Positions 1 through 64,000 are shown, counted from the first letter of the stretch. The stretch is DNA of 64,000 bases from a virus (IMGVR_UViG_3300042453_003743:64001-128000); one strand, 5' to 3'. Program-made: numbers and translations. The notes: a model not told the origin generated them from the letters alone.

Positions 1-357
1 ACTTTAATTTATATAAAATTAATTAACCCATCTACAGTCTTCTTATCTACATCTTCTGCACTAAATTTATCAACTACAACTGTCACACCAATTACGAATG
101 TAAATATTACCAGCACACCTAATACAATAACCAAAATAGATACGAGCCACCCATCCTTAATTGGCTACGATTTGTTAATATATTCCGAACCAACTAGAAC
201 AACACTTTTAAATACAGATCAATTTGAAAAATTTGGAAAATTTGGTTATATAAATTCTTACGCAATGTTACAAAATTATTTGTCAAATACAACATTGTAT
301 TGCAGTTTACAAAATTCACAAAGTTCTGCATCAATAAAATTTACCATAAAAGTATAA
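1..357 (+). CDS. 3' end of a Thr/Ser/Asn-rich protein (partial, probably virion structural)
   Basis: Frame 1 is open from base 1 to TAA at 355-357; followed by a hairpin terminator. Confidence 0.6.
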   Translation, partial: TLIYIKLINPSTVFLSTSSALNLSTTTVTPITNVNITSTPNTITKIDTSHPSLIGYDLLIYSEPTRTTLLNTDQFEKFGKFGYINSYAMLQNYLSNTTLYCSLQNSQSSASIKFTIKV

Positions 358-378
358 ACTCCCCTTGTGGGGGAGTTT
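356..378. terminator. bidirectional intrinsic terminator between convergent genes
   Basis: AAACTCCCC-ttgtg-GGGGAGTTT inverted repeat in A/T-rich flanks. Confidence 0.65.
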
Positions 379-401
379 ATTACCAAAAATTATTTAATTT
401 T

Positions 402-638
402 TTAACGACTTCGGTTTCGTACCATTCGGTAGTGCGAGCGACCATTTCGTGTTTCGCGAGTAATGGCGTAGTTCATGTCAAACCGATTAAACGCTTCACG
501 GAGATCGTGCATCGTTGCACGCATATTTCCTACACGGAAACGCTTCCGTGCCTCTCCAGCCGTTAGGGAAGCCCCTGAACGCATGTAATCAAACACTCTC
601 TGAATCTTGGTAGGACGATCAACAGTAGTAATTTCCAT
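402..638 (-). CDS. small basic protein, possible winged-helix DNA-binding
   Basis: 78 aa, Arg-rich; AGGA SD and TTGACA-N16-TATATT promoter upstream on minus strand. Confidence 0.6.
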   Translation of the reverse strand: MEITTVDRPTKIQRVFDYMRSGASLTAGEARKRFRVGNMRATMHDLREAFNRFDMNYAITRETRNGRSHYRMVRNRSR

Positions 639-733
639 AATTTTCCTTTCTTATAAGAAGTTGGTCTAATATACCCCCTATTGCTTGACTGTCAAGTATT
701 ATCCTAAATAATATGGACTGAGGAGACGCCCCC

Positions 734-1333
734 ATGAACAAGCGGAATCGTCAGTTTGTCAGATATGTGAAAAATCACCTGGCAGAATACGGTATGAGCC
801 TTGTAATTGGCCGTGGAAAATTGGTCAATGTGGGTGGGTATCGTTGTGTGGGATATTTTGACGAGGGCAAAAAAGTCATAAAAATTGCCAAAAAATCAAG
901 TGATTTTATTTCAACTTTGGTGCACGAATATTGCCATTTTCTCCAATGTATCAACAAATCTAAAATTTTTCAAAAATCAGATGCAGCTGGTATAATGATT
1001 GATGAGTGGTTTAATGGCAAAGATTATCCAGAAAAAAAATTAAAAAGAGCATTTTTTCTGGTACGTGCCATGGAAAGAGATTGTGAAAAACGAGCAGTCA
1101 AAATTATTAAAAAATTTAATTTAGAAATTGACAGTAAGATGTATGCAAAAAAAGCCAACTGTTATATCTACAGCCATTTTATGATGGAAAAAACTCGCAA
1201 GTTTCATTCTTACAAGAAAAGTCCATACCACAGCCCAGTTGTTTTAAAAATTATGCCTTCATCTATGGCAGTTCTTAGCCATAAAAGCATACCACCAAAA
1301 ATTTATTCTATGCTTGAATCATTCACCATTTAA
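734..1333 (+). CDS. HEXXH zinc-metallopeptidase-like protein
   Basis: LVHEYCHFLQ motif plus downstream E (MERDCE); GAGGAG SD; CTAAATA late-promoter motif upstream. Confidence 0.65.
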   Translation: MNKRNRQFVRYVKNHLAEYGMSLVIGRGKLVNVGGYRCVGYFDEGKKVIKIAKKSSDFISTLVHEYCHFLQCINKSKIFQKSDAAGIMIDEWFNGKDYPEKKLKRAFFLVRAMERDCEKRAVKIIKKFNLEIDSKMYAKKANCYIYSHFMMEKTRKFHSYKKSPYHSPVVLKIMPSSMAVLSHKSIPPKIYSMLESFTI

Positions 1334-1666
1334 TGGTGGATGTTCTGTCATAAATTTTTTAAATGGTTGATCTCCATAAGGCCATCTGTCATTTTTATCC
1401 ATAAATTTGTAATAAACTAAAGACTCCAGATGATCTGAAAGCATTTTCAGAGTTGTGTCGTCTATATTCCATTTTACATTGTCCTCTTCGTTTATAGCCG
1501 GGGCGTCTGCAGCATTGTGTTCTGCAACCGCAAGATCAGCAATTTTTGCAAGATTACCAAGAATTTCTAAGGACTTAGCGCACTGAAAAAAAAGATCCTT
1601 GCTAACAGGATCTTCTTCTTTGCGAGCTAAGTTACGAATTTCGTAAACTAACTCTGAAATTTTCAT
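1319..1666 (-). CDS. hypothetical protein
   Basis: Start reassigned to MKISELV, preceded by AAGGAG. Confidence 0.65.
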   Translation of the reverse strand: MKISELVYEIRNLARKEEDPVSKDLFFQCAKSLEILGNLAKIADLAVAEHNAADAPAINEEDNVKWNIDDTTLKMLSDHLESLVYYKFMDKNDRWPYGDQPFKKFMTEHPPLNGE

Positions 1667-1676
1667 AAATGTCTCC

Positions 1677-2036
1677 TTACGACAGTGTGAGGAGATACTT
1701 GGTTTGTTGAACGGAAGCAAGCATCTCATCACGTATATTTAACAGAGCTGTTTCTCCCGCAAGTTCATTTTCTACTTCATTTTTTAGATATTCTTCGAAT
1801 GAATTTAATACGTTCATTATGTTTATCTTAGTTGCCCCATTAAAAACAAGATTTTTTATCTCATTTACTTCGCCCCGACCCTTTATTCCAATATAGGTCT
1901 CGGCAAAAGTATCTAAAAGAACATCAAGAGTTTCATATAACTTTCCTAGAGCCATGTGTTGTGCGTATGAAGTTGTACTCCAGTGATGTAATTTTATTTC
2001 AATTTGAAAATTTAATATTTTTTGTATGCAACTCAT
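1677..2036 (-). CDS. ferritin/Dps-like four-helix protein
   Basis: HHWSTTSYAQHMALGKLYE...D..AE and LLNIRDEM...YLLTL, a pattern common in T4-like phages. Confidence 0.7.
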   Translation of the reverse strand: MSCIQKILNFQIEIKLHHWSTTSYAQHMALGKLYETLDVLLDTFAETYIGIKGRGEVNEIKNLVFNGATKINIMNVLNSFEEYLKNEVENELAGETALLNIRDEMLASVQQTKYLLTLS

Positions 2037-2731
2037 GTTATTCCTTTTTGTTCTTCTATAGTATTTACAATTGCTTCGGCAGCACCCTTTATAGAATTCA
2101 AAGCGTCTTTTGCATTAAATCCTGTTCCTGAAGATTTTCCAAATTTTTTAATTGGGCACTCAAAAGAAGGCATCCACAATTTATTTGTAAGTGCAGCTCT
2201 TGGATTTCTAGAACTGCAACCACATTTTGTACACCAACCAAGTTCTTCTTGATTAGGTTTTGGGTTGGTTTTATTTGGGCATTCTTTACATATATTTTTT
2301 CTTTCTTCATATACTTCAAGAGAAACTTTTCCACTAAAAAGCTGAGAGCCTTCAGCCTTTCCATAAGAAACTGCTTTTTGTAAAAACGACTGTTTGTTAT
2401 CTTCGTTGTCTTCAATATTTTGATTATTTAAATTTTTTTCACTTTGGTTAATCAAATTTACTGAAGGGTTGAAAACATTTGTCTGTGGAAATTTTTTTCT
2501 TAAATCTTGTATAGAACTTTGTATAGTTTGCCCTATATTCGATTCACCTATTTCTTCTCTAAGGTTGCATTCACTGCATTTTTTTATATTTGTTTCTTCT
2601 TTTTTTAATAAACAATAATCAGAACAACTTTTATTTAAAGACCAGTGAGCACAATTTATTTTATTTTTAAAAATATTTCTGTTGTATAAACAACGTTCAA
2701 ATTGATTTAAAGATATATTACCCTTTATCAT
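2033..2731 (-). CDS. Cys-rich hypothetical protein
   Basis: Several CxxC motifs (CSEC, CKEC, CTKCGC); translationally coupled to neighbours. Confidence 0.7.
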   Translation of the reverse strand: MIKGNISLNQFERCLYNRNIFKNKINCAHWSLNKSCSDYCLLKKEETNIKKCSECNLREEIGESNIGQTIQSSIQDLRKKFPQTNVFNPSVNLINQSEKNLNNQNIEDNEDNKQSFLQKAVSYGKAEGSQLFSGKVSLEVYEERKNICKECPNKTNPKPNQEELGWCTKCGCSSRNPRAALTNKLWMPSFECPIKKFGKSSGTGFNAKDALNSIKGAAEAIVNTIEEQKGIT

Positions 2732-5700
2732 TTGCTTGGTCCTTTTGCATTTATTATAATATGACTTCTGTTTATTGCAAATGAATTTCTATTGGGATTT
2801 GGCTGGTACGTAGTATCGAAAGGCAAAAATCCTTCTCCAGCCGAACCTTCGTGAACTTGATATTTTGACAATTTTATTGTTAAACTTGGATTAAGAGGAC
2901 TAGACTGACCACATTCGCTTGAACAAACTTGATCAGCCCAATTCAAAATTGGAATATTTGAACCTAACGGATTTTCGCAATTAATTGTTCCTTGTGTCCA
3001 CCATATATGTTTATCCCAATCTTTTAAAGATGTACGATCAGCTTGACCCGATTCGCAATTACTATAATCTGATTCTGTTTTTATTTCTAATGATTCTATA
3101 AAATTTGGTGTTTGCAGTTTATTTTCTAAAGTTCTTTCTTGACATACTTTTTTTCTCCAATTTATAAATGTTGGTTGAAAACCCCAACCATAAGGAGTCC
3201 CATAGGGACCACATATTTTAAAGTTATAATTGTATGAACAATTATCTGGGCAGTCCCCAGTTGGATTTACTCTTTGTAACATACAATCTTTAGCAGGCCC
3301 ACTATATTTTTGACAAGAATTTTGATTGGCTTCTAAGAGTTCTGTTCCAAAACATCCACAAGAATGAAATTCTTGACAGAGTTCGTCCATGCAATCGTAT
3401 GTTGCTGTAGAATTGCTTCCAAGAGAAGCAAGATATATTCTTTCGGTATCCATTCCAAAATATTGTAGTGGAGCTTCGGCACAAGTGTATTCCAAGCAAG
3501 TTGAACCAACTTCACCTCTTGCTATATTGTCTGAATTGCCACAGTCTTCACAAAACTTTGACATGCCTGGTCTGTTATTTTCTCCTATTATATTGTCTCC
3601 ACATGTCCAGAAACCAGTCCAATGTCGCGAACCATCACCACCTGGTTGGTTTTCCATCTGTGGATTTCCTTCACATGTTTGTTCTTCTTTACTTCCTTCA
3701 CAAATTTTATAATTTTCTAATCTGCATTTTGAGCAACGGCAACCTCCCGGACACTCGGGACAGTATGGGACGCAACCCGGTGCGTCTTGGTCAAAACAAC
3801 AAGGATCTGCGCCCCCATAAGTGCCCAAACCGTTTCCTTCTTCATCTACATCTTCTGAATAGCAAGGTCTTGTTCTTGTTACTATACTTCCTGACTGGTC
3901 AACATATGTTGTCCCTTCCAGATCTTTATCAAAACAATCATATGGGCAAGGTATTGAATTACCACATGGTGCTGGTTCATCAATGTCATCACATTCTTGG
4001 TCCTCCTCTCCGCATAAACAAGTGTCGCATAAAGACACACATAAACCTTTTGGCGAACTTCCTGGAAATGGAGATTCATTAAATACAGCATTAACATTTC
4101 TGTCATAAGTGTCTCTTCTATATGATTCGGAATCGTATCTCTGCGCACAAGCACCCGAAATCCACTCGCAAGACATTTCTCCATATAGAGGGTCAAAACA
4201 ATCATGAGGTTCAAACCCTCTTTGTACTCGGTCTCTTGCTTCTCTGGTGTGCAGTTCATCAACCTCTACACCAATGTAAACATTTCTATATCTAGATCCT
4301 CTAGTAAAAACAAGCATGGGAGAACTTCTCATACCAGATGCTACTGGTATATCTCCAGCAGCTCCCAACCATCTTTGACCATGCTCTTTGATTACAGAAA
4401 TTAAATTTCCTGGATTAATAAATCTTTGTTCGTCTTCAAACCATATCGAATAAGGACAGGACCCGGACCCTATGTAGGGTATAATTTTATTTGTAAGACC
4501 ATCAGTACAATCTTCTTCAAAAAACATAGGTTTATTGTAGTCTGTCCTGTTAGCAGCGGCACATTTATTTACTGCATCTGGTATGGGCAAGTTTGCTTGG
4601 TGAACAATTAACTTAGCACCTTTTTGTGATTTTGTTGTTCCTCCAATTTTTTCGGAACAACCCGAACACCTACAAGCTGTAAGCGCTGGGTTACAACCAC
4701 AAATAATGCAATTCATCTCTTCGGTTTTTACTTGTACATCCAAAACAATAGGGCCGCGTTCTGCAAATGAAATTTTTCCTCCATAACCGTTTGTCATGCA
4801 TGGAGCAAAAGGATCCGTTGGATATGGATCAGCACAATATCCTTCTTCAGTTAAAATTTTGCAACCAGTCACACAATCATCGCAAGATGATGGCAATATT
4901 CTTTCATATCTACCAGAAGATCCTGTGCTACCAGTTGAACCTGTGCCACCAGTAGCGCACGGGTAATGGGCTTCTAAACATCCGGTTGAGCCAGTTGGAC
5001 CAGTTGAGCCAGTTGAACCCGTATTACCTGTATTTCCAGTTGTTCCGGTCGTTCGTGTTCTGTAGCCGGATGGACAATCACATCCTAAACTTGCAAAATG
5101 GGTTTCTACTAATTTTTGTTTTAAAGATATTCTAAATTTTTTTTCTTGTGGAGTTCCAGCATTAAATTTTTTTTCTAAATTATTTACCGTTACATCCCAA
5201 TCTCTAAAAACTCTCCAAACTTTTCCCTGATCCAAATCCGAGTGATCCAAAGTAAATAAAACTCGTAAAGCATTTGTTGGAGTTTTGTTTATCCAAACAC
5301 CATCGTCTTGTGGGCCACCTGACCATTCAAATCCAGCAGCTTCAAGTGCTTCAATTTCGCCAGAAACTGCTTCACAATCCATACCAAATGACCATTCACC
5401 AAAACTTCTTCCCTGTTCACTATAAGTTGGTCTACAAAAATCTCCATAAATACCGACACCCTCACCAAAACTATAATCTAAGGGTATGTCACCACTTGCT
5501 CTAAAAAATTTAGTAGGAACGACTACATGGATGCTAAATTTTCTATCTGGAGCCCCTGACCCACTTTGATCTGAAACATCCCACTCAGGTGTCGTGTATC
5601 TGTTTGCTGGATCCCACCAGCAAAAAAACTTTCTTTTAGAATCATCTGTTTCGTAATTTGATAACTTTCCACAAGCTTTCGGTACATCCTCCCAACCATA

Positions 5701-6585
5701 TGGTGTTCCATTTGGATCAAGCTCATAGCAAATTTCATCTCTAGAACAATAGGATCTTAAACATCTATCGGGATTCTTACACGGATAATCTGGATCTTCT
5801 TCTTCTTCTTCGCCACCCCCACCTAAAATAGGTCCCCCACTATCTGGATCACAAGTATCACCGGACAAACTGTTTGGTACGGCATATTTAAATCTATACG
5901 GCCACGGGCCTCTCGGCATTTTTGCAAAACTTTGATTGCATTCACTAAACCCTAATAAATCAACAAACGCATAACATTCTGTCAATTCTTCCCAAGTAAT
6001 TTTTTCATTTCCACCCACGTGGTAAGAACCAACAGCATCTGGATGTGCTCTTAAATTTTTTGTTTTTCCATTTACATCAACATCTATAACTGTTTGATAT
6101 GACGATCCATTAAATTTTTCAATTTTTAAATTAAAAAGTATATCAAAAAACGAATCACTATCGTTTTCGATATTTGTCATATTAATACCATTAAACCAAC
6201 ATGGATAAATTTCTCCATAATAGTCGGCTGTTCCCCAAGCATATCTTTTTTGATTCAACGCTTCAGATGGTGTTCTAAAATTTACATACGTATCTGGATT
6301 TTTTACATTATTGCATGGCCAACAAGAATTTTCATCATAAGTTCCATATCCAATTGCTGTTGCTAATGTTCCGTCTTGAGAACATATAGTGTAAGTCATC
6401 ACGTGACCTACACTCGGTATTTCAGTTGTCAGTGTTCCAATTGGATTCCAATTTGGTTGCGCACACTGTTCTAAATTTCCCTCATTTGCAAAATAATCAT
6501 TTTGGTTGTACCAGTTGTACCCACTAAAATCATGGTCACACCAACCTTCTTTTTCTACATCACAACAACACGCTTTTTTAGGCAT
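2728..6585 (-). CDS. 1285-aa extremely Cys-rich protein with collagen-like G-x-T repeat, probable virion fibre/surface protein
   Basis: Starts MPKKACCCD; dozens of Cys; GxT run; TATAAATA late promoter upstream. Confidence 0.7.
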   Translation of the reverse strand: MPKKACCCDVEKEGWCDHDFSGYNWYNQNDYFANEGNLEQCAQPNWNPIGTLTTEIPSVGHVMTYTICSQDGTLATAIGYGTYDENSCWPCNNVKNPDTYVNFRTPSEALNQKRYAWGTADYYGEIYPCWFNGINMTNIENDSDSFFDILFNLKIEKFNGSSYQTVIDVDVNGKTKNLRAHPDAVGSYHVGGNEKITWEELTECYAFVDLLGFSECNQSFAKMPRGPWPYRFKYAVPNSLSGDTCDPDSGGPILGGGGEEEEEDPDYPCKNPDRCLRSYCSRDEICYELDPNGTPYGWEDVPKACGKLSNYETDDSKRKFFCWWDPANRYTTPEWDVSDQSGSGAPDRKFSIHVVVPTKFFRASGDIPLDYSFGEGVGIYGDFCRPTYSEQGRSFGEWSFGMDCEAVSGEIEALEAAGFEWSGGPQDDGVWINKTPTNALRVLFTLDHSDLDQGKVWRVFRDWDVTVNNLEKKFNAGTPQEKKFRISLKQKLVETHFASLGCDCPSGYRTRTTGTTGNTGNTGSTGSTGPTGSTGCLEAHYPCATGGTGSTGSTGSSGRYERILPSSCDDCVTGCKILTEEGYCADPYPTDPFAPCMTNGYGGKISFAERGPIVLDVQVKTEEMNCIICGCNPALTACRCSGCSEKIGGTTKSQKGAKLIVHQANLPIPDAVNKCAAANRTDYNKPMFFEEDCTDGLTNKIIPYIGSGSCPYSIWFEDEQRFINPGNLISVIKEHGQRWLGAAGDIPVASGMRSSPMLVFTRGSRYRNVYIGVEVDELHTREARDRVQRGFEPHDCFDPLYGEMSCEWISGACAQRYDSESYRRDTYDRNVNAVFNESPFPGSSPKGLCVSLCDTCLCGEEDQECDDIDEPAPCGNSIPCPYDCFDKDLEGTTYVDQSGSIVTRTRPCYSEDVDEEGNGLGTYGGADPCCFDQDAPGCVPYCPECPGGCRCSKCRLENYKICEGSKEEQTCEGNPQMENQPGGDGSRHWTGFWTCGDNIIGENNRPGMSKFCEDCGNSDNIARGEVGSTCLEYTCAEAPLQYFGMDTERIYLASLGSNSTATYDCMDELCQEFHSCGCFGTELLEANQNSCQKYSGPAKDCMLQRVNPTGDCPDNCSYNYNFKICGPYGTPYGWGFQPTFINWRKKVCQERTLENKLQTPNFIESLEIKTESDYSNCESGQADRTSLKDWDKHIWWTQGTINCENPLGSNIPILNWADQVCSSECGQSSPLNPSLTIKLSKYQVHEGSAGEGFLPFDTTYQPNPNRNSFAINRSHIIINAKGPSK
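4912..5052 (-). repeat. collagen-like (G-x-T)n coding repeat
   Basis: Encodes TTGTTGNTGNTGSTGSTGPTGSTG...GGTGSTGSTGSSG. Confidence 0.8.
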
Positions 6586-6615
6586 AAGTCACTTTCTCGT
6601 TATATATTTATATTA

Positions 6616-7542
6616 TTATGTCAGGGGAGTCGGATCTAATTTATACGGTCTCGCATCATCTAAACCAAGTAAATTTGTAGTTGATGGGTCTGTTCCTACG
6701 CCACCCTGGGCAAAAGAAAGAGGAGAATTTGCATAATTTATAAAATAATTATCTGCTGTTTTTCCGGGGGGCGTAGGCGTAATTGTTAATCTTCTAGGTA
6801 TTGTATACCACGGTGGATTTGCGTCTAAAGTTATAGTTGTACCAAAACCAATACCATTATTGGGTGTGGCGGGATTTTCAATTACTATATCATTTCCACC
6901 TAAAGTCATTCCTGTCCCGATACCAACCCCTGCCGCTATCTCATATGTAAATCCAATAGCAAAGTGCATTCGCCATACAATTTCTTTTTCATTTCCGGGA
7001 TTGTTGTTTACTATGTAATAGCGATACAATCCATTAAAACTGGTATCTGGGGCAGCATCTCCCATTTTTAACCCCATGCAAAATCCATAATTATTTGGAA
7101 AACCAAATGTACTCCCGGGTCTGGGTGAACTTGAAAGTGTTCCAACAGTCCCACCCTGAGTGAACTTTCCAGCAGTTACAATTTCTTCTCTCGTTGTGCT
7201 GTCGTCCGACGGCGTGCTGGATTGGTCAACCAATTTGTAATATAAAGTTAAACCTGCAGTAGAAAGTTGCGCTACTGTTTTTGGATTTGTTGTTGCTTCT
7301 TCAAGTGTTAGTGTTAATGTAGCAACTTTAGAAGGAAACCCATCTGCCGATGACGGTGGAACTCTTTTGTATGCTGGTGTCCAAGATACCAAATTTGCAG
7401 TACCATTTCCAAATGGTGGTAAGTGCATGTATAGATCATTGACTCTTTGCTGGTAATAAACCGAACTAGTATTATATTCGCCAGCAGTTCCGTTTAATTT
7501 AGTTCCTCTTTGTGAGGGAGTTCCAAAATTTTTATAAGTCAT
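6616..7542 (-). CDS. Thr/Gly/Pro-rich hypothetical protein, probably structural
   Basis: 308-aa ORF in coupled minus-strand operon. Confidence 0.7.
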   Translation of the reverse strand: MTYKNFGTPSQRGTKLNGTAGEYNTSSVYYQQRVNDLYMHLPPFGNGTANLVSWTPAYKRVPPSSADGFPSKVATLTLTLEEATTNPKTVAQLSTAGLTLYYKLVDQSSTPSDDSTTREEIVTAGKFTQGGTVGTLSSSPRPGSTFGFPNNYGFCMGLKMGDAAPDTSFNGLYRYYIVNNNPGNEKEIVWRMHFAIGFTYEIAAGVGIGTGMTLGGNDIVIENPATPNNGIGFGTTITLDANPPWYTIPRRLTITPTPPGKTADNYFINYANSPLSFAQGGVGTDPSTTNLLGLDDARPYKLDPTPLT

Positions 7543-7865
7543 TGTTCGTTTCCTTCATCATACACGAATGTATATTTTGTGAGCTCCACATTTGATGTTT
7601 TATTCATCAATGTTAATGAAAAATTTTCTTGCAAACCATTAAAAACTACCTGCAAACCAAAATAAATTGGACTGTTTATTTCATAATCCTGATTAAATGA
7701 TAACATTTCATCATTTTTTATCAAAAAAACATCAACACCCAATGCATTTAAATCTTTTTCTATTCCCATTAAAAATGTTTCATTAAGTTCGTTTCCAGTA
7801 AATTTTACTGTAAATAAACTTTGATTAGAACTATTATAATTGTAAGATGTGGGGCAGTATTCCAT
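7539..7865 (-). CDS. hypothetical protein
   Basis: 108-aa ORF with ATGA overlap. Confidence 0.6.
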   Translation of the reverse strand: MEYCPTSYNYNSSNQSLFTVKFTGNELNETFLMGIEKDLNALGVDVFLIKNDEMLSFNQDYEINSPIYFGLQVVFNGLQENFSLTLMNKTSNVELTKYTFVYDEGNEQ

Positions 7866-7880
7866 TTATTTTATAATTTT

Positions 7881-8528
7881 TTAAACATTAACATCTACTC
7901 TAAATTTAGCAATAACTTCATTATTATTTGACTTATTTACTATATTTATAGTAGGATCGGCGGTGTTTCCCCATGAAGCGTAATCATCTAAAGCTCTAAT
8001 CCTTAAACGAAGTCCGGTGGGACCAATGGTTAAGTTGTCAAATGGTAAATCGGTAGTATCAGTTATAATTGTATATGTGCTATTATTTGTGGTGTAAGCG
8101 AATTCATATTGATTTACACCAGAAAATGATACTCCAGTTAAACCATAAAAAAGGCTAAATCCAATGGATAGCGGGCAGTTATTTCCGCTCAGGGTGGTAT
8201 TTGCATCCGGAAAAGATTCAACATCATTTTCAAGTGGCTCATCAAATGTTAAAATTTCTTCATTTCCAGAATTGTAAATGTCAGTTTGATAAACACAAAC
8301 AATTCTTGAACCATCATCACCGCCAAGAGTTTCATAACCAATCAAAAGCAGATCTTGCATAGAAATATTGGGCAAACGAAAACCATTGTTTACGTTCACC
8401 CAAGATTCCTGAAGATCATCCCATTGGAATGGTCCCATTGCTGTATTAATTATTTTTCCACCAGTTTTTGAAGGTAACCCAGATTGCATTCCTTCAAAAA
8501 ATGTATTCATTGTCTTTTTTACGCCCAT
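7881..8528 (-). CDS. hypothetical protein
   Basis: 215-aa ORF; TATAAATA and GAGG upstream. Confidence 0.7.
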   Translation of the reverse strand: MGVKKTMNTFFEGMQSGLPSKTGGKIINTAMGPFQWDDLQESWVNVNNGFRLPNISMQDLLLIGYETLGGDDGSRIVCVYQTDIYNSGNEEILTFDEPLENDVESFPDANTTLSGNNCPLSIGFSLFYGLTGVSFSGVNQYEFAYTTNNSTYTIITDTTDLPFDNLTIGPTGLRLRIRALDDYASWGNTADPTINIVNKSNNNEVIAKFRVDVNV

Positions 8529-8545
8529 GATTTCCTCGCAAATAT

Positions 8546-8920
8546 TTATAAAATATTCAAACCATCATTTGTGGTATAGTATATTTTATGAAAAATTTGA
8601 GAACACCATTTGCTACAAACAGGGCATGGTTTTGAATTTCTAAGCTCTCCAAATCGATTAAATCTAACATTCAAAAGTATAAGTTTTTTTCCTCTCAAAT
8701 TATAAGGAATTTTTCTAAATGCATCCAATTCGGAGTGCATTTCGCCATACTTATATCCAAGTTCTATTGATTTGGGATGAGTTTTAAAAATATTTTGACC
8801 AATAGATACTATTTTTTTCTTGTAAATTATTATAGAAGTGTGTTTTTTTTGCCTTTGCATGGCCATAGAAAGAGGCTTCGCAATTGGCATATAATTTTCT
8901 ATAATAGTGTCAAAATTCAT
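8546..8920 (-). CDS. cytidine/dCMP deaminase-family protein
   Basis: HSE and SKPCPVC zinc-binding motifs. Confidence 0.8.
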   Translation of the reverse strand: MNFDTIIENYMPIAKPLSMAMQRQKKHTSIIIYKKKIVSIGQNIFKTHPKSIELGYKYGEMHSELDAFRKIPYNLRGKKLILLNVRFNRFGELRNSKPCPVCSKWCSQIFHKIYYTTNDGLNIL

Positions 8921-8921
8921 T

Positions 8922-9230
8922 TTATGTCGTCAACTTCAATCCTCCTGCTTTATTCAGAGAATTTGTTGGGGTGACGATTCCCTTGTTAAGGCTTGAGTCG
9001 TATTGTTCTTTGAGTTCTTCTAATGGGTCTACAATAAACGGAATAAATGATTTTGGAATGCTTACGCCCTTTGAAGCTTTTGTATAAATTAACCAAGGCA
9101 TCAATCCAATTTGCCCTTGACCAATTGGTACTAAAATTGCTGGGTCTTTTAAAATAAAGCTATCTGCAGTTTCTTCATACCTTGATAAAATTTCTTCGCC
9201 AGAATTTAGTCTAAATACTTTTACGTTCAT
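8922..9230 (-). CDS. conserved T4-like phage protein, Sm-like fold
   Basis: VKVFRLNSGEEIL...P...GLMPW pattern seen in T4-like phages; AAGGA SD. Confidence 0.65.
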   Translation of the reverse strand: MNVKVFRLNSGEEILSRYEETADSFILKDPAILVPIGQGQIGLMPWLIYTKASKGVSIPKSFIPFIVDPLEELKEQYDSSLNKGIVTPTNSLNKAGGLKLTT

Positions 9231-9287
9231 ATGAATCCTTTGTGTATTATTATAGCCTGTATAATACTATTAGCAAACAATAACCCA

Positions 9288-10004
9288 ATGAAATCTTTTA
9301 AACAATATTTAACCGAACAACAAGAAAAAATTAAAGTAACAAAACCACAGCCAAATATTGGCTCAGGTCAAGTCAAAGCACAGGTGCGAGAAGAAGAACC
9401 ACCAAAAGAAAAAGAACCCACAAAACCAGCAGAATTAAAAACAACACAAACAGAAGATCCGTTTGGTGGCAACGAAACAGTTAAAAAGCTATATGGGGCA
9501 TTCGCTGCAGCAGAACATCGTGGGGCAAAAGTCGAAAATCCTTTTGAATTTAATGAAAAACTATTCATAAGAACCAGAGGAGATAAATCTTCAAGTGCAT
9601 ATGGTCCAGTACAGATGACGACATCTACTGTTTCTGGATTTTTAAAAAATAATCCAAACGATTTTAAGGGAATAGAGGATTATACACAAAAATTTATTCA
9701 ACAAGGTAAAAAAATGTTGAAAGCAAAAGAAGGTGACCCAAACTATTCTTTAGGTTGTAAAGGAGATTTATGTGATGCAAAATACAATACAGAACACCAA
9801 AGAATGGCTGCAGCTGTAATACGTGGAAAATCCAAAGAAGTAAAAGTAGATTTAAATAAACCCGTTTCAGCAGGGGATTTAGAAAAAATTGTAGATCATT
9901 GGCGATATGGTTCTGGATCTGGCAAATCTACAAAACAATCTGATAAAGCTTATTATGACGCTTTTATGGCTGCGTATAACTCTCAATCCAAAAGCTCAGG
10001 ATAA
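9288..10004 (+). CDS. lysozyme-like/lytic transglycosylase-fold protein with internal-protein-like N-terminus
   Basis: MKSFKQYLTE start; AAE...SSAYGPVQM resembles the SLT catalytic E and GxxQ motifs. Confidence 0.55.
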   Translation: MKSFKQYLTEQQEKIKVTKPQPNIGSGQVKAQVREEEPPKEKEPTKPAELKTTQTEDPFGGNETVKKLYGAFAAAEHRGAKVENPFEFNEKLFIRTRGDKSSSAYGPVQMTTSTVSGFLKNNPNDFKGIEDYTQKFIQQGKKMLKAKEGDPNYSLGCKGDLCDAKYNTEHQRMAAAVIRGKSKEVKVDLNKPVSAGDLEKIVDHWRYGSGSGKSTKQSDKAYYDAFMAAYNSQSKSSG

Positions 10005-10762
10005 ACAATTATTGGGTTTAATAATTCTTTAATATTTACTGAATTACCATTTTTTTTCCACCACTCCAAAATTAAAGTGTTAGAATTAAAGTGTGCGTCC
10101 TTATCTTCTTGCCCTTTGTCTGGAATAGTAGTTTGAAGATTTACGTTTTCAATTAATATTGGTATATTGTAAGTTTTACCGGGCAAGTATAAAATATTTT
10201 CACAAATTGGCCACGCTTCTTTATTTGGTATTGTAAAATTAAATAAATTTATATCTTTAACATACCAATTTAATAGTTTTTTTGCATAAGATCTTTTTAC
10301 TAAAGAAAATAAACCAAATTCTTGTAAAATTCTTGGATGTAAATGATATGTTAGTCTTTGTGTTCCGTAAGTTATGTTACCGAGATGTATACATTCCCAG
10401 TCTTCTGGTAAATTGCTTTCAAATTCTTTCCAAGTAAAATTCCAATAATTTGCCGTTTCAAATGAAACGTCATCTTCTAAAAATAAAGCACAATCTTCAT
10501 CAGTTGTATCATACCATTCTTTTATTGCTAAAAGATGTGATGCTGTAACATAATGTGCTTTTATTGTATTTAATTCATTGATTCTGTTGCCCGTTATTAC
10601 TTTTTTTGAATCAGATTCTTCAGTAGATATTTTTAAATCATAATTTACAATACCATAATTTTTAAAATGATCTATAATATATTCATGTCTGTTGGTACAG
10701 GTTTCATAAGACATGCAATATATTTTTGGTAAATTTTTTAATTTATCTTCTAAAGATAACAT
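9983..10762 (-). CDS. glycosyltransferase family 25
   Basis: IYCMS...R, SHLLAI..W and LFLEDDV motifs. Confidence 0.8.
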   Translation of the reverse strand: MLSLEDKLKNLPKIYCMSYETCTNRHEYIIDHFKNYGIVNYDLKISTEESDSKKVITGNRINELNTIKAHYVTASHLLAIKEWYDTTDEDCALFLEDDVSFETANYWNFTWKEFESNLPEDWECIHLGNITYGTQRLTYHLHPRILQEFGLFSLVKRSYAKKLLNWYVKDINLFNFTIPNKEAWPICENILYLPGKTYNIPILIENVNLQTTIPDKGQEDKDAHFNSNTLILEWWKKNGNSVNIKELLNPIIVYPELLD

Positions 10763-10763
10763 A

Positions 10764-11273
10764 TTAAAGTTTTATATCAAAATCTTTTATAAATTCAAAA
10801 GTATCATCTTGCGGTTTCATTCCGCATTTGTGGGCAAACAATAATTTTTTTAATTTAAATTCTATTTCGCCTTTATATGATATAGTTTCTCTCAGTTTTT
10901 CATTTAAATTGCAATATTGTTCGCCTACACAAATCATTGTATAGGCATTGTGATGCATGGAAAGTTTATAAAATACATCAGCCATAAAAAGATATGCTTC
11001 GGGTCTATTCGGAAGAATTGAAATTGCATTTTGAAAAAATGACTTTTCTGTGTATAACCTGCTACCTTGTCTTCTTATAGCCAGACCAGAACGCAGCATA
11101 CATTCGTACTGTAATAGTTTATCATCAGTTCTTTCTGCGCAACGAATATAATGAGAAACTGCAGAAGCAACCTGATTCATAGAATCATATGTTAAAGCTA
11201 TTTTAAAATTTATTTCTGGATCTTCTGTGTTGTGTGTATATTCAACAAGTTGTTTGGATAATTTGTCTATCAT
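10764..11273 (-). CDS. TPR-like protein
   Basis: Helical repeats; AISILPNRPEAY motif. Confidence 0.65.
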   Translation of the reverse strand: MIDKLSKQLVEYTHNTEDPEINFKIALTYDSMNQVASAVSHYIRCAERTDDKLLQYECMLRSGLAIRRQGSRLYTEKSFFQNAISILPNRPEAYLFMADVFYKLSMHHNAYTMICVGEQYCNLNEKLRETISYKGEIEFKLKKLLFAHKCGMKPQDDTFEFIKDFDIKL

Positions 11274-12250
11274 AGATTTAACAATCCTTCAATAATATTT
11301 TCTGGCACTTTTAATAAACACGCAGAATTGTCTTGAAATCCAAAAGTTATGTAAAAGTAATTGTCTTTAAATGCCATTCCTGCACAAAATTCAATATCAC
11401 CACCCAAAAAACTAAAATCATCAGACCATGCAATTTTTACAAAATTTTTATCCCATAAAATAATTCTATGTCTGTATATACCATCTTTTCTTCCAATAGA
11501 ATCGTTGAACAAATCTACTTCATGTGTAATTGCAATATAATAATTTTTCCAAGGAATTAACTGCGATCCTCCTCGCAAATCTCTGTGTAAATTAGTATAC
11601 TCTCCAACAAAAATTTGCTCTGAAGATAAATCATTGATATTTGCTTTTACAACTTCTGTTGGATTTGTCCATTTAACATAATGAAATGGTTTATCTAAAA
11701 CCGGCATCCAATTTTTTTCACAATAACTGTTTTTATCGATTGGTGGTTCAATTCTATATCGCTTTACTTCTTTTACAGAATAATTATTAATTGCCAATTC
11801 TGACAATTCTATTCTTCCTTGTCCATTTGTTGTTGTATCTCTTCTAACTCCGGAAAGATAAATTTTATTGTCCCAATTAACAATTCTTGCGTCTTCTAAA
11901 CCAACAAATTCCCAAAGAGGATCTACGTCAAGAGATGACGTATCTACTAAAAGATTTTTTGAAATTAAACCAGAATCGTCTACTTCACAATAGTAGTTTG
12001 TTGTTTTTAATTTTTGATAATGTTCCGGATGTAAATAAACAAGCGGTCCCCACTCATGTAAAAACTTTTTCTTTTCAGAATGATATATTGTGTAATTTAC
12101 ATGACGTAAAATAACAATAGTTTTATCTTCATGAAAAATGATAGACGGATTCATTAAACCCGTCCCGTCTGTGAGTGACGCAGGAATTATTAAAGGAGTG
12201 ATACGACCGCCATGATCAATGGCTAATTTTGCTAAAGGTTGGTTCAACAT
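11270..12250 (-). CDS. five-bladed beta-propeller glycosidase/phosphorylase-like protein (GH130/GH43-like)
   Basis: NPSI, GLEDARI, EKNWMP, LRGGS and IEFCAG motifs. Confidence 0.7.
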   Translation of the reverse strand: MLNQPLAKLAIDHGGRITPLIIPASLTDGTGLMNPSIIFHEDKTIVILRHVNYTIYHSEKKKFLHEWGPLVYLHPEHYQKLKTTNYYCEVDDSGLISKNLLVDTSSLDVDPLWEFVGLEDARIVNWDNKIYLSGVRRDTTTNGQGRIELSELAINNYSVKEVKRYRIEPPIDKNSYCEKNWMPVLDKPFHYVKWTNPTEVVKANINDLSSEQIFVGEYTNLHRDLRGGSQLIPWKNYYIAITHEVDLFNDSIGRKDGIYRHRIILWDKNFVKIAWSDDFSFLGGDIEFCAGMAFKDNYFYITFGFQDNSACLLKVPENIIEGLLNL

Positions 12251-12252
12251 AA

Positions 12253-12813
12253 TTAAAAAGGAATTGGCTCTTCAATGTATATAGGAGAGTTATTTGCATA
12301 CCATGCTGGAATTTTTCCAGTCTTCCATTTTGCAAATTTTGCTTTTTCTCCAAGATAATACTGCCTGTATGCGGTTATGGCATTTTCATGCTTGTATTGG
12401 TCGGGCATAGCCTGAACAAAGGGGGTACGCTTACCTTTACAAGCATTTTTTGGTGCAGTATACAAACCACCCATTATCATTTCTTGCATTGAATGCACTT
12501 TTCCATAACGCAATGTATATTCGGCACAAAGCGATCTAGCATGTCTCCAGAGCCACATATAATTTGTTGTAGTTTCTCGCGCCCAAATATTGCATGGGTG
12601 ATTAATCATAGTAGCTTTGCAAATATTTTTAGTAGTACAAATGCTAGTTTTATATTTGCGTGATCCCGTATTAACTATAACAACATCACCATCAAGAACA
12701 TGATGTGCCGTTGACATAAGTTGACAAGACTCAAGAATCATTTTAACAACATGCTTATCGCACATCATTTGGGCTGCGATTTCAGGCTGGTCATCAAGAA
12801 CAAAAATGTTCAT
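12253..12813 (-). CDS. pyrimidine-dimer DNA glycosylase (endonuclease V family)
   Basis: MNIFVLD...CDKHVVKMILESCQL, NHPC..W, FVQAMPDQY and AYRQYY motifs. Confidence 0.8.
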   Translation of the reverse strand: MNIFVLDDQPEIAAQMMCDKHVVKMILESCQLMSTAHHVLDGDVVIVNTGSRKYKTSICTTKNICKATMINHPCNIWARETTTNYMWLWRHARSLCAEYTLRYGKVHSMQEMIMGGLYTAPKNACKGKRTPFVQAMPDQYKHENAITAYRQYYLGEKAKFAKWKTGKIPAWYANNSPIYIEEPIPF

Positions 12814-13844
12814 ATTTCGTGGCTTTCAAAAATATTGTTAATAGTGCGGTTTACTTTTACTAGTTTACCATGCGAATACAGTTCAGGCAAGTTAAAAGCG
12901 CCAACATAAGAGCAAGCCGAGCGCAAACCACCAAAAATTTCCTGAATCGTATTTCGTACAGATCCTCTATACGGTACTTCAACTGTTCTTCCTTCCGATG
13001 CTCTATAATCGGAAAGCCCACCATTGTACTTTTCATTCGCAGTTTTGCTGCTCATGCCGTAGTGCAACATTCGGAGCTCTCCATGCTCACCATGTCTTAT
13101 TTCACCACCACACTCATCGTGACCAGCAAACATTCCTCCAGCCATAACAAAGGCTGCACCAGCCACAAATGATTTTGCAAAATCTCCAGGATAAATTATT
13201 CCGCCATCAGCAACGATCCCAATACCGTATGCTTCGGCTGTTTGTGCACATTCTAATACCGCTGATAGCTGTGGATAGCCCACGCCTGCCACACGCCGGG
13301 TCAGACACATCGATCCCGATCCGATTCCCACTTTTACCAGATCGACTCCAACCTTTGACAATTCCTCGACCCCCTCTGGGGTCACGACATTCCCTGCAAT
13401 CAAAATAGACTTCGGCCATTTTTCTCTAACCTTTCTTGTAAAATTATGAAATTCTGTCATGTAGCCATTTGCCACATCGACACAAACAAACGTTGGATCT
13501 TTGATATCTGCACTGTCAACAAAAAGTTTGCTTTCGTTATCTAATCCAAGTGTAAGAGAAACATACTTTTCTTTATCGGGATGAGAAGAAACAAAACTTG
13601 AATAATAATCCCCACCCTTTCGAAGACAAGTTACAATGTTATACTCGGACAAAACCAAAGCCATTTTGTGAGTCCCGACAGTAGACATGTTTGCTGCCAT
13701 AACGGGCACCCCAGACCATTCAATTCCATTTTTAAATGTTTTTCTAACTTCTAGAGAAACATCTTTGCGAGATTTTACTTCACTTATATTTGGCACAATT
13801 AAAACATCTGAGTAATCAAGTTTTGGTTCGTTGTTGGCAATCAT
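12810..13844 (-). CDS. guaC: GMP reductase
   Basis: LDYSDVLIVP, AANM, CVDVANGY, KVGIGSGSMCLTR, ADGG, YRASEG and GGLRSACSYVGA motifs. Confidence 0.92.
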   Translation of the reverse strand: MIANNEPKLDYSDVLIVPNISEVKSRKDVSLEVRKTFKNGIEWSGVPVMAANMSTVGTHKMALVLSEYNIVTCLRKGGDYYSSFVSSHPDKEKYVSLTLGLDNESKLFVDSADIKDPTFVCVDVANGYMTEFHNFTRKVREKWPKSILIAGNVVTPEGVEELSKVGVDLVKVGIGSGSMCLTRRVAGVGYPQLSAVLECAQTAEAYGIGIVADGGIIYPGDFAKSFVAGAAFVMAGGMFAGHDECGGEIRHGEHGELRMLHYGMSSKTANEKYNGGLSDYRASEGRTVEVPYRGSVRNTIQEIFGGLRSACSYVGAFNLPELYSHGKLVKVNRTINNIFESHEI

Positions 13845-13884
13845 GGGGCAAAAATAATATCACAAAAAATGAAGCCGTCAACAA

Positions 13885-14058
13885 TTATTTTGACTCTTCG
13901 ATTCTTTTTATTGCATCCCGCAGACTTAACATTTTTTGTGCAAGTTCTTTTGATGTTATTTTTTGACGAAGATAATCTTCATATTTTGATATGATTATTT
14001 TAGCTTCACGGAACAGAACTGCGTACAGATGAATGTTTTTTTTATCTTCGTGTTCCAT
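13885..14058 (-). CDS. 57-aa hypothetical protein (MEHEDKKNIHLY...)
   Basis: Read manually; fills the gap; ATAAATA upstream. Confidence 0.55.
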   Translation of the reverse strand: MEHEDKKNIHLYAVLFREAKIIISKYEDYLRQKITSKELAQKMLSLRDAIKRIEESK

Positions 14059-14067
14059 TAAGAATAT

Positions 14068-14679
14068 TTATTCTGTACCAACACTCTCATCCCGTATAAA
14101 TTTAAAAACATTTTCAATATAAAATGATTTCCACGATTGAGAATTTATGTCCCAAATTCCAAGTCTCTCTCCACTAAGAGGACTAAAAAAATTTTTTCTA
14201 GATATGTGTTCTTTTGTTGGCATAAATCCAGGCTCAAGAGTTCCTGTAATTCTTCTCGACGCTCCATTGGTTTTTTTAATAAAAAAAACAGTACACACCC
14301 CAGACAGCATTTCTAAAATCATTTCTTGACTAGAAATGTGGTCTGACGTGTACGCCTCTTCTTTATTTACTATTTTTACATCAATTCTATAATCGTTTAT
14401 CGGATCGAAAACTGAACTAGATTGATTTATTCTATTTTGCTGCAAATAATTTTCATATGAGCCATAAGTTTCATTTATAAAATTTTTGTATAATAAATCA
14501 TTTACCTTTAATTTTTCATATGTTAGTAATTGATAAGAAGAACCGCCATATTCGCCTTTGTAAGGCTTTGATTCAAAAGGTAAAAATTCCGATTCTTCAA
14601 ATTGTTTTTTTAAAAGAGATCTTTGCCTGTCAATTCCAGACAATGCATTTCTTATGTTGTTTGGTTCTTGTGCCATCAA
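14068..14679 (-). CDS. protein with C-terminal WYL-like/SH3 beta-barrel domain
   Basis: VFFIKKTNGASRRITGTL...IWDINSQSWKSF. Confidence 0.65.
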   Translation of the reverse strand: MMAQEPNNIRNALSGIDRQRSLLKKQFEESEFLPFESKPYKGEYGGSSYQLLTYEKLKVNDLLYKNFINETYGSYENYLQQNRINQSSSVFDPINDYRIDVKIVNKEEAYTSDHISSQEMILEMLSGVCTVFFIKKTNGASRRITGTLEPGFMPTKEHISRKNFFSPLSGERLGIWDINSQSWKSFYIENVFKFIRDESVGTE

Positions 14680-14960
14680 AATTCCAAAATTATTTCATTT
14701 TTCTTTTTCATCATGTTTTTTGGTTTTATGTTTAAATTTTCTATAGCAGCAGAAACATGATTTGAAACAAAAATAGGAAACTTAAGATAAATTGAGTTAA
14801 ATGGTTGTTTTTTGTCTTCAATAATTTTTAATAAAACATCTTCCAATTCATTTAAAAAATTTTTATTCATTCCGTCAACCAAATAAACAGTTCCATGAAT
14901 ATTTTGAATTTTATGAATCATTATATTATTTGCTTTACTAAAAATATATAGTACACTCAC
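14676..14960 (-). CDS. hypothetical protein
   Basis: 94-aa ORF coupled to the next gene; start uncertain. Confidence 0.45.
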   Translation of the reverse strand: MSVLYIFSKANNIMIHKIQNIHGTVYLVDGMNKNFLNELEDVLLKIIEDKKQPFNSIYLKFPIFVSNHVSAAIENLNIKPKNMMKKKNEIILEF

Positions 14961-15035
14961 AAGAACTTTTAAGTTCTCTAGAGTTCTTTATAATAAACTC
15001 TCTAAAGAGTACTTTAGAGTTAATCTAAAGAAACT

Positions 15036-16484
15036 TTAAAGTTTCTTTGATTCATTCAACATCTTTGATATCTTTTGCTTGAGGCTTTCTAAGAAAGTGC
15101 TTCCGCGCATAGAAAGTGGGAGCGGTTTTGCAGACATCCACGTAGTTGGTTTTACTGGCCCGTGAATTTTTTCAAGCCTCTTCAAAAGTTGTTCATGGCT
15201 CATTGTTCCAGCTCTCATGGCTGAATGAACATCTTGAATTTCTTTTTTCTGTGCTGTTCCTACGTTAGCAGAACGTTTTTCATCCCACACTACACTCTGA
15301 ACAGCATTTGGTATCATTCCTCGTTCCTGAGCAACGGCTACAGTAACATCCTTATAAACGGGATATGTACCTTTAAGCCCAGTCTTTTTCGAAGTTGGTG
15401 AACCACCCAACCCACGACCGACAACTGGATGCTTTGCTGCTAGAGTAAAATCAGCATTGGCGACACCGATGTGATGCGTGTCTCCTGTTACATCTGGTCT
15501 GTCTGGGTTATTTGGCTGAACGATATTATTATAAAAACTACGAACTTTGTGGCCAGTCCCCAAAGATTTGGATATGGTTTCCATATCACCGTTTGACCTT
15601 AAAATTTTTACTGCGTTTCCAATTTCTCCAAATGACCCCCAAGCAGCTGTGGCCCGTTTCTTTCCTTGGGTGACAACGTGTTCCCCAAAATTACCTTCTG
15701 GAGTGATTGAGCGATAATGCCTTGGATGGTGTGCTTCATCAAAAGCGCGAATCCACATCGCTGCGTGTGTTGGATCTTCAACTTCCGCCAAAGTTTTTCC
15801 ACGAATTTTTTGCAAACCTTCTTGATGTTCTGGATCTGTCTCCTTGAAGACTTTTTCGGAAATTTTTTCCATTTCCGGGCTCCACGGTGTATTTTGGTGT
15901 TCTTTGTGAATGTGAATTAATCTTTCACCCAGAGAAGCGTTTTGATACCAATCTTTTTGCGGTGAAAGACTGGCCATCACACCGGCGACAATGTGAGTAT
16001 CGTGGCCATACCTTTTGCCAATATGTTCAGAAATTTTATTCGCGCCAACATACCACTGCTGGCTTCTTTGTGCAAGTTCGGGCAAAGATTGAGCCCGATC
16101 CAAACTCCATTCGATATTTCTTTTTGCTCTTTGTCCGAGCAAGTCAACGGCCTCTTCGTCACCAAGATTTTCCGTTGGACCTAGAATGGTATGGTACACC
16201 CCTGCATCACTTGATGATGGTGCAATATTTGACTTGAGCATTTTACCCATTCTAATTTTGTGTTCTGGCTCCATGGCATCCATCCCAACAACAACTCGCT
16301 TAGATCCATAAAGTTTGTGCGGATCTCCAATTGCTGGATCATCTGGAAGTCTTGTAGAAACTAATAGAGGGCTCGCAGCTGGATCATATTGTCTTTTTTC
16401 TTCGTTCAGTTGCGATTCAAGATCTTTGATTTTTTTCGCGAGTTTTTCGCATTTATTTTTATAGTATTCGGTTAAATATGCCAT
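15036..16484 (-). CDS. HhH-glycosylase-like protein (DUF7178-like), late copy
   Basis: QWY, ASLSPQ..W..N, KVRSFYNNI, VTGDTH and VQSVVW motifs; TATAAATA promoter. Confidence 0.65.
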   Translation of the reverse strand: MAYLTEYYKNKCEKLAKKIKDLESQLNEEKRQYDPAASPLLVSTRLPDDPAIGDPHKLYGSKRVVVGMDAMEPEHKIRMGKMLKSNIAPSSSDAGVYHTILGPTENLGDEEAVDLLGQRAKRNIEWSLDRAQSLPELAQRSQQWYVGANKISEHIGKRYGHDTHIVAGVMASLSPQKDWYQNASLGERLIHIHKEHQNTPWSPEMEKISEKVFKETDPEHQEGLQKIRGKTLAEVEDPTHAAMWIRAFDEAHHPRHYRSITPEGNFGEHVVTQGKKRATAAWGSFGEIGNAVKILRSNGDMETISKSLGTGHKVRSFYNNIVQPNNPDRPDVTGDTHHIGVANADFTLAAKHPVVGRGLGGSPTSKKTGLKGTYPVYKDVTVAVAQERGMIPNAVQSVVWDEKRSANVGTAQKKEIQDVHSAMRAGTMSHEQLLKRLEKIHGPVKPTTWMSAKPLPLSMRGSTFLESLKQKISKMLNESKKL

Positions 16485-16521
16485 AAAATTATTTATAAAA
16501 TTTAAAAGAATAAATAATTTT

Positions 16522-16884
16522 ATGGATTATCTAACAAATTATTACAAAAATTTATCAGAACAGCTTCAGCAAAGAGTGAACATTCTTCAAAAACAATTGG
16601 ATGAAACAAACAATTCACCACAAAATCCCATCACGGATCAAGAAGCCTTTGAAAAAGGAGTGCAGGCTGCACAGAACTCTCTCATTCCAAATTTTCGTGA
16701 AGGAGTACAGGGACACCCAAAATTTCATCACGGATACCAATTAGGAATGCGGCACGGACTTGAAGCACTGAAAATGAAAGACGTAAGTCCGGAGACCTAC
16801 GGAGGATACCCAACACCATCAGAAATGGCACAAAAATTTATGGCAACTGACGGAAGACCTCACGTAGGATCTGCTCAGTACTAA
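16522..16884 (+). CDS. hypothetical protein sharing the N-terminal YLTxYYKN motif with the divergent neighbour
   Basis: 120-aa ORF; ATAAATA promoter. Confidence 0.7.
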   Translation: MDYLTNYYKNLSEQLQQRVNILQKQLDETNNSPQNPITDQEAFEKGVQAAQNSLIPNFREGVQGHPKFHHGYQLGMRHGLEALKMKDVSPETYGGYPTPSEMAQKFMATDGRPHVGSAQY

Positions 16885-16908
16885 AATTTTTAAAAAATTA
16901 GTGTAGAG

Positions 16909-16939
16909 AATGGGTTCCCAATAAGGGACCCATTTTTAT
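16909..16939 (+). terminator. intrinsic terminator
   Basis: AATGGGTTCC-caataa-GGGACCCATT followed by T-tract. Confidence 0.6.
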
Positions 16940-17295
16940 TTGGCTTCTGTTGAGTTTAATTTTTCAGATGACCGAACATCCACGGACCATCAAAAAACCC
17001 ACCACGAACGATCCTACAACGATTGCGACCACACACCAGTCGAGAGGGGTGGTTTCTTTCCAGAGGTTTTGAATAAAATTTTTCATTCAACTTATTTAGC
17101 CGTTTTCCGCCCGGAAAATTTTTAAGCCATCCCATGGTTTTTGAATAGGGGACCCATATTTCTATAAGTGCGGACAGGATACTGGGGGCTCGGAGAATAT
17201 TAGAGAAAATTAAAGAATATTAGAGGGGGGTGGGAGCTAGCCCGCCCAAATATTAATTTTTTTTAGGGGACCCATTTTACTGTTTGGACATGACC

Positions 17296-17385
17296 ACCAA
17301 GTATATTTTACCACACCCCCCTCTGCTTGTCAAGGCCCCCTCCCCCCTTGACACTAGCCATCACCCGTGATACAATCAACTCGGT
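17296..17385. promoter_or_regulatory. back-to-back pair of gene-less sigma70 promoters
   Basis: Minus: TTGACA-N17-TAAAAT-ATACTTGGT (17333-17296). Plus: TTGACA-N17-TACAAT-CAACTCGGT (17348-17385). Confidence 0.75.
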
Positions 17386-17424
17386 TGAGTTTCAAAACTC
17401 CATCGAAGTAAAGGGAAAACCCCC

Positions 17425-17763
17425 TTATGGGGTTTCCTTGCCCTCCTTTTCCTTGGCGATTCGCACCAACTGGGCCGCGTACTTCTTCATGATCTTGCGA
17501 GCGAAGATCATCTGCTTGGGGGACAGCGATCCGCGACGGATCACCTGTTCCGCGAGGCTGCTTGCAAAGGTCGCATCGACTCCGGTGAACCCGACGCCGT
17601 TGGTGTGCTTGGTGGCCGCGTCCCGCTGCTCGTCCTCCGTCTGCTTGTGGTAGATGGCGACCAGCCCACGGAGGAGCCAACGGTCGTCCGTGGCGATCTT
17701 CTCGCGCACGAACTCAACGGTGAGGGGGGCGGCAGGGGCGGGGGCGGTGGTGGTGCTGTTCAT
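17425..17763 (-). CDS. early hypothetical protein (leaderless)
   Basis: TTGACA-N17-TACAAT-N6-ATG; TKHTNGVGFTGVDA...LSPKQ motif; hairpin at stop. Confidence 0.8.
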   Translation of the reverse strand: MNSTTTAPAPAAPLTVEFVREKIATDDRWLLRGLVAIYHKQTEDEQRDAATKHTNGVGFTGVDATFASSLAEQVIRRGSLSPKQMIFARKIMKKYAAQLVRIAKEKEGKETP

Positions 17764-17794
17764 GCGTGTATTGTAGCACTACCCACCTACCATG

Positions 17795-18010
17795 TCAACC
17801 CCAGTCCTTTCTCATGGTGGGGTCGGCATAGGTTTCCTCGTAGCCTGCGGTGTACGCCTCCAGTTCCTCCGGGTCCGTCAGGGTGACTCGCTCTCCCTTG
17901 TAGGTGCCGTTCGGGTACTTGTGAGGGCTAGGCGCTCTCCCGTACCACGCATCGGCACAACCCCGGTCGTAGGGCGATCCGTGCCAGTTGGGGTAGGTCT
18001 TGGGGTTCAC
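17795..18010 (-). CDS. early hypothetical protein
   Basis: GTG start overlapping upstream stop; HGSPYDRGCADAWYGR...PHKY motif. Confidence 0.7.
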   Translation of the reverse strand: MNPKTYPNWHGSPYDRGCADAWYGRAPSPHKYPNGTYKGERVTLTDPEELEAYTAGYEETYADPTMRKDWG

Positions 18011-18345
18011 GCCTGCCCCCTTTCGATGTGGATCACGCAGGAGAGAACATGCTCCCGGTGTTCGTCCCATTCCGGGAGACGCGACTCCCACTCGCTGTAC
18101 GGGGAAATCGCAATGATGTACTCCTCGTAGTAGTCATTGCAGGGCAGCACGGCCTCGGCTGCGGCAGCAGCCTGCTCGGCGGTTTCGGCCCCATGAACGA
18201 AGTAGTCGTGGCCCCCCTTGCACTTCCAGTACTGGGGGCACGCGCCCGTTCCGTCCCACGAATGAGCGCCGTAGTTCTCGCGCATCTGCGTGACAACGAC
18301 AAAGGCCGGGGCGGTGCGGGGAGTGACGTTGGTGGTGGTGTCCAT
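18007..18345 (-). CDS. early hypothetical protein (leaderless)
   Basis: TTGACA-N17-TATACT-N6-ATG; TQMRENYGAH.W.G...PQYWKCKGG motif. Confidence 0.8.
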   Translation of the reverse strand: MDTTTNVTPRTAPAFVVVTQMRENYGAHSWDGTGACPQYWKCKGGHDYFVHGAETAEQAAAAAEAVLPCNDYYEEYIIAISPYSEWESRLPEWDEHREHVLSCVIHIERGQA

Positions 18346-18412
18346 GCACACAGTATAGCAAAGTGTCTCTGGGATGTCAACCCCCTACATGATAAGTCCG
18401 ATAACGGCCCAC

Positions 18413-18451
18413 TTGACACCGGGGGAACCCATGTGGTACAATCTACTTGGT
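18413..18451 (+). promoter_or_regulatory. gene-less sigma70 promoter
   Basis: TTGACA-N18-TACAAT-CTACTTGGT; AGTCCGATAAC at 18395. Confidence 0.75.
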
Positions 18452-18525
18452 TGACGTTTCAGGCGCACACAAAATAATAAAAAACCCCCCGGCAACGCAC
18501 CGGGGGGCCAGCCCTCACGCTGTAG

Positions 18526-18774
18526 TTAGTCCCATTTCGATTCCCCCGTCGCTATGATGCGGTCCACCAGTTCGTCGGTGGTCATCTGCCAATCGGCAGC
18601 GAGGTCTTCCTGCTCAATGTAGAACCAGTCTGAGCCTTCCGCCTCTTCGCGGGAATCGTAGTAGTGGGCCATTTCCGTGGCACAGTCCTCGCACACATCA
18701 TCGAACGAATCGAGAATGAGAACGCCGCAGGCGCGGCACTGGGTGGGGTTGTCAGCCGGGGTGGTGTTGCACAT
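18526..18774 (-). CDS. early acidic zinc-finger protein (leaderless)
   Basis: CRAC...CEDC; TTGACA-N17-TATACT-N6-ATG; terminator hairpin at 18483-18507. Confidence 0.75.
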   Translation of the reverse strand: MCNTTPADNPTQCRACGVLILDSFDDVCEDCATEMAHYYDSREEAEGSDWFYIEQEDLAADWQMTTDELVDRIIATGESKWD

Positions 18775-18847
18775 GACCGTAGTATACACTAGCCCCTCTG
18801 CGGTGTCAAGAGGCTAGGTGAAGTTTTTACACCTACATGCAAAGTCC

Positions 18848-18885
18848 ACCAAGTAGATTCTACCATGGCATGGGCAAAATGTCAA
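18848..18885 (-). promoter_or_regulatory. gene-less sigma70 promoter
   Basis: TTGACA-N17-TAGAAT-CTACTTGGT on minus strand. Confidence 0.75.
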
Positions 18886-18928
18886 CCCCCCACCCCCGGA
18901 GGGGCGAGGGGTTGATGCGGTATGCCGA

Positions 18929-19225
18929 TTACCGCATGGGGTTGACGATGATTCCTTCGACCGCTTCGATGCGCTCCTCCTTGCAGGAGCGCCAGTCCTG
19001 CACATTGAAGTCCCAGTAGCACACCATGTTCGGCGGCATCCTGCGGTTTGCGCCCTTCGCAAGCCGATCAGCGGGGATCAGCGTTTCGTCGGTGGTGCCG
19101 ATTGCGACACGCGGCGTACCATCCAACTTGCGGTAGACGAACCGAACGATGCCGACACGCATGGCCGTGCGGGCGTTGTACGAGGCTTCGGACTTGTGAC
19201 TGACGATGTTGACGAGTGGTGTCAT
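18929..19225 (-). CDS. WYL-like/SH3 beta-barrel protein, early copy (leaderless)
   Basis: VRFVYRKLDGTPRVAIGT...YWDFNVQDWRSC; TTGACA-N17-TATCAT-N6-ATG. Confidence 0.75.
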   Translation of the reverse strand: MTPLVNIVSHKSEASYNARTAMRVGIVRFVYRKLDGTPRVAIGTTDETLIPADRLAKGANRRMPPNMVCYWDFNVQDWRSCKEERIEAVEGIIVNPMR

Positions 19226-19292
19226 GCCTGCATGATAGCACAAGCGTTCTAGCGTGTCAAGTGACTTCTGACTCTTTCTGCGGGGGCTAGAC

Positions 19293-19330
19293 TTGACAAA
19301 GCGAAAGTGTTGTGGTACAATCTACTTGGT
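19293..19330 (+). promoter_or_regulatory. gene-less sigma70 promoter
   Basis: TTGACA-N17-TACAAT-CTACTTGGT, then A-tract and AGTCCGATAAC. Confidence 0.75.
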
Positions 19331-19467
19331 TGAATAAAATAAAAACTTGTTGTGAGTCCGATAACCAAGGGTGCGCCCATGCCCTTGACAGCGGTGGAGG
19401 GGTGTGGTAAACTCGGCGCATCGGGCCGTGTGGCCCTACTCACCACCTCTCTCTAGGAGAACGACAG

Positions 19468-19860
19468 ATGACCTGCACCACCCCCTGCCTCCCCGGTTTT
19501 GAGTCCATCCTCGCCGCCTCCCCGGCCCCCGTCAACTCCGCCGCCACGACCCGTCGCCGTGGCCGCTCCGGCCCCCGGGGCGTCCTCTACACCGTCTCCA
19601 CGGAGGAGTCGGCCCTCGGGCCTTGGGTCCACCGTGAGATCAGCGCGCAAGTGTGGCCCAACGGACGGGGCCAGCGTGTTGCCCGCATTCGGATGCAGGC
19701 CAACGCCTCGGACAGGATCGGCTACTCCTTCGGCATGGTCACCGTGACCGACACCAACGGTACGCCCATCTGCATCGGCATGGACAAGGAGCAGATGCGG
19801 TCGGTCGGTGCCGCCCTCCTCGCCGCAGCGAACTCCGCCCGCGCCAAGTGGCGCAAGTGA
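19468..19860 (+). CDS. early hypothetical protein
   Basis: AGGAG SD; TTGACA-N17-TAAACT promoter near 19385. Confidence 0.75.
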   Translation: MTCTTPCLPGFESILAASPAPVNSAATTRRRGRSGPRGVLYTVSTEESALGPWVHREISAQVWPNGRGQRVARIRMQANASDRIGYSFGMVTVTDTNGTPICIGMDKEQMRSVGAALLAAANSARAKWRK

Positions 19861-19935
19861 GGACCGGACAGAGAGGGGAGGGGTCGCATGACCCCTCCCC
19901 TTGACACTCGCACCACCATCGGATACAATACGCCC

Positions 19936-20118
19936 ATGAAGAACAGCACCACCGAACTCCGCTTCCTCTCCGCCATGCTCTGGCTCTCATCCTTCGCGGG
20001 CACCGCGCTCTGCGTGAACTGGGCGATGGATGGGCACTACCTCCTGTCCGCTTTCACAGGTCTACTGGTTCTGGGCTGCGGATGCCTGATCGCCCATGTT
20101 CACTACCTGCGGAAATAA
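19936..20118 (+). CDS. small two-TM membrane protein (leaderless)
   Basis: Two hydrophobic segments; TTGACA-N17-TACAAT-N6-ATG. Confidence 0.7.
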   Translation: MKNSTTELRFLSAMLWLSSFAGTALCVNWAMDGHYLLSAFTGLLVLGCGCLIAHVHYLRK

Positions 20119-20168
20119 ATCTTCCGGCATCACTTGACACTCGCACCACCAACGGATACAATACACCC

Positions 20169-20447
20169 ATGAAGCGCACCACCACCAAAGACCTGATTGA
20201 TTCCATCCGCACCCTCAACCGCGAGTTGGGCTTCCCCGATGATGGAGGCACCGCCCTGGGCCTCGGTTCGATTCCCGGTTCGTTCTGCCTCTCGGGAGCC
20301 TACGGAGGCTGGCAGATTCAGCGATTCGTCGGACAGGGTTTGGAGTCCGTCACCACCGGATACCGCCCAAAGCGGCAAGTCCGGGAACTAGTAGAGGCAA
20401 TGGTGCAGGGTGTGCGCCTGCACCGCGCCTACCAGATGATCGCATAA
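20169..20447 (+). CDS. early hypothetical protein (leaderless)
   Basis: Promoter nearly identical to the previous one; LSGAYGGWQI motif. Confidence 0.75.
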   Translation: MKRTTTKDLIDSIRTLNRELGFPDDGGTALGLGSIPGSFCLSGAYGGWQIQRFVGQGLESVTTGYRPKRQVRELVEAMVQGVRLHRAYQMIA

Positions 20448-20520
20448 CGAGGTGGTGCTCGTCAACCGAAGAGGCTAACGCCCTGCCCCGGATGTTCCGG
20501 GGCTAGGTTTTTTTATTGGC
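20447..20520 (+). ncRNA. structured 3' element, copy 1 (hairpin + multistem junction + U-tract)
   Basis: Near-identical to 21842-21915 with compensatory stem changes. Confidence 0.6.
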
Positions 20521-20522
20521 AG

Positions 20523-20635
20523 TTGACACCTGCAAACGCCCGTGGTACAATCTACTTGGTTCACAAATGTATTGTTATTCTCTTTTTCCCACAGCCGACC
20601 AAGTATATTCTACCATGAGGGTATTGCGGTGTCAA
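20523..20635. promoter_or_regulatory. face-to-face pair of gene-less sigma70 promoters
   Basis: Plus: TTGACA-N17-TACAAT-CTACTTGGT (20523-20560). Minus: TTGACA-N17-TAGAAT-ATACTTGGT (20635-20598). Confidence 0.75.
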
Positions 20636-20713
20636 GTCGAGTTATCGGTCTGTGTATAACTTTGATTGTTGGGGTCACTTGACACCGTGGCGCGGGTGTG
20701 GTATCATCATTGC

Positions 20714-21277
20714 ATGAGCACCACTCACACCAACCGTTTCGAAACCGTTCGCACCCTTGCCATCGGCAACTTCATCAACCTACTGACCCGCGCCACGGAG
20801 GCCGATCACCAAGCCGCCAGCGCATGGTACAATGACGCGCAGGCGTTCGCTAACTCGCTCCGCCCCATCACCGGATGGAACCTTGAGGTGGCCGCTAGCG
20901 TCGTGTCAGCCTTCTCGCCCCGCGTCACTTGGGGCCACAACAAGGCGAAGGCGCTCCAGTATGCGCAGGGCATCACGCCGAAGGGGCTGGGCTCCCATGT
21001 CGCTGCGGCGGATCGCTGCGTGGCGGACGGGTTCAACGGGCTGCGCGGGCTCAAGACGAACGCATTCGCCCGTGCCATTGCCGGGGACACGCAGGCCGTC
21101 GTGGTGGATGTGTGGATGTGCCGTGCTGCGGGGCTCGGGAAGGACGCTCCGAACAAGACGGAATATCGGGCAATCGCGGACGCGATCCGCACCATCGCAT
21201 CCACGCGGGTCGTGAACATGGAACCCGCCACGCTTCAGGCTCTCCTGTGGATCATCATCCGGGGGAAGGCGGAGTAA
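20714..21277 (+). CDS. HhH-glycosylase-like protein (DUF7178-like), early copy (leaderless)
   Basis: AWY, SAFSPR..W..N, GLKTNAF..AI, VVVDVW and LQALLW motifs; TTGACA-N17-TATCAT-N6-ATG. Confidence 0.75.
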   Translation: MSTTHTNRFETVRTLAIGNFINLLTRATEADHQAASAWYNDAQAFANSLRPITGWNLEVAASVVSAFSPRVTWGHNKAKALQYAQGITPKGLGSHVAAADRCVADGFNGLRGLKTNAFARAIAGDTQAVVVDVWMCRAAGLGKDAPNKTEYRAIADAIRTIASTRVVNMEPATLQALLWIIIRGKAE

Positions 21278-21324
21278 TCCGCCACCCCCTTGACAGGCCG
21301 CACCCCATAGAGTATACTACACCC

Positions 21325-21570
21325 ATGACCAACACCACCACCGAAACCCCCATCGACTACAGAACCGACCCCCGTTACAAGTACGCCTTCGCATACGGAG
21401 TCCTCTCGCATTGCATGACCGTCGTTGCCGAACTGGTCGAACGGTCCAAGCGTGAGGGGGAGATGATCGACCCCAACAACCCGGACCTGAAGTGGGCCAT
21501 CACCCAGTTCAAGATCGCAGACGACAATCTCCACACAGACTCCCAGCACACAAGGTACAATACGCCATGA
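21325..21570 (+). CDS. early hypothetical protein (leaderless)
   Basis: TTGACA-N17-TATACT-N6-ATG (MTNTTTE...). Confidence 0.7.
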   Translation: MTNTTTETPIDYRTDPRYKYAFAYGVLSHCMTVVAELVERSKREGEMIDPNNPDLKWAITQFKIADDNLHTDSQHTRYNTP

Positions 21571-21842
21571 GCACCACCAACTGGCACAAGCATTTCGGTT
21601 CCGCTATGGACTCGGATCGAACCGTGGAATGCGTTCAATGCGGTTCTTCCATGATCGGAGATGGCCCTGCACAGCCCGTCATCTGCACCGAATGCTACAA
21701 CCACTCGGGCATCATCCTGCGGGATCGGGTGATCTGCATGGAGTGTGCCTCTGAAGTTCTGGAACACGGAACGCTAGTCACCCCCGACACTCACCCCGAT
21801 GGGTTCACTTGCGCGGATTGTGGGGAAACTTCAACGATCTAA
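21567..21842 (+). CDS. early multi-CxxC zinc-finger protein
   Basis: CVQC, CTEC, CMEC and CADC; ATGA overlap; TACAAT upstream. Confidence 0.7.
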   Translation: MSTTNWHKHFGSAMDSDRTVECVQCGSSMIGDGPAQPVICTECYNHSGIILRDRVICMECASEVLEHGTLVTPDTHPDGFTCADCGETSTI

Positions 21843-21915
21843 CGAGGTGGTGCTCGTCAACCGAAAAGGATTCGTCCCTGCCCCGATTCGTTCGGGGCTA
21901 GGTTTTTTTATTGGC
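21842..21915 (+). ncRNA. structured 3' element, copy 2
   Basis: See copy 1 at 20447. Confidence 0.6.
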
Positions 21916-21917
21916 AC

Positions 21918-21955
21918 TTGACATCGGACAGGATGTATGGTAGAATCTACTTGGT
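21918..21955 (+). promoter_or_regulatory. gene-less sigma70 promoter
   Basis: TTGACA-N17-TAGAAT-CTACTTGGT, then A-tract. Confidence 0.75.
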
Positions 21956-22028
21956 GAACAAAACAAAAATGATTTCTCTCATCACGCACCCCCTTGACAC
22001 CCGTGGCCGTTCGTGATACAATGGGTCC

Positions 22029-22394
22029 ATGACACCACTCAACCACATCCCCAACCGAACCGATTCCTGCATCATGCTCATCGAGTCCATCCGCATGGCT
22101 CACTCCGACCTCTCATGCACGAAGGCCAACCCGGAAGAAACCAATGCGGCCCTCGCTTTCTGCGAGATCGCCGTCAGCATCCCCCCGTCGTGGTTCACGC
22201 ATGAGGAGCGCATCATGGTCAAGGAAACCATCGACACGCTCTACGGTGACGCTCTGAAGTTCATCATCGACCTCGACGGAGGACACGTTTCCTTCATCAA
22301 CAAGTGCAACAACCTCTGCCACGGGCGTTCGTTGGAGTCGTTCGTGGATGTGATGATGCGGCAGCACATGGCGGAGTTTGGATCGGTAGCCTGA
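22029..22394 (+). CDS. early hypothetical protein (leaderless)
   Basis: TTGACA-N17-TACAAT-N6-ATG; hairpin at 22401-22432. Confidence 0.75.
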   Translation: MTPLNHIPNRTDSCIMLIESIRMAHSDLSCTKANPEETNAALAFCEIAVSIPPSWFTHEERIMVKETIDTLYGDALKFIIDLDGGHVSFINKCNNLCHGRSLESFVDVMMRQHMAEFGSVA

Positions 22395-22490
22395 AGGTGA
22401 AGTCCACCCCCCGGCCAACGCCGGGGGGTGGACGGATAGTAGTCACTACTGATAGTAGACCCCCGATAATATTTCAATAATATTTGGGAC

Positions 22491-22528
22491 TTGACACGCC
22501 GGGATGGTCATGATACAATCGTCTTGGA
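22491..22528 (+). promoter_or_regulatory. gene-less sigma70 promoter (variant)
   Basis: TTGACA-N17-TACAAT-CGTCTTGGA, flanked by CCGATAAT sites. Confidence 0.65.
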
Positions 22529-22610
22529 CGACATTCAAAACAGAGTCCGATAATAAAAAAGATGGACGAGATGGCTTGACACGGACGGGGTGGCATGGTA
22601 GAATGCCAAC

Positions 22611-22841
22611 ATGAACAACCCCAACAACTACAACGACGACGACGCTGAATACTCCGACCTCATGCCCTACGACGATGCGTTCACCGACGAGGACTTCGTT
22701 CAGGAACTCATTGACGAGGGATACAGCGAGGATGAGGCCCGCCGCATGGTTGGCGAGTACGACGCCAACGAATACTACGGCATTGACGAGGACAACGACC
22801 GGGATGTTCCCGACTTCGTTGACGATGGAGACTTCGAATGA
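22611..22841 (+). CDS. hyper-acidic early protein (leaderless)
   Basis: About 29 D/E in 76 aa, 3 Arg, no Lys; TTGACA-N17-TAGAAT-N6-ATG. Confidence 0.75.
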   Translation: MNNPNNYNDDDAEYSDLMPYDDAFTDEDFVQELIDEGYSEDEARRMVGEYDANEYYGIDEDNDRDVPDFVDDGDFE

Positions 22842-23212
22842 ATGTAAGAATCATTCGGAGCGACAGGCCGACCACCAGCAAAAGGTGGGTCAAAAGACGA
22901 ATCAACGAAACCCTTCGGGGAATCTTCTTTGCATCAGCCGTCATCAGCACGAAGGACTCTGGAAAGAGTTGTAATGGAATGTCAGTAGACATTCACCCTT
23001 TCCCGACCGGAACGATCATTTTCGATGTCCAACTGGGAACGGACTGGACCCGAAAGGGAGTTGAAGCATTCTTGCGCTACATGGAGCAGTCGAACGGTGT
23101 AGTGAGCGTGACCTTGACAACCACAACCGACTCTGATACAATCCACCCATGCGAAAGCCACCCAACCACCGACCCGACCGACCGACCACTTGCGACTTCA
23201 GCGACTTGCTGA
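22838..23212 (+). CDS. hypothetical protein
   Basis: ATGA coupling with GGAG SD; 3' end overlaps next promoter and ORF. Confidence 0.5.
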   Translation: MNVRIIRSDRPTTSKRWVKRRINETLRGIFFASAVISTKDSGKSCNGMSVDIHPFPTGTIIFDVQLGTDWTRKGVEAFLRYMEQSNGVVSVTLTTTTDSDTIHPCESHPTTDPTDRPLATSATC

Positions 23213-23391
23213 ACGAGGTCGCCAAGTTCACCGAAACCAACCCCCTGTGGTTTGAGAACCCGGAGGACTTGGCGCGAATGGCAAGAGCCTACGGCATCAT
23301 CACGATGATGAGTGGACCGGATTCATGCACGGAGGATGAGTGCGAATACATCCTCAACCTTCACCGCACCCTTCAGGAGAACCACAAGTGA
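23149..23391 (+). CDS. early hypothetical protein (leaderless)
   Basis: TTGACA-N17-TACAAT-N6-ATG. Confidence 0.7.
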   Translation: MRKPPNHRPDRPTTCDFSDLLNEVAKFTETNPLWFENPEDLARMARAYGIITMMSGPDSCTEDECEYILNLHRTLQENHK

Positions 23392-23756
23392 ACCCCACCA
23401 ACAAGTTTGACGGATTCTTCAGCGGGAACGGAGAAATCCCGCAGAATGTGGAGATGCGACCCCCCACGGTGCCGATGATGGTTCACACCCTCATCGTCCT
23501 GACCGGAACCACGCCGGAGTGGTACAAGAACGAGAAGAACCGCATCATTGCCTGCTCGTTCTTGGAGGCCATTGCCGATGGGGTCAAGGAGTTCAGGGAC
23601 GGGAAGGAGAAGGATTCTCCGATCTCCCTCTCCGAAGCCGCGTTCCTGATGATGACCTCCGAGATTCTGTTCGCCACGCAGCAGTTCGCCTCCGACGAGG
23701 AGCGCGAGCGTTGGCCTGACCGACCGGACACCGTGAGCGACGAGGACGAGGAGTGA
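23388..23756 (+). CDS. hypothetical protein
   Basis: GTG start, AGGAG SD, GTGA overlap. Confidence 0.7.
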   Translation: MNPTNKFDGFFSGNGEIPQNVEMRPPTVPMMVHTLIVLTGTTPEWYKNEKNRIIACSFLEAIADGVKEFRDGKEKDSPISLSEAAFLMMTSEILFATQQFASDEERERWPDRPDTVSDEDEE

Positions 23757-23794
23757 CTTGACAACCCGCGCCCATCGGGTACAATGGGCATCCC

Positions 23795-23867
23795 GCCTCT
23801 GTAGCGCAGTTGGTAGCGCAGTTGACTTTTAATCAATTGGTCGTGGGTTCGAACCCCACCGGAGGCA
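23795..23867 (+). tRNA. tRNA-Lys(UUU)
   Basis: Cloverleaf GCCTCTG...CGGAGGC-A; loop CTTTTAA; GTTCGAAC; own promoter at 23758. Confidence 0.95.
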
Positions 23868-23869
23868 TT

Positions 23870-24136
23870 ATGAAAGACAACGAAATCCTAATTCACGCAC
23901 TCACGGAGTCAGACAAACTGCAAATAATTTTTGCAGAACTCATGGAGTTTTGGTTGGAGGGAAAGGAACCTCCCACTTGGTTGGTTGATCAGTACTACGA
24001 CCAACTGGAAGAAGTTCAGGTGGCTTTCAGCGCCGACAAGTTGCATGAGGTCGTGGCGCAGAAGAACCGAGACTTCTACGACGACCTTCAAAATAAACTT
24101 GAAGGCTTGCTTGACAACACCCCGGACTTGTTCTAG
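23870..24136 (+). CDS. acidic hypothetical protein
   Basis: ATG 2 nt after tRNA-Lys; GGAGG lies inside the tRNA 3' strand. Confidence 0.7.
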   Translation: MKDNEILIHALTESDKLQIIFAELMEFWLEGKEPPTWLVDQYYDQLEEVQVAFSADKLHEVVAQKNRDFYDDLQNKLEGLLDNTPDLF

Positions 24137-24147
24137 AATGGGGTCAC

Positions 24148-24220
24148 GGCACGGTAGACCAACGGCAGAGTCAATTGACTCAAAATCAATAAAGTGTGGG
24201 TTCGAATCCCACCCGTGCTA
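24148..24220 (+). tRNA. tRNA-Leu(CAA) with short variable loop
   Basis: GGCACGG...CCGTGCT-A; ATTGA-CTCAAAA-TCAAT; 5-nt variable region; GTTCGAAT. Confidence 0.88.
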
Positions 24221-24325
24221 CTAAAATAGAGGCGGATCTTCTTCAAGACCGTCCAAGTTGAGAAGGTGAAAGTCTGACGAGTCCGATTCTTTGTAATCGT
24301 AGTGCAGTAAAGTAGCCTTCGACTT

Positions 24326-24399
24326 GTTCCCGTAGCCCAGTTGGATAGAGCAGCCGCCTTCTAAGCGGCAGGTCGCTGGTTCGAATCCAGCCGGGAACG
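24326..24399 (+). tRNA. tRNA-Arg(UCU)
   Basis: GTTCCCG...CGGGAAC-G; loop CTTCTAA; GTTCGAAT. Confidence 0.95.
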
Positions 24400-24541
24400 C
24401 TTGACAAGAAAGGAAACGGTGCTACAATGCTGTACATGAACACCCCAAAGAGTATATTATAAGTTTTGGCGGTGGTTCAAACAAACCGCATAGAGGCAAC
24501 CTACGGTTGCACGGTTCGCAGAGCCGTACAACTCTGCATAC

Positions 24542-24617
24542 GGAAGGGTGGCTGAATCGTAGTTAGAGCGCATGCCTTATAAGCGTGAATATGTGGGTGC
24601 AACTCCCGCCCCTTCCA
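24542..24617 (+). tRNA. tRNA-Ile(UAU), atypical
   Basis: GGAAGGG...CCCTTCC-A; CATGC-CTTATAA-GCGTG; T-loop TGCAACT. Confidence 0.8.
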
Positions 24618-24640
24618 CTTCCCCCAACCAAAGGAACGAG

Positions 24641-24847
24641 ATGGATCTCAACAAGATCAGAGAGTGCTTGACAACGTTGGAAGACTTCGCCGCCATTCTT
24701 GATGATGGCATGGCTCCTGTCACGCAGGAGGAGATCGAAATCATGGCAGAGGAACTTCCCAAGATCATCTCCACTCTCAAGAAGGAAACCGATGTCAGCA
24801 CGGGCACCGATATGTACGTCAAGTACAGCGGCTTCTGTGACGGCTAA
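24641..24847 (+). CDS. hypothetical protein
   Basis: AAGGA SD; MDLNKIRE start. Confidence 0.65.
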   Translation: MDLNKIRECLTTLEDFAAILDDGMAPVTQEEIEIMAEELPKIISTLKKETDVSTGTDMYVKYSGFCDG

Positions 24848-24898
24848 AAGTTTTTGTTTTTTGCTTGACAACCCCCAACCACAAGGTACAATAGACAC

Positions 24899-25180
24899 AT
24901 GAACTTCGACTTCAACAACATCGCCCTGATCGCCCTCTCGCTCTTTGCCGGATACTTCGGCCTCGCCTACATGAAGGCCCGCTTTGAGGACAGGATGCGC
25001 GCCTACACGCAGCGCATGGATGATCTTCAGACTTGGTTCGACCGTGAGAACGAGCGCATCATGGATCGGATTCGGACTCTTGATGTCCGCGTGAATGATC
25101 TCCGTTTCAACTACGAGACTCACGCCGAATGCAAGAGCAAGTACCCGGCGGAGAAGAACTACTACAACACGGAAGTCTAA
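24899..25180 (+). CDS. membrane-anchored coiled-coil protein (leaderless)
   Basis: N-terminal TM; TTGACA-N16-TACAAT-N6-ATG. Confidence 0.75.
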   Translation: MNFDFNNIALIALSLFAGYFGLAYMKARFEDRMRAYTQRMDDLQTWFDRENERIMDRIRTLDVRVNDLRFNYETHAECKSKYPAEKNYYNTEV

Positions 25181-25205
25181 ATCCGCTCTAGACTTCCTCT
25201 CATAC

Positions 25206-25240
25206 CAGAGAGCCCCGCAATGGGCTCTCTGTTTTTATTT
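25206..25240 (+). terminator. intrinsic terminator
   Basis: CAGAGAGCCC-cgcaat-GGGCTCTCTG-TTTTTATTT. Confidence 0.8.
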
Positions 25241-25305
25241 TGACAGTAATCTACTGATAGTAGTTTTGGATCGGATAGTAGTCCGATAACTAGGCGGCAC
25301 TCGGC

Positions 25306-25343
25306 TTGACAAGTGGAAGGTGATGTGGTACAATCATATTGGT
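25306..25343 (+). promoter_or_regulatory. gene-less sigma70 promoter
   Basis: TTGACA-N17-TACAAT-CATATTGGT, preceded by GATAGTAGT x2 and AGTCCGATAAC. Confidence 0.7.
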
Positions 25344-25423
25344 GGACAATATAAAAATGGATATTTCAAAATATTTGCGATAGGGTACTTGACACCCCAA
25401 AAAGATTGTGGTACAATGTTCGC

Positions 25424-26695
25424 ATGAACAGCAACATCGACCGCCGCAAGCAGAAGTTCCTCAAGGCTCTCACCGACCTGTACGGAGTCCCATCCTCCAT
25501 CGGTGAGGCACGGTACACCCGTGAGCAGTGCATCAACGCCTTCCACAACACTTACAAGGTGTCGCCCAACGACAACTACAGCACCCTCCCGGCTTGGATC
25601 GTGCAAGACAAGTCCCGTCGCCTTGGCCGGGGACTCTACAACATTCCCGAAACGGTTGTCCTGACCGACGCCATCGAACCCGAAAATGTTTACGAAACTT
25701 CAGGACAGGATTTGACACCACAGGAAACTTGTGGTAGAATGGAAACCATGAACAGCAGCAACTACAACCTCGTCATGCCGTCCAACGATGTTTCCCTCGT
25801 CCCCGTCAAGAACGAAACTTTCGTTCCGTGGGGACACTACGAGGACATCAATGCCATCCTCGCCTCCAAGCAGTTCGCTCCGGTCTACATCACGGGTCTG
25901 TCGGGCAACGGCAAGACCACGATGATCGAACAGGTCTGCGCGAACACCGGACGGGAGTGCATCCGTGTCAACATCACCGCCGAAACCGACGAGGATGACC
26001 TGATCGGTGGGTTCCGCCTCATCAACGGCGAAACCAAGTTCGTGTTCGGTGGAGTCGTGCAGGCCATGCAGCGTGGCGCAATCCTCCTGTTGGACGAGAT
26101 CGACTTGGGAACGGAGCGCATGATGTGCCTTCAGCCCGTGCTTGAGGGCAAGGGTGTCTACATCAAGAAGATCGGAATGTTCGTCAAGCCCGCTCCCGGC
26201 TTCAATGTGGTCGCCACCGCCAACACGAAGGGCAAGGGCGAGTCTGATCGGTTCGTCGGCACCCGCTGCATGAACGAGGCGTTCCTTGACCGCTTCTCCT
26301 ACTGGTTTGAGCAGGAGTACGCTGATAGGGTGGTGGAGGCCCGCATCATCATCCGCAAGATGAAGGCGTATGGCAAGGAGGACAAGGACTTCGCGCAGTA
26401 CCTCGTCAAGTGGGCGGAAACGATCCGCTTGGGCTTCAAGGAGGGCGGCTTGGATGACATCATCACGACCCGTCGCTTGGAGGAGGTCTGCAAGGCGTTC
26501 GCCATCTTCAACGACAAGGAGAAGGCGATCAAGTTGACTCTCACCCGGTTCGACCCGGCTACGCAGGAGGCGTTCTACAACCTCTACACCAAGATCGACC
26601 CGACCATCCTTCCGCCTGTGGACGGGATGGACAAGGAGAAGCAGGCCGTTCCCGCTCCCTCCCCGTCTGACACCAACTACGCAATCAACGCCTAA
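25424..26695 (+). CDS. MoxR/CobS-like AAA+ ATPase
   Basis: Walker A GLSGNGKT, Walker B LLLDEID, DEDDLIGG, ATANTKG and NEAFLDRF; leaderless promoter. Confidence 0.9.
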   Translation: MNSNIDRRKQKFLKALTDLYGVPSSIGEARYTREQCINAFHNTYKVSPNDNYSTLPAWIVQDKSRRLGRGLYNIPETVVLTDAIEPENVYETSGQDLTPQETCGRMETMNSSNYNLVMPSNDVSLVPVKNETFVPWGHYEDINAILASKQFAPVYITGLSGNGKTTMIEQVCANTGRECIRVNITAETDEDDLIGGFRLINGETKFVFGGVVQAMQRGAILLLDEIDLGTERMMCLQPVLEGKGVYIKKIGMFVKPAPGFNVVATANTKGKGESDRFVGTRCMNEAFLDRFSYWFEQEYADRVVEARIIIRKMKAYGKEDKDFAQYLVKWAETIRLGFKEGGLDDIITTRRLEEVCKAFAIFNDKEKAIKLTLTRFDPATQEAFYNLYTKIDPTILPPVDGMDKEKQAVPAPSPSDTNYAINA

Positions 26696-26712
26696 CAAAA
26701 AGGAAAAAGAAA

Positions 26713-26937
26713 ATGCCTTACATGAACAAGCGCAATCGTTTCGTCGCAGCCGCCAAGCAGTACGCGGATGCCAACCTCAACGGCGACTACAGCAACTTCA
26801 AGAAGTCTGACCTCCTCACGGTCGCACAGTCGATCAACATGAAGGGGACTCCGACTTGGGTTGTCAAGGAGTACGCAAGCGCGGTGAGCCGTGGCGTCTA
26901 CGACCTGACGAGCCTGATCGCTCCTGTGACTGTCTGA
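26713..26937 (+). CDS. small protein homologous to the N-terminal domain of the AAA ATPase
   Basis: PTWVV...SRGVYDL vs PAWIV...GRGLYNI; AAGGA SD. Confidence 0.7.
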   Translation: MPYMNKRNRFVAAAKQYADANLNGDYSNFKKSDLLTVAQSINMKGTPTWVVKEYASAVSRGVYDLTSLIAPVTV

Positions 26938-27011
26938 TGCTGTTCTGATGTGGGGTGGGGCAATCGGCCCCACCCCTTGACAAGACGCACCACCTGTGGT
27001 AGAATACCGAC

Positions 27012-29252
27012 ATGAACACTTCTCTCTCCATCTTCGCCCGCGCTCTCGCAACCGAAAACCTCTCGTTCTCGTTCGATGCCAACGCAGACACCGCATCGTT
27101 CGACACCAAGAGCCGTCACCTCGTCATGCCCGTGTGGGATGTCTCCGACACCCTTCAGACCATGCTTGTCGCCCATGAGATCAGCCACGCCCTGTGGACT
27201 CCCCATGAGCGCAGTCAGGAGTTGCTGACGCAGGCGGAGAAGGACGGCTACTGCATCAAACTCCTCCACCACATTGCGAATGTCATTGAGGATGTCCGCA
27301 TTGAGAAGTTGATGAAGGCCAAGTACCCCGGCACCCGCAGAGACTTCTTCTTGGGCTACAAGGAGATCGTGGATGCCGACCTGTTCAAGTTCAAGTCGAT
27401 GGACTTGAAGAACACCAACATCATCAACCGACTCAACCTCCACTTCAAGTGGGGTGTCCCCGGCTTCCTGCCCATCGACCTCAACGCGGACGAGAACGAG
27501 ATCGCCATGTTGGTCGATGCCGTTCAGACCTTCGATCAGGGGTTTGAGTTGGCAAAGCACCTCTACAAGCATCCTTCCATGAAGGATATGCGCGAGAAGT
27601 ACGAGGCGCAGGCTGAAAAGCAGAAGAAGTCCTCCGGCACGGACGGGGATCAGGATGATGACGGCACGATGTCGCAGACTGATCTTTCGGACAGCAATCT
27701 TGGCATGGTCGATATGCCCTGTGAGTTCGGTCGCAAGAACGGCGAGAAGTTCCACGCCACGACCCTGACCATCAGCCCGGTGGTCAAGATCGAAAACAAC
27801 ATCATCACCACCGACGAGATGCTTGAGTCCTACGAGGACGCGATCATCGGAAACCCGTATGGGAATCCCACGCTTGACTTGACCAACTACCGCTCCTTCG
27901 TCAAGGAGTCCGATGCGTTCGTTCGCCAGTTGGTCGCGCAGTTTGAGCGTCGCAAGGCTGCGGACGAGATTCGCCGTGAGCGGCCCAAGCAGACCGGGAT
28001 GCTGAACCTTGACCGCCTCCACCAGTTCCGCACCCACGATGACATCTTCCTGTCCAAGATCATCAAGCAGGACGGCAAGAATCACGGCATCGTGTTCTTG
28101 ATCGACTTCTCCGGGTCTATGACCACCGTGCTTGACCATTGCATCCTTCAGGTGTTCCAGTTGGTTTGGTTCTGCGAGAAGGCCAAGATTCCGTTTGAGG
28201 TGTTCGGCTTCACCAACATGAACCTGATCGGCAACCGTGGCAAGGAGGAGGATGAGCGGCACCGCAAGTTCTGCCGCCAACACTCCATTGAGGAGCGGTA
28301 TGTTCCGCTGTACCCCACCGAAACGCAGAACCCTCGCCCGGACAGCATTGTGTGCGGCAACACCCGGCTCATTTCGTTGGCTTCGTCGGCTGATTCGCCT
28401 GCCAAGCGTGAGCGTCTGCTTGCCTTTATCTACGAGTCCTCCGTGCAGCGTACTCGCAGTCAGGTGTTCTCGCTTGGTGGTACTCCGACCGTGGAGGCCA
28501 TGATCCTCACCACTCAATACATGAAGAAGTGGGTGCAGGACAACAATGTGCAGATTCCGACCCTGATGCTCGTCACCGATGGACAGCCCAACGGTGTCTC
28601 GTTGGACCCGACCTCGCCCATGTATTCGGATGTGCCGTATCAGATTCGGGAGAATATGTCCCTCATGGTCCGCAACGACATCCTTCAGACCATGACCCGC
28701 ATCGACAACAAGGAACACGACGGCATGGGCTTGGGCAATGTGGTGGTGTCCGTGATGCTTGATGATCTTCGTCAGACGATGAACGCGAGGACTGTCGGTA
28801 TGTATGTGGGTGGTCGCACCTTCAACGATTCGCTCTACCGTGGCTTCTGCCTTCTGCCGCAAGACCATGAGCAGATGGACAGGATCATTGAGCAGGCACG
28901 AAAGAATGGAGATTGGAGAGCGACGATAAGCCTCCGCGAAAGCCCCCGCTACGAGATGGCTCAACAGCAGTACATGAGTGAGGGGTGCATCATCCTCCCC
29001 ACCGTGAGCAACCCCGGCTACGATGCCTTCTTCCTCATCAAGACTCCCAAGATCGTCAAGGACGAGGAGGCGATTGTGGAGAGCGGAACCTTCGTCAAGG
29101 TGAAGAACACCTTCGTCAAGACGATGGGCAAGAGAGCCGGGAGCCGTGTGTTCCTCTCCAAGTATGTTGACATCGTGGCGGGTCAGCCTGTGCCAAAGAA
29201 CGGGGGCAAGTTGTACGACCTCCCCGCCCACAACGGACTTGAAAGAAAGTAA
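27012..29252 (+). CDS. CobT-like metallopeptidase (HEXXH) + von Willebrand A domain protein
   Basis: AHEISHALWT, NVIEDVRIE, MIDAS DFSGS, GGTP and LVTDG; leaderless promoter. Confidence 0.88.
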   Translation: MNTSLSIFARALATENLSFSFDANADTASFDTKSRHLVMPVWDVSDTLQTMLVAHEISHALWTPHERSQELLTQAEKDGYCIKLLHHIANVIEDVRIEKLMKAKYPGTRRDFFLGYKEIVDADLFKFKSMDLKNTNIINRLNLHFKWGVPGFLPIDLNADENEIAMLVDAVQTFDQGFELAKHLYKHPSMKDMREKYEAQAEKQKKSSGTDGDQDDDGTMSQTDLSDSNLGMVDMPCEFGRKNGEKFHATTLTISPVVKIENNIITTDEMLESYEDAIIGNPYGNPTLDLTNYRSFVKESDAFVRQLVAQFERRKAADEIRRERPKQTGMLNLDRLHQFRTHDDIFLSKIIKQDGKNHGIVFLIDFSGSMTTVLDHCILQVFQLVWFCEKAKIPFEVFGFTNMNLIGNRGKEEDERHRKFCRQHSIEERYVPLYPTETQNPRPDSIVCGNTRLISLASSADSPAKRERLLAFIYESSVQRTRSQVFSLGGTPTVEAMILTTQYMKKWVQDNNVQIPTLMLVTDGQPNGVSLDPTSPMYSDVPYQIRENMSLMVRNDILQTMTRIDNKEHDGMGLGNVVVSVMLDDLRQTMNARTVGMYVGGRTFNDSLYRGFCLLPQDHEQMDRIIEQARKNGDWRATISLRESPRYEMAQQQYMSEGCIILPTVSNPGYDAFFLIKTPKIVKDEEAIVESGTFVKVKNTFVKTMGKRAGSRVFLSKYVDIVAGQPVPKNGGKLYDLPAHNGLERK

Positions 29253-29267
29253 GTAATATTAGGTACG

Positions 29268-29308
29268 CCCCCACCAGGAAGGAGAGAGCCTGGTGGGGGT
29301 TTTCTTTT
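29268..29308 (+). terminator. intrinsic terminator
   Basis: CCCCCACCAGG...CCTGGTGGGGG-TTTTCTTTT. Confidence 0.8.
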
Positions 29309-29397
29309 GTCAAGAACAAAAATTATTATTTCCAGAAAATAATAATTTTGATAGTAGTACTGATAGTACTCGGATCGGATAGTAGTTATTTGGACGC

Positions 29398-29504
29398 ACC
29401 AAGTATATTGTACCATGCCGGATTCCCGGTGTCAAGCCCCCCTGTTATCGTCTTATCGGACTCCCCTTGACAAACTTCCGACCCCGTGGTACAATCGTAT
29501 TGGT
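29398..29504. promoter_or_regulatory. back-to-back pair of gene-less sigma70 promoters
   Basis: Minus: TTGACA-N17-TACAAT-ATACTTGGT (29435-29398). Plus: TTGACA-N17-TACAAT-CGTATTGGT (29467-29504). Confidence 0.75.
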
Positions 29505-29519
29505 GGACAAAATAATTGA

Positions 29520-30206
29520 ATAGTTTATCAGACTTAGAACACAGGCCGGTGCTCAGAGGGTTATCGGACTTGTATTCAATTGCTTGACAACCCCTATATC
29601 TGGTGTATAGTTACCAGACTGTTCATGCGACTGATAACCCCCCAGCCCCCTGTGAGTACTGATCGTTATGGGGCGGGGGGTTATCGGGCGTTATTCTACC
29701 TGATTATTACCGGTCTGTCCCTCCTGGTTATATACTGGGCGGTTATCGGACTTGGAAAAATTATTCAGAATAATAACGGACAGGATTCAGAGGGACAGGA
29801 TCCAGGAAAGACGGCTCACTACTATCAGGGCGGGGTCCTCCAGATGCTCAGATACGCCAGGTCCCTCCCCACAGATTAAAAATAATAATTTCCGGACAGG
29901 ATTGAAACGGACATCCAGGAAACACCTGGACAGGATTCAAATTGTCGGACAGGATTGAGAAATTGTTAAAATTTCTCAAAATTTGTCAAATTTCTTTGAA
30001 AATTTGTAATTATTTGCTTGACAGCCTATAATGCCCTATAAGGCGTCGGTTTAAAAGAGGGCTCGGAGGGGTCTTTAAGGACTTGGAGGGGCTTGGAGGG
30101 CATTGTAAGACGATTAAAGGGGTGTTAGAGGGTGGGTCTGTAACTCCAAATTTCTCAAATATTCTTCAATATTCTTTACCCCACTCACTCCCACTCTCCC
30201 CCACCT
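29520..30206. repeat. non-coding repeat-rich region (GTTATCGG, GGACAGGAT x5, GGAGGG runs)
   Basis: Direct reading; no convincing ORF. Confidence 0.65.
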
Positions 30207-30644
30207 TTACCCCTCATTGACAGGCTCAATATTCTCCATATCAGCCTTATCAATAACATAGGCTGGTATGGTTTTCTTTCCTTCTATTGAGTGTGCTTTC
30301 TTTATTCTATTCAACCCGTCTGTAATCGAAATAGTACCGTCTTCCTGCCTTATGCCCAATACGGGTACGCTGGTATCAGCCTTTTCCATTCTTTTCTTGT
30401 GTTGAGGATTATCCATGTCATATTGCTTGTCCCACCATTCCAAAGCGTCTGTTTCTTTGATGGGCAAATCTTTTACGAAAAATTCTTTCTTTGATTTGGC
30501 GAAATCGTAGATGTCCTTGACTCGGTACTTCTTCCCAGTCTCGTCATTGGTGGCGATTTGTTGATCCCAATTTTCTACCTGTCCCTTCTTGGGCGTGTCG
30601 AGGTAGGGGTCATAATTTTCTAAAAATTGTTTGAAATTTTTCAT
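30207..30644 (-). CDS. ParB/sulfiredoxin-like N-terminal domain protein
   Basis: ADTSVPVL...ITDGLNRIKKA; starts MKNFKQFLE. Confidence 0.7.
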   Translation of the reverse strand: MKNFKQFLENYDPYLDTPKKGQVENWDQQIATNDETGKKYRVKDIYDFAKSKKEFFVKDLPIKETDALEWWDKQYDMDNPQHKKRMEKADTSVPVLGIRQEDGTISITDGLNRIKKAHSIEGKKTIPAYVIDKADMENIEPVNEG

Positions 30645-31186
30645 TCTTTGGTTCCGTGTATGATTCCATGTTCGATTCTGGCATTTGGGAAAACTTTTCT
30701 GACTTCTGGTAGATGGGCTGCGGTAGTCATGTTGTTCTGCCATGAATCTTTCTTTGTTTGCTTGCCCTGACCTGTTCTATCCCCTTCGTAAATGGAAATA
30801 AAGATTCTTCCACCGGGCTTGAGGGTTGAGTGTGCGGTTTTCAGGGCTTCGTGTCTGTATTCGGGTTCCTTGATGACATTCAGCACATTGAACAGAGATG
30901 CGCTGTCTGCCCCTTCCTTACCCACTTCCTGCATGACCTTCGTATTGTGTTCTTCCGGGCGGTTGAAGGGATCAAAGACATGAGCCTTGACTCCCAATTT
31001 TTCTAAAAATTCCACGGCGTTGTCAAACTTTCCGCCTCCGATGTCAATGTGCGTAGTGTCGGGCTTCCATCCCATTTTTCTGTGTATGGTGGTGTAGGCT
31101 TCGGGGAGTTTGGTCTTGTTGATGCTGGTTGCGGCAGAGGTGAACTCTTGGGCATCCTCAACAAGGAAATTTTTGAAACTTTTCAT
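30641..31186 (-). CDS. class I SAM-dependent methyltransferase
   Basis: HIDIGGGK, FDPFN, NVLNVI and LKPGG motifs; starts MKSFKNFLVE; ATAAATA promoter. Confidence 0.8.
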   Translation of the reverse strand: MKSFKNFLVEDAQEFTSAATSINKTKLPEAYTTIHRKMGWKPDTTHIDIGGGKFDNAVEFLEKLGVKAHVFDPFNRPEEHNTKVMQEVGKEGADSASLFNVLNVIKEPEYRHEALKTAHSTLKPGGRIFISIYEGDRTGQGKQTKKDSWQNNMTTAAHLPEVRKVFPNARIEHGIIHGTKE

Positions 31187-31243
31187 CAATCTATTTATGA
31201 GTCGAATGCTTGACACTCTTGGGTAATGGGGTATAGTTAACCC

Positions 31244-31516
31244 ATGCGAAACGAAAAGACTACCGCTGGGAACAAGGCCGCACAGGAGTTTCTGAAGGAT
31301 CAGAGCATCGCTGACCTCAAGGCCGAGATCATTCGTCTGAATGACAAGATTCATGCCATGCGCTCCGTTTTGTGGGAGTGGAATGTCTCGTCCGGGCCTG
31401 TGTGGGAATATTGGAAGTTGGCAAAGGTTGGAGAAACCGCCGAGGACTATTCCCATTGGACCGAGGACTATTTTGATTCTGACGACGACATCCCCCTTCC
31501 CCCCGAACAGGAGTAA
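31244..31516 (+). CDS. hypothetical protein (leaderless)
   Basis: TTGACA-N16-TATAGT-N6-ATG. Confidence 0.7.
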   Translation: MRNEKTTAGNKAAQEFLKDQSIADLKAEIIRLNDKIHAMRSVLWEWNVSSGPVWEYWKLAKVGETAEDYSHWTEDYFDSDDDIPLPPEQE

Positions 31517-31518
31517 AC

Positions 31519-31704
31519 ATGACTACCAAAATGAAAAAGAAAAAGACTACACCCGTAAAGACTCTTAAACTTTTCCCCGAGGCTGGTGTGTTGGGTCTGC
31601 TGACCGACGTTGCCATCACCTCCATGATGCTTGGCGTTGCGTTCATGATGCTTCTGCTTTGCTTGCAGATGGCCGAGAAAGTAACCATCACCTTTGGAAA
31701 GTAA
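31519..31704 (+). CDS. small membrane protein
   Basis: AGGAG SD; basic N-terminus plus TM segment. Confidence 0.6.
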   Translation: MTTKMKKKKTTPVKTLKLFPEAGVLGLLTDVAITSMMLGVAFMMLLLCLQMAEKVTITFGK

Positions 31705-31709
31705 ATCAC

Positions 31710-32123
31710 ATGAACAAGACAATCGCTACCAAATGGGTCAAGGCTCTTCGTTCAGGAAAGTATAAACAAGGTGACAATTATCTTTGTCAGATCAGCAGCA
31801 AGGGCATAAAGCACTGCTGCTTGGGTGTGCTGACGGAGATTTATCAGACCGAGCAGATAGCAAAGAAGAAAAAGACTCTTCCGGCAAAAATTGTCAAGAT
31901 GTATAAGAATGCCCCATTCGATGTCGTAAAGTATGGCAATGGCAAGAGTTCTGCCGAGGAACTTCCCCTCGCTGTTCAGCGTTGGGCTGACATGGATGGC
32001 AGACTTGGAGAGTTTGATGATGAAGGTGCTGGCGACTTTGGAAGCCTGTCACACATGAATGATGCTGGCTACTCGTTCAAGAAAATTGCCAACTTCATCG
32101 AAAAGAACTACGAGAATCTTTAA
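31710..32123 (+). CDS. conserved phage hypothetical protein
   Basis: KWVKALRSGKYKQG...HCCLGV...MND.GYSF..IA.FI motif. Confidence 0.75.
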   Translation: MNKTIATKWVKALRSGKYKQGDNYLCQISSKGIKHCCLGVLTEIYQTEQIAKKKKTLPAKIVKMYKNAPFDVVKYGNGKSSAEELPLAVQRWADMDGRLGEFDDEGAGDFGSLSHMNDAGYSFKKIANFIEKNYENL

Positions 32124-32125
32124 AC

Positions 32126-32302
32126 ATGGCTACCAAGACTAAAAAGACTCCTACCTCGCTCACCGACCGTTTGGACAACATGATCGAAAAAATTTCTGAT
32201 CTTGCGATTGAAGTGAGTGATGGTGAACTCAGCCCCAATGAGGTCTATGACCAGTTGGACAATATTTGCAGCGATCTTAAGAAGATGAGGGATTTTCTAT
32301 AA
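32126..32302 (+). CDS. 58-aa hypothetical protein
   Basis: Read manually (MATKTKK...); fills the operon. Confidence 0.55.
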   Translation: MATKTKKTPTSLTDRLDNMIEKISDLAIEVSDGELSPNEVYDQLDNICSDLKKMRDFL

Positions 32303-32308
32303 AATATC

Positions 32309-32506
32309 ATGCCCGACTACCAGCCCATAGATTACCGCCTACGCTGCCATACCAAGCGCACCGATCTCCCTGTGGATGTTCTGCGCGACATTGGTGAGGC
32401 GTATGCGGAGATTGAGCGGTTGCGGAATGAACTTGAAGATGCCAAGATTCAGATCGCAAACATGGAAGATGATTATTATAGAATCAGGGATCACAATGAG
32501 CGATAA
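32309..32506 (+). CDS. small coiled-coil protein
   Basis: EAYAEIERLR motif. Confidence 0.65.
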   Translation: MPDYQPIDYRLRCHTKRTDLPVDVLRDIGEAYAEIERLRNELEDAKIQIANMEDDYYRIRDHNER

Positions 32507-32855
32507 GATGACCAAAGAGCGTTGGCTTGAACTCATGCAGCCCTATGCAGAGAACGATGGCATCAACCTGACTCCCGAAGAGATTGAGGCTGGATGGCAT
32601 TGGTGTGAGGAATGGGACGGCCTGCTCATCCATGTCGATGACGATGAGTTTGATTGCTGCACTTGTTCTTGGATGGACAAGTTCCGCACCCCCGAGCGCA
32701 TGAAGATGATTAAAGAGCGCATGGAGCAACGGTACAAGTCTCAAGAGGCTATGGACAGGATTGCAGAGTTGGACGAGAAGATGGGATTGAATCCGGGACA
32801 AGATGCCTTGGACTACTTTTCCAACATCAAAGACGAACCTGAAAACAGTGGCTAA
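32496..32855 (+). CDS. hypothetical protein
   Basis: LTPEEIEAGWHWCEEWDGLLI...CCTC motif. Confidence 0.7.
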   Translation: MSDKMTKERWLELMQPYAENDGINLTPEEIEAGWHWCEEWDGLLIHVDDDEFDCCTCSWMDKFRTPERMKMIKERMEQRYKSQEAMDRIAELDEKMGLNPGQDALDYFSNIKDEPENSG

Positions 32856-32966
32856 GTAGTATTGTGGACAAACAGATTCCAGTATTTTGGTTTGCATTCT
32901 TCACCTTCTTGCCTTTGATGACGTTAGCCGTTGGTGATATTCTAATTCACATTATGGAAAAGTGGA

Positions 32967-33203
32967 ATGGAAGATATAGATTCGTTAAAAAAGATAATTG
33001 AAGAGCAGCACAAGCAACTCACAAGATTGCAGGAAAGAAACACAGAACTTTCTGTTGCTTTGAGCAATTCTCTGAAGGACGTTGTGTTCTACCAAAATTA
33101 TGCGGGAGCAGAGGTCTATAGAATGGACTTCAAGAACGCTGCTGCCATGAGGCAGGAAATGTATCGTTGGATGGATATCGCTCAGGGAAAAACAAATAAA
33201 TAA
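32967..33203 (+). CDS. coiled-coil hypothetical protein
   Basis: 78-aa ORF in operon. Confidence 0.6.
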   Translation: MEDIDSLKKIIEEQHKQLTRLQERNTELSVALSNSLKDVVFYQNYAGAEVYRMDFKNAAAMRQEMYRWMDIAQGKTNK

Positions 33204-33207
33204 AGGA

Positions 33208-33281
33208 CGGGCATTAACTCAGCTTGGTAGAGTGCTTGCTTTGGGAGCAAGATGTCGTTGGTTCAAATCCAGCATGCCCGA
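33208..33281 (+). tRNA. tRNA-Pro(UGG)
   Basis: CGGGCAT...ATGCCCG-A; loop TTTGGGA; GTTCAAAT. Confidence 0.93.
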
Positions 33282-33286
33282 TTAAA

Positions 33287-33610
33287 ATGAAAAAGAGAAA
33301 CAGAGATTATTCTGCGGAATATAAGCGAAGACACAACGAAAATAAGTTGTGGTATATTCCTTTTATGAAAGATAAAAAGTGCTCTGTGTGTGGAATAAAT
33401 GATCCCAGAGTTCTCGACTGGCATCATCGTGATCACAATGAAAAAGAATACGGAATTGCAGACATGCTTTCCCGCTATTCAAAAGCGGCAATTATGGCAG
33501 AAATTTCAAAATGTGTTTGTGTTTGCAAAAATTGTCATGCGATTATCCACCACGAAGAAAAGGGAAAAATTAGAAAAGTCAAAAAAAATCTTGTGAAACT
33601 TGATATCTAA
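33287..33610 (+). CDS. HNH endonuclease
   Basis: CSVCG...LDWHH...KCVCVCKNCHAIIH. Confidence 0.85.
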   Translation: MKKRNRDYSAEYKRRHNENKLWYIPFMKDKKCSVCGINDPRVLDWHHRDHNEKEYGIADMLSRYSKAAIMAEISKCVCVCKNCHAIIHHEEKGKIRKVKKNLVKLDI

Positions 33611-33703
33611 TTATATTGGCTTTTCCTGTTGTCAAGACTTTAATTTATTGACAAAAGCCCAAGTTGATGTATTATTGTCTACAAACAAAAAGTAACAAAA
33701 ACT

Positions 33704-33868
33704 ATGAAAACTATACTCAACAAACTCTTGTTTCCGTTTATCATCTTTCTGTTCGTCAACATGATTGGTTTTGTTTATGCTAAGAACTACGAAGGCGCAG
33801 TTGCGGGCAGTCTGATTGGAATGCTCGTTTCCATTCTTGTTCTTGAGATCCGAGCAAAGATTGAATAA
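33704..33868 (+). CDS. 54-aa two-TM membrane protein
   Basis: Read manually (MKTILNKLLFPFIIFLF...); TTGACA-N15-TATTAT upstream. Confidence 0.55.
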   Translation: MKTILNKLLFPFIIFLFVNMIGFVYAKNYEGAVAGSLIGMLVSILVLEIRAKIE

Positions 33869-33883
33869 TTGATAGTAGTATGC

Positions 33884-33957
33884 GGCCCTTTCGTCTAGTT
33901 GGTCAAGGACACGGCCCTTTCAAGGCCATAACATGGGTTCGAATCCCGTAAGGGTCA
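33884..33957 (+). tRNA. tRNA-Glu(UUC)
   Basis: GGCCCTT...AAGGGTC-A; loop CTTTCAA; GTTCGAAT. Confidence 0.93.
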
Positions 33958-33959
33958 TT

Positions 33960-34172
33960 ATGACACTTCCTCACGAATCAGCTAATAGCATCAACCAAGC
34001 CCGCGACTTTCTCTTTGAACTTATGGATACCAAGAAGACTCCAGACGTTCCTAAAGCCATCAGGGAGCGGGCAAGAGCCATTCTAAAGCACTATCCCATG
34101 CAGTGTGATGTAAAGACCATGCATGATCCGGATTGTGGTGTTTATGGGTGGGGCAAAGGAAAAGACGAATGA
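33960..34172 (+). CDS. conserved small phage protein
   Basis: MTLPHE...FLFEL...VPKAIRERARAILKHYP. Confidence 0.7.
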   Translation: MTLPHESANSINQARDFLFELMDTKKTPDVPKAIRERARAILKHYPMQCDVKTMHDPDCGVYGWGKGKDE

Positions 34173-34615
34173 ATTCCGGTGAAACCAAAGATTATTTTGA
34201 TCCACTCGATAAACTCATTCAAGAGTTTCCTGCGGTGTTTCAGAATGTAAACAATTCATCGGAGTATTCTCTTCCAAGTGGGTGGTATAATATTCTTTAT
34301 AATCTTTGCGAGGAACTAACTCCAATCTTGGTCAATGAGCGTTCAAAAATAACAGAAGATCCAGAACAACCTCTGTTTTCGGTTCTTCAGATCAAGGAAA
34401 AGTTCGGTGGTCTTCGGTTCTATTTTATGATGAATACGGAGAATAAAGAACTTTATGATTTTGTTCAGACATTGGTTGACATTGCAGAAGACAAGTCATA
34501 TGATACCTGTCAGATCACCGGCAAGGTTGGAAAACTTTGCAAAAAGGGAAGTCACTACATGACTCTTTCTGAAGAAGCAAGAATAGCACAGGGGTTTAAA
34601 ATTGTCGGTGGATAA
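34169..34615 (+). CDS. conserved phage hypothetical protein
   Basis: GWYNIL...QIKEKFGGLRFY...TCQITG motif. Confidence 0.75.
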   Translation: MNSGETKDYFDPLDKLIQEFPAVFQNVNNSSEYSLPSGWYNILYNLCEELTPILVNERSKITEDPEQPLFSVLQIKEKFGGLRFYFMMNTENKELYDFVQTLVDIAEDKSYDTCQITGKVGKLCKKGSHYMTLSEEARIAQGFKIVGG

Positions 34616-35162
34616 AAGAAATCTTATTGATCACTATAAATATTGGAACGATGACGCTATTCGCGCTGATCTTGATGTTAAGCGGCACAACTTTTCTGTT
34701 GTCTGTTGCAACATTGGCAACGATTTTAATATTGCTACCGTCATACGAAATGCTAACGCATTTCTTGCGGAGAAGGTCGTAATCTATGGAAACAAGAAAT
34801 ACGACCGCAGGGGAACAGTTGGTACGCATCATTACACCAACTTTCGTCATGTCAAAGGCATTGACTGTCTCGGCTCCTACATTGAAGAAACTTTTTCCAA
34901 GCATGAAGGTAAAGTTAAACTATTGGGAGTTGACAATGTTTCTGAAGCAAAAGATGTGAATGAATATAAGTTCGATCCCGACACTCATTATGTCATGATC
35001 TTTGGACAGGAACAAATCGGGGTTCCTGAAAATGTTCTAAGTATGTGTGATGATATTCTTTATATTCCCCAGTATGGATCTGTTCGCAGCATTAATGTCG
35101 GGACAGCATCTGGAATCATAATGAATAATTATTGTTCTGCAGTTCATTCCTTCGTAGTGTAA
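34602..35162 (+). CDS. SpoU/TrmH-family RNA methyltransferase
   Basis: NIATVIRNANAF, IFGQEQIGV and YIPQYGSVRSINVGTA SPOUT motifs. Confidence 0.88.
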   Translation: MSVDKRNLIDHYKYWNDDAIRADLDVKRHNFSVVCCNIGNDFNIATVIRNANAFLAEKVVIYGNKKYDRRGTVGTHHYTNFRHVKGIDCLGSYIEETFSKHEGKVKLLGVDNVSEAKDVNEYKFDPDTHYVMIFGQEQIGVPENVLSMCDDILYIPQYGSVRSINVGTASGIIMNNYCSAVHSFVV

Positions 35163-35218
35163 CGGTAGCACCAGAGACTTTGGATCTCTTTGTCTAGGTT
35201 CGAATCCTAGCGAAGGAA
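35148..35218 (+). tRNA. tRNA-Gln(UUG)
   Basis: TCCTTCG...CGAAGGA-A; AGAGA-CTTTGGA-TCTCT; GTTCGAAT. Confidence 0.93.
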
Positions 35219-35233
35219 TTTTAGGAGATTATT

Positions 35234-35485
35234 ATGAAACCAGTTGGTAAATGGATATTAGCAAAATCATTAATCGGCGGAGAGAAAAAAACAGAAGCGG
35301 GAATCATTTTTAACGAGAAATCAACTTCCAAAATTATTCCTGCAAAGGTTGAAGCTGTCGGAGACAAACTTACAGAAGATGTCCAGATCGGGGACACGAT
35401 TTGGTGGGACGTAAGTAAACTAAAAGATGGATACGGCGGTTCACACGTAGTTCATCAGGACTGGATTGAATTTGTAGAGAGATAA
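35234..35485 (+). CDS. groES: GroES-like co-chaperonin
   Basis: MKPVGKWIL...EKKTEAGII...VEAVG...VQIGD; AGGAG SD. Confidence 0.75.
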   Translation: MKPVGKWILAKSLIGGEKKTEAGIIFNEKSTSKIIPAKVEAVGDKLTEDVQIGDTIWWDVSKLKDGYGGSHVVHQDWIEFVER

Positions 35486-35490
35486 AAGAA

Positions 35491-35515
35491 ACAACCCCGA
35501 ACAGCTCGGGGTTGT
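35491..35515. terminator. terminator hairpin between convergent genes
   Basis: ACAACCCCGA-acagc-TCGGGGTTGT. Confidence 0.6.
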
Positions 35516-35543
35516 CGGACCTGAGATTCTATCTCAAGTGGGG

Positions 35544-36407
35544 TTATCTTTTTTTCATCTCATATTCTGTTTTTGGAAAATTATTATCTGATTTTACAGG
35601 AGTATGATCAGCAATATTGTGCATCACTCCAATTTCATCTTCAACCCCCATGTGTGGAAAGTTTTGTTTAAAAAAGTGATATGCTGATTTTGCTTGCTCT
35701 GGTGATGGCCCTTTTGTTACTGCGTCCAAGTGCATTTTTGCGGCAGCTATAATTTCTGGAGATGCATTTTGCCCTGTTCCGAGGACTGGACTGCCTCCAC
35801 CCGCTAAAATCTTTTGCAATTCTTTAACTCCAATACCAGACATTTTTTCATTTCCTGGTAGATAGTCATCTGTCCAAGCGACATCTTCATTTAACTTTCT
35901 CAAAGTCAACGCAAGTCTAGCGCGCTTTCCAGTTTTTCCACCCTTCTTTGCAGCCTTTTCAAGTTTTGATACAGGAATTTTTTCACCCTTCTTTGTTTTC
36001 ATGCTTTTGCGCAGAGAATTTTCTTTTTTAATTGCTTGTTGAATCCATTTTTTCTTTTCAAGAATAATTTCTTCAACCAATTCAAAATCGTCTCCAAATA
36101 CTTCTTCAAGAAGTTCTTCAACCAATTCAACTTCAGTCAAATCAGCTTCAAAAGATTCTTCAATTTTTTTTCCCTTTTTCTTTGCCATAGCTTGTTCAAT
36201 AGCTTTGCTACGAGAATCAAGGTATTCTTTGGTTCCGGATTCTACTTTTCCATCACCGTCGTAATCTTTGTCAGCCTTTTTTTCAGGCTTTTTGCCTTTT
36301 TTCTTTGCTTCGTTCAATTGAGCTTCAAGAATTGCTTTCTGTTTCATCAAATAAAAATTATCAATAAAATTTAATGACATTTGAAATTGGTCTTTGAAAT
36401 TATTCAT
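35544..36407 (-). CDS. Lys/Glu-rich modular late protein (probable head-internal)
   Basis: DKDYDGDGKVES and KKWIQQAIKK...RARLALTL modules; CTAAATA promoter. Confidence 0.7.
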   Translation of the reverse strand: MNNFKDQFQMSLNFIDNFYLMKQKAILEAQLNEAKKKGKKPEKKADKDYDGDGKVESGTKEYLDSRSKAIEQAMAKKKGKKIEESFEADLTEVELVEELLEEVFGDDFELVEEIILEKKKWIQQAIKKENSLRKSMKTKKGEKIPVSKLEKAAKKGGKTGKRARLALTLRKLNEDVAWTDDYLPGNEKMSGIGVKELQKILAGGGSPVLGTGQNASPEIIAAAKMHLDAVTKGPSPEQAKSAYHFFKQNFPHMGVEDEIGVMHNIADHTPVKSDNNFPKTEYEMKKR

Positions 36408-36420
36408 AAAATTATTTAGT

Positions 36421-37269
36421 TTATTTTAAGCTTAAAGATTCATCTTGGCGGGATTTGATATATTCATTCATTTTATCCAAGTACCCAAGATTTCTCAATT
36501 CTTTAAAAATTAAATTTTCAACAGAATTTTCACCTGATTTTTTCAGAGATGAATTTCTCATATCTTTTATCTTGGTTTTAATTTTTTCAAAAGATTCATC
36601 TTCTGCGCTGCTGTTTATAAGATTGTCTATTTTTTGGGTAAAATAATCTACCTTTGTTTTGATAAGAGGATCTTCTAAATTCACCTCTTCTTGTTTTGGA
36701 TGCTGTATCCAATCGTTGCTTGTGAGACTGAAAACTCCTTGACCAGTTGGAGTTGGATCATCTTTTCCTTGTGCGTAAAGCTCTACATCGTGGCCATAAA
36801 TTTTAATATCATGTATTTGTGCCCATAGCTGCTTTTTATCTTTTAGATACTCATCTAGTAAATCTGGACAATCTGGCATTTTTTCTTTGTCAATTAATAC
36901 GTGAACATCAATATCAGAATAATCTGTATAGTTAAAATTTGCATTACCGCCCACCATTATAATATCTACAATTGCTTCCTCTGGGATTTGTGCAAACTCG
37001 GCCCAAGTTTTTCCTATTTCTAGAAGTTTATCTTTGACTTCTTGTTTCAACATATCTTTATCCCACAGTTTTTGATTTAATTCATTGTGGTATTGGAGAG
37101 TTAAAGAAGAAGCCTCTTCAAGATGTTCTTTGAAAGTCTTTCTTTTCTTTTTTGAAATTTCAATAGCTGCAAGCTGGTCTACAGCTTCTTCTTTGCTATA
37201 GTGTGTTCCGAGAAGTTTTTCACCAGAAGAATCTCTGACTTCCCATTTGTTTCCGCGCTTTACAATCAT
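36421..37269 (-). CDS. Pol-beta-superfamily nucleotidyltransferase
   Basis: GGNANFNYTDYSDIDVH, DVELYAQ and ENLIFKELR motifs. Confidence 0.8.
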   Translation of the reverse strand: MIVKRGNKWEVRDSSGEKLLGTHYSKEEAVDQLAAIEISKKKRKTFKEHLEEASSLTLQYHNELNQKLWDKDMLKQEVKDKLLEIGKTWAEFAQIPEEAIVDIIMVGGNANFNYTDYSDIDVHVLIDKEKMPDCPDLLDEYLKDKKQLWAQIHDIKIYGHDVELYAQGKDDPTPTGQGVFSLTSNDWIQHPKQEEVNLEDPLIKTKVDYFTQKIDNLINSSAEDESFEKIKTKIKDMRNSSLKKSGENSVENLIFKELRNLGYLDKMNEYIKSRQDESLSLK

Positions 37270-37285
37270 GAAGATATTTATCCAA

Positions 37286-37456
37286 TAAAAAACCCGGTTT
37301 TTCAGATGCGGGAAAACCGGGAAACCCCACTGCTTTAAGCAGCCATCCGCATTGGTGCGGCTTTTATATTTGCAACTGTTTATTTACGACACTTGTTACC
37401 CGTGTCGGGTATCTCCTTCTTCATTACTCTGCGCCAATCGAAGCCAGTTCAGCCCC
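37286..37456 (-). ncRNA. ssrA: permuted tmRNA, coding piece
   Basis: Starts GGGGCTGAACTGGCTTCGA; pk1 TACCC-GACAC-GGGTA/GTGTC; tag ORF 37373-37335 ANIKAAPMRMAA*; terminal hairpin plus T-tract. Confidence 0.85.
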
Positions 37457-37553
37457 GTATTGATCTAAAGCCTAGGACTTTAGATCGTGCCCCGCTGTAA
37501 CGAGGACTTGTTTCGCCGTCTCCAGAGTTTACAGTAGCTCTAGGTTAGGCTAA

Positions 37554-37615
37554 TGGAGCCGAGGGGAATCGAACCCCTGTCTTGTCGCATTTCAATCCGA
37601 GATCAACAATACCGA
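37554..37615 (-). ncRNA. ssrA: permuted tmRNA, acceptor piece
   Basis: GAC-AGGGG-TTCGATT-CCCCT-CGGCTCC-A; pairs with GGGGCTG giving G3-U70; 5' boundary approximate. Confidence 0.85.
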
Positions 37616-37617
37616 AA

Positions 37618-37697
37618 GCGTAGCGAGGGGCCTGCACCCATGCTCAATCACCGTTTGCAACCAATGATCCTAGTCAGCATCACACACTGAACTACGC
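37618..37697 (-). ncRNA. non-canonical tRNA-like cloverleaf (GCA in central loop)
   Basis: GCGTAGT/GCTACGC closing stem plus three hairpins. Confidence 0.5.
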
Positions 37698-37712
37698 ATG
37701 TAGATTATTTAG

Positions 37713-37795
37713 TGCGAGCAGAAGGATTCGAACCTTCGTAGGCTGCAGCCAACAGATTTACAATCTGCCCTCGTTGTCCACTTGAGTATACTCGC
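37713..37795 (-). tRNA. tRNA-Tyr(GUA)
   Basis: GCGAGTA...TGCTCGC-A; loop TTGTAAA; long variable arm; TTGACT-N16-TATACT promoter. Confidence 0.93.
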
Positions 37796-37870
37796 AACGA
37801 TTACAGTATATCTCAACACACTTTCAAGTCAATTAATTGACTTATCTTTTTTAAAGTATATACTATTATC

Positions 37871-38227
37871 ATGGCTAAAAAGAAAAGAATTAAAACTGTT
37901 CCTTACATTCTCAATGATTTTGATTTAGTAGAACATCTTCTTTCAAATAGTGATGAAGAATTTAAAAATTCTTTAGTTGAAATGCCATTTTCTTTGATTT
38001 TGCAAAATTATGCAGATTACTGCGAAGCGATTGGTTCTCATGTTGGTAAGGGAAATCAAACCTCCAAAGATAATCCACTAGATAAACTTTATGAGCGAAA
38101 GCACATTCTCAGCGATGAACTTAAGAAGATGATGTTTGAAGCAAGAGAGCAAACAAGCACATCAGACTATTATTATGACAGGGCTGCTGATGAACTGTGG
38201 GTCGTGAAGAACAAAAATAAAAAATAA
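37871..38227 (+). CDS. hypothetical protein
   Basis: 118-aa ORF; TTGACT promoter just upstream. Confidence 0.7.
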   Translation: MAKKKRIKTVPYILNDFDLVEHLLSNSDEEFKNSLVEMPFSLILQNYADYCEAIGSHVGKGNQTSKDNPLDKLYERKHILSDELKKMMFEAREQTSTSDYYYDRAADELWVVKNKNKK

Positions 38228-38230
38228 ATT

Positions 38231-38758
38231 TTAAAAATCTCCATAATTCACGGTTCCCAAATATTTGTAATATATTTGTTTTGCAGTAAATGTTTGACCA
38301 CCTGAAATCACAGTGTGGCCGAATGTCATTCCAGTTATTGCTTCTGCTGTATTGCCCGAAAGATTAGTTAAAAAAGCACTTTTTTGATAGTCTACGTAAA
38401 AAACTTCATATCTTTCATATGTTACCCCGGTTGGGGCTGTGGCGTTTGTTGCAAAATATTTTTGATTTTCTGAATATTGCCAAGCAGAAGAAATGCCAGT
38501 CAAGCCGATGATATAATCTGGCGTATAGGCGGAAATTATCGCAGGACCATCTGTGCTTGTGGGAACAGAATTGGCCATGTATAGAGTACACATATGCTCA
38601 TATCTTCTGGCGAGCGGTCTAACATCGGATGGACATTTGGAAAATAATTCTCCCGATAAAGCAGGTAAAGACCAAGTTATTCCAGAAATTTGTACTGAGG
38701 GGAGCGAAGTCCAATTATTATTTGTTTTTGGTTTTATTGGTGATGTTATTGCTGGCAT
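38231..38758 (-). CDS. hypothetical protein, probably structural
   Basis: 175-aa ORF in operon; multiple G-x-T motifs. Confidence 0.65.
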   Translation of the reverse strand: MPAITSPIKPKTNNNWTSLPSVQISGITWSLPALSGELFSKCPSDVRPLARRYEHMCTLYMANSVPTSTDGPAIISAYTPDYIIGLTGISSAWQYSENQKYFATNATAPTGVTYERYEVFYVDYQKSAFLTNLSGNTAEAITGMTFGHTVISGGQTFTAKQIYYKYLGTVNYGDF

Positions 38759-39952
38759 TTATATTATACTCTCTAATTTATTTTTTATATTTTCAATAGT
38801 ATTTTTAACATTATCAAAATGCCATGTTCTGGCAACTTTTTTAGATGTTTTGTTGGAGAAGTAAAATCCTGCAGTTATTCCTACAATATCTATAAAATAT
38901 TTCATAGATGGATAAAAAGTAGAAGCGTGTGTTGGTCCCGATCCAGATCCATAATATGTACCATCAATAATGGTTGATCCAGCACTTAAAATATGACCAA
39001 GACTGTATAATTTACCATTTTTTTTGTATAATATTAAACCAGAAGAATCTCCACCCCACAAATTGCCTAGAAAAATTGCTTCTATTGTTTTTATTGCAGG
39101 TAAGAATGTTGAAAAATTAGTAGATTTTGTAACAGGAGGAATGCTAAAACTAATATAGTTTACGGGGCAGATCGTATCGTTTCCTCCCCAAAGATAAACA
39201 TCAGTCACTGGAATTACATATGCTCCACTGGGAGTGATATAATTTTTCATATTTTTAAATTGTTCTTCACTTAAAATGGAAAGCGGATGTATTCCACTTA
39301 ATCTATGGGGGCCAAAGTTATTCGAAGAAGAGTAGTTTTTCTTTTTTATTATAGCGTGGTCACTCTCGGTTATTTTGTAAAAAGTTGCACCTTGTGTGGT
39401 ATCATAAAGACCAAATGTAGCACCCCCCGTTGGAATTGTGGAGATATAATCATACATGTGTTCAGTATCTGATATAAAATTTATTCCCGTCAATCCAGAA
39501 TTCCAAAAAACAACTTCAGTTAGACCTGTGAGACCCCCTTCTCTAAATCCATTAAAGGGAGCTGAATCACTTGTACAAATTTGTATTGGGTTTATTTTGA
39601 AAGGATCAGTACAAAAATAATTTCCATTACCATAATCCCAATGGAAAAAATATGTAAAGTGTATAGAACAACTTAAAAATTTATCACTAAGTTTAAAATA
39701 AAGAGGATGATTATTGTTATAATAATTTGGATAAATCGAAGCGGTGGACCCGGGTGGGGGTGTTCCCAATCCAGGAGAAGTGTTTGGACGATCCCAGTCT
39801 CTATATCTTAGCGATATAGCTTTATATGATTCTCTGGCGTCATATAACAAACAATTTGGATTTATGCCTATTGGATAACCAGTATTTCCCGAATCGTAAA
39901 GATAGGGGTCGTGCAAGGTTGGGTTGTATGCAGGGAAGTACATTACTCCCAA
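38759..39952 (-). CDS. protein with trypsin-like serine-protease motif
   Basis: LWGGDSSG nucleophile-like motif, LSCSIH and SDHAI; G-x-T motifs. Confidence 0.55.
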   Translation of the reverse strand: MGVMYFPAYNPTLHDPYLYDSGNTGYPIGINPNCLLYDARESYKAISLRYRDWDRPNTSPGLGTPPPGSTASIYPNYYNNNHPLYFKLSDKFLSCSIHFTYFFHWDYGNGNYFCTDPFKINPIQICTSDSAPFNGFREGGLTGLTEVVFWNSGLTGINFISDTEHMYDYISTIPTGGATFGLYDTTQGATFYKITESDHAIIKKKNYSSSNNFGPHRLSGIHPLSILSEEQFKNMKNYITPSGAYVIPVTDVYLWGGNDTICPVNYISFSIPPVTKSTNFSTFLPAIKTIEAIFLGNLWGGDSSGLILYKKNGKLYSLGHILSAGSTIIDGTYYGSGSGPTHASTFYPSMKYFIDIVGITAGFYFSNKTSKKVARTWHFDNVKNTIENIKNKLESII

Positions 39953-40653
39953 GTTCCTCCATTTACTAAAGTAATTGTACCCAATGCACTCGGTATTTCT
40001 TGACCAGTAAGAGTAACAATACTTTCATTTATGTCTTGAACTAATTGATATAGTTCTAAAATAGACGCTTCTCTTGGGAAATCTGTATTTACATCTATAG
40101 AACCAGAGACATAGATCTCTACGTTTTTGCCTTTTCGTTCTACTTGAACACCTGGGCCTCGGATTATCAAATCGTTAACAGATTTTAATACTTTTACTCT
40201 GTTGCCGTTTTCATCTTCGGTTACAATACCTACAGCACCACCACCCCCTATCCCCCCATCTAATGATTTTGTACGAATTGTTTCCAGAGTTTTTTGAACT
40301 GCAACGGAATTCTCGTTTGCAAAAATATCACCCAATTTATTAAGATCCAATTGTATCTTATTATCTTTTATCACTAAAGGTTCTTGAACTTCAATTTGTG
40401 AAATTTGCAATTGCTCATTTAATGGTATTTGAACCTTTAATTTTGTTTGAGTCGGTGGTTTGATTGGTGTACTTTTGTTTATAATATCAATCAATGCTTC
40501 TTTTGTGGCTTCAGTCAAACTTACTGGTTTGGACTTTTTTTCTTCTTGTAATTTTGAAAAAACTTCAGCCTCTATTTTGTGCTTTTCTTCTATTTGTTGT
40601 TTTGTGGATTTTCTCACAAAATTTTTTATAAAATCTGAATTTGGGTGACTCAT
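39943..40653 (-). CDS. hypothetical late protein
   Basis: GGGGAV motif; ATAAATA promoter. Confidence 0.7.
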   Translation of the reverse strand: MSHPNSDFIKNFVRKSTKQQIEEKHKIEAEVFSKLQEEKKSKPVSLTEATKEALIDIINKSTPIKPPTQTKLKVQIPLNEQLQISQIEVQEPLVIKDNKIQLDLNKLGDIFANENSVAVQKTLETIRTKSLDGGIGGGGAVGIVTEDENGNRVKVLKSVNDLIIRGPGVQVERKGKNVEIYVSGSIDVNTDFPREASILELYQLVQDINESIVTLTGQEIPSALGTITLVNGGTWE

Positions 40654-40706
40654 AGATATATTTATTCAAGTCTTGACTAATAAAAAATATAAAACATAAT
40701 CCAACT

Positions 40707-40904
40707 ATGACAAATAAAGAATTGGAAGAAAAAATTTACGATTTTGGAGAAGTTATGTACCGATTGGGTCGTATGGAAACAGATGGAAATTCCAATACAA
40801 AAGACTATAATAAAATGTGTAAAAGACGGGAAGAACTTACAGAAGAATTTGACAAACACTTTAAAAATAACAAAAAGCTAGCATCAAATTTAAATTTAAT
40901 CTAA
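40707..40904 (+). CDS. hypothetical protein (leaderless)
   Basis: TTGACT-N16-CATAAT-N6-ATG. Confidence 0.65.
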   Translation: MTNKELEEKIYDFGEVMYRLGRMETDGNSNTKDYNKMCKRREELTEEFDKHFKNNKKLASNLNLI

Positions 40905-41099
40905 AGTATCACCAAAGGTAGCTTTTAAAACCGCATCTGGATTAAGAACATTTGATCTTTTTAACTGTTTGAGCAATTCTCTTCTTGCTTCAATTTTCCA
41001 TGCAGCCAAACCATCTACAGATGGGTTTTTGCTTCCAGCAATTTGATCTTCTTTATTGTACAGATTTCCTTCTTTGAGACTTGACTTATTTTTATTCAT
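40896..41099 (-). CDS. hypothetical protein
   Basis: 67-aa ORF. Confidence 0.5.
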   Translation of the reverse strand: MNKNKSSLKEGNLYNKEDQIAGSKNPSVDGLAAWKIEARRELLKQLKRSNVLNPDAVLKATFGDTLD

Positions 41100-41117
41100 G
41101 GCTATAATAGTTATATC

Positions 41118-41189
41118 GCGGCTGTAGTATAATGGCCATTACGCTAGCCTTCCAAGCTTGATATGAGAGTTCGATTCTCTCTAGCCGCA
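41118..41189 (+). tRNA. tRNA-Gly(UCC)
   Basis: GCGGCTG...TAGCCGC-A; loop CTTCCAA; GTTCGATT; TTGACT...TATAAT promoter. Confidence 0.92.
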
Positions 41190-41192
41190 TTT

Positions 41193-41483
41193 ATGCCAAG
41201 ACCAAAAAAAACTTCTACTCAACCCAAGAGAAAAGTTAAAAAATTTGTAGATAAACCAAAACCAGTTTATCCAGAATTTATTCAATCTTTTATCAATAAA
41301 GTTCAAGAAAATTCAAATTTTTTGGTAAAAGTAGATCAATATGCTGAAGGAAATTCATATCACGTGGCAGTAAATATAAAAAATGGTTCTAGACAACGAA
41401 CTATTTGGATGGTTGGCTTTGCCACAAGCAGTCTTGAACTCAATGTTTTTTGGAATTCTGAAGCATATAAAGTATATAAGTAA
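41193..41483 (+). CDS. hypothetical protein
   Basis: MPRPKK start 3 nt after tRNA-Gly. Confidence 0.65.
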   Translation: MPRPKKTSTQPKRKVKKFVDKPKPVYPEFIQSFINKVQENSNFLVKVDQYAEGNSYHVAVNIKNGSRQRTIWMVGFATSSLELNVFWNSEAYKVYK

Positions 41484-41502
41484 AATCCCTAAATATTAGG
41501 GA

Positions 41503-42009
41503 ATGTTAATAGACTATAACTATAAACACGAATTTGTAGGATTAACCTTTTCTGGATTAACTAGTTATTCTTATACTTTACCAAAATCAAATAAAGGTAT
41601 AATTTTTAAAGATTCAAGTAGTGCAAAAGAAGTACTTGATGATAATGGATTAGATTATAAAATTATTTTAAAATCTTTAACTTTTTTAGATCCAGAAAAT
41701 AATGAGATTGATTTTGAGTTAAGTTCTTTAGTAGTTGGGGGTGGGGGTATATATTCGACTACCAGTACAAATATCGTCTCAAATTATTATCACCAATATC
41801 CAATTATTGCGTCTTCACCGACTAATACTATAGCTACGACGGAGTCTATTTATTTAAATAGTTCTGGTACTGTTCTTGATGAAATATTTTTACCAATAAA
41901 AATTAAAAAATTAAATTTTCTAATAGACGACTGGCAAGGATACGGGTTGCCAGCTCCAGAATTTGATTGGTCTGGAGTAAATCCATTTACCTTTACAATA
42001 TTATATTAA
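41503..42009 (+). CDS. small late protein, paralog 1
   Basis: KSNKGI...PIKI...TILY; CTAAATA promoter. Confidence 0.65.
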   Translation: MLIDYNYKHEFVGLTFSGLTSYSYTLPKSNKGIIFKDSSSAKEVLDDNGLDYKIILKSLTFLDPENNEIDFELSSLVVGGGGIYSTTSTNIVSNYYHQYPIIASSPTNTIATTESIYLNSSGTVLDEIFLPIKIKKLNFLIDDWQGYGLPAPEFDWSGVNPFTFTILY

Positions 42010-42012
42010 ATT

Positions 42013-42297
42013 ATGAGATTATATAGTAAATTAAAATCCCTGGAATCTGGTCAGCCTGCAGGAAAATCTAATAAAGGATTGTTTGTTGTTGCATATGCCA
42101 CACCCGGCTCTCCCGCAGTAAATTTTACGGTCAACGCTTATAATTCAAGCGGTTCGACATTCTCCCTTTCATATACTTTACTTGCTCCGTCCTCTGCAAC
42201 TGGAATTGCAAACTCAACCAATAACATGTTGATACCATTTAGAGTAGAATCTTGGTCGGCTGGAGCTGGTTCATTTTTTGTCTATGAATTATATTGA
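42013..42297 (+). CDS. small late protein, paralog 2
   Basis: KSNKGL...PFRV...YELY. Confidence 0.65.
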   Translation: MRLYSKLKSLESGQPAGKSNKGLFVVAYATPGSPAVNFTVNAYNSSGSTFSLSYTLLAPSSATGIANSTNNMLIPFRVESWSAGAGSFFVYELY

Positions 42298-42308
42298 TAA
42301 ATAATTGT

Positions 42309-42569
42309 ATGAGAACATTCAACAAAGTAAAATATTTTGGAGCAGGGCCAACTGGTGCTACAGGTGGTAAAAATAATGAAGCTGTTTTGATTCGTAGTAC
42401 GGCAACCAGCGGTGTTAATACAATTACATTACATTGTTTTGGTACAACTGGGGGGACTGTTGGTGTTGGACCGCTAGTAATTGGAAACAGAACGGCTACA
42501 ATTTTTCCAATGAAAATATACGGATTTACTGGATCAACTTCTGGAATAGAAGTTTGGGAACTTTTTTGA
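42309..42569 (+). CDS. small late protein, paralog 3
   Basis: KNNEAV...PMKI...WELF; ATAAATA promoter. Confidence 0.65.
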   Translation: MRTFNKVKYFGAGPTGATGGKNNEAVLIRSTATSGVNTITLHCFGTTGGTVGVGPLVIGNRTATIFPMKIYGFTGSTSGIEVWELF

Positions 42570-42573
42570 ATTA

Positions 42574-42780
42574 ATGAAAAAAAATCTTCGTTGTTTGGTG
42601 ACTAATAATGTAATTAAACCGGGGGAGTGGTATTGGTATTCGTGGGAAATGGAAGCGCCTATATCTGCTTCGGGAATGGCTGATATTGAAATGCGCCGCC
42701 ACGAACCTGATGATGAATTTGCTAAAATTTTATGGGAAGAGTGGGAATGGTCTAGGGAAATAGGCCAACCCGATCTTTAA
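42574..42780 (+). CDS. Trp-rich hypothetical protein
   Basis: 68-aa ORF. Confidence 0.6.
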   Translation: MKKNLRCLVTNNVIKPGEWYWYSWEMEAPISASGMADIEMRRHEPDDEFAKILWEEWEWSREIGQPDL

Positions 42781-43814
42781 TTCCCAAGAAATTTAGAAAT
42801 TTTTGCTGATACAGATTCGTTTGCAGGTTGGGTTGTCTTTGGTAATGTTACAACCCGAATTTTTGCACCACCGCCGAGAGTAGTTCTTCCCTCGGCATCC
42901 GTGGGAAGATCCTTTAGAGTTTTTGGCTTAATACTTTTTCTTGACAATTTTGGAACAGATGTTTCTGCTGGAATTTCTGAACCCAATTCTTTTGTTCCTG
43001 TGGATTGCATTTCTGCACCAGCATCGGGCGTTGCTTGAACTTTTAACGATGATCCAATGCCTCTTGCTGGTATTTCGCCTGAAGCAGCTTTATGGACTAA
43101 TTCATCATCACCTTCTATTGGATTGCCAGAATCAATTCTTGCTTGAGCAGCAAAGGGATCTGTAAAATTTGGATGACCAATATTTTTTGAATGAATGTGC
43201 TGGTTTGTTGTTAAAACATCAGATACATCACTATCCCCGTCGTCATTTCGATCTGAAACTTTTAAGTCAGGAGCTTTGGTTGTAGGTGAAAGTCTACCAA
43301 CTCTTTCCGCTTCTTTTTCGGCTCTCAATTTTTTGTATATTGCAATTTGCTCCGGAGTAGTGGCTGGGCCTGCTCCTTCATTTTCTCCACCCGGAATACT
43401 CTCATAACTTTCGTCACCAAAAATTGTTTCTCCACGTCCTCTTTCAAGAAAAGAAGTTGCCCTTGCTTCTTTTCCTATATTTGATACTCCCTGCGGTGTA
43501 ACTCTAATTTGCTCTGATGGTTTTAATGTTGGATTTGGAGATTTGCTAGAAACTTTTGCTTCTGGGCTTCTACCAGTATTAATAGTCTGAATTAGGTTAT
43601 ACAGCCCCTGAGCGATTTTTGATTCTTGAGATTCTTCCCCCGAGCCTGCGCTTGTTGTGGTAGTCCCACGAATGCGTGTAGATCTGCCACCATAGTCACC
43701 AACTTGACTACCACCTTTCATGGCTTCATTTAATGTTTGCTGAGTTTCCTGCACTTTATTTGCGGCACTATTTAGGGAGTGAATCCAGCTGTAATAACCT
43801 TTAATATTCTTCAT
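42777..43814 (-). CDS. low-complexity late protein (probable head-internal)
   Basis: Start MKNIKGYYSW after TATAAATA; TLNE site. Confidence 0.7.
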   Translation of the reverse strand: MKNIKGYYSWIHSLNSAANKVQETQQTLNEAMKGGSQVGDYGGRSTRIRGTTTTSAGSGEESQESKIAQGLYNLIQTINTGRSPEAKVSSKSPNPTLKPSEQIRVTPQGVSNIGKEARATSFLERGRGETIFGDESYESIPGGENEGAGPATTPEQIAIYKKLRAEKEAERVGRLSPTTKAPDLKVSDRNDDGDSDVSDVLTTNQHIHSKNIGHPNFTDPFAAQARIDSGNPIEGDDELVHKAASGEIPARGIGSSLKVQATPDAGAEMQSTGTKELGSEIPAETSVPKLSRKSIKPKTLKDLPTDAEGRTTLGGGAKIRVVTLPKTTQPANESVSAKISKFLGN

Positions 43815-43863
43815 AGAATTATTTATATTTGACTTTATCTCAAAATACACTATAATTATTCAT

Positions 43864-44013
43864 ATGGATTATGGTTCACATGGTGCAGGCAAAGGCGATT
43901 CGTATCGTCCTGTAAATTACGCAGAATATTGCAAAAATTGGGATAAAATTTTTGCAAAAAAGAAGGCTTCCAAAAAGAAACTTGACAAACCTAAAAAGAA
44001 GCGTATAATATAA
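43864..44013 (+). CDS. 49-aa basic protein
   Basis: Read manually; GAGKGDSYRPVN...NWDKIF motif; TTGACT-N16-TATAAT promoter. Confidence 0.6.
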   Translation: MDYGSHGAGKGDSYRPVNYAEYCKNWDKIFAKKKASKKKLDKPKKKRII

Positions 44014-44015
44014 CT

Positions 44016-44189
44016 ATGCCTAACTCAAAACAACGTATTACTGCACGTACTCACAAAAAGCGTAAAAATAGGATTGCTCAGAAACGTGCTGAGAGTCTTA
44101 TGAATGCAAAGGTTGGCACTCTTCGTAAGCTTGACGAGATTGGCCAACTTCCTAAGTCTGTCAAGCTTGCAAGGTTGCCTAATGGCTAA
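44016..44189 (+). CDS. 57-aa basic protein (leaderless)
   Basis: TTGACA-N16-TATAAT-N6-ATG (MPNSKQRI...). Confidence 0.6.
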   Translation: MPNSKQRITARTHKKRKNRIAQKRAESLMNAKVGTLRKLDEIGQLPKSVKLARLPNG

Positions 44190-44481
44190 AACTGAAACTA
44201 ATATGACGTTTGAAGACATTCGTAAGAAGTATAACAACATCGATTGTTTTTTTACCTATTTTGATGGTGAAAAATCTTCTTTTGATTTTTATGGAACTGA
44301 TGCTACTGGGACTGAGGTTAGAATTTCTCTCGGTGGTTGTCCTGCTTGGATAAAGCATCTTTCGTTTGGTCCTAATGATGGTATAAATATTTCTGATGCT
44401 CTTGAGCGTCATGTTCGATACATCTCGGTTACCGACAATCGTGGTAAAGTTGTGTATGAACAAATTTTTGATGTCAACTAA
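44182..44481 (+). CDS. hypothetical protein
   Basis: Start MAKTETNM overlapping previous stop. Confidence 0.65.
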   Translation: MAKTETNMTFEDIRKKYNNIDCFFTYFDGEKSSFDFYGTDATGTEVRISLGGCPAWIKHLSFGPNDGINISDALERHVRYISVTDNRGKVVYEQIFDVN

Positions 44482-44489
44482 AGGAAACT

Positions 44490-44885
44490 ATGAATAACTC
44501 CGATCACAATGATTTTATGAATTGGCAAAACGGCGACGAGAATCCCGAACCAAATAACTTTTTTTATTATGGCCCATGGAATGAAAAATTTCGTGACATG
44601 TGGAACAAGATGCACCAAAACATTGATAAAAATGATTACATTGAGCAGATGAAAGATTATATGAATTTGAATGATCCCCCAAGTTCAAATCAATATAATA
44701 AAGAAAAGAATCGCAGACAAAGACAGAAAAGTAAGTTTCAAAAAGAGACTATCCTTTCTCAGGAAGATTATTTAAAGCTCATAGAAATTCGTGGTTATCT
44801 TTCTATAACCGAACAGTATGCCCACGTAAAAGCATTGGATAAACTCATCAATCGTATTCAAATTGTAGAAAGGGGACCAAAATGA
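44490..44885 (+). CDS. hypothetical protein
   Basis: AAGGA SD. Confidence 0.7.
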   Translation: MNNSDHNDFMNWQNGDENPEPNNFFYYGPWNEKFRDMWNKMHQNIDKNDYIEQMKDYMNLNDPPSSNQYNKEKNRRQRQKSKFQKETILSQEDYLKLIEIRGYLSITEQYAHVKALDKLINRIQIVERGPK

Positions 44886-45106
44886 GTGACTACAAACCAG
44901 GTTCCGGTTATGATGCTGGATTTAAAACGAGAATGAATGGCGGTGAAAAGCCAAGCAATGTTCTTTTAGCAGAGAATAATGTTTATTGGACTGAGTGGCT
45001 TGCTGGTTGGGATGATGCTCATTCCCAGATAATCAGCGAGTCCAGAGCAAGAAATACTTGTTCAAATAAAAAGTGTTGTAAGAATAAAAAATTTATTCAA
45101 GATTAA
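44882..45106 (+). CDS. small protein with RMF-like GYxAG...WLAGW motif
   Basis: GYDAGF...YWTEWLAGWDDA loosely resembles ribosome modulation factor. Confidence 0.5.
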   Translation: MSDYKPGSGYDAGFKTRMNGGEKPSNVLLAENNVYWTEWLAGWDDAHSQIISESRARNTCSNKKCCKNKKFIQD

Positions 45107-45821
45107 AATCATCTGAAGATAAATTAAATTCTTCTAAAAAATTTGTTGCTGGATAATTTATCCAGTGCATATACTGGTCGCCAGATTCCGGATTTACGGT
45201 TCTGACGGCCATTTTTGCTTTGTTTCTTTGGGAAAATCTTTTTAAATATCTTTTTGTATCGCTATCTGGAACGTCTTTCCATGACTTTGCTTGTTTAAAA
45301 GACGTAAATTCCTCTGGGCATACATCAAATATTTCACAATTTTTTAAATATTTTCTTTTTATTATTCCATCACTAAGAGGTGGATCAAAGCCCGCAACTC
45401 CAACAGCAGGAGAATCCTGTGATGATGGGCCACCAAGATTTCCAGATGACATGTCTTCAAGCAACTCATAATAACTTAATTCACCATTAGTAACTTGAGT
45501 AATGTGTCCCTCTATCAAAGCTTCCAAATATTTTGAATCTAAATCGTAATCTTCAAACTCTTCTGAAAAAAGTTGAAGTGTGCTAAAATATGAAGCTAGC
45601 TTTGCTTTTGTTAAGTTTGATGGAATCTGTTCAAATATTTTTTTCAATTTTATGATCAAATATTCAAAAGAATCTATGCTGCTTTCTGGTTTTATAATGT
45701 TTCCTCTTTCGTCTATCGAACCAGCTCTATATGCATTTAAGTTGGTGTATGGCCCAGATACAGCTTGAGCGAATTCATAGAAGTAAAAAGGAGGAATGTA
45801 TGATGAACCTGAAAGCATCAA
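45093..45821 (-). CDS. conserved T4-like phage protein
   Basis: AYRAGSIDERGN...IKLKKI motif; CTAAATA promoter. Confidence 0.7.
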   Translation of the reverse strand: MMLSGSSYIPPFYFYEFAQAVSGPYTNLNAYRAGSIDERGNIIKPESSIDSFEYLIIKLKKIFEQIPSNLTKAKLASYFSTLQLFSEEFEDYDLDSKYLEALIEGHITQVTNGELSYYELLEDMSSGNLGGPSSQDSPAVGVAGFDPPLSDGIIKRKYLKNCEIFDVCPEEFTSFKQAKSWKDVPDSDTKRYLKRFSQRNKAKMAVRTVNPESGDQYMHWINYPATNFLEEFNLSSDDFNLE

Positions 45822-45827
45822 AAATAT

Positions 45828-46226
45828 TTAGTTTTCTGTTTGTGAGAGTTTTCTATCGACCCGAGGATCAGTATTTAAAACCATATAATTTACTTCAGGT
45901 ATATCAAGATTTTTAAATTTTAAAAAAACCAAAAAAGATTTTAAGTATGAGTGGAGTCTTGGGTCTAATCTAAAAAATAAAATTCTCATCAATTTTTCTT
46001 CTCCAAACACGTTTTTTAAAATGATGAGGTGATTTATTATAAGTCTTTCGCGTATTGATTTTAAAGTTTTATGCTTGTGTATTTTCTGAAGAAGTCTTTT
46101 TATGTACTTTACTCTTTTCATGTCATCCATGAATTCTTCTTTGCCAGAACACTCTGGATTGAAATAATAATTCTGACAGAAGACGTTAAAATTTTCTTCT
46201 GTCAGAGGTTCATATTTTGGTTTCAT
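45828..46226 (-). CDS. conserved T4-like phage protein
   Basis: LTEENF...NPEC...EEF.DD.KR.KYIKRL...ERLIINH motif. Confidence 0.75.
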   Translation of the reverse strand: MKPKYEPLTEENFNVFCQNYYFNPECSGKEEFMDDMKRVKYIKRLLQKIHKHKTLKSIRERLIINHLIILKNVFGEEKLMRILFFRLDPRLHSYLKSFLVFLKFKNLDIPEVNYMVLNTDPRVDRKLSQTEN

Positions 46227-46230
46227 TATC

Positions 46231-46785
46231 TCAGTGCTGGCAACCACAATCAGCGCCTTGGTCACTATTATATGAAGATGTTTCCATTGGTACAATGACC
46301 ATTTCAACACGACGAAGACCGCTAGGTAGCCTTTGAACTTCTACCATTAATGCCAAGGAATGGCCGAGTTTTTCTTTTATCCCATCCCCTTGTTTGAAAC
46401 CACTTTTATTAATGTCATCATAGGGATTTTGTCCATACACACCGAGTTGTGGACTACCATACTGAACTAATTCATAAACATTTTGACCATCGTTTAATTT
46501 ATAATTTTTGCAAGCAAAATCTAAACCAAAGTGATTCAATTTTTGTTTTACAATACCAAGAACATTATCTGGTTCAATGTAATCTTTTGATGAGAATGTA
46601 TAAAGTAATGCATTAATTGCATCAATGGAATTTGGAAGTTTTAAATTAAATGTTCCTTGATTTGTGAGAGAGGTGGGACCTGGGTTTGGTTGGCCCATAT
46701 CGTAAAGGCCACCACCACCCATAGAAGCTTCTCCTGCATTCTCAGCTAAATTTTTTATGTTTGATAATAGTTCTTTAAATTTCAT
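46231..46785 (-). CDS. hypothetical late protein
   Basis: MKFKELL start; ATAAATA and AAGGA upstream. Confidence 0.7.
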   Translation of the reverse strand: MKFKELLSNIKNLAENAGEASMGGGGLYDMGQPNPGPTSLTNQGTFNLKLPNSIDAINALLYTFSSKDYIEPDNVLGIVKQKLNHFGLDFACKNYKLNDGQNVYELVQYGSPQLGVYGQNPYDDINKSGFKQGDGIKEKLGHSLALMVEVQRLPSGLRRVEMVIVPMETSSYNSDQGADCGCQH

Positions 46786-46799
46786 GGTATTCCTTATAT

Positions 46800-47966
46800 T
46801 TATGAACTTTTAGCGTTCATTTTTTTGACTTTTGCCAATCCATATAGATCTGGATTGTAGGAAACTTTGGAAAGTGACTCCAGGGTTTGATTGGCAATAT
46901 CTTCTGTAATCTTTTTCCATTTTCCGCCTTTTGATTTATAACATTTCGCAGCCCATGCATTTGCATAAGCACTGGGATAAACATCAAACTTTTTCTTTGC
47001 TTGAGCTATGCAACTGTTCCACTTTTTAGGATTCTTTGCTTTATTTTTGGAAGCTTCAGTAATTTGTTCGGGGTCTTCTTTTAACATTGATGATACTGAT
47101 TGTGTGCTCCAAGTCTTGCAGGCCCAATATCTGGCCTTCCATCTCGGCCCGGGATTATCGCAGTTGTGACGTGCTCTAAAATTTCTTCGGCGGGCTGGAT
47201 CGTCACGCTTAATTTCCATATTGGGATCACCAAAGTTTACTTTTACAACATTGCCTTTATCATTTTTGACATAAACTTTATACTTTTTTACATCCCCGCG
47301 CATTATTTTATTGAGTTTTACTTTTTTATTTTCTTCTTCATAAATTTCTAATTTTTCATCAAACTCATTAGTTTCCATACCTTCTGTCGTATCAACAAAT
47401 CCCATCACCGTGTCTGGTAAAAATACTTCGTTGACTTCTTGGCCTTCTTCGTCATCAAAACTAACATGAATTTTATTTTCTAATATTTCTATCGAATTGA
47501 CATTAAATAATTTACCGCTCTTCGAAACGATTAAATCAAAAGGCAAAAGTTCTCTGGCTTCTATTAAAGGAAACTGCATCTGTATAAAATTTTCTTTATT
47601 TTCTACAATAAAACTTGAAAAGCATTCTTTAATTTCAGAAATACCAGTATCAACAAATACTGGCTTTTTTCCTTTTCCTTTTATATCGCCTTTCTCACTT
47701 CTTCCAGCCTTTTTCTGTGCAGAACGTTTTCTACGAACAAAAGAAGCAATTTTTTCTTTTCCAAGTTTTTCAGCTTTTTGACGACTCAAACATGCTGCGT
47801 AAGCATCCCCCTCTTTGGCATCTCCACATTTTCCAACTCTTTCTCCTTTTGTGTTGTACCTGTCCCATCCGGGTCCACCGCCTGCCGATTCTCGGTTAAA
47901 CCACTTGCCAAGACCTGAATCTGAAAATACTTTTTCTAAAATTAAATTTACATTTTTTTTAATCAT
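46800..47966 (-). CDS. modular basic protein with three small phage domains
   Basis: GLGKWF...KCG...ACL; KVNFGDPNM...FRARHNC...RYWAC; AKKKFDVYPSAYAN modules. Confidence 0.7.
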   Translation of the reverse strand: MIKKNVNLILEKVFSDSGLGKWFNRESAGGGPGWDRYNTKGERVGKCGDAKEGDAYAACLSRQKAEKLGKEKIASFVRRKRSAQKKAGRSEKGDIKGKGKKPVFVDTGISEIKECFSSFIVENKENFIQMQFPLIEARELLPFDLIVSKSGKLFNVNSIEILENKIHVSFDDEEGQEVNEVFLPDTVMGFVDTTEGMETNEFDEKLEIYEEENKKVKLNKIMRGDVKKYKVYVKNDKGNVVKVNFGDPNMEIKRDDPARRRNFRARHNCDNPGPRWKARYWACKTWSTQSVSSMLKEDPEQITEASKNKAKNPKKWNSCIAQAKKKFDVYPSAYANAWAAKCYKSKGGKWKKITEDIANQTLESLSKVSYNPDLYGLAKVKKMNAKSS

Positions 47967-50317
47967 TTCCAGTCCTTATCTTGTTTCTCGCCTTTTTGGT
48001 GTCCGTTGTCGGATCTATTTTCAGATTTATTACGAACACGTAAATTATTTATACCATTTGAGCCGCCAGATCTCAGGGGATTTTTGTGATCAATGTCTTT
48101 GCCATCTCCCTTTTTAACTATACCCTTTTTTTTCATTTCCTCGCGCGCTTTTGTTCTCGCAGCACGTTCTTTTCTTTGCTTTGGTTTTCCATGGTAATTT
48201 CTGTATTCCATGTCATAGTCTCTTTTGTACTCCTCTTCAATAGAATTTAAAATATTAACCAACATGAATAATCTAAATGGCTCTTCTTCCAATCTCTCTA
48301 TTATGTTTGTATATATTTGTTTTAATTCTAATGGCCGAGCTTCGTTTTCAATTAAAATTTGAGAACCGAGGTTTATAAAAGAAAGTTCCGCATCTGTCAA
48401 CAACTGAGACTTAATCAACGAAGATAGTATAAAATTATTAGAAAAAGATTCTAATAATATATCATTTACTATTAATGGCATTGACTCCATCAATGCATTT
48501 GAAATTTTTTGACCTTTTTCTACAGGTATTTTTATTGTTTTCTTTCCAATTTTTACATGATTATATTCAACAGCATTCAAATCTTTTGGTTTGAATCCCG
48601 GAAGCAAACTTGCATTCATTGAAATTTCATAGTTATTAAGTATGTCAGAAACCATTAGCTGAACAGCATCTACGTTATCAATTGGAACAACCATCTTTTT
48701 CAGTTCGGCTTGTTCTGATTTTTGCTCTACTATTACACTATATTTTTTAAGCATTTCTGCTGCCGAAGGTTTGTAATTTGTAACGTTTTGTGATGTTATA
48801 ATATTTTTTGCTGGTTTTATTTCCAACTCTGATTGTGCTGATATAACATTAAAATAATCATCACTGAGAGGAAAAACCCCATTTACTGTTACTACGTGAT
48901 TGGCAGCAATATTTGGTGGAACTACATTATCTCCTCTTAATACATTTTTTAATACACTGTTTATAATATTTGATTTGAGAGAAGCAGATTTGCTTTTGAT
49001 TAATTGTTTAGTTAATTTTTTCCACTCATCTTGATAATTGTTTAAGGATACCTTTGGATTTAGTTCATTATTATCTAACAATATTGGACCCAGATCGTTA
49101 CCATTTTGATCTGTTACTTTTGTGTTTTTAAATTTATTAACAAGAGCTTCATTTTTTAATATCATATCAAGATATTCATTGGGTATCAACTCTTTCGAAT
49201 ATGATGCCTTCATCCCAGCGCCATCTTGGAACATTTTGCTCAAAGCTGGATCATTTTGTATGCTTTGTGGGTTGCTAAGTGCTGTAACCAATGCTGTGCC
49301 AACATAACCTTTAAATGATTTGGAATTTTGATTTAAATCTGCTGTAGAAAGACTTATTTCTCCACCAGCAGAAACTTTAAATCTATAATTCCCACAAGAC
49401 ATATCAGATACACCATCATTATTAATTGCGTTGGCTCCAGATTCAATTGAGGACAGCATGTTTTGAATACATTCTTCTCCAAGTTGAGAAAGTATTTTTT
49501 TAGCTGTATAAAACGCATTTCTTGTGAAATCCAAACCAGCCGGATTCATGGCCGTCATCGTTAACATTTCTTGGTCGCTCGCACCCATTTTTATTTTTGC
49601 CAAGAAAATAATGGCATTCAATACTTGTTGATTGAATGGTGCGGTTGAAACGGGATTTAAAGAAAATTTGACACTTAAAGATTCATATGTCAAATTATCA
49701 AAACTTGTATTCGATGGTGGTTTTCTTTGGGAAGCAAAATATTCTTGTCGTAGTTCTGGTGGTATATTAGCTAACTGTTCACCATTCATTTGTGAGAGAG
49801 ATTGAAAAATTTCTTCTTTTGATAATCTTCTGCCCTTTGGCTTTCCGTCGCCCTCTTTTTTATCTTCTTTTTTTGACTCTTTCCCGCTGGGTTCTTTTTT
49901 TTCCTCCTTCTTTTCTGGTTTTTTCTTATCCTTTTTCTCTGTTTCTTTTTGTTTTGTTTCTCCAAAAAGAAGTTTGGATGCGCGGGTCTGTTCAAAGTTT
50001 GGATCTCTTGTAAGCTGTTGAGCTTCGCCTAGAGATAGACTATCTTTACCAACTTTTGTATGGTATTTTTCATTAAATGAATCTTTAAAAACTAATTGAA
50101 GTTTTCCTTCAGAAGTTTTTACAGCAATAACTTCTTTAACAAGCTCTTGCTTTGGTTTTTTGTCTCTTGGTATGAGCCTAGAACGCTCTACGCGCTTTCT
50201 AGCTGCATCTTTAGCTCTGAGATCAGTAGCAGCGCCTTTGGCACGCTCCTTCTTCTCTGCCTCTCCTACTTTTGCTTCATTTAATTTTAATAAAAGTGAT
50301 TTAAAGTTCATCTCCAA
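47963..50317 (-). CDS. 784-aa protein with C-terminal HNH domain
   Basis: KGDGKDIDHKNPLRSGGSN...NLRV...NRS; N-terminus MNFKSLLLKLNE. Confidence 0.75.
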   Translation of the reverse strand: MEMNFKSLLLKLNEAKVGEAEKKERAKGAATDLRAKDAARKRVERSRLIPRDKKPKQELVKEVIAVKTSEGKLQLVFKDSFNEKYHTKVGKDSLSLGEAQQLTRDPNFEQTRASKLLFGETKQKETEKKDKKKPEKKEEKKEPSGKESKKEDKKEGDGKPKGRRLSKEEIFQSLSQMNGEQLANIPPELRQEYFASQRKPPSNTSFDNLTYESLSVKFSLNPVSTAPFNQQVLNAIIFLAKIKMGASDQEMLTMTAMNPAGLDFTRNAFYTAKKILSQLGEECIQNMLSSIESGANAINNDGVSDMSCGNYRFKVSAGGEISLSTADLNQNSKSFKGYVGTALVTALSNPQSIQNDPALSKMFQDGAGMKASYSKELIPNEYLDMILKNEALVNKFKNTKVTDQNGNDLGPILLDNNELNPKVSLNNYQDEWKKLTKQLIKSKSASLKSNIINSVLKNVLRGDNVVPPNIAANHVVTVNGVFPLSDDYFNVISAQSELEIKPAKNIITSQNVTNYKPSAAEMLKKYSVIVEQKSEQAELKKMVVPIDNVDAVQLMVSDILNNYEISMNASLLPGFKPKDLNAVEYNHVKIGKKTIKIPVEKGQKISNALMESMPLIVNDILLESFSNNFILSSLIKSQLLTDAELSFINLGSQILIENEARPLELKQIYTNIIERLEEEPFRLFMLVNILNSIEEEYKRDYDMEYRNYHGKPKQRKERAARTKAREEMKKKGIVKKGDGKDIDHKNPLRSGGSNGINNLRVRNKSENRSDNGHQKGEKQDKDWK

Positions 50318-50920
50318 TTATTTAGGCTCTGGAGGAACCTTATAATTTTCTAAAGGATTATAGAGTTTTAAATTTTTGTAAGATTTTGCCTTACCAACAG
50401 CCAATTTTCTAAGATTGGCGTAATCTAAGTTATTTTCTTTAGCAAAATCAGAAATACTGGGTATGTTCAAAATTTGACCACTTTTAATATCAACAAACAC
50501 AGCACCCATTTTTATCGGTATTTTATTTCGTTTTTCTTCTTTTGCCTTTTCATGAGATCCAGTGCCGTCTTTTACTGATCTTAATTCTACCGCTGTCCAT
50601 CCTTTATATGTTTTTCTTTTTCCATTTAACAATTCACAAATTTTTACAGCAGAAAGACCATGAAGTTTTCCAAACTCTGTCATATTTTCAAAAAATACTT
50701 TTTCTTCGGTATCAACTTTTTTTAACCAGTATCCGTTTTTTTCTTTTACTGGGCTATTCCAAAACCAGTATCCATCTTTTTCTAAAAAAAATCCGCCATG
50801 TTTATTCAAAAACATGGCTCTCATCTTTTTTGCTTTGGAATTGTCATTCATCTGCATCCAAAGTTTTGTTCCTTTTGTATTCACTGCATCTTCTAATGTT
50901 TTTTGTTCATAATATTTCAT
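50318..50920 (-). CDS. NUMOD1/intron-endonuclease-type DNA-binding repeat protein
   Basis: Two F.k.h.L...i..l..GK.K.YK repeats. Confidence 0.6.
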   Translation of the reverse strand: MKYYEQKTLEDAVNTKGTKLWMQMNDNSKAKKMRAMFLNKHGGFFLEKDGYWFWNSPVKEKNGYWLKKVDTEEKVFFENMTEFGKLHGLSAVKICELLNGKRKTYKGWTAVELRSVKDGTGSHEKAKEEKRNKIPIKMGAVFVDIKSGQILNIPSISDFAKENNLDYANLRKLAVGKAKSYKNLKLYNPLENYKVPPEPK

Positions 50921-51575
50921 TTTGTTCCCTATATTTTTTTACTAAATTATGTAAATGTTTGACATATTTTAGAGGGTTTCCCTGAAAAACTTGTTTTATT
51001 CCATCTTCACAAGCAATTAATATTGCAAAATTATCAATAATTATTCCGCTTCTTTCTTGAAACATTAGAGCGTATGCTGTAGCTTGCGCAAAATAATTAT
51101 CAATGTCTTCTTCTCTTTTTTCTTTAGTGCTCGCTTTAAAATCAATAATAGTCATCTTACCGTCATATTCTGCTATACAATCTGTTCTTCCAGCCAGTTT
51201 TAATGTTTTAGACCATAGTGGGTTTTCAAGAGAAATAATATTATCAATCTTATCCAACTCTGGTTTTAATAAATTGAACAATGCTTTATTTCCAGAGGTA
51301 ATTTCATCAAAATCTATTTCTTCATTTTTTAAATATTTTTCAATTAAAGAATGAAATTTTGTTCCCCTTGTTGTAACTCTTTTGCTTTCTTCTGGATTCT
51401 TTTCTCTCCATTTTGCAAAAAATTTTTGTTTTTCAAAACCAACAACTGTAGTTACACTGGGGAATATACCTCCCGGAGTTTCATAAAATCTTTTTCCATC
51501 TATTGTAACTTCTTTTAAATTACAGTCCAACTCAATAGGTTTGTGTATAAATTTTTTTGGTTCTTGTGTAAACAT
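50907..51575 (-). CDS. PD-(D/E)XK exonuclease (Cas4-like phage exonuclease)
   Basis: PSVTTV, RGTKFH, LAGRTDCI, IIDFKAS and QATAYA motifs. Confidence 0.88.
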   Translation of the reverse strand: MFTQEPKKFIHKPIELDCNLKEVTIDGKRFYETPGGIFPSVTTVVGFEKQKFFAKWREKNPEESKRVTTRGTKFHSLIEKYLKNEEIDFDEITSGNKALFNLLKPELDKIDNIISLENPLWSKTLKLAGRTDCIAEYDGKMTIIDFKASTKEKREEDIDNYFAQATAYALMFQERSGIIIDNFAILIACEDGIKQVFQGNPLKYVKHLHNLVKKYREQNEIL

Positions 51576-51600
51576 AAGTTACAAAATATAGCATATTTTT

Positions 51601-54600
51601 TCAAATATGCAAGAATTGTGTAAATCTTCCGAGGGCTCTTGCTCCAAGATTTACATCTGCACCCAATCTGAATCCTCTGGGCTGGCCAGGAATTTCTCCT
51701 TCGTATTCACCACCAAGTGGTAACACCGGAGCTCCAGGCTTACCTGGCTTTCCTTTTTCTTTTGGTTTACCAATTCTACCTTTTTCTTGTGGAGGTGGTG
51801 TGGTTGGTTTTTTAGAGTCAGTTTGTCTCACAGTTGTTGCCGGTGCCGGTACAACAGGAGGTATCTGTGGAATAACTTCCTTTGCTTCTGTCGAAGCAGG
51901 TGCGTTTTCTTTTGTAGGTTCTTTAGAATTTTGTTCTAATTTATCAATATTTTTTTGGAATTCATTATTGATATCGCGCATCATATCAAATATAGTTTTT
52001 GGTTGTTGTATTACTTTTGGCTGCGCTTTTGTTTCTGGTCGTTTTTTACTTTCAAGTTCAGAAGGTTCCTGTATCTCTATGGTAGCGGGCGTTTCTATTT
52101 TCTTTTGATTTGATGGTATTTCACCACCACCAACCATTTCTGGGGCTGCTCTGTCTTTTTCTGTTGTCTGTATACTTGGTTCTGTTTTGGGAACAGAAAC
52201 TGTTGGTGCGGATACTGGCCCCGGTCTTTCTGTTGCTTTTATGGTAGAGGCTGGTTTAATGTTTATTCCCTCAGCACTCTGTGTTTTTGCTGCTTGTCTA
52301 GTTGAAGGTTCTGGTAGAGTTTCTGGTGCTTTGGGTGTTTCTGCTACTTTTACTTCTCCAACCTTTGCTTTTGGTGGAGCTTTCATCTGAGGTGTCATAT
52401 CTGCTACAGCTCTTGCAATTTGTTCACCATTTATTATTTGTACTGGTTCTTTTGGTGTCGCTGCCCATTTTGGAACATTTATGTCCATGGCAGGTTTTAC
52501 TTCAGCAACAGCTGATTTTGCAACTAGATCGGCCAAAGATACTCTTGGGGGAAGTGTTATATTTCCTACTCCCGGCAAAGCAGCCGCTGCTGCAGCCACT
52601 CTTCCCAATGAAGGTTTTGCAGCAGCTTTTGGAAATTGGAAAGAAACTGGAGCAAGAGTTCCAAGCAATTCTTTTACTTGTTCCGGCGTAAGCTCTTTTG
52701 GTTTTGGAGAAATCTCTGGTTCAACTTTTGCTACAGAAATGTCTTTTGGTTTTGCTGCTGCTTCTCTAGCTGCTCTAGTCAAAATTGACTCTGGCGGTTT
52801 TGCCACATTTTCTAAAGCTTTTATATCTGACAGAGAAAGTGTTGTTTTAATTTGTGGTTTCGGAGAAACTTCTGGTATAGTTGCTGTCAAAGGTTCACGC
52901 AAACCAAATTTAAGCATCCCAAGAGATCTCAAAATTTCTCCACGGGTTTTTGTTTTCCATTGAGATAATTGTTCTGGAGACAGAGATTCAATACCAGTTG
53001 GCTTTGTTTCAGCAAAATTAATTTTTACTTCTGGGGGTTTGGCTACTTCCGGCACTACAGTTGAAACTTCTTCTGGTTTCGATGATACTTCTAGTTCATC
53101 TCTTCTGCGTCTTTTTTCTCCTGCTGCTCTCCCTTCAGCGGCTATTGCCTCTTGGGGTCTCCAAAAAATTATTGGAACATTTGGTTTCAAGCCGTCTGCC
53201 ACTCTCTCAGATCCGGGTTTAGCAGGTTCATAAAAAGGTGGCTTCACAGTTTCTCTTGATATCTCAATAGGTTCTAGTGGTTTTGAAACTTCAGTTTTTA
53301 GTGGCTCGGGTATTTGTGCAGTAAAGGCTCCACCTTGTCTGCCTTTGGTTGCTTTAAAAATCTCTGGTCTATAACCAAAAGCCTTTAGCATTTCTCCACG
53401 ATTTGCCCACTCTGGTCTTGGCGAAACTTCTACTGGTGGTTTTGCTGGTGCTCCAAAATCTATTGGAGGCATTTCTTTTGCAGTAAATACTCCCGCCGGA
53501 GGTGCTTCAAATTTTACTTCACTAGGAACTTCTACTTCTTGTGGTGGCTCTGGTTTTGGAGAAAATTCTGGTTTTTCTGAAGATTTTGGTGTAATTTTAG
53601 ATTTTTTATAGGTGGTGATCAATTTATCAACTAGTTTTGAACCTCCTACAAATGGATATGCGCTCCCTAACATTTCACCAGTCCATCTTGCAAGTTTATC
53701 TTGTGATGCTGCTTCTATGCCACTACCGACAACCATAGCACCACCAGCAGTCGCAACTGTTGCTCTACCAACAGCCTTGCCCAGCTCTTCTGCACTTCTT
53801 GCTCTAGCTAAAATAGGTGGTAAAAATTTTTTTGTTGCTTCAGCACTTGTTTTTACGGTAGTTGGTGCTCTTGAAGCAGCTGCTGCTACAACTCTGCCTC
53901 CGACACCCTCGGCAGCTCTGGTAGCTGCATTGTATGCACCACCAGTAGCATATGCCAACCCTATTTGCACTGGATCAGTCAAAATATCTGCTGCACCAGC
54001 GCCCAAATCATAAACATTTGCAGCGCCACGGCCCATACCACTCCATCTTGGCAAATCTATTTGTGTTGTTTTTTTACCTTCTTCGTCTTCTGTCTCAATT
54101 TTTAGTGGGCTTGTTATACCGCCAGCAACAGTTTCGTATTCATCTCTAGTAAGAACATCAGCAAGATCTTTATTTTGGGCTAAAACTCTAATTAGGAGAT
54201 CTTTATCACTGATTGTTTTATCTCCAGCATCAAATGCTGCTTTTCTTTCTTTTACTAAATTTTGAGCTAAAGTATCACGAAGTTCTTTATATTTGCCCGG
54301 AAATTTTTCTTTCATTTCCGTTTCGGCTCTACCCAATTCTTCTACACCGGCACCAAAATATTCTGATGCAGCAATACTACCCGGCGTGTAAGGAGCAAAT
54401 TCTGTATAACCACTCCAATCAGAAAAATCCATCAGTTTATCGAGTCCTATACGACGAGCTTGTTCAAAATATTTTTTATATGCTATTGCAGCTTCTTTTC
54501 CTGGGTCTACAAGTTTTTCTTGTGGGCTTAAAACACCAGCTTTCTTCAGACGAGCTTCCTCAGATCTTCTGGCTCTCATTTCTGCACCATCTTCATTCAA

Positions 54601-54663
54601 AAGAGTATTTCTATTTGAAAGAAGTTCTTCTACCAGTGGATTTAGTTTACGAACATTGTGCAT
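51601..54663 (-). CDS. 1020-aa Pro/Glu/Lys/Ala-rich protein, probable ejected/internal protein
   Basis: Long ORF; Gly/Ala hydrophobic segments then low-complexity tail. Confidence 0.7.
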   Translation of the reverse strand: MHNVRKLNPLVEELLSNRNTLLNEDGAEMRARRSEEARLKKAGVLSPQEKLVDPGKEAAIAYKKYFEQARRIGLDKLMDFSDWSGYTEFAPYTPGSIAASEYFGAGVEELGRAETEMKEKFPGKYKELRDTLAQNLVKERKAAFDAGDKTISDKDLLIRVLAQNKDLADVLTRDEYETVAGGITSPLKIETEDEEGKKTTQIDLPRWSGMGRGAANVYDLGAGAADILTDPVQIGLAYATGGAYNAATRAAEGVGGRVVAAAASRAPTTVKTSAEATKKFLPPILARARSAEELGKAVGRATVATAGGAMVVGSGIEAASQDKLARWTGEMLGSAYPFVGGSKLVDKLITTYKKSKITPKSSEKPEFSPKPEPPQEVEVPSEVKFEAPPAGVFTAKEMPPIDFGAPAKPPVEVSPRPEWANRGEMLKAFGYRPEIFKATKGRQGGAFTAQIPEPLKTEVSKPLEPIEISRETVKPPFYEPAKPGSERVADGLKPNVPIIFWRPQEAIAAEGRAAGEKRRRRDELEVSSKPEEVSTVVPEVAKPPEVKINFAETKPTGIESLSPEQLSQWKTKTRGEILRSLGMLKFGLREPLTATIPEVSPKPQIKTTLSLSDIKALENVAKPPESILTRAAREAAAKPKDISVAKVEPEISPKPKELTPEQVKELLGTLAPVSFQFPKAAAKPSLGRVAAAAAALPGVGNITLPPRVSLADLVAKSAVAEVKPAMDINVPKWAATPKEPVQIINGEQIARAVADMTPQMKAPPKAKVGEVKVAETPKAPETLPEPSTRQAAKTQSAEGINIKPASTIKATERPGPVSAPTVSVPKTEPSIQTTEKDRAAPEMVGGGEIPSNQKKIETPATIEIQEPSELESKKRPETKAQPKVIQQPKTIFDMMRDINNEFQKNIDKLEQNSKEPTKENAPASTEAKEVIPQIPPVVPAPATTVRQTDSKKPTTPPPQEKGRIGKPKEKGKPGKPGAPVLPLGGEYEGEIPGQPRGFRLGADVNLGARALGRFTQFLHI

Positions 54664-54666
54664 AAA

Positions 54667-56196
54667 TCAGGCTCTTCTTCTGTTGCGGTCACCCAATACT
54701 GAATTTATTGCTTGAGTCACTGAGGGAGCCCCAATTCTTGCGGGTTGTGAAGCAGGAGCTGCGCCGCCTTGTGGTGTAGTGGTTGGTTGGCCAATTCTTG
54801 CTGGTTGGCTTTGAGGAGAAGTCATTGTTTGGGCTACATTACGAACAAATCCGGGTTGAGCTTGAGTCGTTGATATTTCACCTTGAACAACTTGTTTTCT
54901 GTAGTTTGGATCATTTCTAAAACGATCTAACTCCATCTGTGAAAGGTCAACAGCTCTGTCCAATTTTCCTTCGCGTTGTGCTAACTCTGCGTTTTGTTGT
55001 GCATAACCCCTGTTCATTTGGTCAGCGGTTAAAGCTGTTTCTCTTGCTAATGGAGTAAACCTTCCAGCCGAAGAAGAACTTGCGTATCGGATTGCTAAAG
55101 AACTGTCTTCATTTGAAAGAGCGTTGTAATCTCTCCCAGTCAATTCTTTGAATTCGCCATAAGTCATACTAGTTCCCTGAATGCGTTGGCCTAGTTTTTG
55201 TTGTGCTCGCAAAGCATCTCTTTGAGCATAAAAGTCAGCTGTTTCTTTTTGTTTTTGTTCTATTTCCTTAGCTTGTGCTGTTTGGGTTTGAGATACCAGT
55301 TCGTCCTGTGAACGACCTACAGTGCTAGCAAAAACATTAGCAACTTTTGTGCTTGGTTCTGTTGCTCTATTTCCGCCATCTGGCATTGGCCCCTGTGCTG
55401 CAGATGCCTCGGCTTCAGCACTTTTTGAAATATTTTCTTTGACTCTGGTTTCTAGACCTTTTGATGCATTGGGGCCACTGAGCATGCCTTTAAATAAACT
55501 TAATTCTCCGGCTTCCGAAGATGTCAAAGTTGATGGATCTTTTGCAGACAGTTCTTCCATTCTTTTTGCCATATATGCTGCTTGTTGTGTGTCTGCTTTT
55601 TCTCTTCTTAATGCTGTTAATTTTGCTCTATTTTCCGGAGTATCTGCTGGAAGATTTGGATTTCCATCTCTTCCCATCTCAAGACCGCCCGATACGTTTC
55701 CACCATTTGGCGTCGGTCCTTGTCCTTTTGCCTCTTGCTCTTTATTGTATTGGTAAGCCTCATCTTCTTCTCTTCGTCTTTTTATGTCGGCTTTTGCGGC
55801 ATCTCTGCGAGCTTGTTCTTGGGCATTTCTTTCGCGAGCTCTTTCGTTTCTGGCTTCCGCTTGCGCTTTTTGTCTTGAAACAGCTTCTGGGCTTTGCACA
55901 TATTCTATTAAATTTTTATTAAATGGATTTGAAATATTATTTCTAGTAAAAGCCACGCAAGAAACATCATAACCGCGCCTTTCCTTTTCTAAGGATCCTA
56001 AAATTTCTTTGGCTGCATTAATGGTTTCTGGCTTAGACAGATTGTTCGGCTGTTTAAATAAATTATTTTGTTCTAAAATATTTTTGCTTATATCTTTTAA
56101 GCTAGATTTTTTTTCAGCGGGAACATTGGTTTTGGTATTTCTTGAAAGAAAATTCTTGACTTCCCAATAAAATTGTTTATCTTTTTTGTTATCCAT
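54667..56196 (-). CDS. 509-aa Ala/Gln-rich protein, probable internal protein
   Basis: CTAAATA promoter; repeated QGP.P.GGN and SQPARIG. Confidence 0.7.
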   Translation of the reverse strand: MDNKKDKQFYWEVKNFLSRNTKTNVPAEKKSSLKDISKNILEQNNLFKQPNNLSKPETINAAKEILGSLEKERRGYDVSCVAFTRNNISNPFNKNLIEYVQSPEAVSRQKAQAEARNERARERNAQEQARRDAAKADIKRRREEDEAYQYNKEQEAKGQGPTPNGGNVSGGLEMGRDGNPNLPADTPENRAKLTALRREKADTQQAAYMAKRMEELSAKDPSTLTSSEAGELSLFKGMLSGPNASKGLETRVKENISKSAEAEASAAQGPMPDGGNRATEPSTKVANVFASTVGRSQDELVSQTQTAQAKEIEQKQKETADFYAQRDALRAQQKLGQRIQGTSMTYGEFKELTGRDYNALSNEDSSLAIRYASSSSAGRFTPLARETALTADQMNRGYAQQNAELAQREGKLDRAVDLSQMELDRFRNDPNYRKQVVQGEISTTQAQPGFVRNVAQTMTSPQSQPARIGQPTTTPQGGAAPASQPARIGAPSVTQAINSVLGDRNRRRA

Positions 56197-56236
56197 GGCT
56201 GTAAAATATTTAGATTTTCATAAATACTTAAAAGGT

Positions 56237-56734
56237 ATGAAAAAACAGGTTCTCCTGTTAAACCAAGACAACACACCTCTCAATATTATCACTGTCTCAA
56301 AAGCTTTTAAACTTTTGTCAAAAGACAAAGTTTGGATCGATGAAAACAGTCAAGATTATTATGAAGTTGTGTCGGTATCAAAAATTGTTAAAATTCCAAA
56401 AATTTTAATATTAAAATATTACATAAAATTGCCTTATAAAAGAGCAGCACCAAACAGAGTAAATATTTTAAGAAGAGATAATTACTGCTGTCAATATTGT
56501 GGTATTGACCTTTGTCCAAAAACTGCTACTTTAGACCACGTTATCCCAAAATGCAAAGGTGGTGGTTCTACTTGGGTTAATTTAGTCGCAGCTTGCAAGG
56601 ACTGCAATTTACACAAAGGAAATCGCACACCAAAAGAAGCAAAGATGGAACTTAAAAATAAACCAAAAGAACCTTCTTATGGATTCATTTTTGATCATAT
56701 GCTAATTACCTTTAGGAAATCAAATAATGCCTAA
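56237..56734 (+). CDS. HNH endonuclease (McrA-like)
   Basis: VLLLN, RRDNYCCQYCG, TLDHVIP...GG and ACKDCN..KG motifs. Confidence 0.88.
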   Translation: MKKQVLLLNQDNTPLNIITVSKAFKLLSKDKVWIDENSQDYYEVVSVSKIVKIPKILILKYYIKLPYKRAAPNRVNILRRDNYCCQYCGIDLCPKTATLDHVIPKCKGGGSTWVNLVAACKDCNLHKGNRTPKEAKMELKNKPKEPSYGFIFDHMLITFRKSNNA

Positions 56735-57029
56735 TTATTCGTTTAAATGTACATCGTGTGACCATCAATTTGAACTATTTTTAAAAATGAGCGAATGTGA
56801 CAATCCTATTAAAGAAAAATGTCCAAATTGCAAAAAGAAAAAGGTGGAAAAAGATTGGGGCCAGCAAAGAAATTCAATTGGTATGGATATGACTTTGACT
56901 CCAAGCAAGGTAACCGGAACTGCTTGGAAAGAAGTTATAGACAAAATTAAAAACAGCGGGCAAGTTCCAAAACGATTCCACGACAAACTAGACAACTCTG
57001 GCCAACATGCTGGAAGAATAGTTCGTTAA
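56727..57029 (+). CDS. FmdB-like zinc-ribbon protein
   Basis: MPNYSFKCTSCDHQFE...CPNC. Confidence 0.8.
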   Translation: MPNYSFKCTSCDHQFELFLKMSECDNPIKEKCPNCKKKKVEKDWGQQRNSIGMDMTLTPSKVTGTAWKEVIDKIKNSGQVPKRFHDKLDNSGQHAGRIVR

Positions 57030-57574
57030 ATTTTATTGTTGACCAAATATTTTAAAATATAGTAACTGTCCACTATATCTGTTATAGGATTGGACAAAGT
57101 TTTCTGCCCAAAACTTAACATCAAATTTGTACCAGTCTCTTTGCTGAAGGACTCGTACATTAGCCCTTTATCAGCGTTACCTTTGCCTGTGGCGTGTTTC
57201 TTTGCTTTAGATGGCTCTACGACCGTCAGAGGAATGCCAGCCTTATAGAGCTTATGCTTAAAGATACCCATGTTTTCGGCCAAATGAAAAATTCGACCCT
57301 GAGAACCATAAGAATACCCTTCAATGGCCACATCCGCAGCCCCAATACATAAATTTATAGCCCAGTCTGATATGCTGTCAAATCGGTCCACATCTGCAAC
57401 ATAATCTTGAAAACTTTCACCAGTTACATTTGGCAGAATTTTGTCTGCGTATTTTTTGGTATTTGTCAAATAATAGAAAAAGCAATTATCAAACTTAAAT
57501 GGCTTTCTCTCATCATAAAGACAGAGGCATGGGCACGTTATTGAATAATCTACACCTATTAACATGTGGAACAT
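57026..57574 (-). CDS. RuvC-like Holliday junction resolvase
   Basis: IGVDYS, AIEGYS, KKHATGKGNADK and DIVDSY motifs. Confidence 0.8.
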   Translation of the reverse strand: MFHMLIGVDYSITCPCLCLYDERKPFKFDNCFFYYLTNTKKYADKILPNVTGESFQDYVADVDRFDSISDWAINLCIGAADVAIEGYSYGSQGRIFHLAENMGIFKHKLYKAGIPLTVVEPSKAKKHATGKGNADKGLMYESFSKETGTNLMLSFGQKTLSNPITDIVDSYYILKYLVNNKI

Positions 57575-57580
57575 AGATAT

Positions 57581-58384
57581 TTATTCTTCATACCAAGGCC
57601 AATCGCAGAACTTGGATTTCATAATATTATCTATCCACTTATAATAGTGACAAACTTTCATTGCTCCATTGTCAATTACACTTCCGGAATCTGGATCTAC
57701 TCCAAAGAAAGATATGATGCCAGCCAACTTTCCGGAATCTTCAAATATTCCTCCCCCAGAATCGCCATAATAGACTGAACCGTTTAGGGCAAGCATTCGC
57801 ATGACTTGACCCCCATCTTCGATCAAAGAGCCGTAGTAGCGCATTATGCCCTTCTCGCTCACCTTCTTGTAGCCAAGACTCCAACCCACTGTAATCAATT
57901 CTTCCCCCGGAATCAGATCCCAAGTTTTTTGTGAAAGTTCTGCCGGTGGTTCGTAGCAATCTCCATCAAGAATGCAAAGAACAATATCGTTCATTGGAAA
58001 CCCAGGAACGTAAGGACTTGCTCTATGAACTTCGGAGATTCTTAAAAACTGACCGCCATGAGTCCAAAAATATTTTGGAGGGTCTTCGGATAATGCAAAA
58101 CAATGTTGTGCACTTAGTATTGCATTTCTATGAATAAGAACCGCAGATCCAATTACATCGCCTGATTGAGATACAAGAGCACCTACACAGGAGTAGCGGT
58201 CGTCCTCAGCGAGTCCGATGGAATCGTACTTCGAAGAATCCAATAAGAACGCGGGGACTTCCGCTACCCCTTGTGTTTGTTCGGGTACTTGCTCAGATTC
58301 AACTTGTTTTGGAGGAGACGATAGCGAATTGCAAGCAGTGCTTGTCGCCATCACAAATGCGAGGATTGCGGCCCTCAGCAACAT
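57581..58384 (-). CDS. trypsin-like serine protease with lipoprotein-like signal
   Basis: LSAQHC, NDIVL and GDSGG triad motifs; MLLRAAILAFVMATSTAC N-terminus. Confidence 0.85.
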   Translation of the reverse strand: MLLRAAILAFVMATSTACNSLSSPPKQVESEQVPEQTQGVAEVPAFLLDSSKYDSIGLAEDDRYSCVGALVSQSGDVIGSAVLIHRNAILSAQHCFALSEDPPKYFWTHGGQFLRISEVHRASPYVPGFPMNDIVLCILDGDCYEPPAELSQKTWDLIPGEELITVGWSLGYKKVSEKGIMRYYGSLIEDGGQVMRMLALNGSVYYGDSGGGIFEDSGKLAGIISFFGVDPDSGSVIDNGAMKVCHYYKWIDNIMKSKFCDWPWYEE

Positions 58385-58440
58385 GGCAAAAATATTTAGA
58401 ATAAAAAACCCCATTTCGGGGGAGAAATTTTTTAATTTTT

Positions 58441-58776
58441 TTATTTTGTTTTTGTATAGTGCGCTTCAAAATGACAATTTGCACACAATAAATCACATTT
58501 ATCTAATTCATGTTTACATTTTTCCCAAGAATGCGGTCTTCCATTCCATGATAGTGCAAAATCTTTTTTACTTGGATCTTTATGATGAAACTGGAGTGCT
58601 GCATTGCATTTATTATAACCACATTTTGAACATTTGCCACCTTTATAATCAATACACTTTTGTTTTTTTCTTTGTCTAAATGCGGTCACATTACATGAAT
58701 TGCATACAGTTTTTCTATGACCATTTGTACGATTATATTCATAACTTTTATTGCAACGAGTACAGGTAGTATTCAT
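58441..58776 (-). CDS. HNH endonuclease
   Basis: YKGGKCSKCGY...ALQFHH...KCDLLCANCH. Confidence 0.85.
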   Translation of the reverse strand: MNTTCTRCNKSYEYNRTNGHRKTVCNSCNVTAFRQRKKQKCIDYKGGKCSKCGYNKCNAALQFHHKDPSKKDFALSWNGRPHSWEKCKHELDKCDLLCANCHFEAHYTKTK

Positions 58777-58819
58777 ACTATTATTTAGTATTAGCACTAC
58801 CTGTACTACCGTTATTTAA

Positions 58820-58892
58820 CTCCTCGGGTTGGGATCGAACCAACGACACTTCGCTTAACAGGCGAACGCTTCTACCACTGAGCTACCGAGGA
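58820..58892 (-). tRNA. tRNA-Asn(GUU)
   Basis: TCCTCGG...CCGAGGA-G; loop CTGTTAA; GTTCGATC. Confidence 0.93.
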
Positions 58893-58900
58893 GTGAAGAA

Positions 58901-60790
58901 TCAGACTATCTGGCAACCGCCAGCACTGCAGGCAAATTCCTTTGCCGACTCAGTATTGTCTTCTGCCTCGTATTTAGACAGCTCCTTAAAGTTAACTTTA
59001 ACCTTTGGATGTGCCGAATACGTTGCAGAATCAATTTGCTCAAATGGAGCCTGAGCGTATGTGTGATTGTCGCCACCGGGAAGGAACGAGATGCCAGTAG
59101 CAACATCAAAGTTCTCCCAGAGCCAGTTACCGACTTCAAGGAACTCGGAGTCCTTGTAGTTGACTGTAATTGATGGCTTGTGTTGACAATAATGTTCCTG
59201 ATAAGTCTTCCATAGATCCAAGTGATCCAATGCACGGAGATCTTCGGTAGTAACTGTACCTCTTGGAGCCTTCATTGCAAAAGTGAAGACTGCTGTGTTA
59301 GCAGGATTGATCACATCATCTTCGCAAGGAACGCCTTGATCCTTCATGAGATTATAAATTGGATCTTTCTTGTCAATGCGAATTCTACGATAATAATGTT
59401 CTGCATAACGTGGGTGTAGACCCGAAGCCGAATCAACCAAGCAAGAAGTGGTTCCCTCTGGCTTGACGCATGTGATGGACTTGCTTGGGTTGATACCGAG
59501 CTTTTCTGCCCACTTCATGTTAGTTGCGGTTGCATGATCTCGTAGAGTCTCAAGAAGACGAACTAACTTAGGCTTGCCTTCCAATCCACTGGTCAACTTG
59601 TTGTCGTAGATACCAGTCATGCTGACTCCGAGAAGTCTTTCTTCTTCGCAGTTCTTCTTCCATTCTGGACGAAGATAAGGGAAGTTTGTGAACGTAGACT
59701 GAACTGTACCTATGATTGTAGCAATCTCAATCTTCTTCTTGAGGCTTGCTGCAGTGTCATCGGGACGAACGACAACAGTGGAAAGGTTGCAGAACTCAAA
59801 TGGCTTCAGAATGATCTCCGAGCATGGATTTGTTCCATACTCACAATTCTCATCGCGACCCCACTTGGCTGCTTGCTCTTGAAGAGCCTTACGATTGATC
59901 ATGCCACGCTCACCGCTGTGGCTGTTGTATAGAGATGTCCACTCCTCAAGGAACTGGCCCATCGGAGGACGGCCACGGTATACCGCTGAGTTGTTTGCGT
60001 ATGAACGGAAGCCTGCTTGCTCCCACCATGCACCACTCTTGCACAATGCCATTTCACGATCAGAAAGATCGCTCAGAGAAATCATGGCAGAACGACGAAC
60101 TCCACCGACGATAACTGCGTTTGCAATGGCACAGCAGATGTCGTGGCACTCAAGAGCAGTCAAACGACGGCCCTGTGCGTTGTAGAAAACCTTGACAATA
60201 AACTTGAACAAATTGTCAAGCGGAGCAGGACCGCTTGCGCGACCACCGAATGTCTTGAGTCTTGCTCCAGCAGGACGAATCTTGCTCAAGTCCCATTTGA
60301 CATGGCGACCAGAATACAGGTGATCCATAAGGAACTTGACTGCATTGCCCCAACCTTCCTTGGAGTCTTCAACAACATAGGTGATGTTAAATGCCTTCTC
60401 AATTTTGTTTGCAACTTGAGGAAGTTTGTCTGTGTATTGATGCTCAACAGAATAACCGACACCAGTGCCATTCATCAGAACAACGAACAACTCTGCAAAC
60501 GAATCTAAAGAATCAATTGGAAGATAGGAGCAGTTGTAAAGGCAAGTGTTGTCATGATCCAGTGCAGGGCCAGCGGTCATTAGACTACGCATGGACGGAA
60601 GAACCTCTAGGTTAAGAATGGCATCCTTTACATCAGGACGCTCTGCAAGCTGTGGAACTTTACCAGTAAAATATTTCCACCAACGGTCAACACACTCCTC
60701 CCAAGACTCGCGTCGGTTTTGCTCCGGAAGCCAACGAGAATACCGCGAGATAAAAATAAACGATTGAAATGGTGATAAAATTTCTGCCAT
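58901..60790 (-). CDS. nrdJ: class II (B12-dependent) ribonucleoside-triphosphate reductase
   Basis: YNCSY, GTGVGYS, GGVRRSAMI, TNPCSEI, TCVKPEGT and C-terminal ACSAGGC. Confidence 0.9.
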   Translation of the reverse strand: MAEILSPFQSFIFISRYSRWLPEQNRRESWEECVDRWWKYFTGKVPQLAERPDVKDAILNLEVLPSMRSLMTAGPALDHDNTCLYNCSYLPIDSLDSFAELFVVLMNGTGVGYSVEHQYTDKLPQVANKIEKAFNITYVVEDSKEGWGNAVKFLMDHLYSGRHVKWDLSKIRPAGARLKTFGGRASGPAPLDNLFKFIVKVFYNAQGRRLTALECHDICCAIANAVIVGGVRRSAMISLSDLSDREMALCKSGAWWEQAGFRSYANNSAVYRGRPPMGQFLEEWTSLYNSHSGERGMINRKALQEQAAKWGRDENCEYGTNPCSEIILKPFEFCNLSTVVVRPDDTAASLKKKIEIATIIGTVQSTFTNFPYLRPEWKKNCEEERLLGVSMTGIYDNKLTSGLEGKPKLVRLLETLRDHATATNMKWAEKLGINPSKSITCVKPEGTTSCLVDSASGLHPRYAEHYYRRIRIDKKDPIYNLMKDQGVPCEDDVINPANTAVFTFAMKAPRGTVTTEDLRALDHLDLWKTYQEHYCQHKPSITVNYKDSEFLEVGNWLWENFDVATGISFLPGGDNHTYAQAPFEQIDSATYSAHPKVKVNFKELSKYEAEDNTESAKEFACSAGGCQIV

Positions 60791-60803
60791 AATACCCTAC
60801 TCC

Positions 60804-61628
60804 TTAGTTGGTGATCTTATTTAGATTCTGTATCTTATTGTCTTTTTTATATTTTTCAAGCATTAGTTCGTATGAATTACTTTCGTCTATTATAGAATAA
60901 TAATTTACAAATCCATACATTTTTTCATTACATATATACTGATCTATTTCATTTTTTCTTGCTATATTTGAAAATATTACAAACTCATAATGATGGTTGC
61001 CCCAGTAGTCTGATGTATATGATAATTTATTTAAAAAATTACAATCAATCAAATATGTGCAGTGAACCAGAGGAACTTTAAAAGTTCCCTTTAAATTTTC
61101 TCGTCTCCAAATAGCAACAGCCATCGGTGAATCTTTGTGGTATCCATTTTCAGTAGTAGCACAGAAATAATTTGAATACAAACAAGACTCGTTATAAACT
61201 TTAATAAATGGGGCAACTATTGGTTTTTTTAATTGTATTAAATCTTTTAAAGTATCCTTGCAAACCCAATTATCTGTATCCATCACAAAGTAGTAATCCG
61301 TTTTTTCTAAACGACAAATGTCTAAACTTCTGTTTCTGACTTTTGCCATTTTTTTCAAACGAACAGAGCCGTTGTCAGACCAATCCAAACCCTTTATTAC
61401 ATTTGGATCATCTTCACATTTTTCAAAAATAATATTTTTATATTTTTTATAATTTTTTGAAATCCAATCAGACAAGTAGTTTACGCTATCATCATCATTA
61501 TTATTAGTGTTTATGTAAATGGTAATTAATTTTTTATCATAATCCATTTCTTCTAAACATCTAAAATAATTTGGTAAAAATTTTAAATGATTGCGAGTTA
61601 AAATTGAAAAAAAAATAGTTTTATCCAT
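60804..61628 (-). CDS. GT-A glycosyltransferase (procollagen galactosyltransferase-like)
   Basis: TNNNDD, VRNRSL, YYFVMDTDN, PIVAP and VPLVHCTYLI motifs. Confidence 0.75.
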   Translation of the reverse strand: MDKTIFFSILTRNHLKFLPNYFRCLEEMDYDKKLITIYINTNNNDDDSVNYLSDWISKNYKKYKNIIFEKCEDDPNVIKGLDWSDNGSVRLKKMAKVRNRSLDICRLEKTDYYFVMDTDNWVCKDTLKDLIQLKKPIVAPFIKVYNESCLYSNYFCATTENGYHKDSPMAVAIWRRENLKGTFKVPLVHCTYLIDCNFLNKLSYTSDYWGNHHYEFVIFSNIARKNEIDQYICNEKMYGFVNYYSIIDESNSYELMLEKYKKDNKIQNLNKITN

Positions 61629-62367
61629 TTTTAGTCAAAGTTTTCCACGAAACTGAAAAAATTGGGTCAATTATTTTATCAATTGCTTCAGCGTACTTTT
61701 GAATTTCCCACTGTGCGTGAGCATCAATTCTCAAATTGTAAACTCTAGCAAATGCGTAGAGAGAACCAGTCCACACAAATTCTGTATAAGTCCCTTGTGG
61801 GAGAATTGATCTTGCCTGTTCGGGCGCAACACCATCAGTCAAAAGCCGATTGTATAGATCAACACATTCTTTTGCAATACCATCGTATTCTTGTCTCAAT
61901 CTAATGCAAAGATCCATATCTTCAATTGCACCGCTGCTACCTTGTTTGGCCCCATCAGTAGGTGCGTTTCTCCACAATGGAGTATAAATCTCTGGCTCAA
62001 ATGTGACATATCTGCGACTCACCTCATTCATGACAAGGCCAACCTGATGCTTTCCCAATTGTGCTCTTACAAAAATTGGGCATTTAATTCTTACACTGAT
62101 CTGTGGATGGCAGAAAGGTGTGAAGTGGTTGTGCTTTGCAAGATACTTGATAAGTTTTTGATCTTTTTCAGATAGCTTTTTATCAATAATGTTCCCACTC
62201 CAATGCTGTTCCCCATCCCAAGAACTTTCCTTGTTAAAGGAAACACGGGCAGCATTGACAACACTAAGGTCTGAACCCATGTAATCAACTAACTGCACAT
62301 GTCCATGATCAAGAACTTTAATATCAGTCTGAGCCGCGCTTTGAGTCATCTGTGTCATCTTCTTCAT
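61621..62367 (-). CDS. thyX: FAD-dependent thymidylate synthase
   Basis: VVNAARVS, HFTPF, NEVSRRY, EQARSILP and HAQWEI motifs; exact start uncertain. Confidence 0.93.
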   Translation of the reverse strand: MKKMTQMTQSAAQTDIKVLDHGHVQLVDYMGSDLSVVNAARVSFNKESSWDGEQHWSGNIIDKKLSEKDQKLIKYLAKHNHFTPFCHPQISVRIKCPIFVRAQLGKHQVGLVMNEVSRRYVTFEPEIYTPLWRNAPTDGAKQGSSGAIEDMDLCIRLRQEYDGIAKECVDLYNRLLTDGVAPEQARSILPQGTYTEFVWTGSLYAFARVYNLRIDAHAQWEIQKYAEAIDKIIDPIFSVSWKTLTKNG

Positions 62368-62554
62368 CTTTATCTACAAGTTCAACAGTTACACCAGGAA
62401 TCTTAGTAAAGTCTGCCGCATATTCGCGGGCTCTTGACCATAAACCAGGATCCATTTCTTTTACATATTCTCCAAATCGTTGGACGAAGGTCAAATAGGC
62501 TTCACTCGCCTTTAAGATATCTTCTTCCGACATTTCATCGTTATCGTCTTTCAT
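62324..62554 (-). CDS. acidic hypothetical protein
   Basis: 76-aa ORF between primase and thyX. Confidence 0.65.
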   Translation of the reverse strand: MKDDNDEMSEEDILKASEAYLTFVQRFGEYVKEMDPGLWSRAREYAADFTKIPGVTVELVDKDEEDDTDDSKRGSD

Positions 62555-62555
62555 T

Positions 62556-63539
62556 TTAAACCTTCTTCCAGTAAGTATATTTCATTTTCGCCTTAAGTCC
62601 AGAATAAACATTGTTGATTATCAACTTCATGGTAAGCTGCTCTCCGTATGCAATCACCATGTCATTAATATCCTTCTTGTTTATTTCAGACGGCCAGATT
62701 ACTACGTTTCTTCCGGCATTTATGTATCTTTCCATCAAACCAGAAATTTCTGCATTTCGTGGTTCGTTATCAAAAATAAAAACTACTTTTGAATTTGCAA
62801 TCTTTTCAGGCAGTTGTTCAAGCCATCCTGCACCTTGCATTGCTGTGCAATTTGGAATAAACATCGAATCAATCGGCCCCTCTGTTACAAACACCGTTGA
62901 GCGGGCATCTATCTTATCTAGGTTGTACCAAAGTCTTTCTTGCCCTTCTTTTTTGAGCGTGATGTACCGGATCGCTTTTTCGTCTTCAATAGCTCTTCCC
63001 TGTACCCCAATAAGCGAACCCATCTCGTTGTAGAATGGTATGACGAGTCTGGCTTCCTTAGATCCAGTTCTGTCGAAGTCTGACATGATTTTGCTGAAAT
63101 CAGCGCAGTAATAAAAATTACTATATTTGTCTTTCGGAATTTTTCTAGACTCAACATATTTTACCGCCCTATGATCTGTATTGAGTAGGTCAAGCCTTGT
63201 TCCGAGATTAGTGAAAGATGGTTCTTTGAGAATCTTCGGCTCTTCAACCATCGGTTCTGGGTTTTTTTCCTTAAACATTTCAAACGCGTATTCTTTGCAT
63301 AGTGATGGGCTAACAGACTCAAGAACCCCATATAAATTACAAGAAAACCCGCAATTGTGGCATTTGTATACATAATGTCCTTTATGCTCAAAGAAATATC
63401 CCCTTGTCTTGGATTTATTTCTCTTTGAGTCGCCACACTTAAAACAACGACATGTGGCTAGCGTTTCCTTTTTCCACTTAAATTTCTGAAGTGAACCGGA
63501 AACTAAATTGACAAACTTCTTGTCAATATATAGTGTCAT
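62556..63539 (-). CDS. DNA primase (T4 gp61-like)
   Basis: CFKCGDS...CHNCG zinc finger; RLVIPF, QGR, EGPIDS, DNEPRN and KDINDM. Confidence 0.93.
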   Translation of the reverse strand: MTLYIDKKFVNLVSGSLQKFKWKKETLATCRCFKCGDSKRNKSKTRGYFFEHKGHYVYKCHNCGFSCNLYGVLESVSPSLCKEYAFEMFKEKNPEPMVEEPKILKEPSFTNLGTRLDLLNTDHRAVKYVESRKIPKDKYSNFYYCADFSKIMSDFDRTGSKEARLVIPFYNEMGSLIGVQGRAIEDEKAIRYITLKKEGQERLWYNLDKIDARSTVFVTEGPIDSMFIPNCTAMQGAGWLEQLPEKIANSKVVFIFDNEPRNAEISGLMERYINAGRNVVIWPSEINKKDINDMVIAYGEQLTMKLIINNVYSGLKAKMKYTYWKKV

Positions 63540-64000
63540 TTTGCGCCTTCAAAAGTCCAATTTACGGCTTTATTCTTTTTCTTGGCAAATGCCGGATTGA
63601 ACGCTGCTCCGTCGTAACCCGATCCGAGTCCTTCATCATCCGTATTATTAGCATTAACAAGATTGTTATTAGAATTGTCAACATCATAAAATTTCATCTT
63701 GGATTTATTAACACCAACCAAAAATTTTCTGTTTTTAGTTGTGTCGTTACCACGATTCTTCAATTGCTTTACCATTAGATGACCAGACCCCGCAAGCTCC
63801 TCATTTTCTATGAGAGCAAAGAAAAAATCTGCTGTTTGTGGAAGACCAAAACTTTCTGAGGTATCAGTCATTTCCATATCACTGCTTTTTGCACCTTCGC
63901 GATTTACTTGTGTAGCAGTCCATAGCGGAACATTGAACTGCTTCGCAAGCCCGCGAAGCTCTTCAGCAATTCCTTTTACATAGGTATAGCTATTCATGCC
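63536..64000 (-). CDS. replicative helicase (T4 gp41-like), C-terminal part
   Basis: IAEELRGLA, TATQVNR, DTSESFGLP.TAD and VKQLKNR. Confidence 0.93.
   Translation of the reverse strand, partial: GMNSYTYVKGIAEELRGLAKQFNVPLWTATQVNREGAKSSDMEMTDTSESFGLPQTADFFFALIENEELAGSGHLMVKQLKNRGNDTTKNRKFLVGVNKSKMKFYDVDNSNNNLVNANNTDDEGLGSGYDGAAFNPAFAKKKNKAVNWTFEGAK

Follow-up and report, generated by a model that had tools for sequence, protein, structure and literature searches.

A predicted circularly permuted, two-piece tmRNA gene in an uncultured T4-like lake myovirus

Judged from its sequence, the stretch of viral DNA analysed here (in the following, the window; 64,000 nucleotides) very probably carries a functional ssrA gene in its circularly permuted (two-piece) form, belonging to an uncultured T4-like lake myovirus. 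Phage-encoded two-piece tmRNAs are already in print, and the gene of the window is a sound further case; mild novelty attaches only to where its family came from and to what the spacer does. The general understanding of tmRNA is unchanged by the finding; what it adds is a well-supported structure and a corrected tag for a large, unannotated, phage-only family of rescue RNAs from T4-like lake phages. An earlier note, drafted by a model from the sequence alone, had proposed a phage-encoded two-piece tmRNA at this place, and this proposal is borne out by the T4-like nature of the contig, by all sequence-level features and by covariation in relatives.

Identity and architecture of the permuted gene

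The gene lies on the minus strand at 37287-37613, as do the RNA elements and promoter motifs given below, and both ARAGORN and Rfam call it there, in agreement with the earlier note. ARAGORN reports a permuted tmRNA (tmRNA*) at 37244-37643 and gives its tag as ANIKAAPMRMAA. The Rfam family RF04321 (tmRNA_permuted) is matched with 81.8 bits, where 47 bits are needed to pass (E = 4.2e-14 in a search of the 64-kb window); the match spans 37613-37335 and takes up the full model (positions 1-213). Ten scanned relatives score 67-88 bits with the same model, and all of them pass.

The gene order is the permuted one of RF04321, with the acceptor piece (37613-37554) upstream of the coding piece (37456-37287) and an intervening segment, the 97-nt type I spacer (37457-37553), between the two. 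The acceptor piece is made up of strands of the helices P2c and P2a, the T-arm, the 3′ strand of the acceptor stem and the discriminator base, and the coding piece of the acceptor 5′ strand, P2a, P2c, pk1, the tag frame, helix 5 and a pk2-like element with a terminator. The tRNA-like domain has a 7-bp acceptor stem with the G3-U70 pair, formed by CGGCTCC (37561-37555) and GGGGCUG (37456-37450, the start of the 5′ end GGGGCTGAAC...TTCGA), a discriminator A (37554) and the T-arm AGGGG-TTCGATT-CCCCT (37578-37562) with a UUCGAUU T-loop. The T-arm, the acceptor strand, the 97-nt spacer, the 5′ end and the stem with its G3-U70 pair were all read where the earlier note had seen them. The P2 helix joins both pieces: in P2c, GGUAU (37613-37609) pairs with AUACC (37412-37408), and in P2a, UUG-G-CGC (37437-37431) pairs with GCG-A-CAA (37588-37582). 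Unlike in the RF04321 consensus, a 3′ CCA is not encoded and the discriminator is followed by UUA; an encoded CCA is, however, not required for function, and it is missing from all members of the family. Because none of the 10 tRNA genes in the window encodes CCA either, a CCA-less tmRNA fits the phage's own style.

Covariation was counted in an alignment of 26 distinct genes of the family (A2). With the canonical structure, 96.4% of the cells are paired, compared with 37-48% when the partners are slid; 19 pairs have changed on both sides, compared with 3-7 in the slid versions, and the covariation score is reached by none of 500 shuffles. Compensatory pairs are found in P2a (6 of 7) and P2c (4 of 5), upholding the P2 pairing that had been proposed before, and further in the pk1 hairpin (4 of 6), in the second stem of the post-tag pseudoknot (4 of 9) and in helix 5 (1 of 5). 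Within A2, neither the acceptor stem P1 nor the T-arm varies, yet both covary among 42 loci found via the spacer core, where the acceptor stem takes four forms (CGGCUCC/GGGGCUG, CGACUCC/GGGGUCG, CGGGUCC/GGGCCUG and UAGGUCC/GGGCCUA) while the G3-U70 pair is kept in 41 of 41 loci of the wider family.

The putative pseudoknot pk1 (37372-37407) would combine the well-supported hairpin CGACAC/GUGUCG (37407-37387) with a pairing of its loop, GUAAC (37399-37395), to GUUGC (37376-37372). This G(U/C)AAC-GUUGC loop pairing is 100% paired in the 26 sequences, where all of its changes are one-sided; CAGUUGC may instead pair with GCAUCUG (37309-37303, in the pk2 loop), an alternative which excludes it, fits equally well and is 98.7% paired, and neither of the two has a compensatory change in A2. 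Further downstream, helix 5 (GCUGC/GCAGU, 37329-37343) is 100% paired and holds the stop codon UAA in its loop; at its pair 357-367, 3 sequences carry a two-sided change (UA to GC/CG). A pk2-like pseudoknot (37293-37328) follows 3′ of the tag, with a first stem of GGG (37327-37325) and CCC (37312-37310) and a second stem of CCCGGUUUU (37321-37313) and AAAACCGGG (37301-37293), the sequences of which are wholly different between subgroups. In the structure model, this second stem together with the adjoining U-tract (37292-37287) is the predicted intrinsic terminator.

The size of about 230 nt given in the earlier note holds (60 plus about 170 nt), but its statement that there is no room for pk2-4 does not, given the pk2-like pseudoknot. 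Nor is a "minimal" build a special trait of this gene; it is ordinary for the class, because PK1 plus PK2 is the typical layout of two-piece tmRNAs according to a review (PMC3985003).

Resume codon and tag frame

The tag frame (37335-37361) reads GCC GCA CCA AUG CGG AUG GCU GCU UAA, i.e., AAPMRMAA followed by a stop, with an alanine codon first and Ala-Ala-stop last, as in RF04321. Translation is proposed to resume at its GCC (37361-37359), whereas ARAGORN and the earlier note chose GCA (37373-37371). For the comparison, 73 distinct segments were taken from loci of the family, 53 of which are analysable; the other 20, which have no anchors, were left out. GCN stands eight codons ahead of the stop in each of the 53, and an 8-codon frame of fixed length, with alanine first and AA plus stop last, is kept with synonymous changes; the conserved frame begins 10-11 nt after pk1. 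The upstream triplet, in contrast, is an in-frame GCA in 21, an out-of-frame GCA in 23 and GUA in 9 of these relatives. Since GCN stands eight codons before the stop in every case and the upstream triplet is inconsistent, the tag of the window is most likely the 8-residue AAPMRMAA, as far as sequence comparison can tell. None of the tag strings of this family turned up in the papers open to text search.

Resumption at GCA 37373 would leave the same functional tmRNA but would append the 12-residue tag ANIKAAPMRMAA. ARAGORN makes this choice for the window and for 3-4 relatives, in the Rfam alignment this GCA falls on the resume codon of the consensus, and the triplet is, as mentioned, in frame in 21 of the 53 relatives. 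An A is located at position -4 of this GCA, as it is at the resume codon of E. coli tmRNA. The counterpart of the GCA is, however, unsuitable in the 32 relatives in which it is out of frame or GUA, and the stretch between the GCA and GCC candidates varies in length (12 or 13 nt). In L014-type genes, the frame opened by the upstream GCA is free of stops across the 200 nt of coding piece retrieved. Moreover, the G and C of GCA 37373 are paired in both structure models, the codon reaching into the 3′ strand of pk1, and in 13 near-identical relatives ARAGORN itself gives AAPMRMAA, not the 12-residue tag. The start at GCA is, thus, unlikely. The resume GCA and the 12-residue tag of the earlier reading give way to the conserved frame. 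For genes that are nearly identical, ARAGORN gives a tag now of 8, now of 12 or more residues, so that tags in this family should be set by comparison.

Locus, expression and the intervening spacer

The window corresponds to bases 64001-128000 of a linear IMG/VR virus record of 137,341 bp, the completeness of which is estimated by CheckV at 76%. PHROG matches identify a T4-like myovirus, on the basis of structural proteins (the major head protein gp23, the portal gp20, the terminase and a baseplate wedge) and of replication proteins (a gp43-type polymerase, UvsX, gp32, gp41, the clamp loader and gp46/47). The closest isolates are cyanomyoviruses, with amino-acid identities of 54% for the capsid and 41% for the polymerase protein. 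A cyanophage host was considered and is argued against by the finding of no psbA across the 137 kb of the record and by a tmRNA of cyanophage S-CRM01 that is unlike that of the window. Searches of the 137-kb record (76% complete) for SmpB and for a class II CCA-adding enzyme found neither. The tmRNA gene sits inside a tRNA cluster in AT-rich phage DNA; a GC-rich block is present elsewhere on the contig.

The RNA cluster begins with tRNA-Tyr(GTA) (37712-37795; called by ARAGORN and with 53.9 bits by the Rfam tRNA model), a gene that directly adjoins the tmRNA gene in several relatives (L013, L047, L042, L015, L016). In the window, a tRNA-like cloverleaf (37618-37697) lies between the two, with the acceptor stem GCGUAGU/GCUACGC, an 8-nt loop GUUGCAAA and an odd T-loop. 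It is called by neither ARAGORN nor Rfam, and its fold (-27.7 kcal/mol, z = -1.3) is not significant; homologues are present in L057, L066, L035, L113 and L032, and, at a different position, in L042, L015 and L016. On the other side of the gene, the downstream ORF 36421-37269 was considered as a dedicated CCA-adding enzyme and dropped as a linked function. Its match to NTP_transf_2 is weak and below the cut-off (E = 0.0028), PDB sequences and NCBIfam yielded no match, and its AlphaFold model (pLDDT 81) gives weak matches (TM 0.2-0.3) to Pol-beta nucleotidyltransferases, including CdnE, ANT and a CCA-adding enzyme. A homologue of this ORF is found 3′ of the tmRNA in 13 of 137 family loci, and its closest homologue in an isolate is the S-CRM01 gene that neighbours the tmRNA of that phage.

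A TAAATA motif (37706-37711) precedes the tRNA-like element by 8 nt. It resembles the late promoter of T4-like phages, given as TATAAAT in PMC9004378, and is a predicted promoter. The background rate of TAAATA is 0.68 per kb per strand. Of 25 distinct upstream contexts, 14 have the motif with its end 5-7 nt ahead of the acceptor piece, and 5 have TACATA in that place; in 6 others, the window included, the distance is 92-99 nt and the motif directly precedes the inserted 80-nt tRNA-like element. A weak, optional sigma-70-like match upstream of tRNA-Tyr (TTGACT-16-TATACT, 37805-37832; 10 of 12 positions) is not significant on its own, because the region holds 5 such sites, compared with 2.9 +/- 1.9 in shuffles.

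Transcription may yield a single precursor from the T4-late-type TAAATA promoter just after tRNA-Tyr, perhaps with a second start at the sigma-70-like promoter before tRNA-Tyr. The precursor would run from the tRNA-like element through the acceptor piece and the 97-nt spacer into the coding piece, with its end at the intrinsic terminator. From tRNAs and from Caulobacter we infer that host tRNA-processing enzymes would cut it, with 3′ processing of the tRNA-like element setting the 5′ end of the acceptor piece, RNase P cleaving before G37456, and 3′ trimming halting at A37554. A CCA-adding enzyme would then complete this end, since neither the tmRNA gene nor the 10 tRNA genes of the window encode CCA. 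The two pieces would be held together by P1 (7 bp), P2a (7 bp) and P2c (5 bp).

Contigs that are 100% identical to the window over 152-219 nt are present in RNA libraries of four lake studies, four libraries in all. They cover parts of 37369-37688; RNA ends cannot be read from such contigs, and DNA carry-over is possible. The stretches 37200-37368 and 37794-37850 have no contig cover, and these gaps carry no evidential weight. One contig (X2) spans both spacer junctions, another (X3) spans the junction of acceptor piece and spacer together with the boundary to the tRNA-like element, and two more (X10, X6) span the junction of spacer and coding piece. The exact sequence, thus, recurs in lakes and in RNA preparations, in the unprocessed arrangement and not as two pieces.

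The 97-nt spacer itself is conserved and folded (MFE z = -3.5). On 17 distinct sequences, 94.3% of the cells of its proposed structure are paired, compared with 33-48% when slid, and 6 pairs have changed on both sides. It consists of a helix GCC/GGC, the hairpin hp1 (37543-37522, loop CUGUAA), the hairpin hpX (37505-37490), the UUACAG loop of which can pair with that of hp1 in a 6-bp loop-loop pairing, and an optional hairpin hp2 (37486-37462); for the loop-loop pairing there is one compensatory case, the window itself. The spacer core occurs inside tmRNA genes only (42 of 42 loci), and sister genes have spacers of 6-12 nt or an unrelated type II module of 120-170 nt. Rfam returned no family at E <= 10 in the spacer region of the window, riboswitches and ribozymes included, and no riboswitch or ribozyme family at E <= 0.1 in 10 relatives, among them genes with type II spacers; a known riboswitch or ribozyme was rejected on these grounds. 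A conserved, folded RNA inside a segment that is supposedly discarded is a small puzzle, and both the type I kissing-hairpin module and the unrelated type II module of the sister genes may be functional spacer RNAs.

Family origin, proposed function and known systems

The family was traced by sequence motifs. A 24-base string from the T-arm and acceptor strand is found at 117 IMG/VR loci, about 30 of which have a permuted gene clearly related to that of the window; the remaining loci are CCA-ended ends of standard tmRNAs, often at contig ends. A motif of the post-tag pseudoknot is found at no fewer than 119 viral loci in IMG/VR (at least this many), at 119 of which ARAGORN called 75 permuted and 0 standard tmRNAs and made no call in 44. 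Two motifs of the family are absent from all 185,579 species genomes of bacteria and archaea, searched with exact patterns that are blind to diverged relatives. The 400-nt gene has no blastn match, and the surrounding 15 kb no megablast match, in 50,697 phage records.

RF04321 is passed, whereas the models of the individual lineages and the standard model all stay below their gathering scores: the beta model (RF01850) gives 46.7 bits against 84, the cyano model (RF01851) 39.2 against 70, matching the tRNA-like domain only (model positions 50-127), the alpha model (RF01849) 17.6 against 50, and the standard one-piece model (RF00023) 27.9 against 47, matching the acceptor piece only. Among the lineage models, beta is the best for the window and for 8 of the 9-10 relatives scanned (37-66 bits, all below 84); in L015 and L042, the sole lineage match listed is cyano, at 31.5-35 bits. 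The family could have branched from the beta-type lineage and diverged, or it could represent a separate permutation event.

That the family is a fourth permutation lineage, which originated independently in phages and not from a diverged bacterial gene of beta type, is conceivable but improbable. It would agree with the failure of the alpha, beta and cyano models on the window's gene and on all scanned relatives, which pass RF04321, with two family motifs occurring in at least 119 viral contigs and in none of the species genomes, with the unencoded CCA, and with spacer modules seen solely with these tmRNA genes. The beta model, however, is the nearest one and is aligned over its full length for the window and 7 relatives, and the post-tag layout (GGGG, stem, CC-rich loop, stem) is similar to that of the beta consensus. 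A one-piece relative that might have served as ancestor is found at 0 of the 119 loci, and 6 standard tmRNAs share just the T-arm; in addition, exact patterns would miss diverged bacterial relatives. The wider proposal, in which such a phage-born lineage has also turned its intervening segment into a functional structured RNA, is just as doubtful; if it were true, the spacer RNA could regulate how the two pieces mature, or it could be set free as a stable RNA in its own right, next to these two.

The earlier note had offered either an independent permutation lineage or a marker of host identity. Because the alpha, beta and cyano models all failed, neither can be demonstrated: the former finds no support in a one-piece relative, and the latter is unusable, since no bacterial genome holds the motifs (185,579 species genomes, exact patterns) and since phage and host types can disagree, as in Methylophilales phage Melnitz, which has an alpha-type gene and a host of another lineage (PMC9004378). 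S-CRM01, too, speaks against a dependable host marker: a gene beside its tmRNA is the nearest isolate homologue of the window's downstream ORF, yet its tmRNA is of a very different, cyano type.

As to function, host AlaRS would charge the tmRNA via G3-U70, and host SmpB and EF-Tu would carry it to stalled ribosomes, where translation would resume at GCC 37361 and append AAPMRMAA. The likely benefit would be that ribosome rescue is kept going late in infection, when host transcription is presumably shut off and broken mRNAs are abundant, and the phage's own short tag would decide the fate of the tagged proteins. An 8-residue tag ending in MAA, the unencoded CCA and the late-type motif together suggest trans-translation run by the phage late in infection.

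Alternatively, the RNA might be a decoy that soaks up SmpB, AlaRS or ribosomes and, thereby, blocks trans-translation of the host, as is suggested by the unusual shortness of the tag and its MAA end in place of LAA, and by a form without a coding sequence from mycobacteriophage DS6A, reported in PMC11915505 to inhibit the tmRNA of the E. coli cell itself. For a decoy, a conserved frame, stop placement or distance to pk1 would be dispensable; the 8-codon frame with synonymous changes, the stop in the loop of helix 5 and the pk1 distance are, however, conserved in 53 of 53 relatives, and the mRNA-like domain, pk1 and pk2 included, is retained in full, which makes the decoy very improbable in comparison with a functional tmRNA. 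A fragment of a host gene, an att-site remnant of imprecise excision or an assembly chimera, any of them devoid of a phage role, can be all but dismissed: many contigs with the 24-base end carry CCA at the contig end, like prophage att sites, and the contig has its GC-rich block elsewhere, but the gene is complete with both pieces, lies in AT-rich phage DNA within a tRNA cluster, shows compensatory changes across dozens of T4-like contigs, recurs identically in four other lake data sets and belongs to a family whose motifs are absent from the 185,579 species genomes (exact patterns).

Among the known systems, the betaproteobacterial two-piece tmRNA, reportedly described by Sharkady and Williams in 2004, shares with the window's gene the order of elements: leader, P2, pk1, tag, helix 5 and then a pseudoknot with a GGGG 5′ strand. 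The gene of the window differs from it in its RF01850 score below gathering, in the unencoded CCA, in its long structured spacer, in a tag of 8 residues as opposed to about 10 in the consensus of the beta model, and in that its family motif is found in no bacterial genome (185,579 species genomes, exact patterns). In Caulobacter crescentus, the function of a two-piece tmRNA is said to have been proven experimentally by Keiler, Shapiro and Williams in 2000. The permuted gene and the reduced number of pseudoknots are common to both; the cutting of a precursor into acceptor and coding pieces that are held by pairing was shown there and is assumed for the window by analogy, and the alpha model (17.6 of 50), the tag and the spacer set the two apart.

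The one-piece tmRNAs of cluster C1 mycobacteriophages are likewise phage-borne ssrA genes of large lytic phages with many tRNAs (PMC11915505), but there the gene order is the standard one, for which RF00023 gives the window 27.9 of 47. In the DS6A form (PMC11915505) there is no tag frame, whereas the tag frame is conserved in the family of the window.

The closest parallels are found in aquatic phages. In Buchholz et al. 2022 (PMC9004378), tmRNA is reported in 402 of 18,146 phage genomes, with 133 unique forms, 53 of which are two-piece by ARAGORN and most of these aquatic, so that the earlier statement of mostly one-piece phage tmRNAs understates the literature. Aquatic myophages with a two-piece tmRNA are Melnitz, the Pelagibacter phages HTVC008M and Mosig, and the Synechococcus phages S-CRM01, S-CAM1, S-CAM3 and S-SSM7 (PMC9004378). 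The gene of the window belongs to another sequence family, unmatched by blastn in the 50,697 phage records, and has a tag of just 8 residues. The S-CRM01 gene, by contrast, has a cyanobacterial-type tag of 19 residues, ANNVVKFRRTAVTSLVAAL, and a 6-nt spacer. The Melnitz gene is of alpha type, with a glutamine riboswitch and an early promoter (PMC9004378), as opposed to a late-type motif and no riboswitch match in the window. In other respects, the window's gene resembles these aquatic myophage tmRNAs: it is a permuted ssrA gene, called by ARAGORN among the tRNA genes of a T4-like aquatic phage that has no SmpB of its own in the record, and the role proposed for it is to support or redirect ribosome rescue.

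Spacer modules and gene calls among the tmRNA relatives

In six of the IMG/VR loci that carry relatives of the window's permuted tmRNA gene (L042, L015, L016, L055, L102 and L208), the spacer between the acceptor and coding pieces is occupied by a second structured module of 120–170 nt, which is unrelated to the spacer of the window and the ends of which pair as GGUUAG.../...CUAACC. This module is spread over three tmRNA subgroups, in which sibling genes possess spacers of 6–12 nt, and no Rfam match to it was found at E ≤ 0.1.

Among the matches listed, 44 of the 119 loci with the post-tag pseudoknot motif, a pk2-like pseudoknot following the tag frame, are without an ARAGORN tmRNA call (L133, L135, L141 and 41 more); the missing calls may stem from long inserts in the spacer, from contig ends or from variant tRNA-like domains. 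In the lake RNA library X6, a contig at a depth of ~2066 aligns to the window solely over a 34-nt T-arm stretch (37552–37586), with three differences within these 34 nt, and diverges beyond it. This contig probably represents an abundant tmRNA of another organism and not that of the window phage.

A tRNA-like element and the tRNA genes

Between tRNA-Tyr and the tmRNA gene, an 80-nt tRNA-like cloverleaf is found on the minus strand (37618–37697), composed of a GCGUAGU/GCUACGC acceptor stem, an 8-nt loop containing UUGCAA, a D-loop devoid of GG, and a T-loop in which U55 is replaced by G. It is called neither by ARAGORN nor by Rfam. The element is kept in L057, L066, L035, L113 and L032 and has a different position in L042, L015 and L016; it may serve as a processing handle or be an odd tRNA. 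None of the ten tRNA genes of the window (23795–58893) encodes CCA. Directly 3' of both tRNA-Tyr and tRNA-Asn lies TAAATAA, which resembles the late-promoter motif.

Other regions and the ORF downstream of the tmRNA gene

The GC content amounts to 54–60% at ~16900–32000 versus ~35% in the rest of the window; this block contains four tRNA genes, CobS/CobT-like genes and numerous short ORFs overlapping on both strands. A 200-aa ORF (50318–50920, minus strand), flanked by an exonuclease gene on one side and a 784-aa ORF on the other, has HNH/homing-endonuclease matches and may be a free-standing homing endonuclease.

Immediately past the tmRNA terminator begins a 282-aa ORF (36421–37269, minus strand) with a weak Pol-beta nucleotidyltransferase fold, which is found 3' of the tmRNA in just 13 of the 137 family loci. 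The family of this ORF is widespread among phages (922 proteins, E ≤ 1e-10); S-CRM01-like cyanophages, the Caulobacter phage Cr30 and Lak phages carry homologues.
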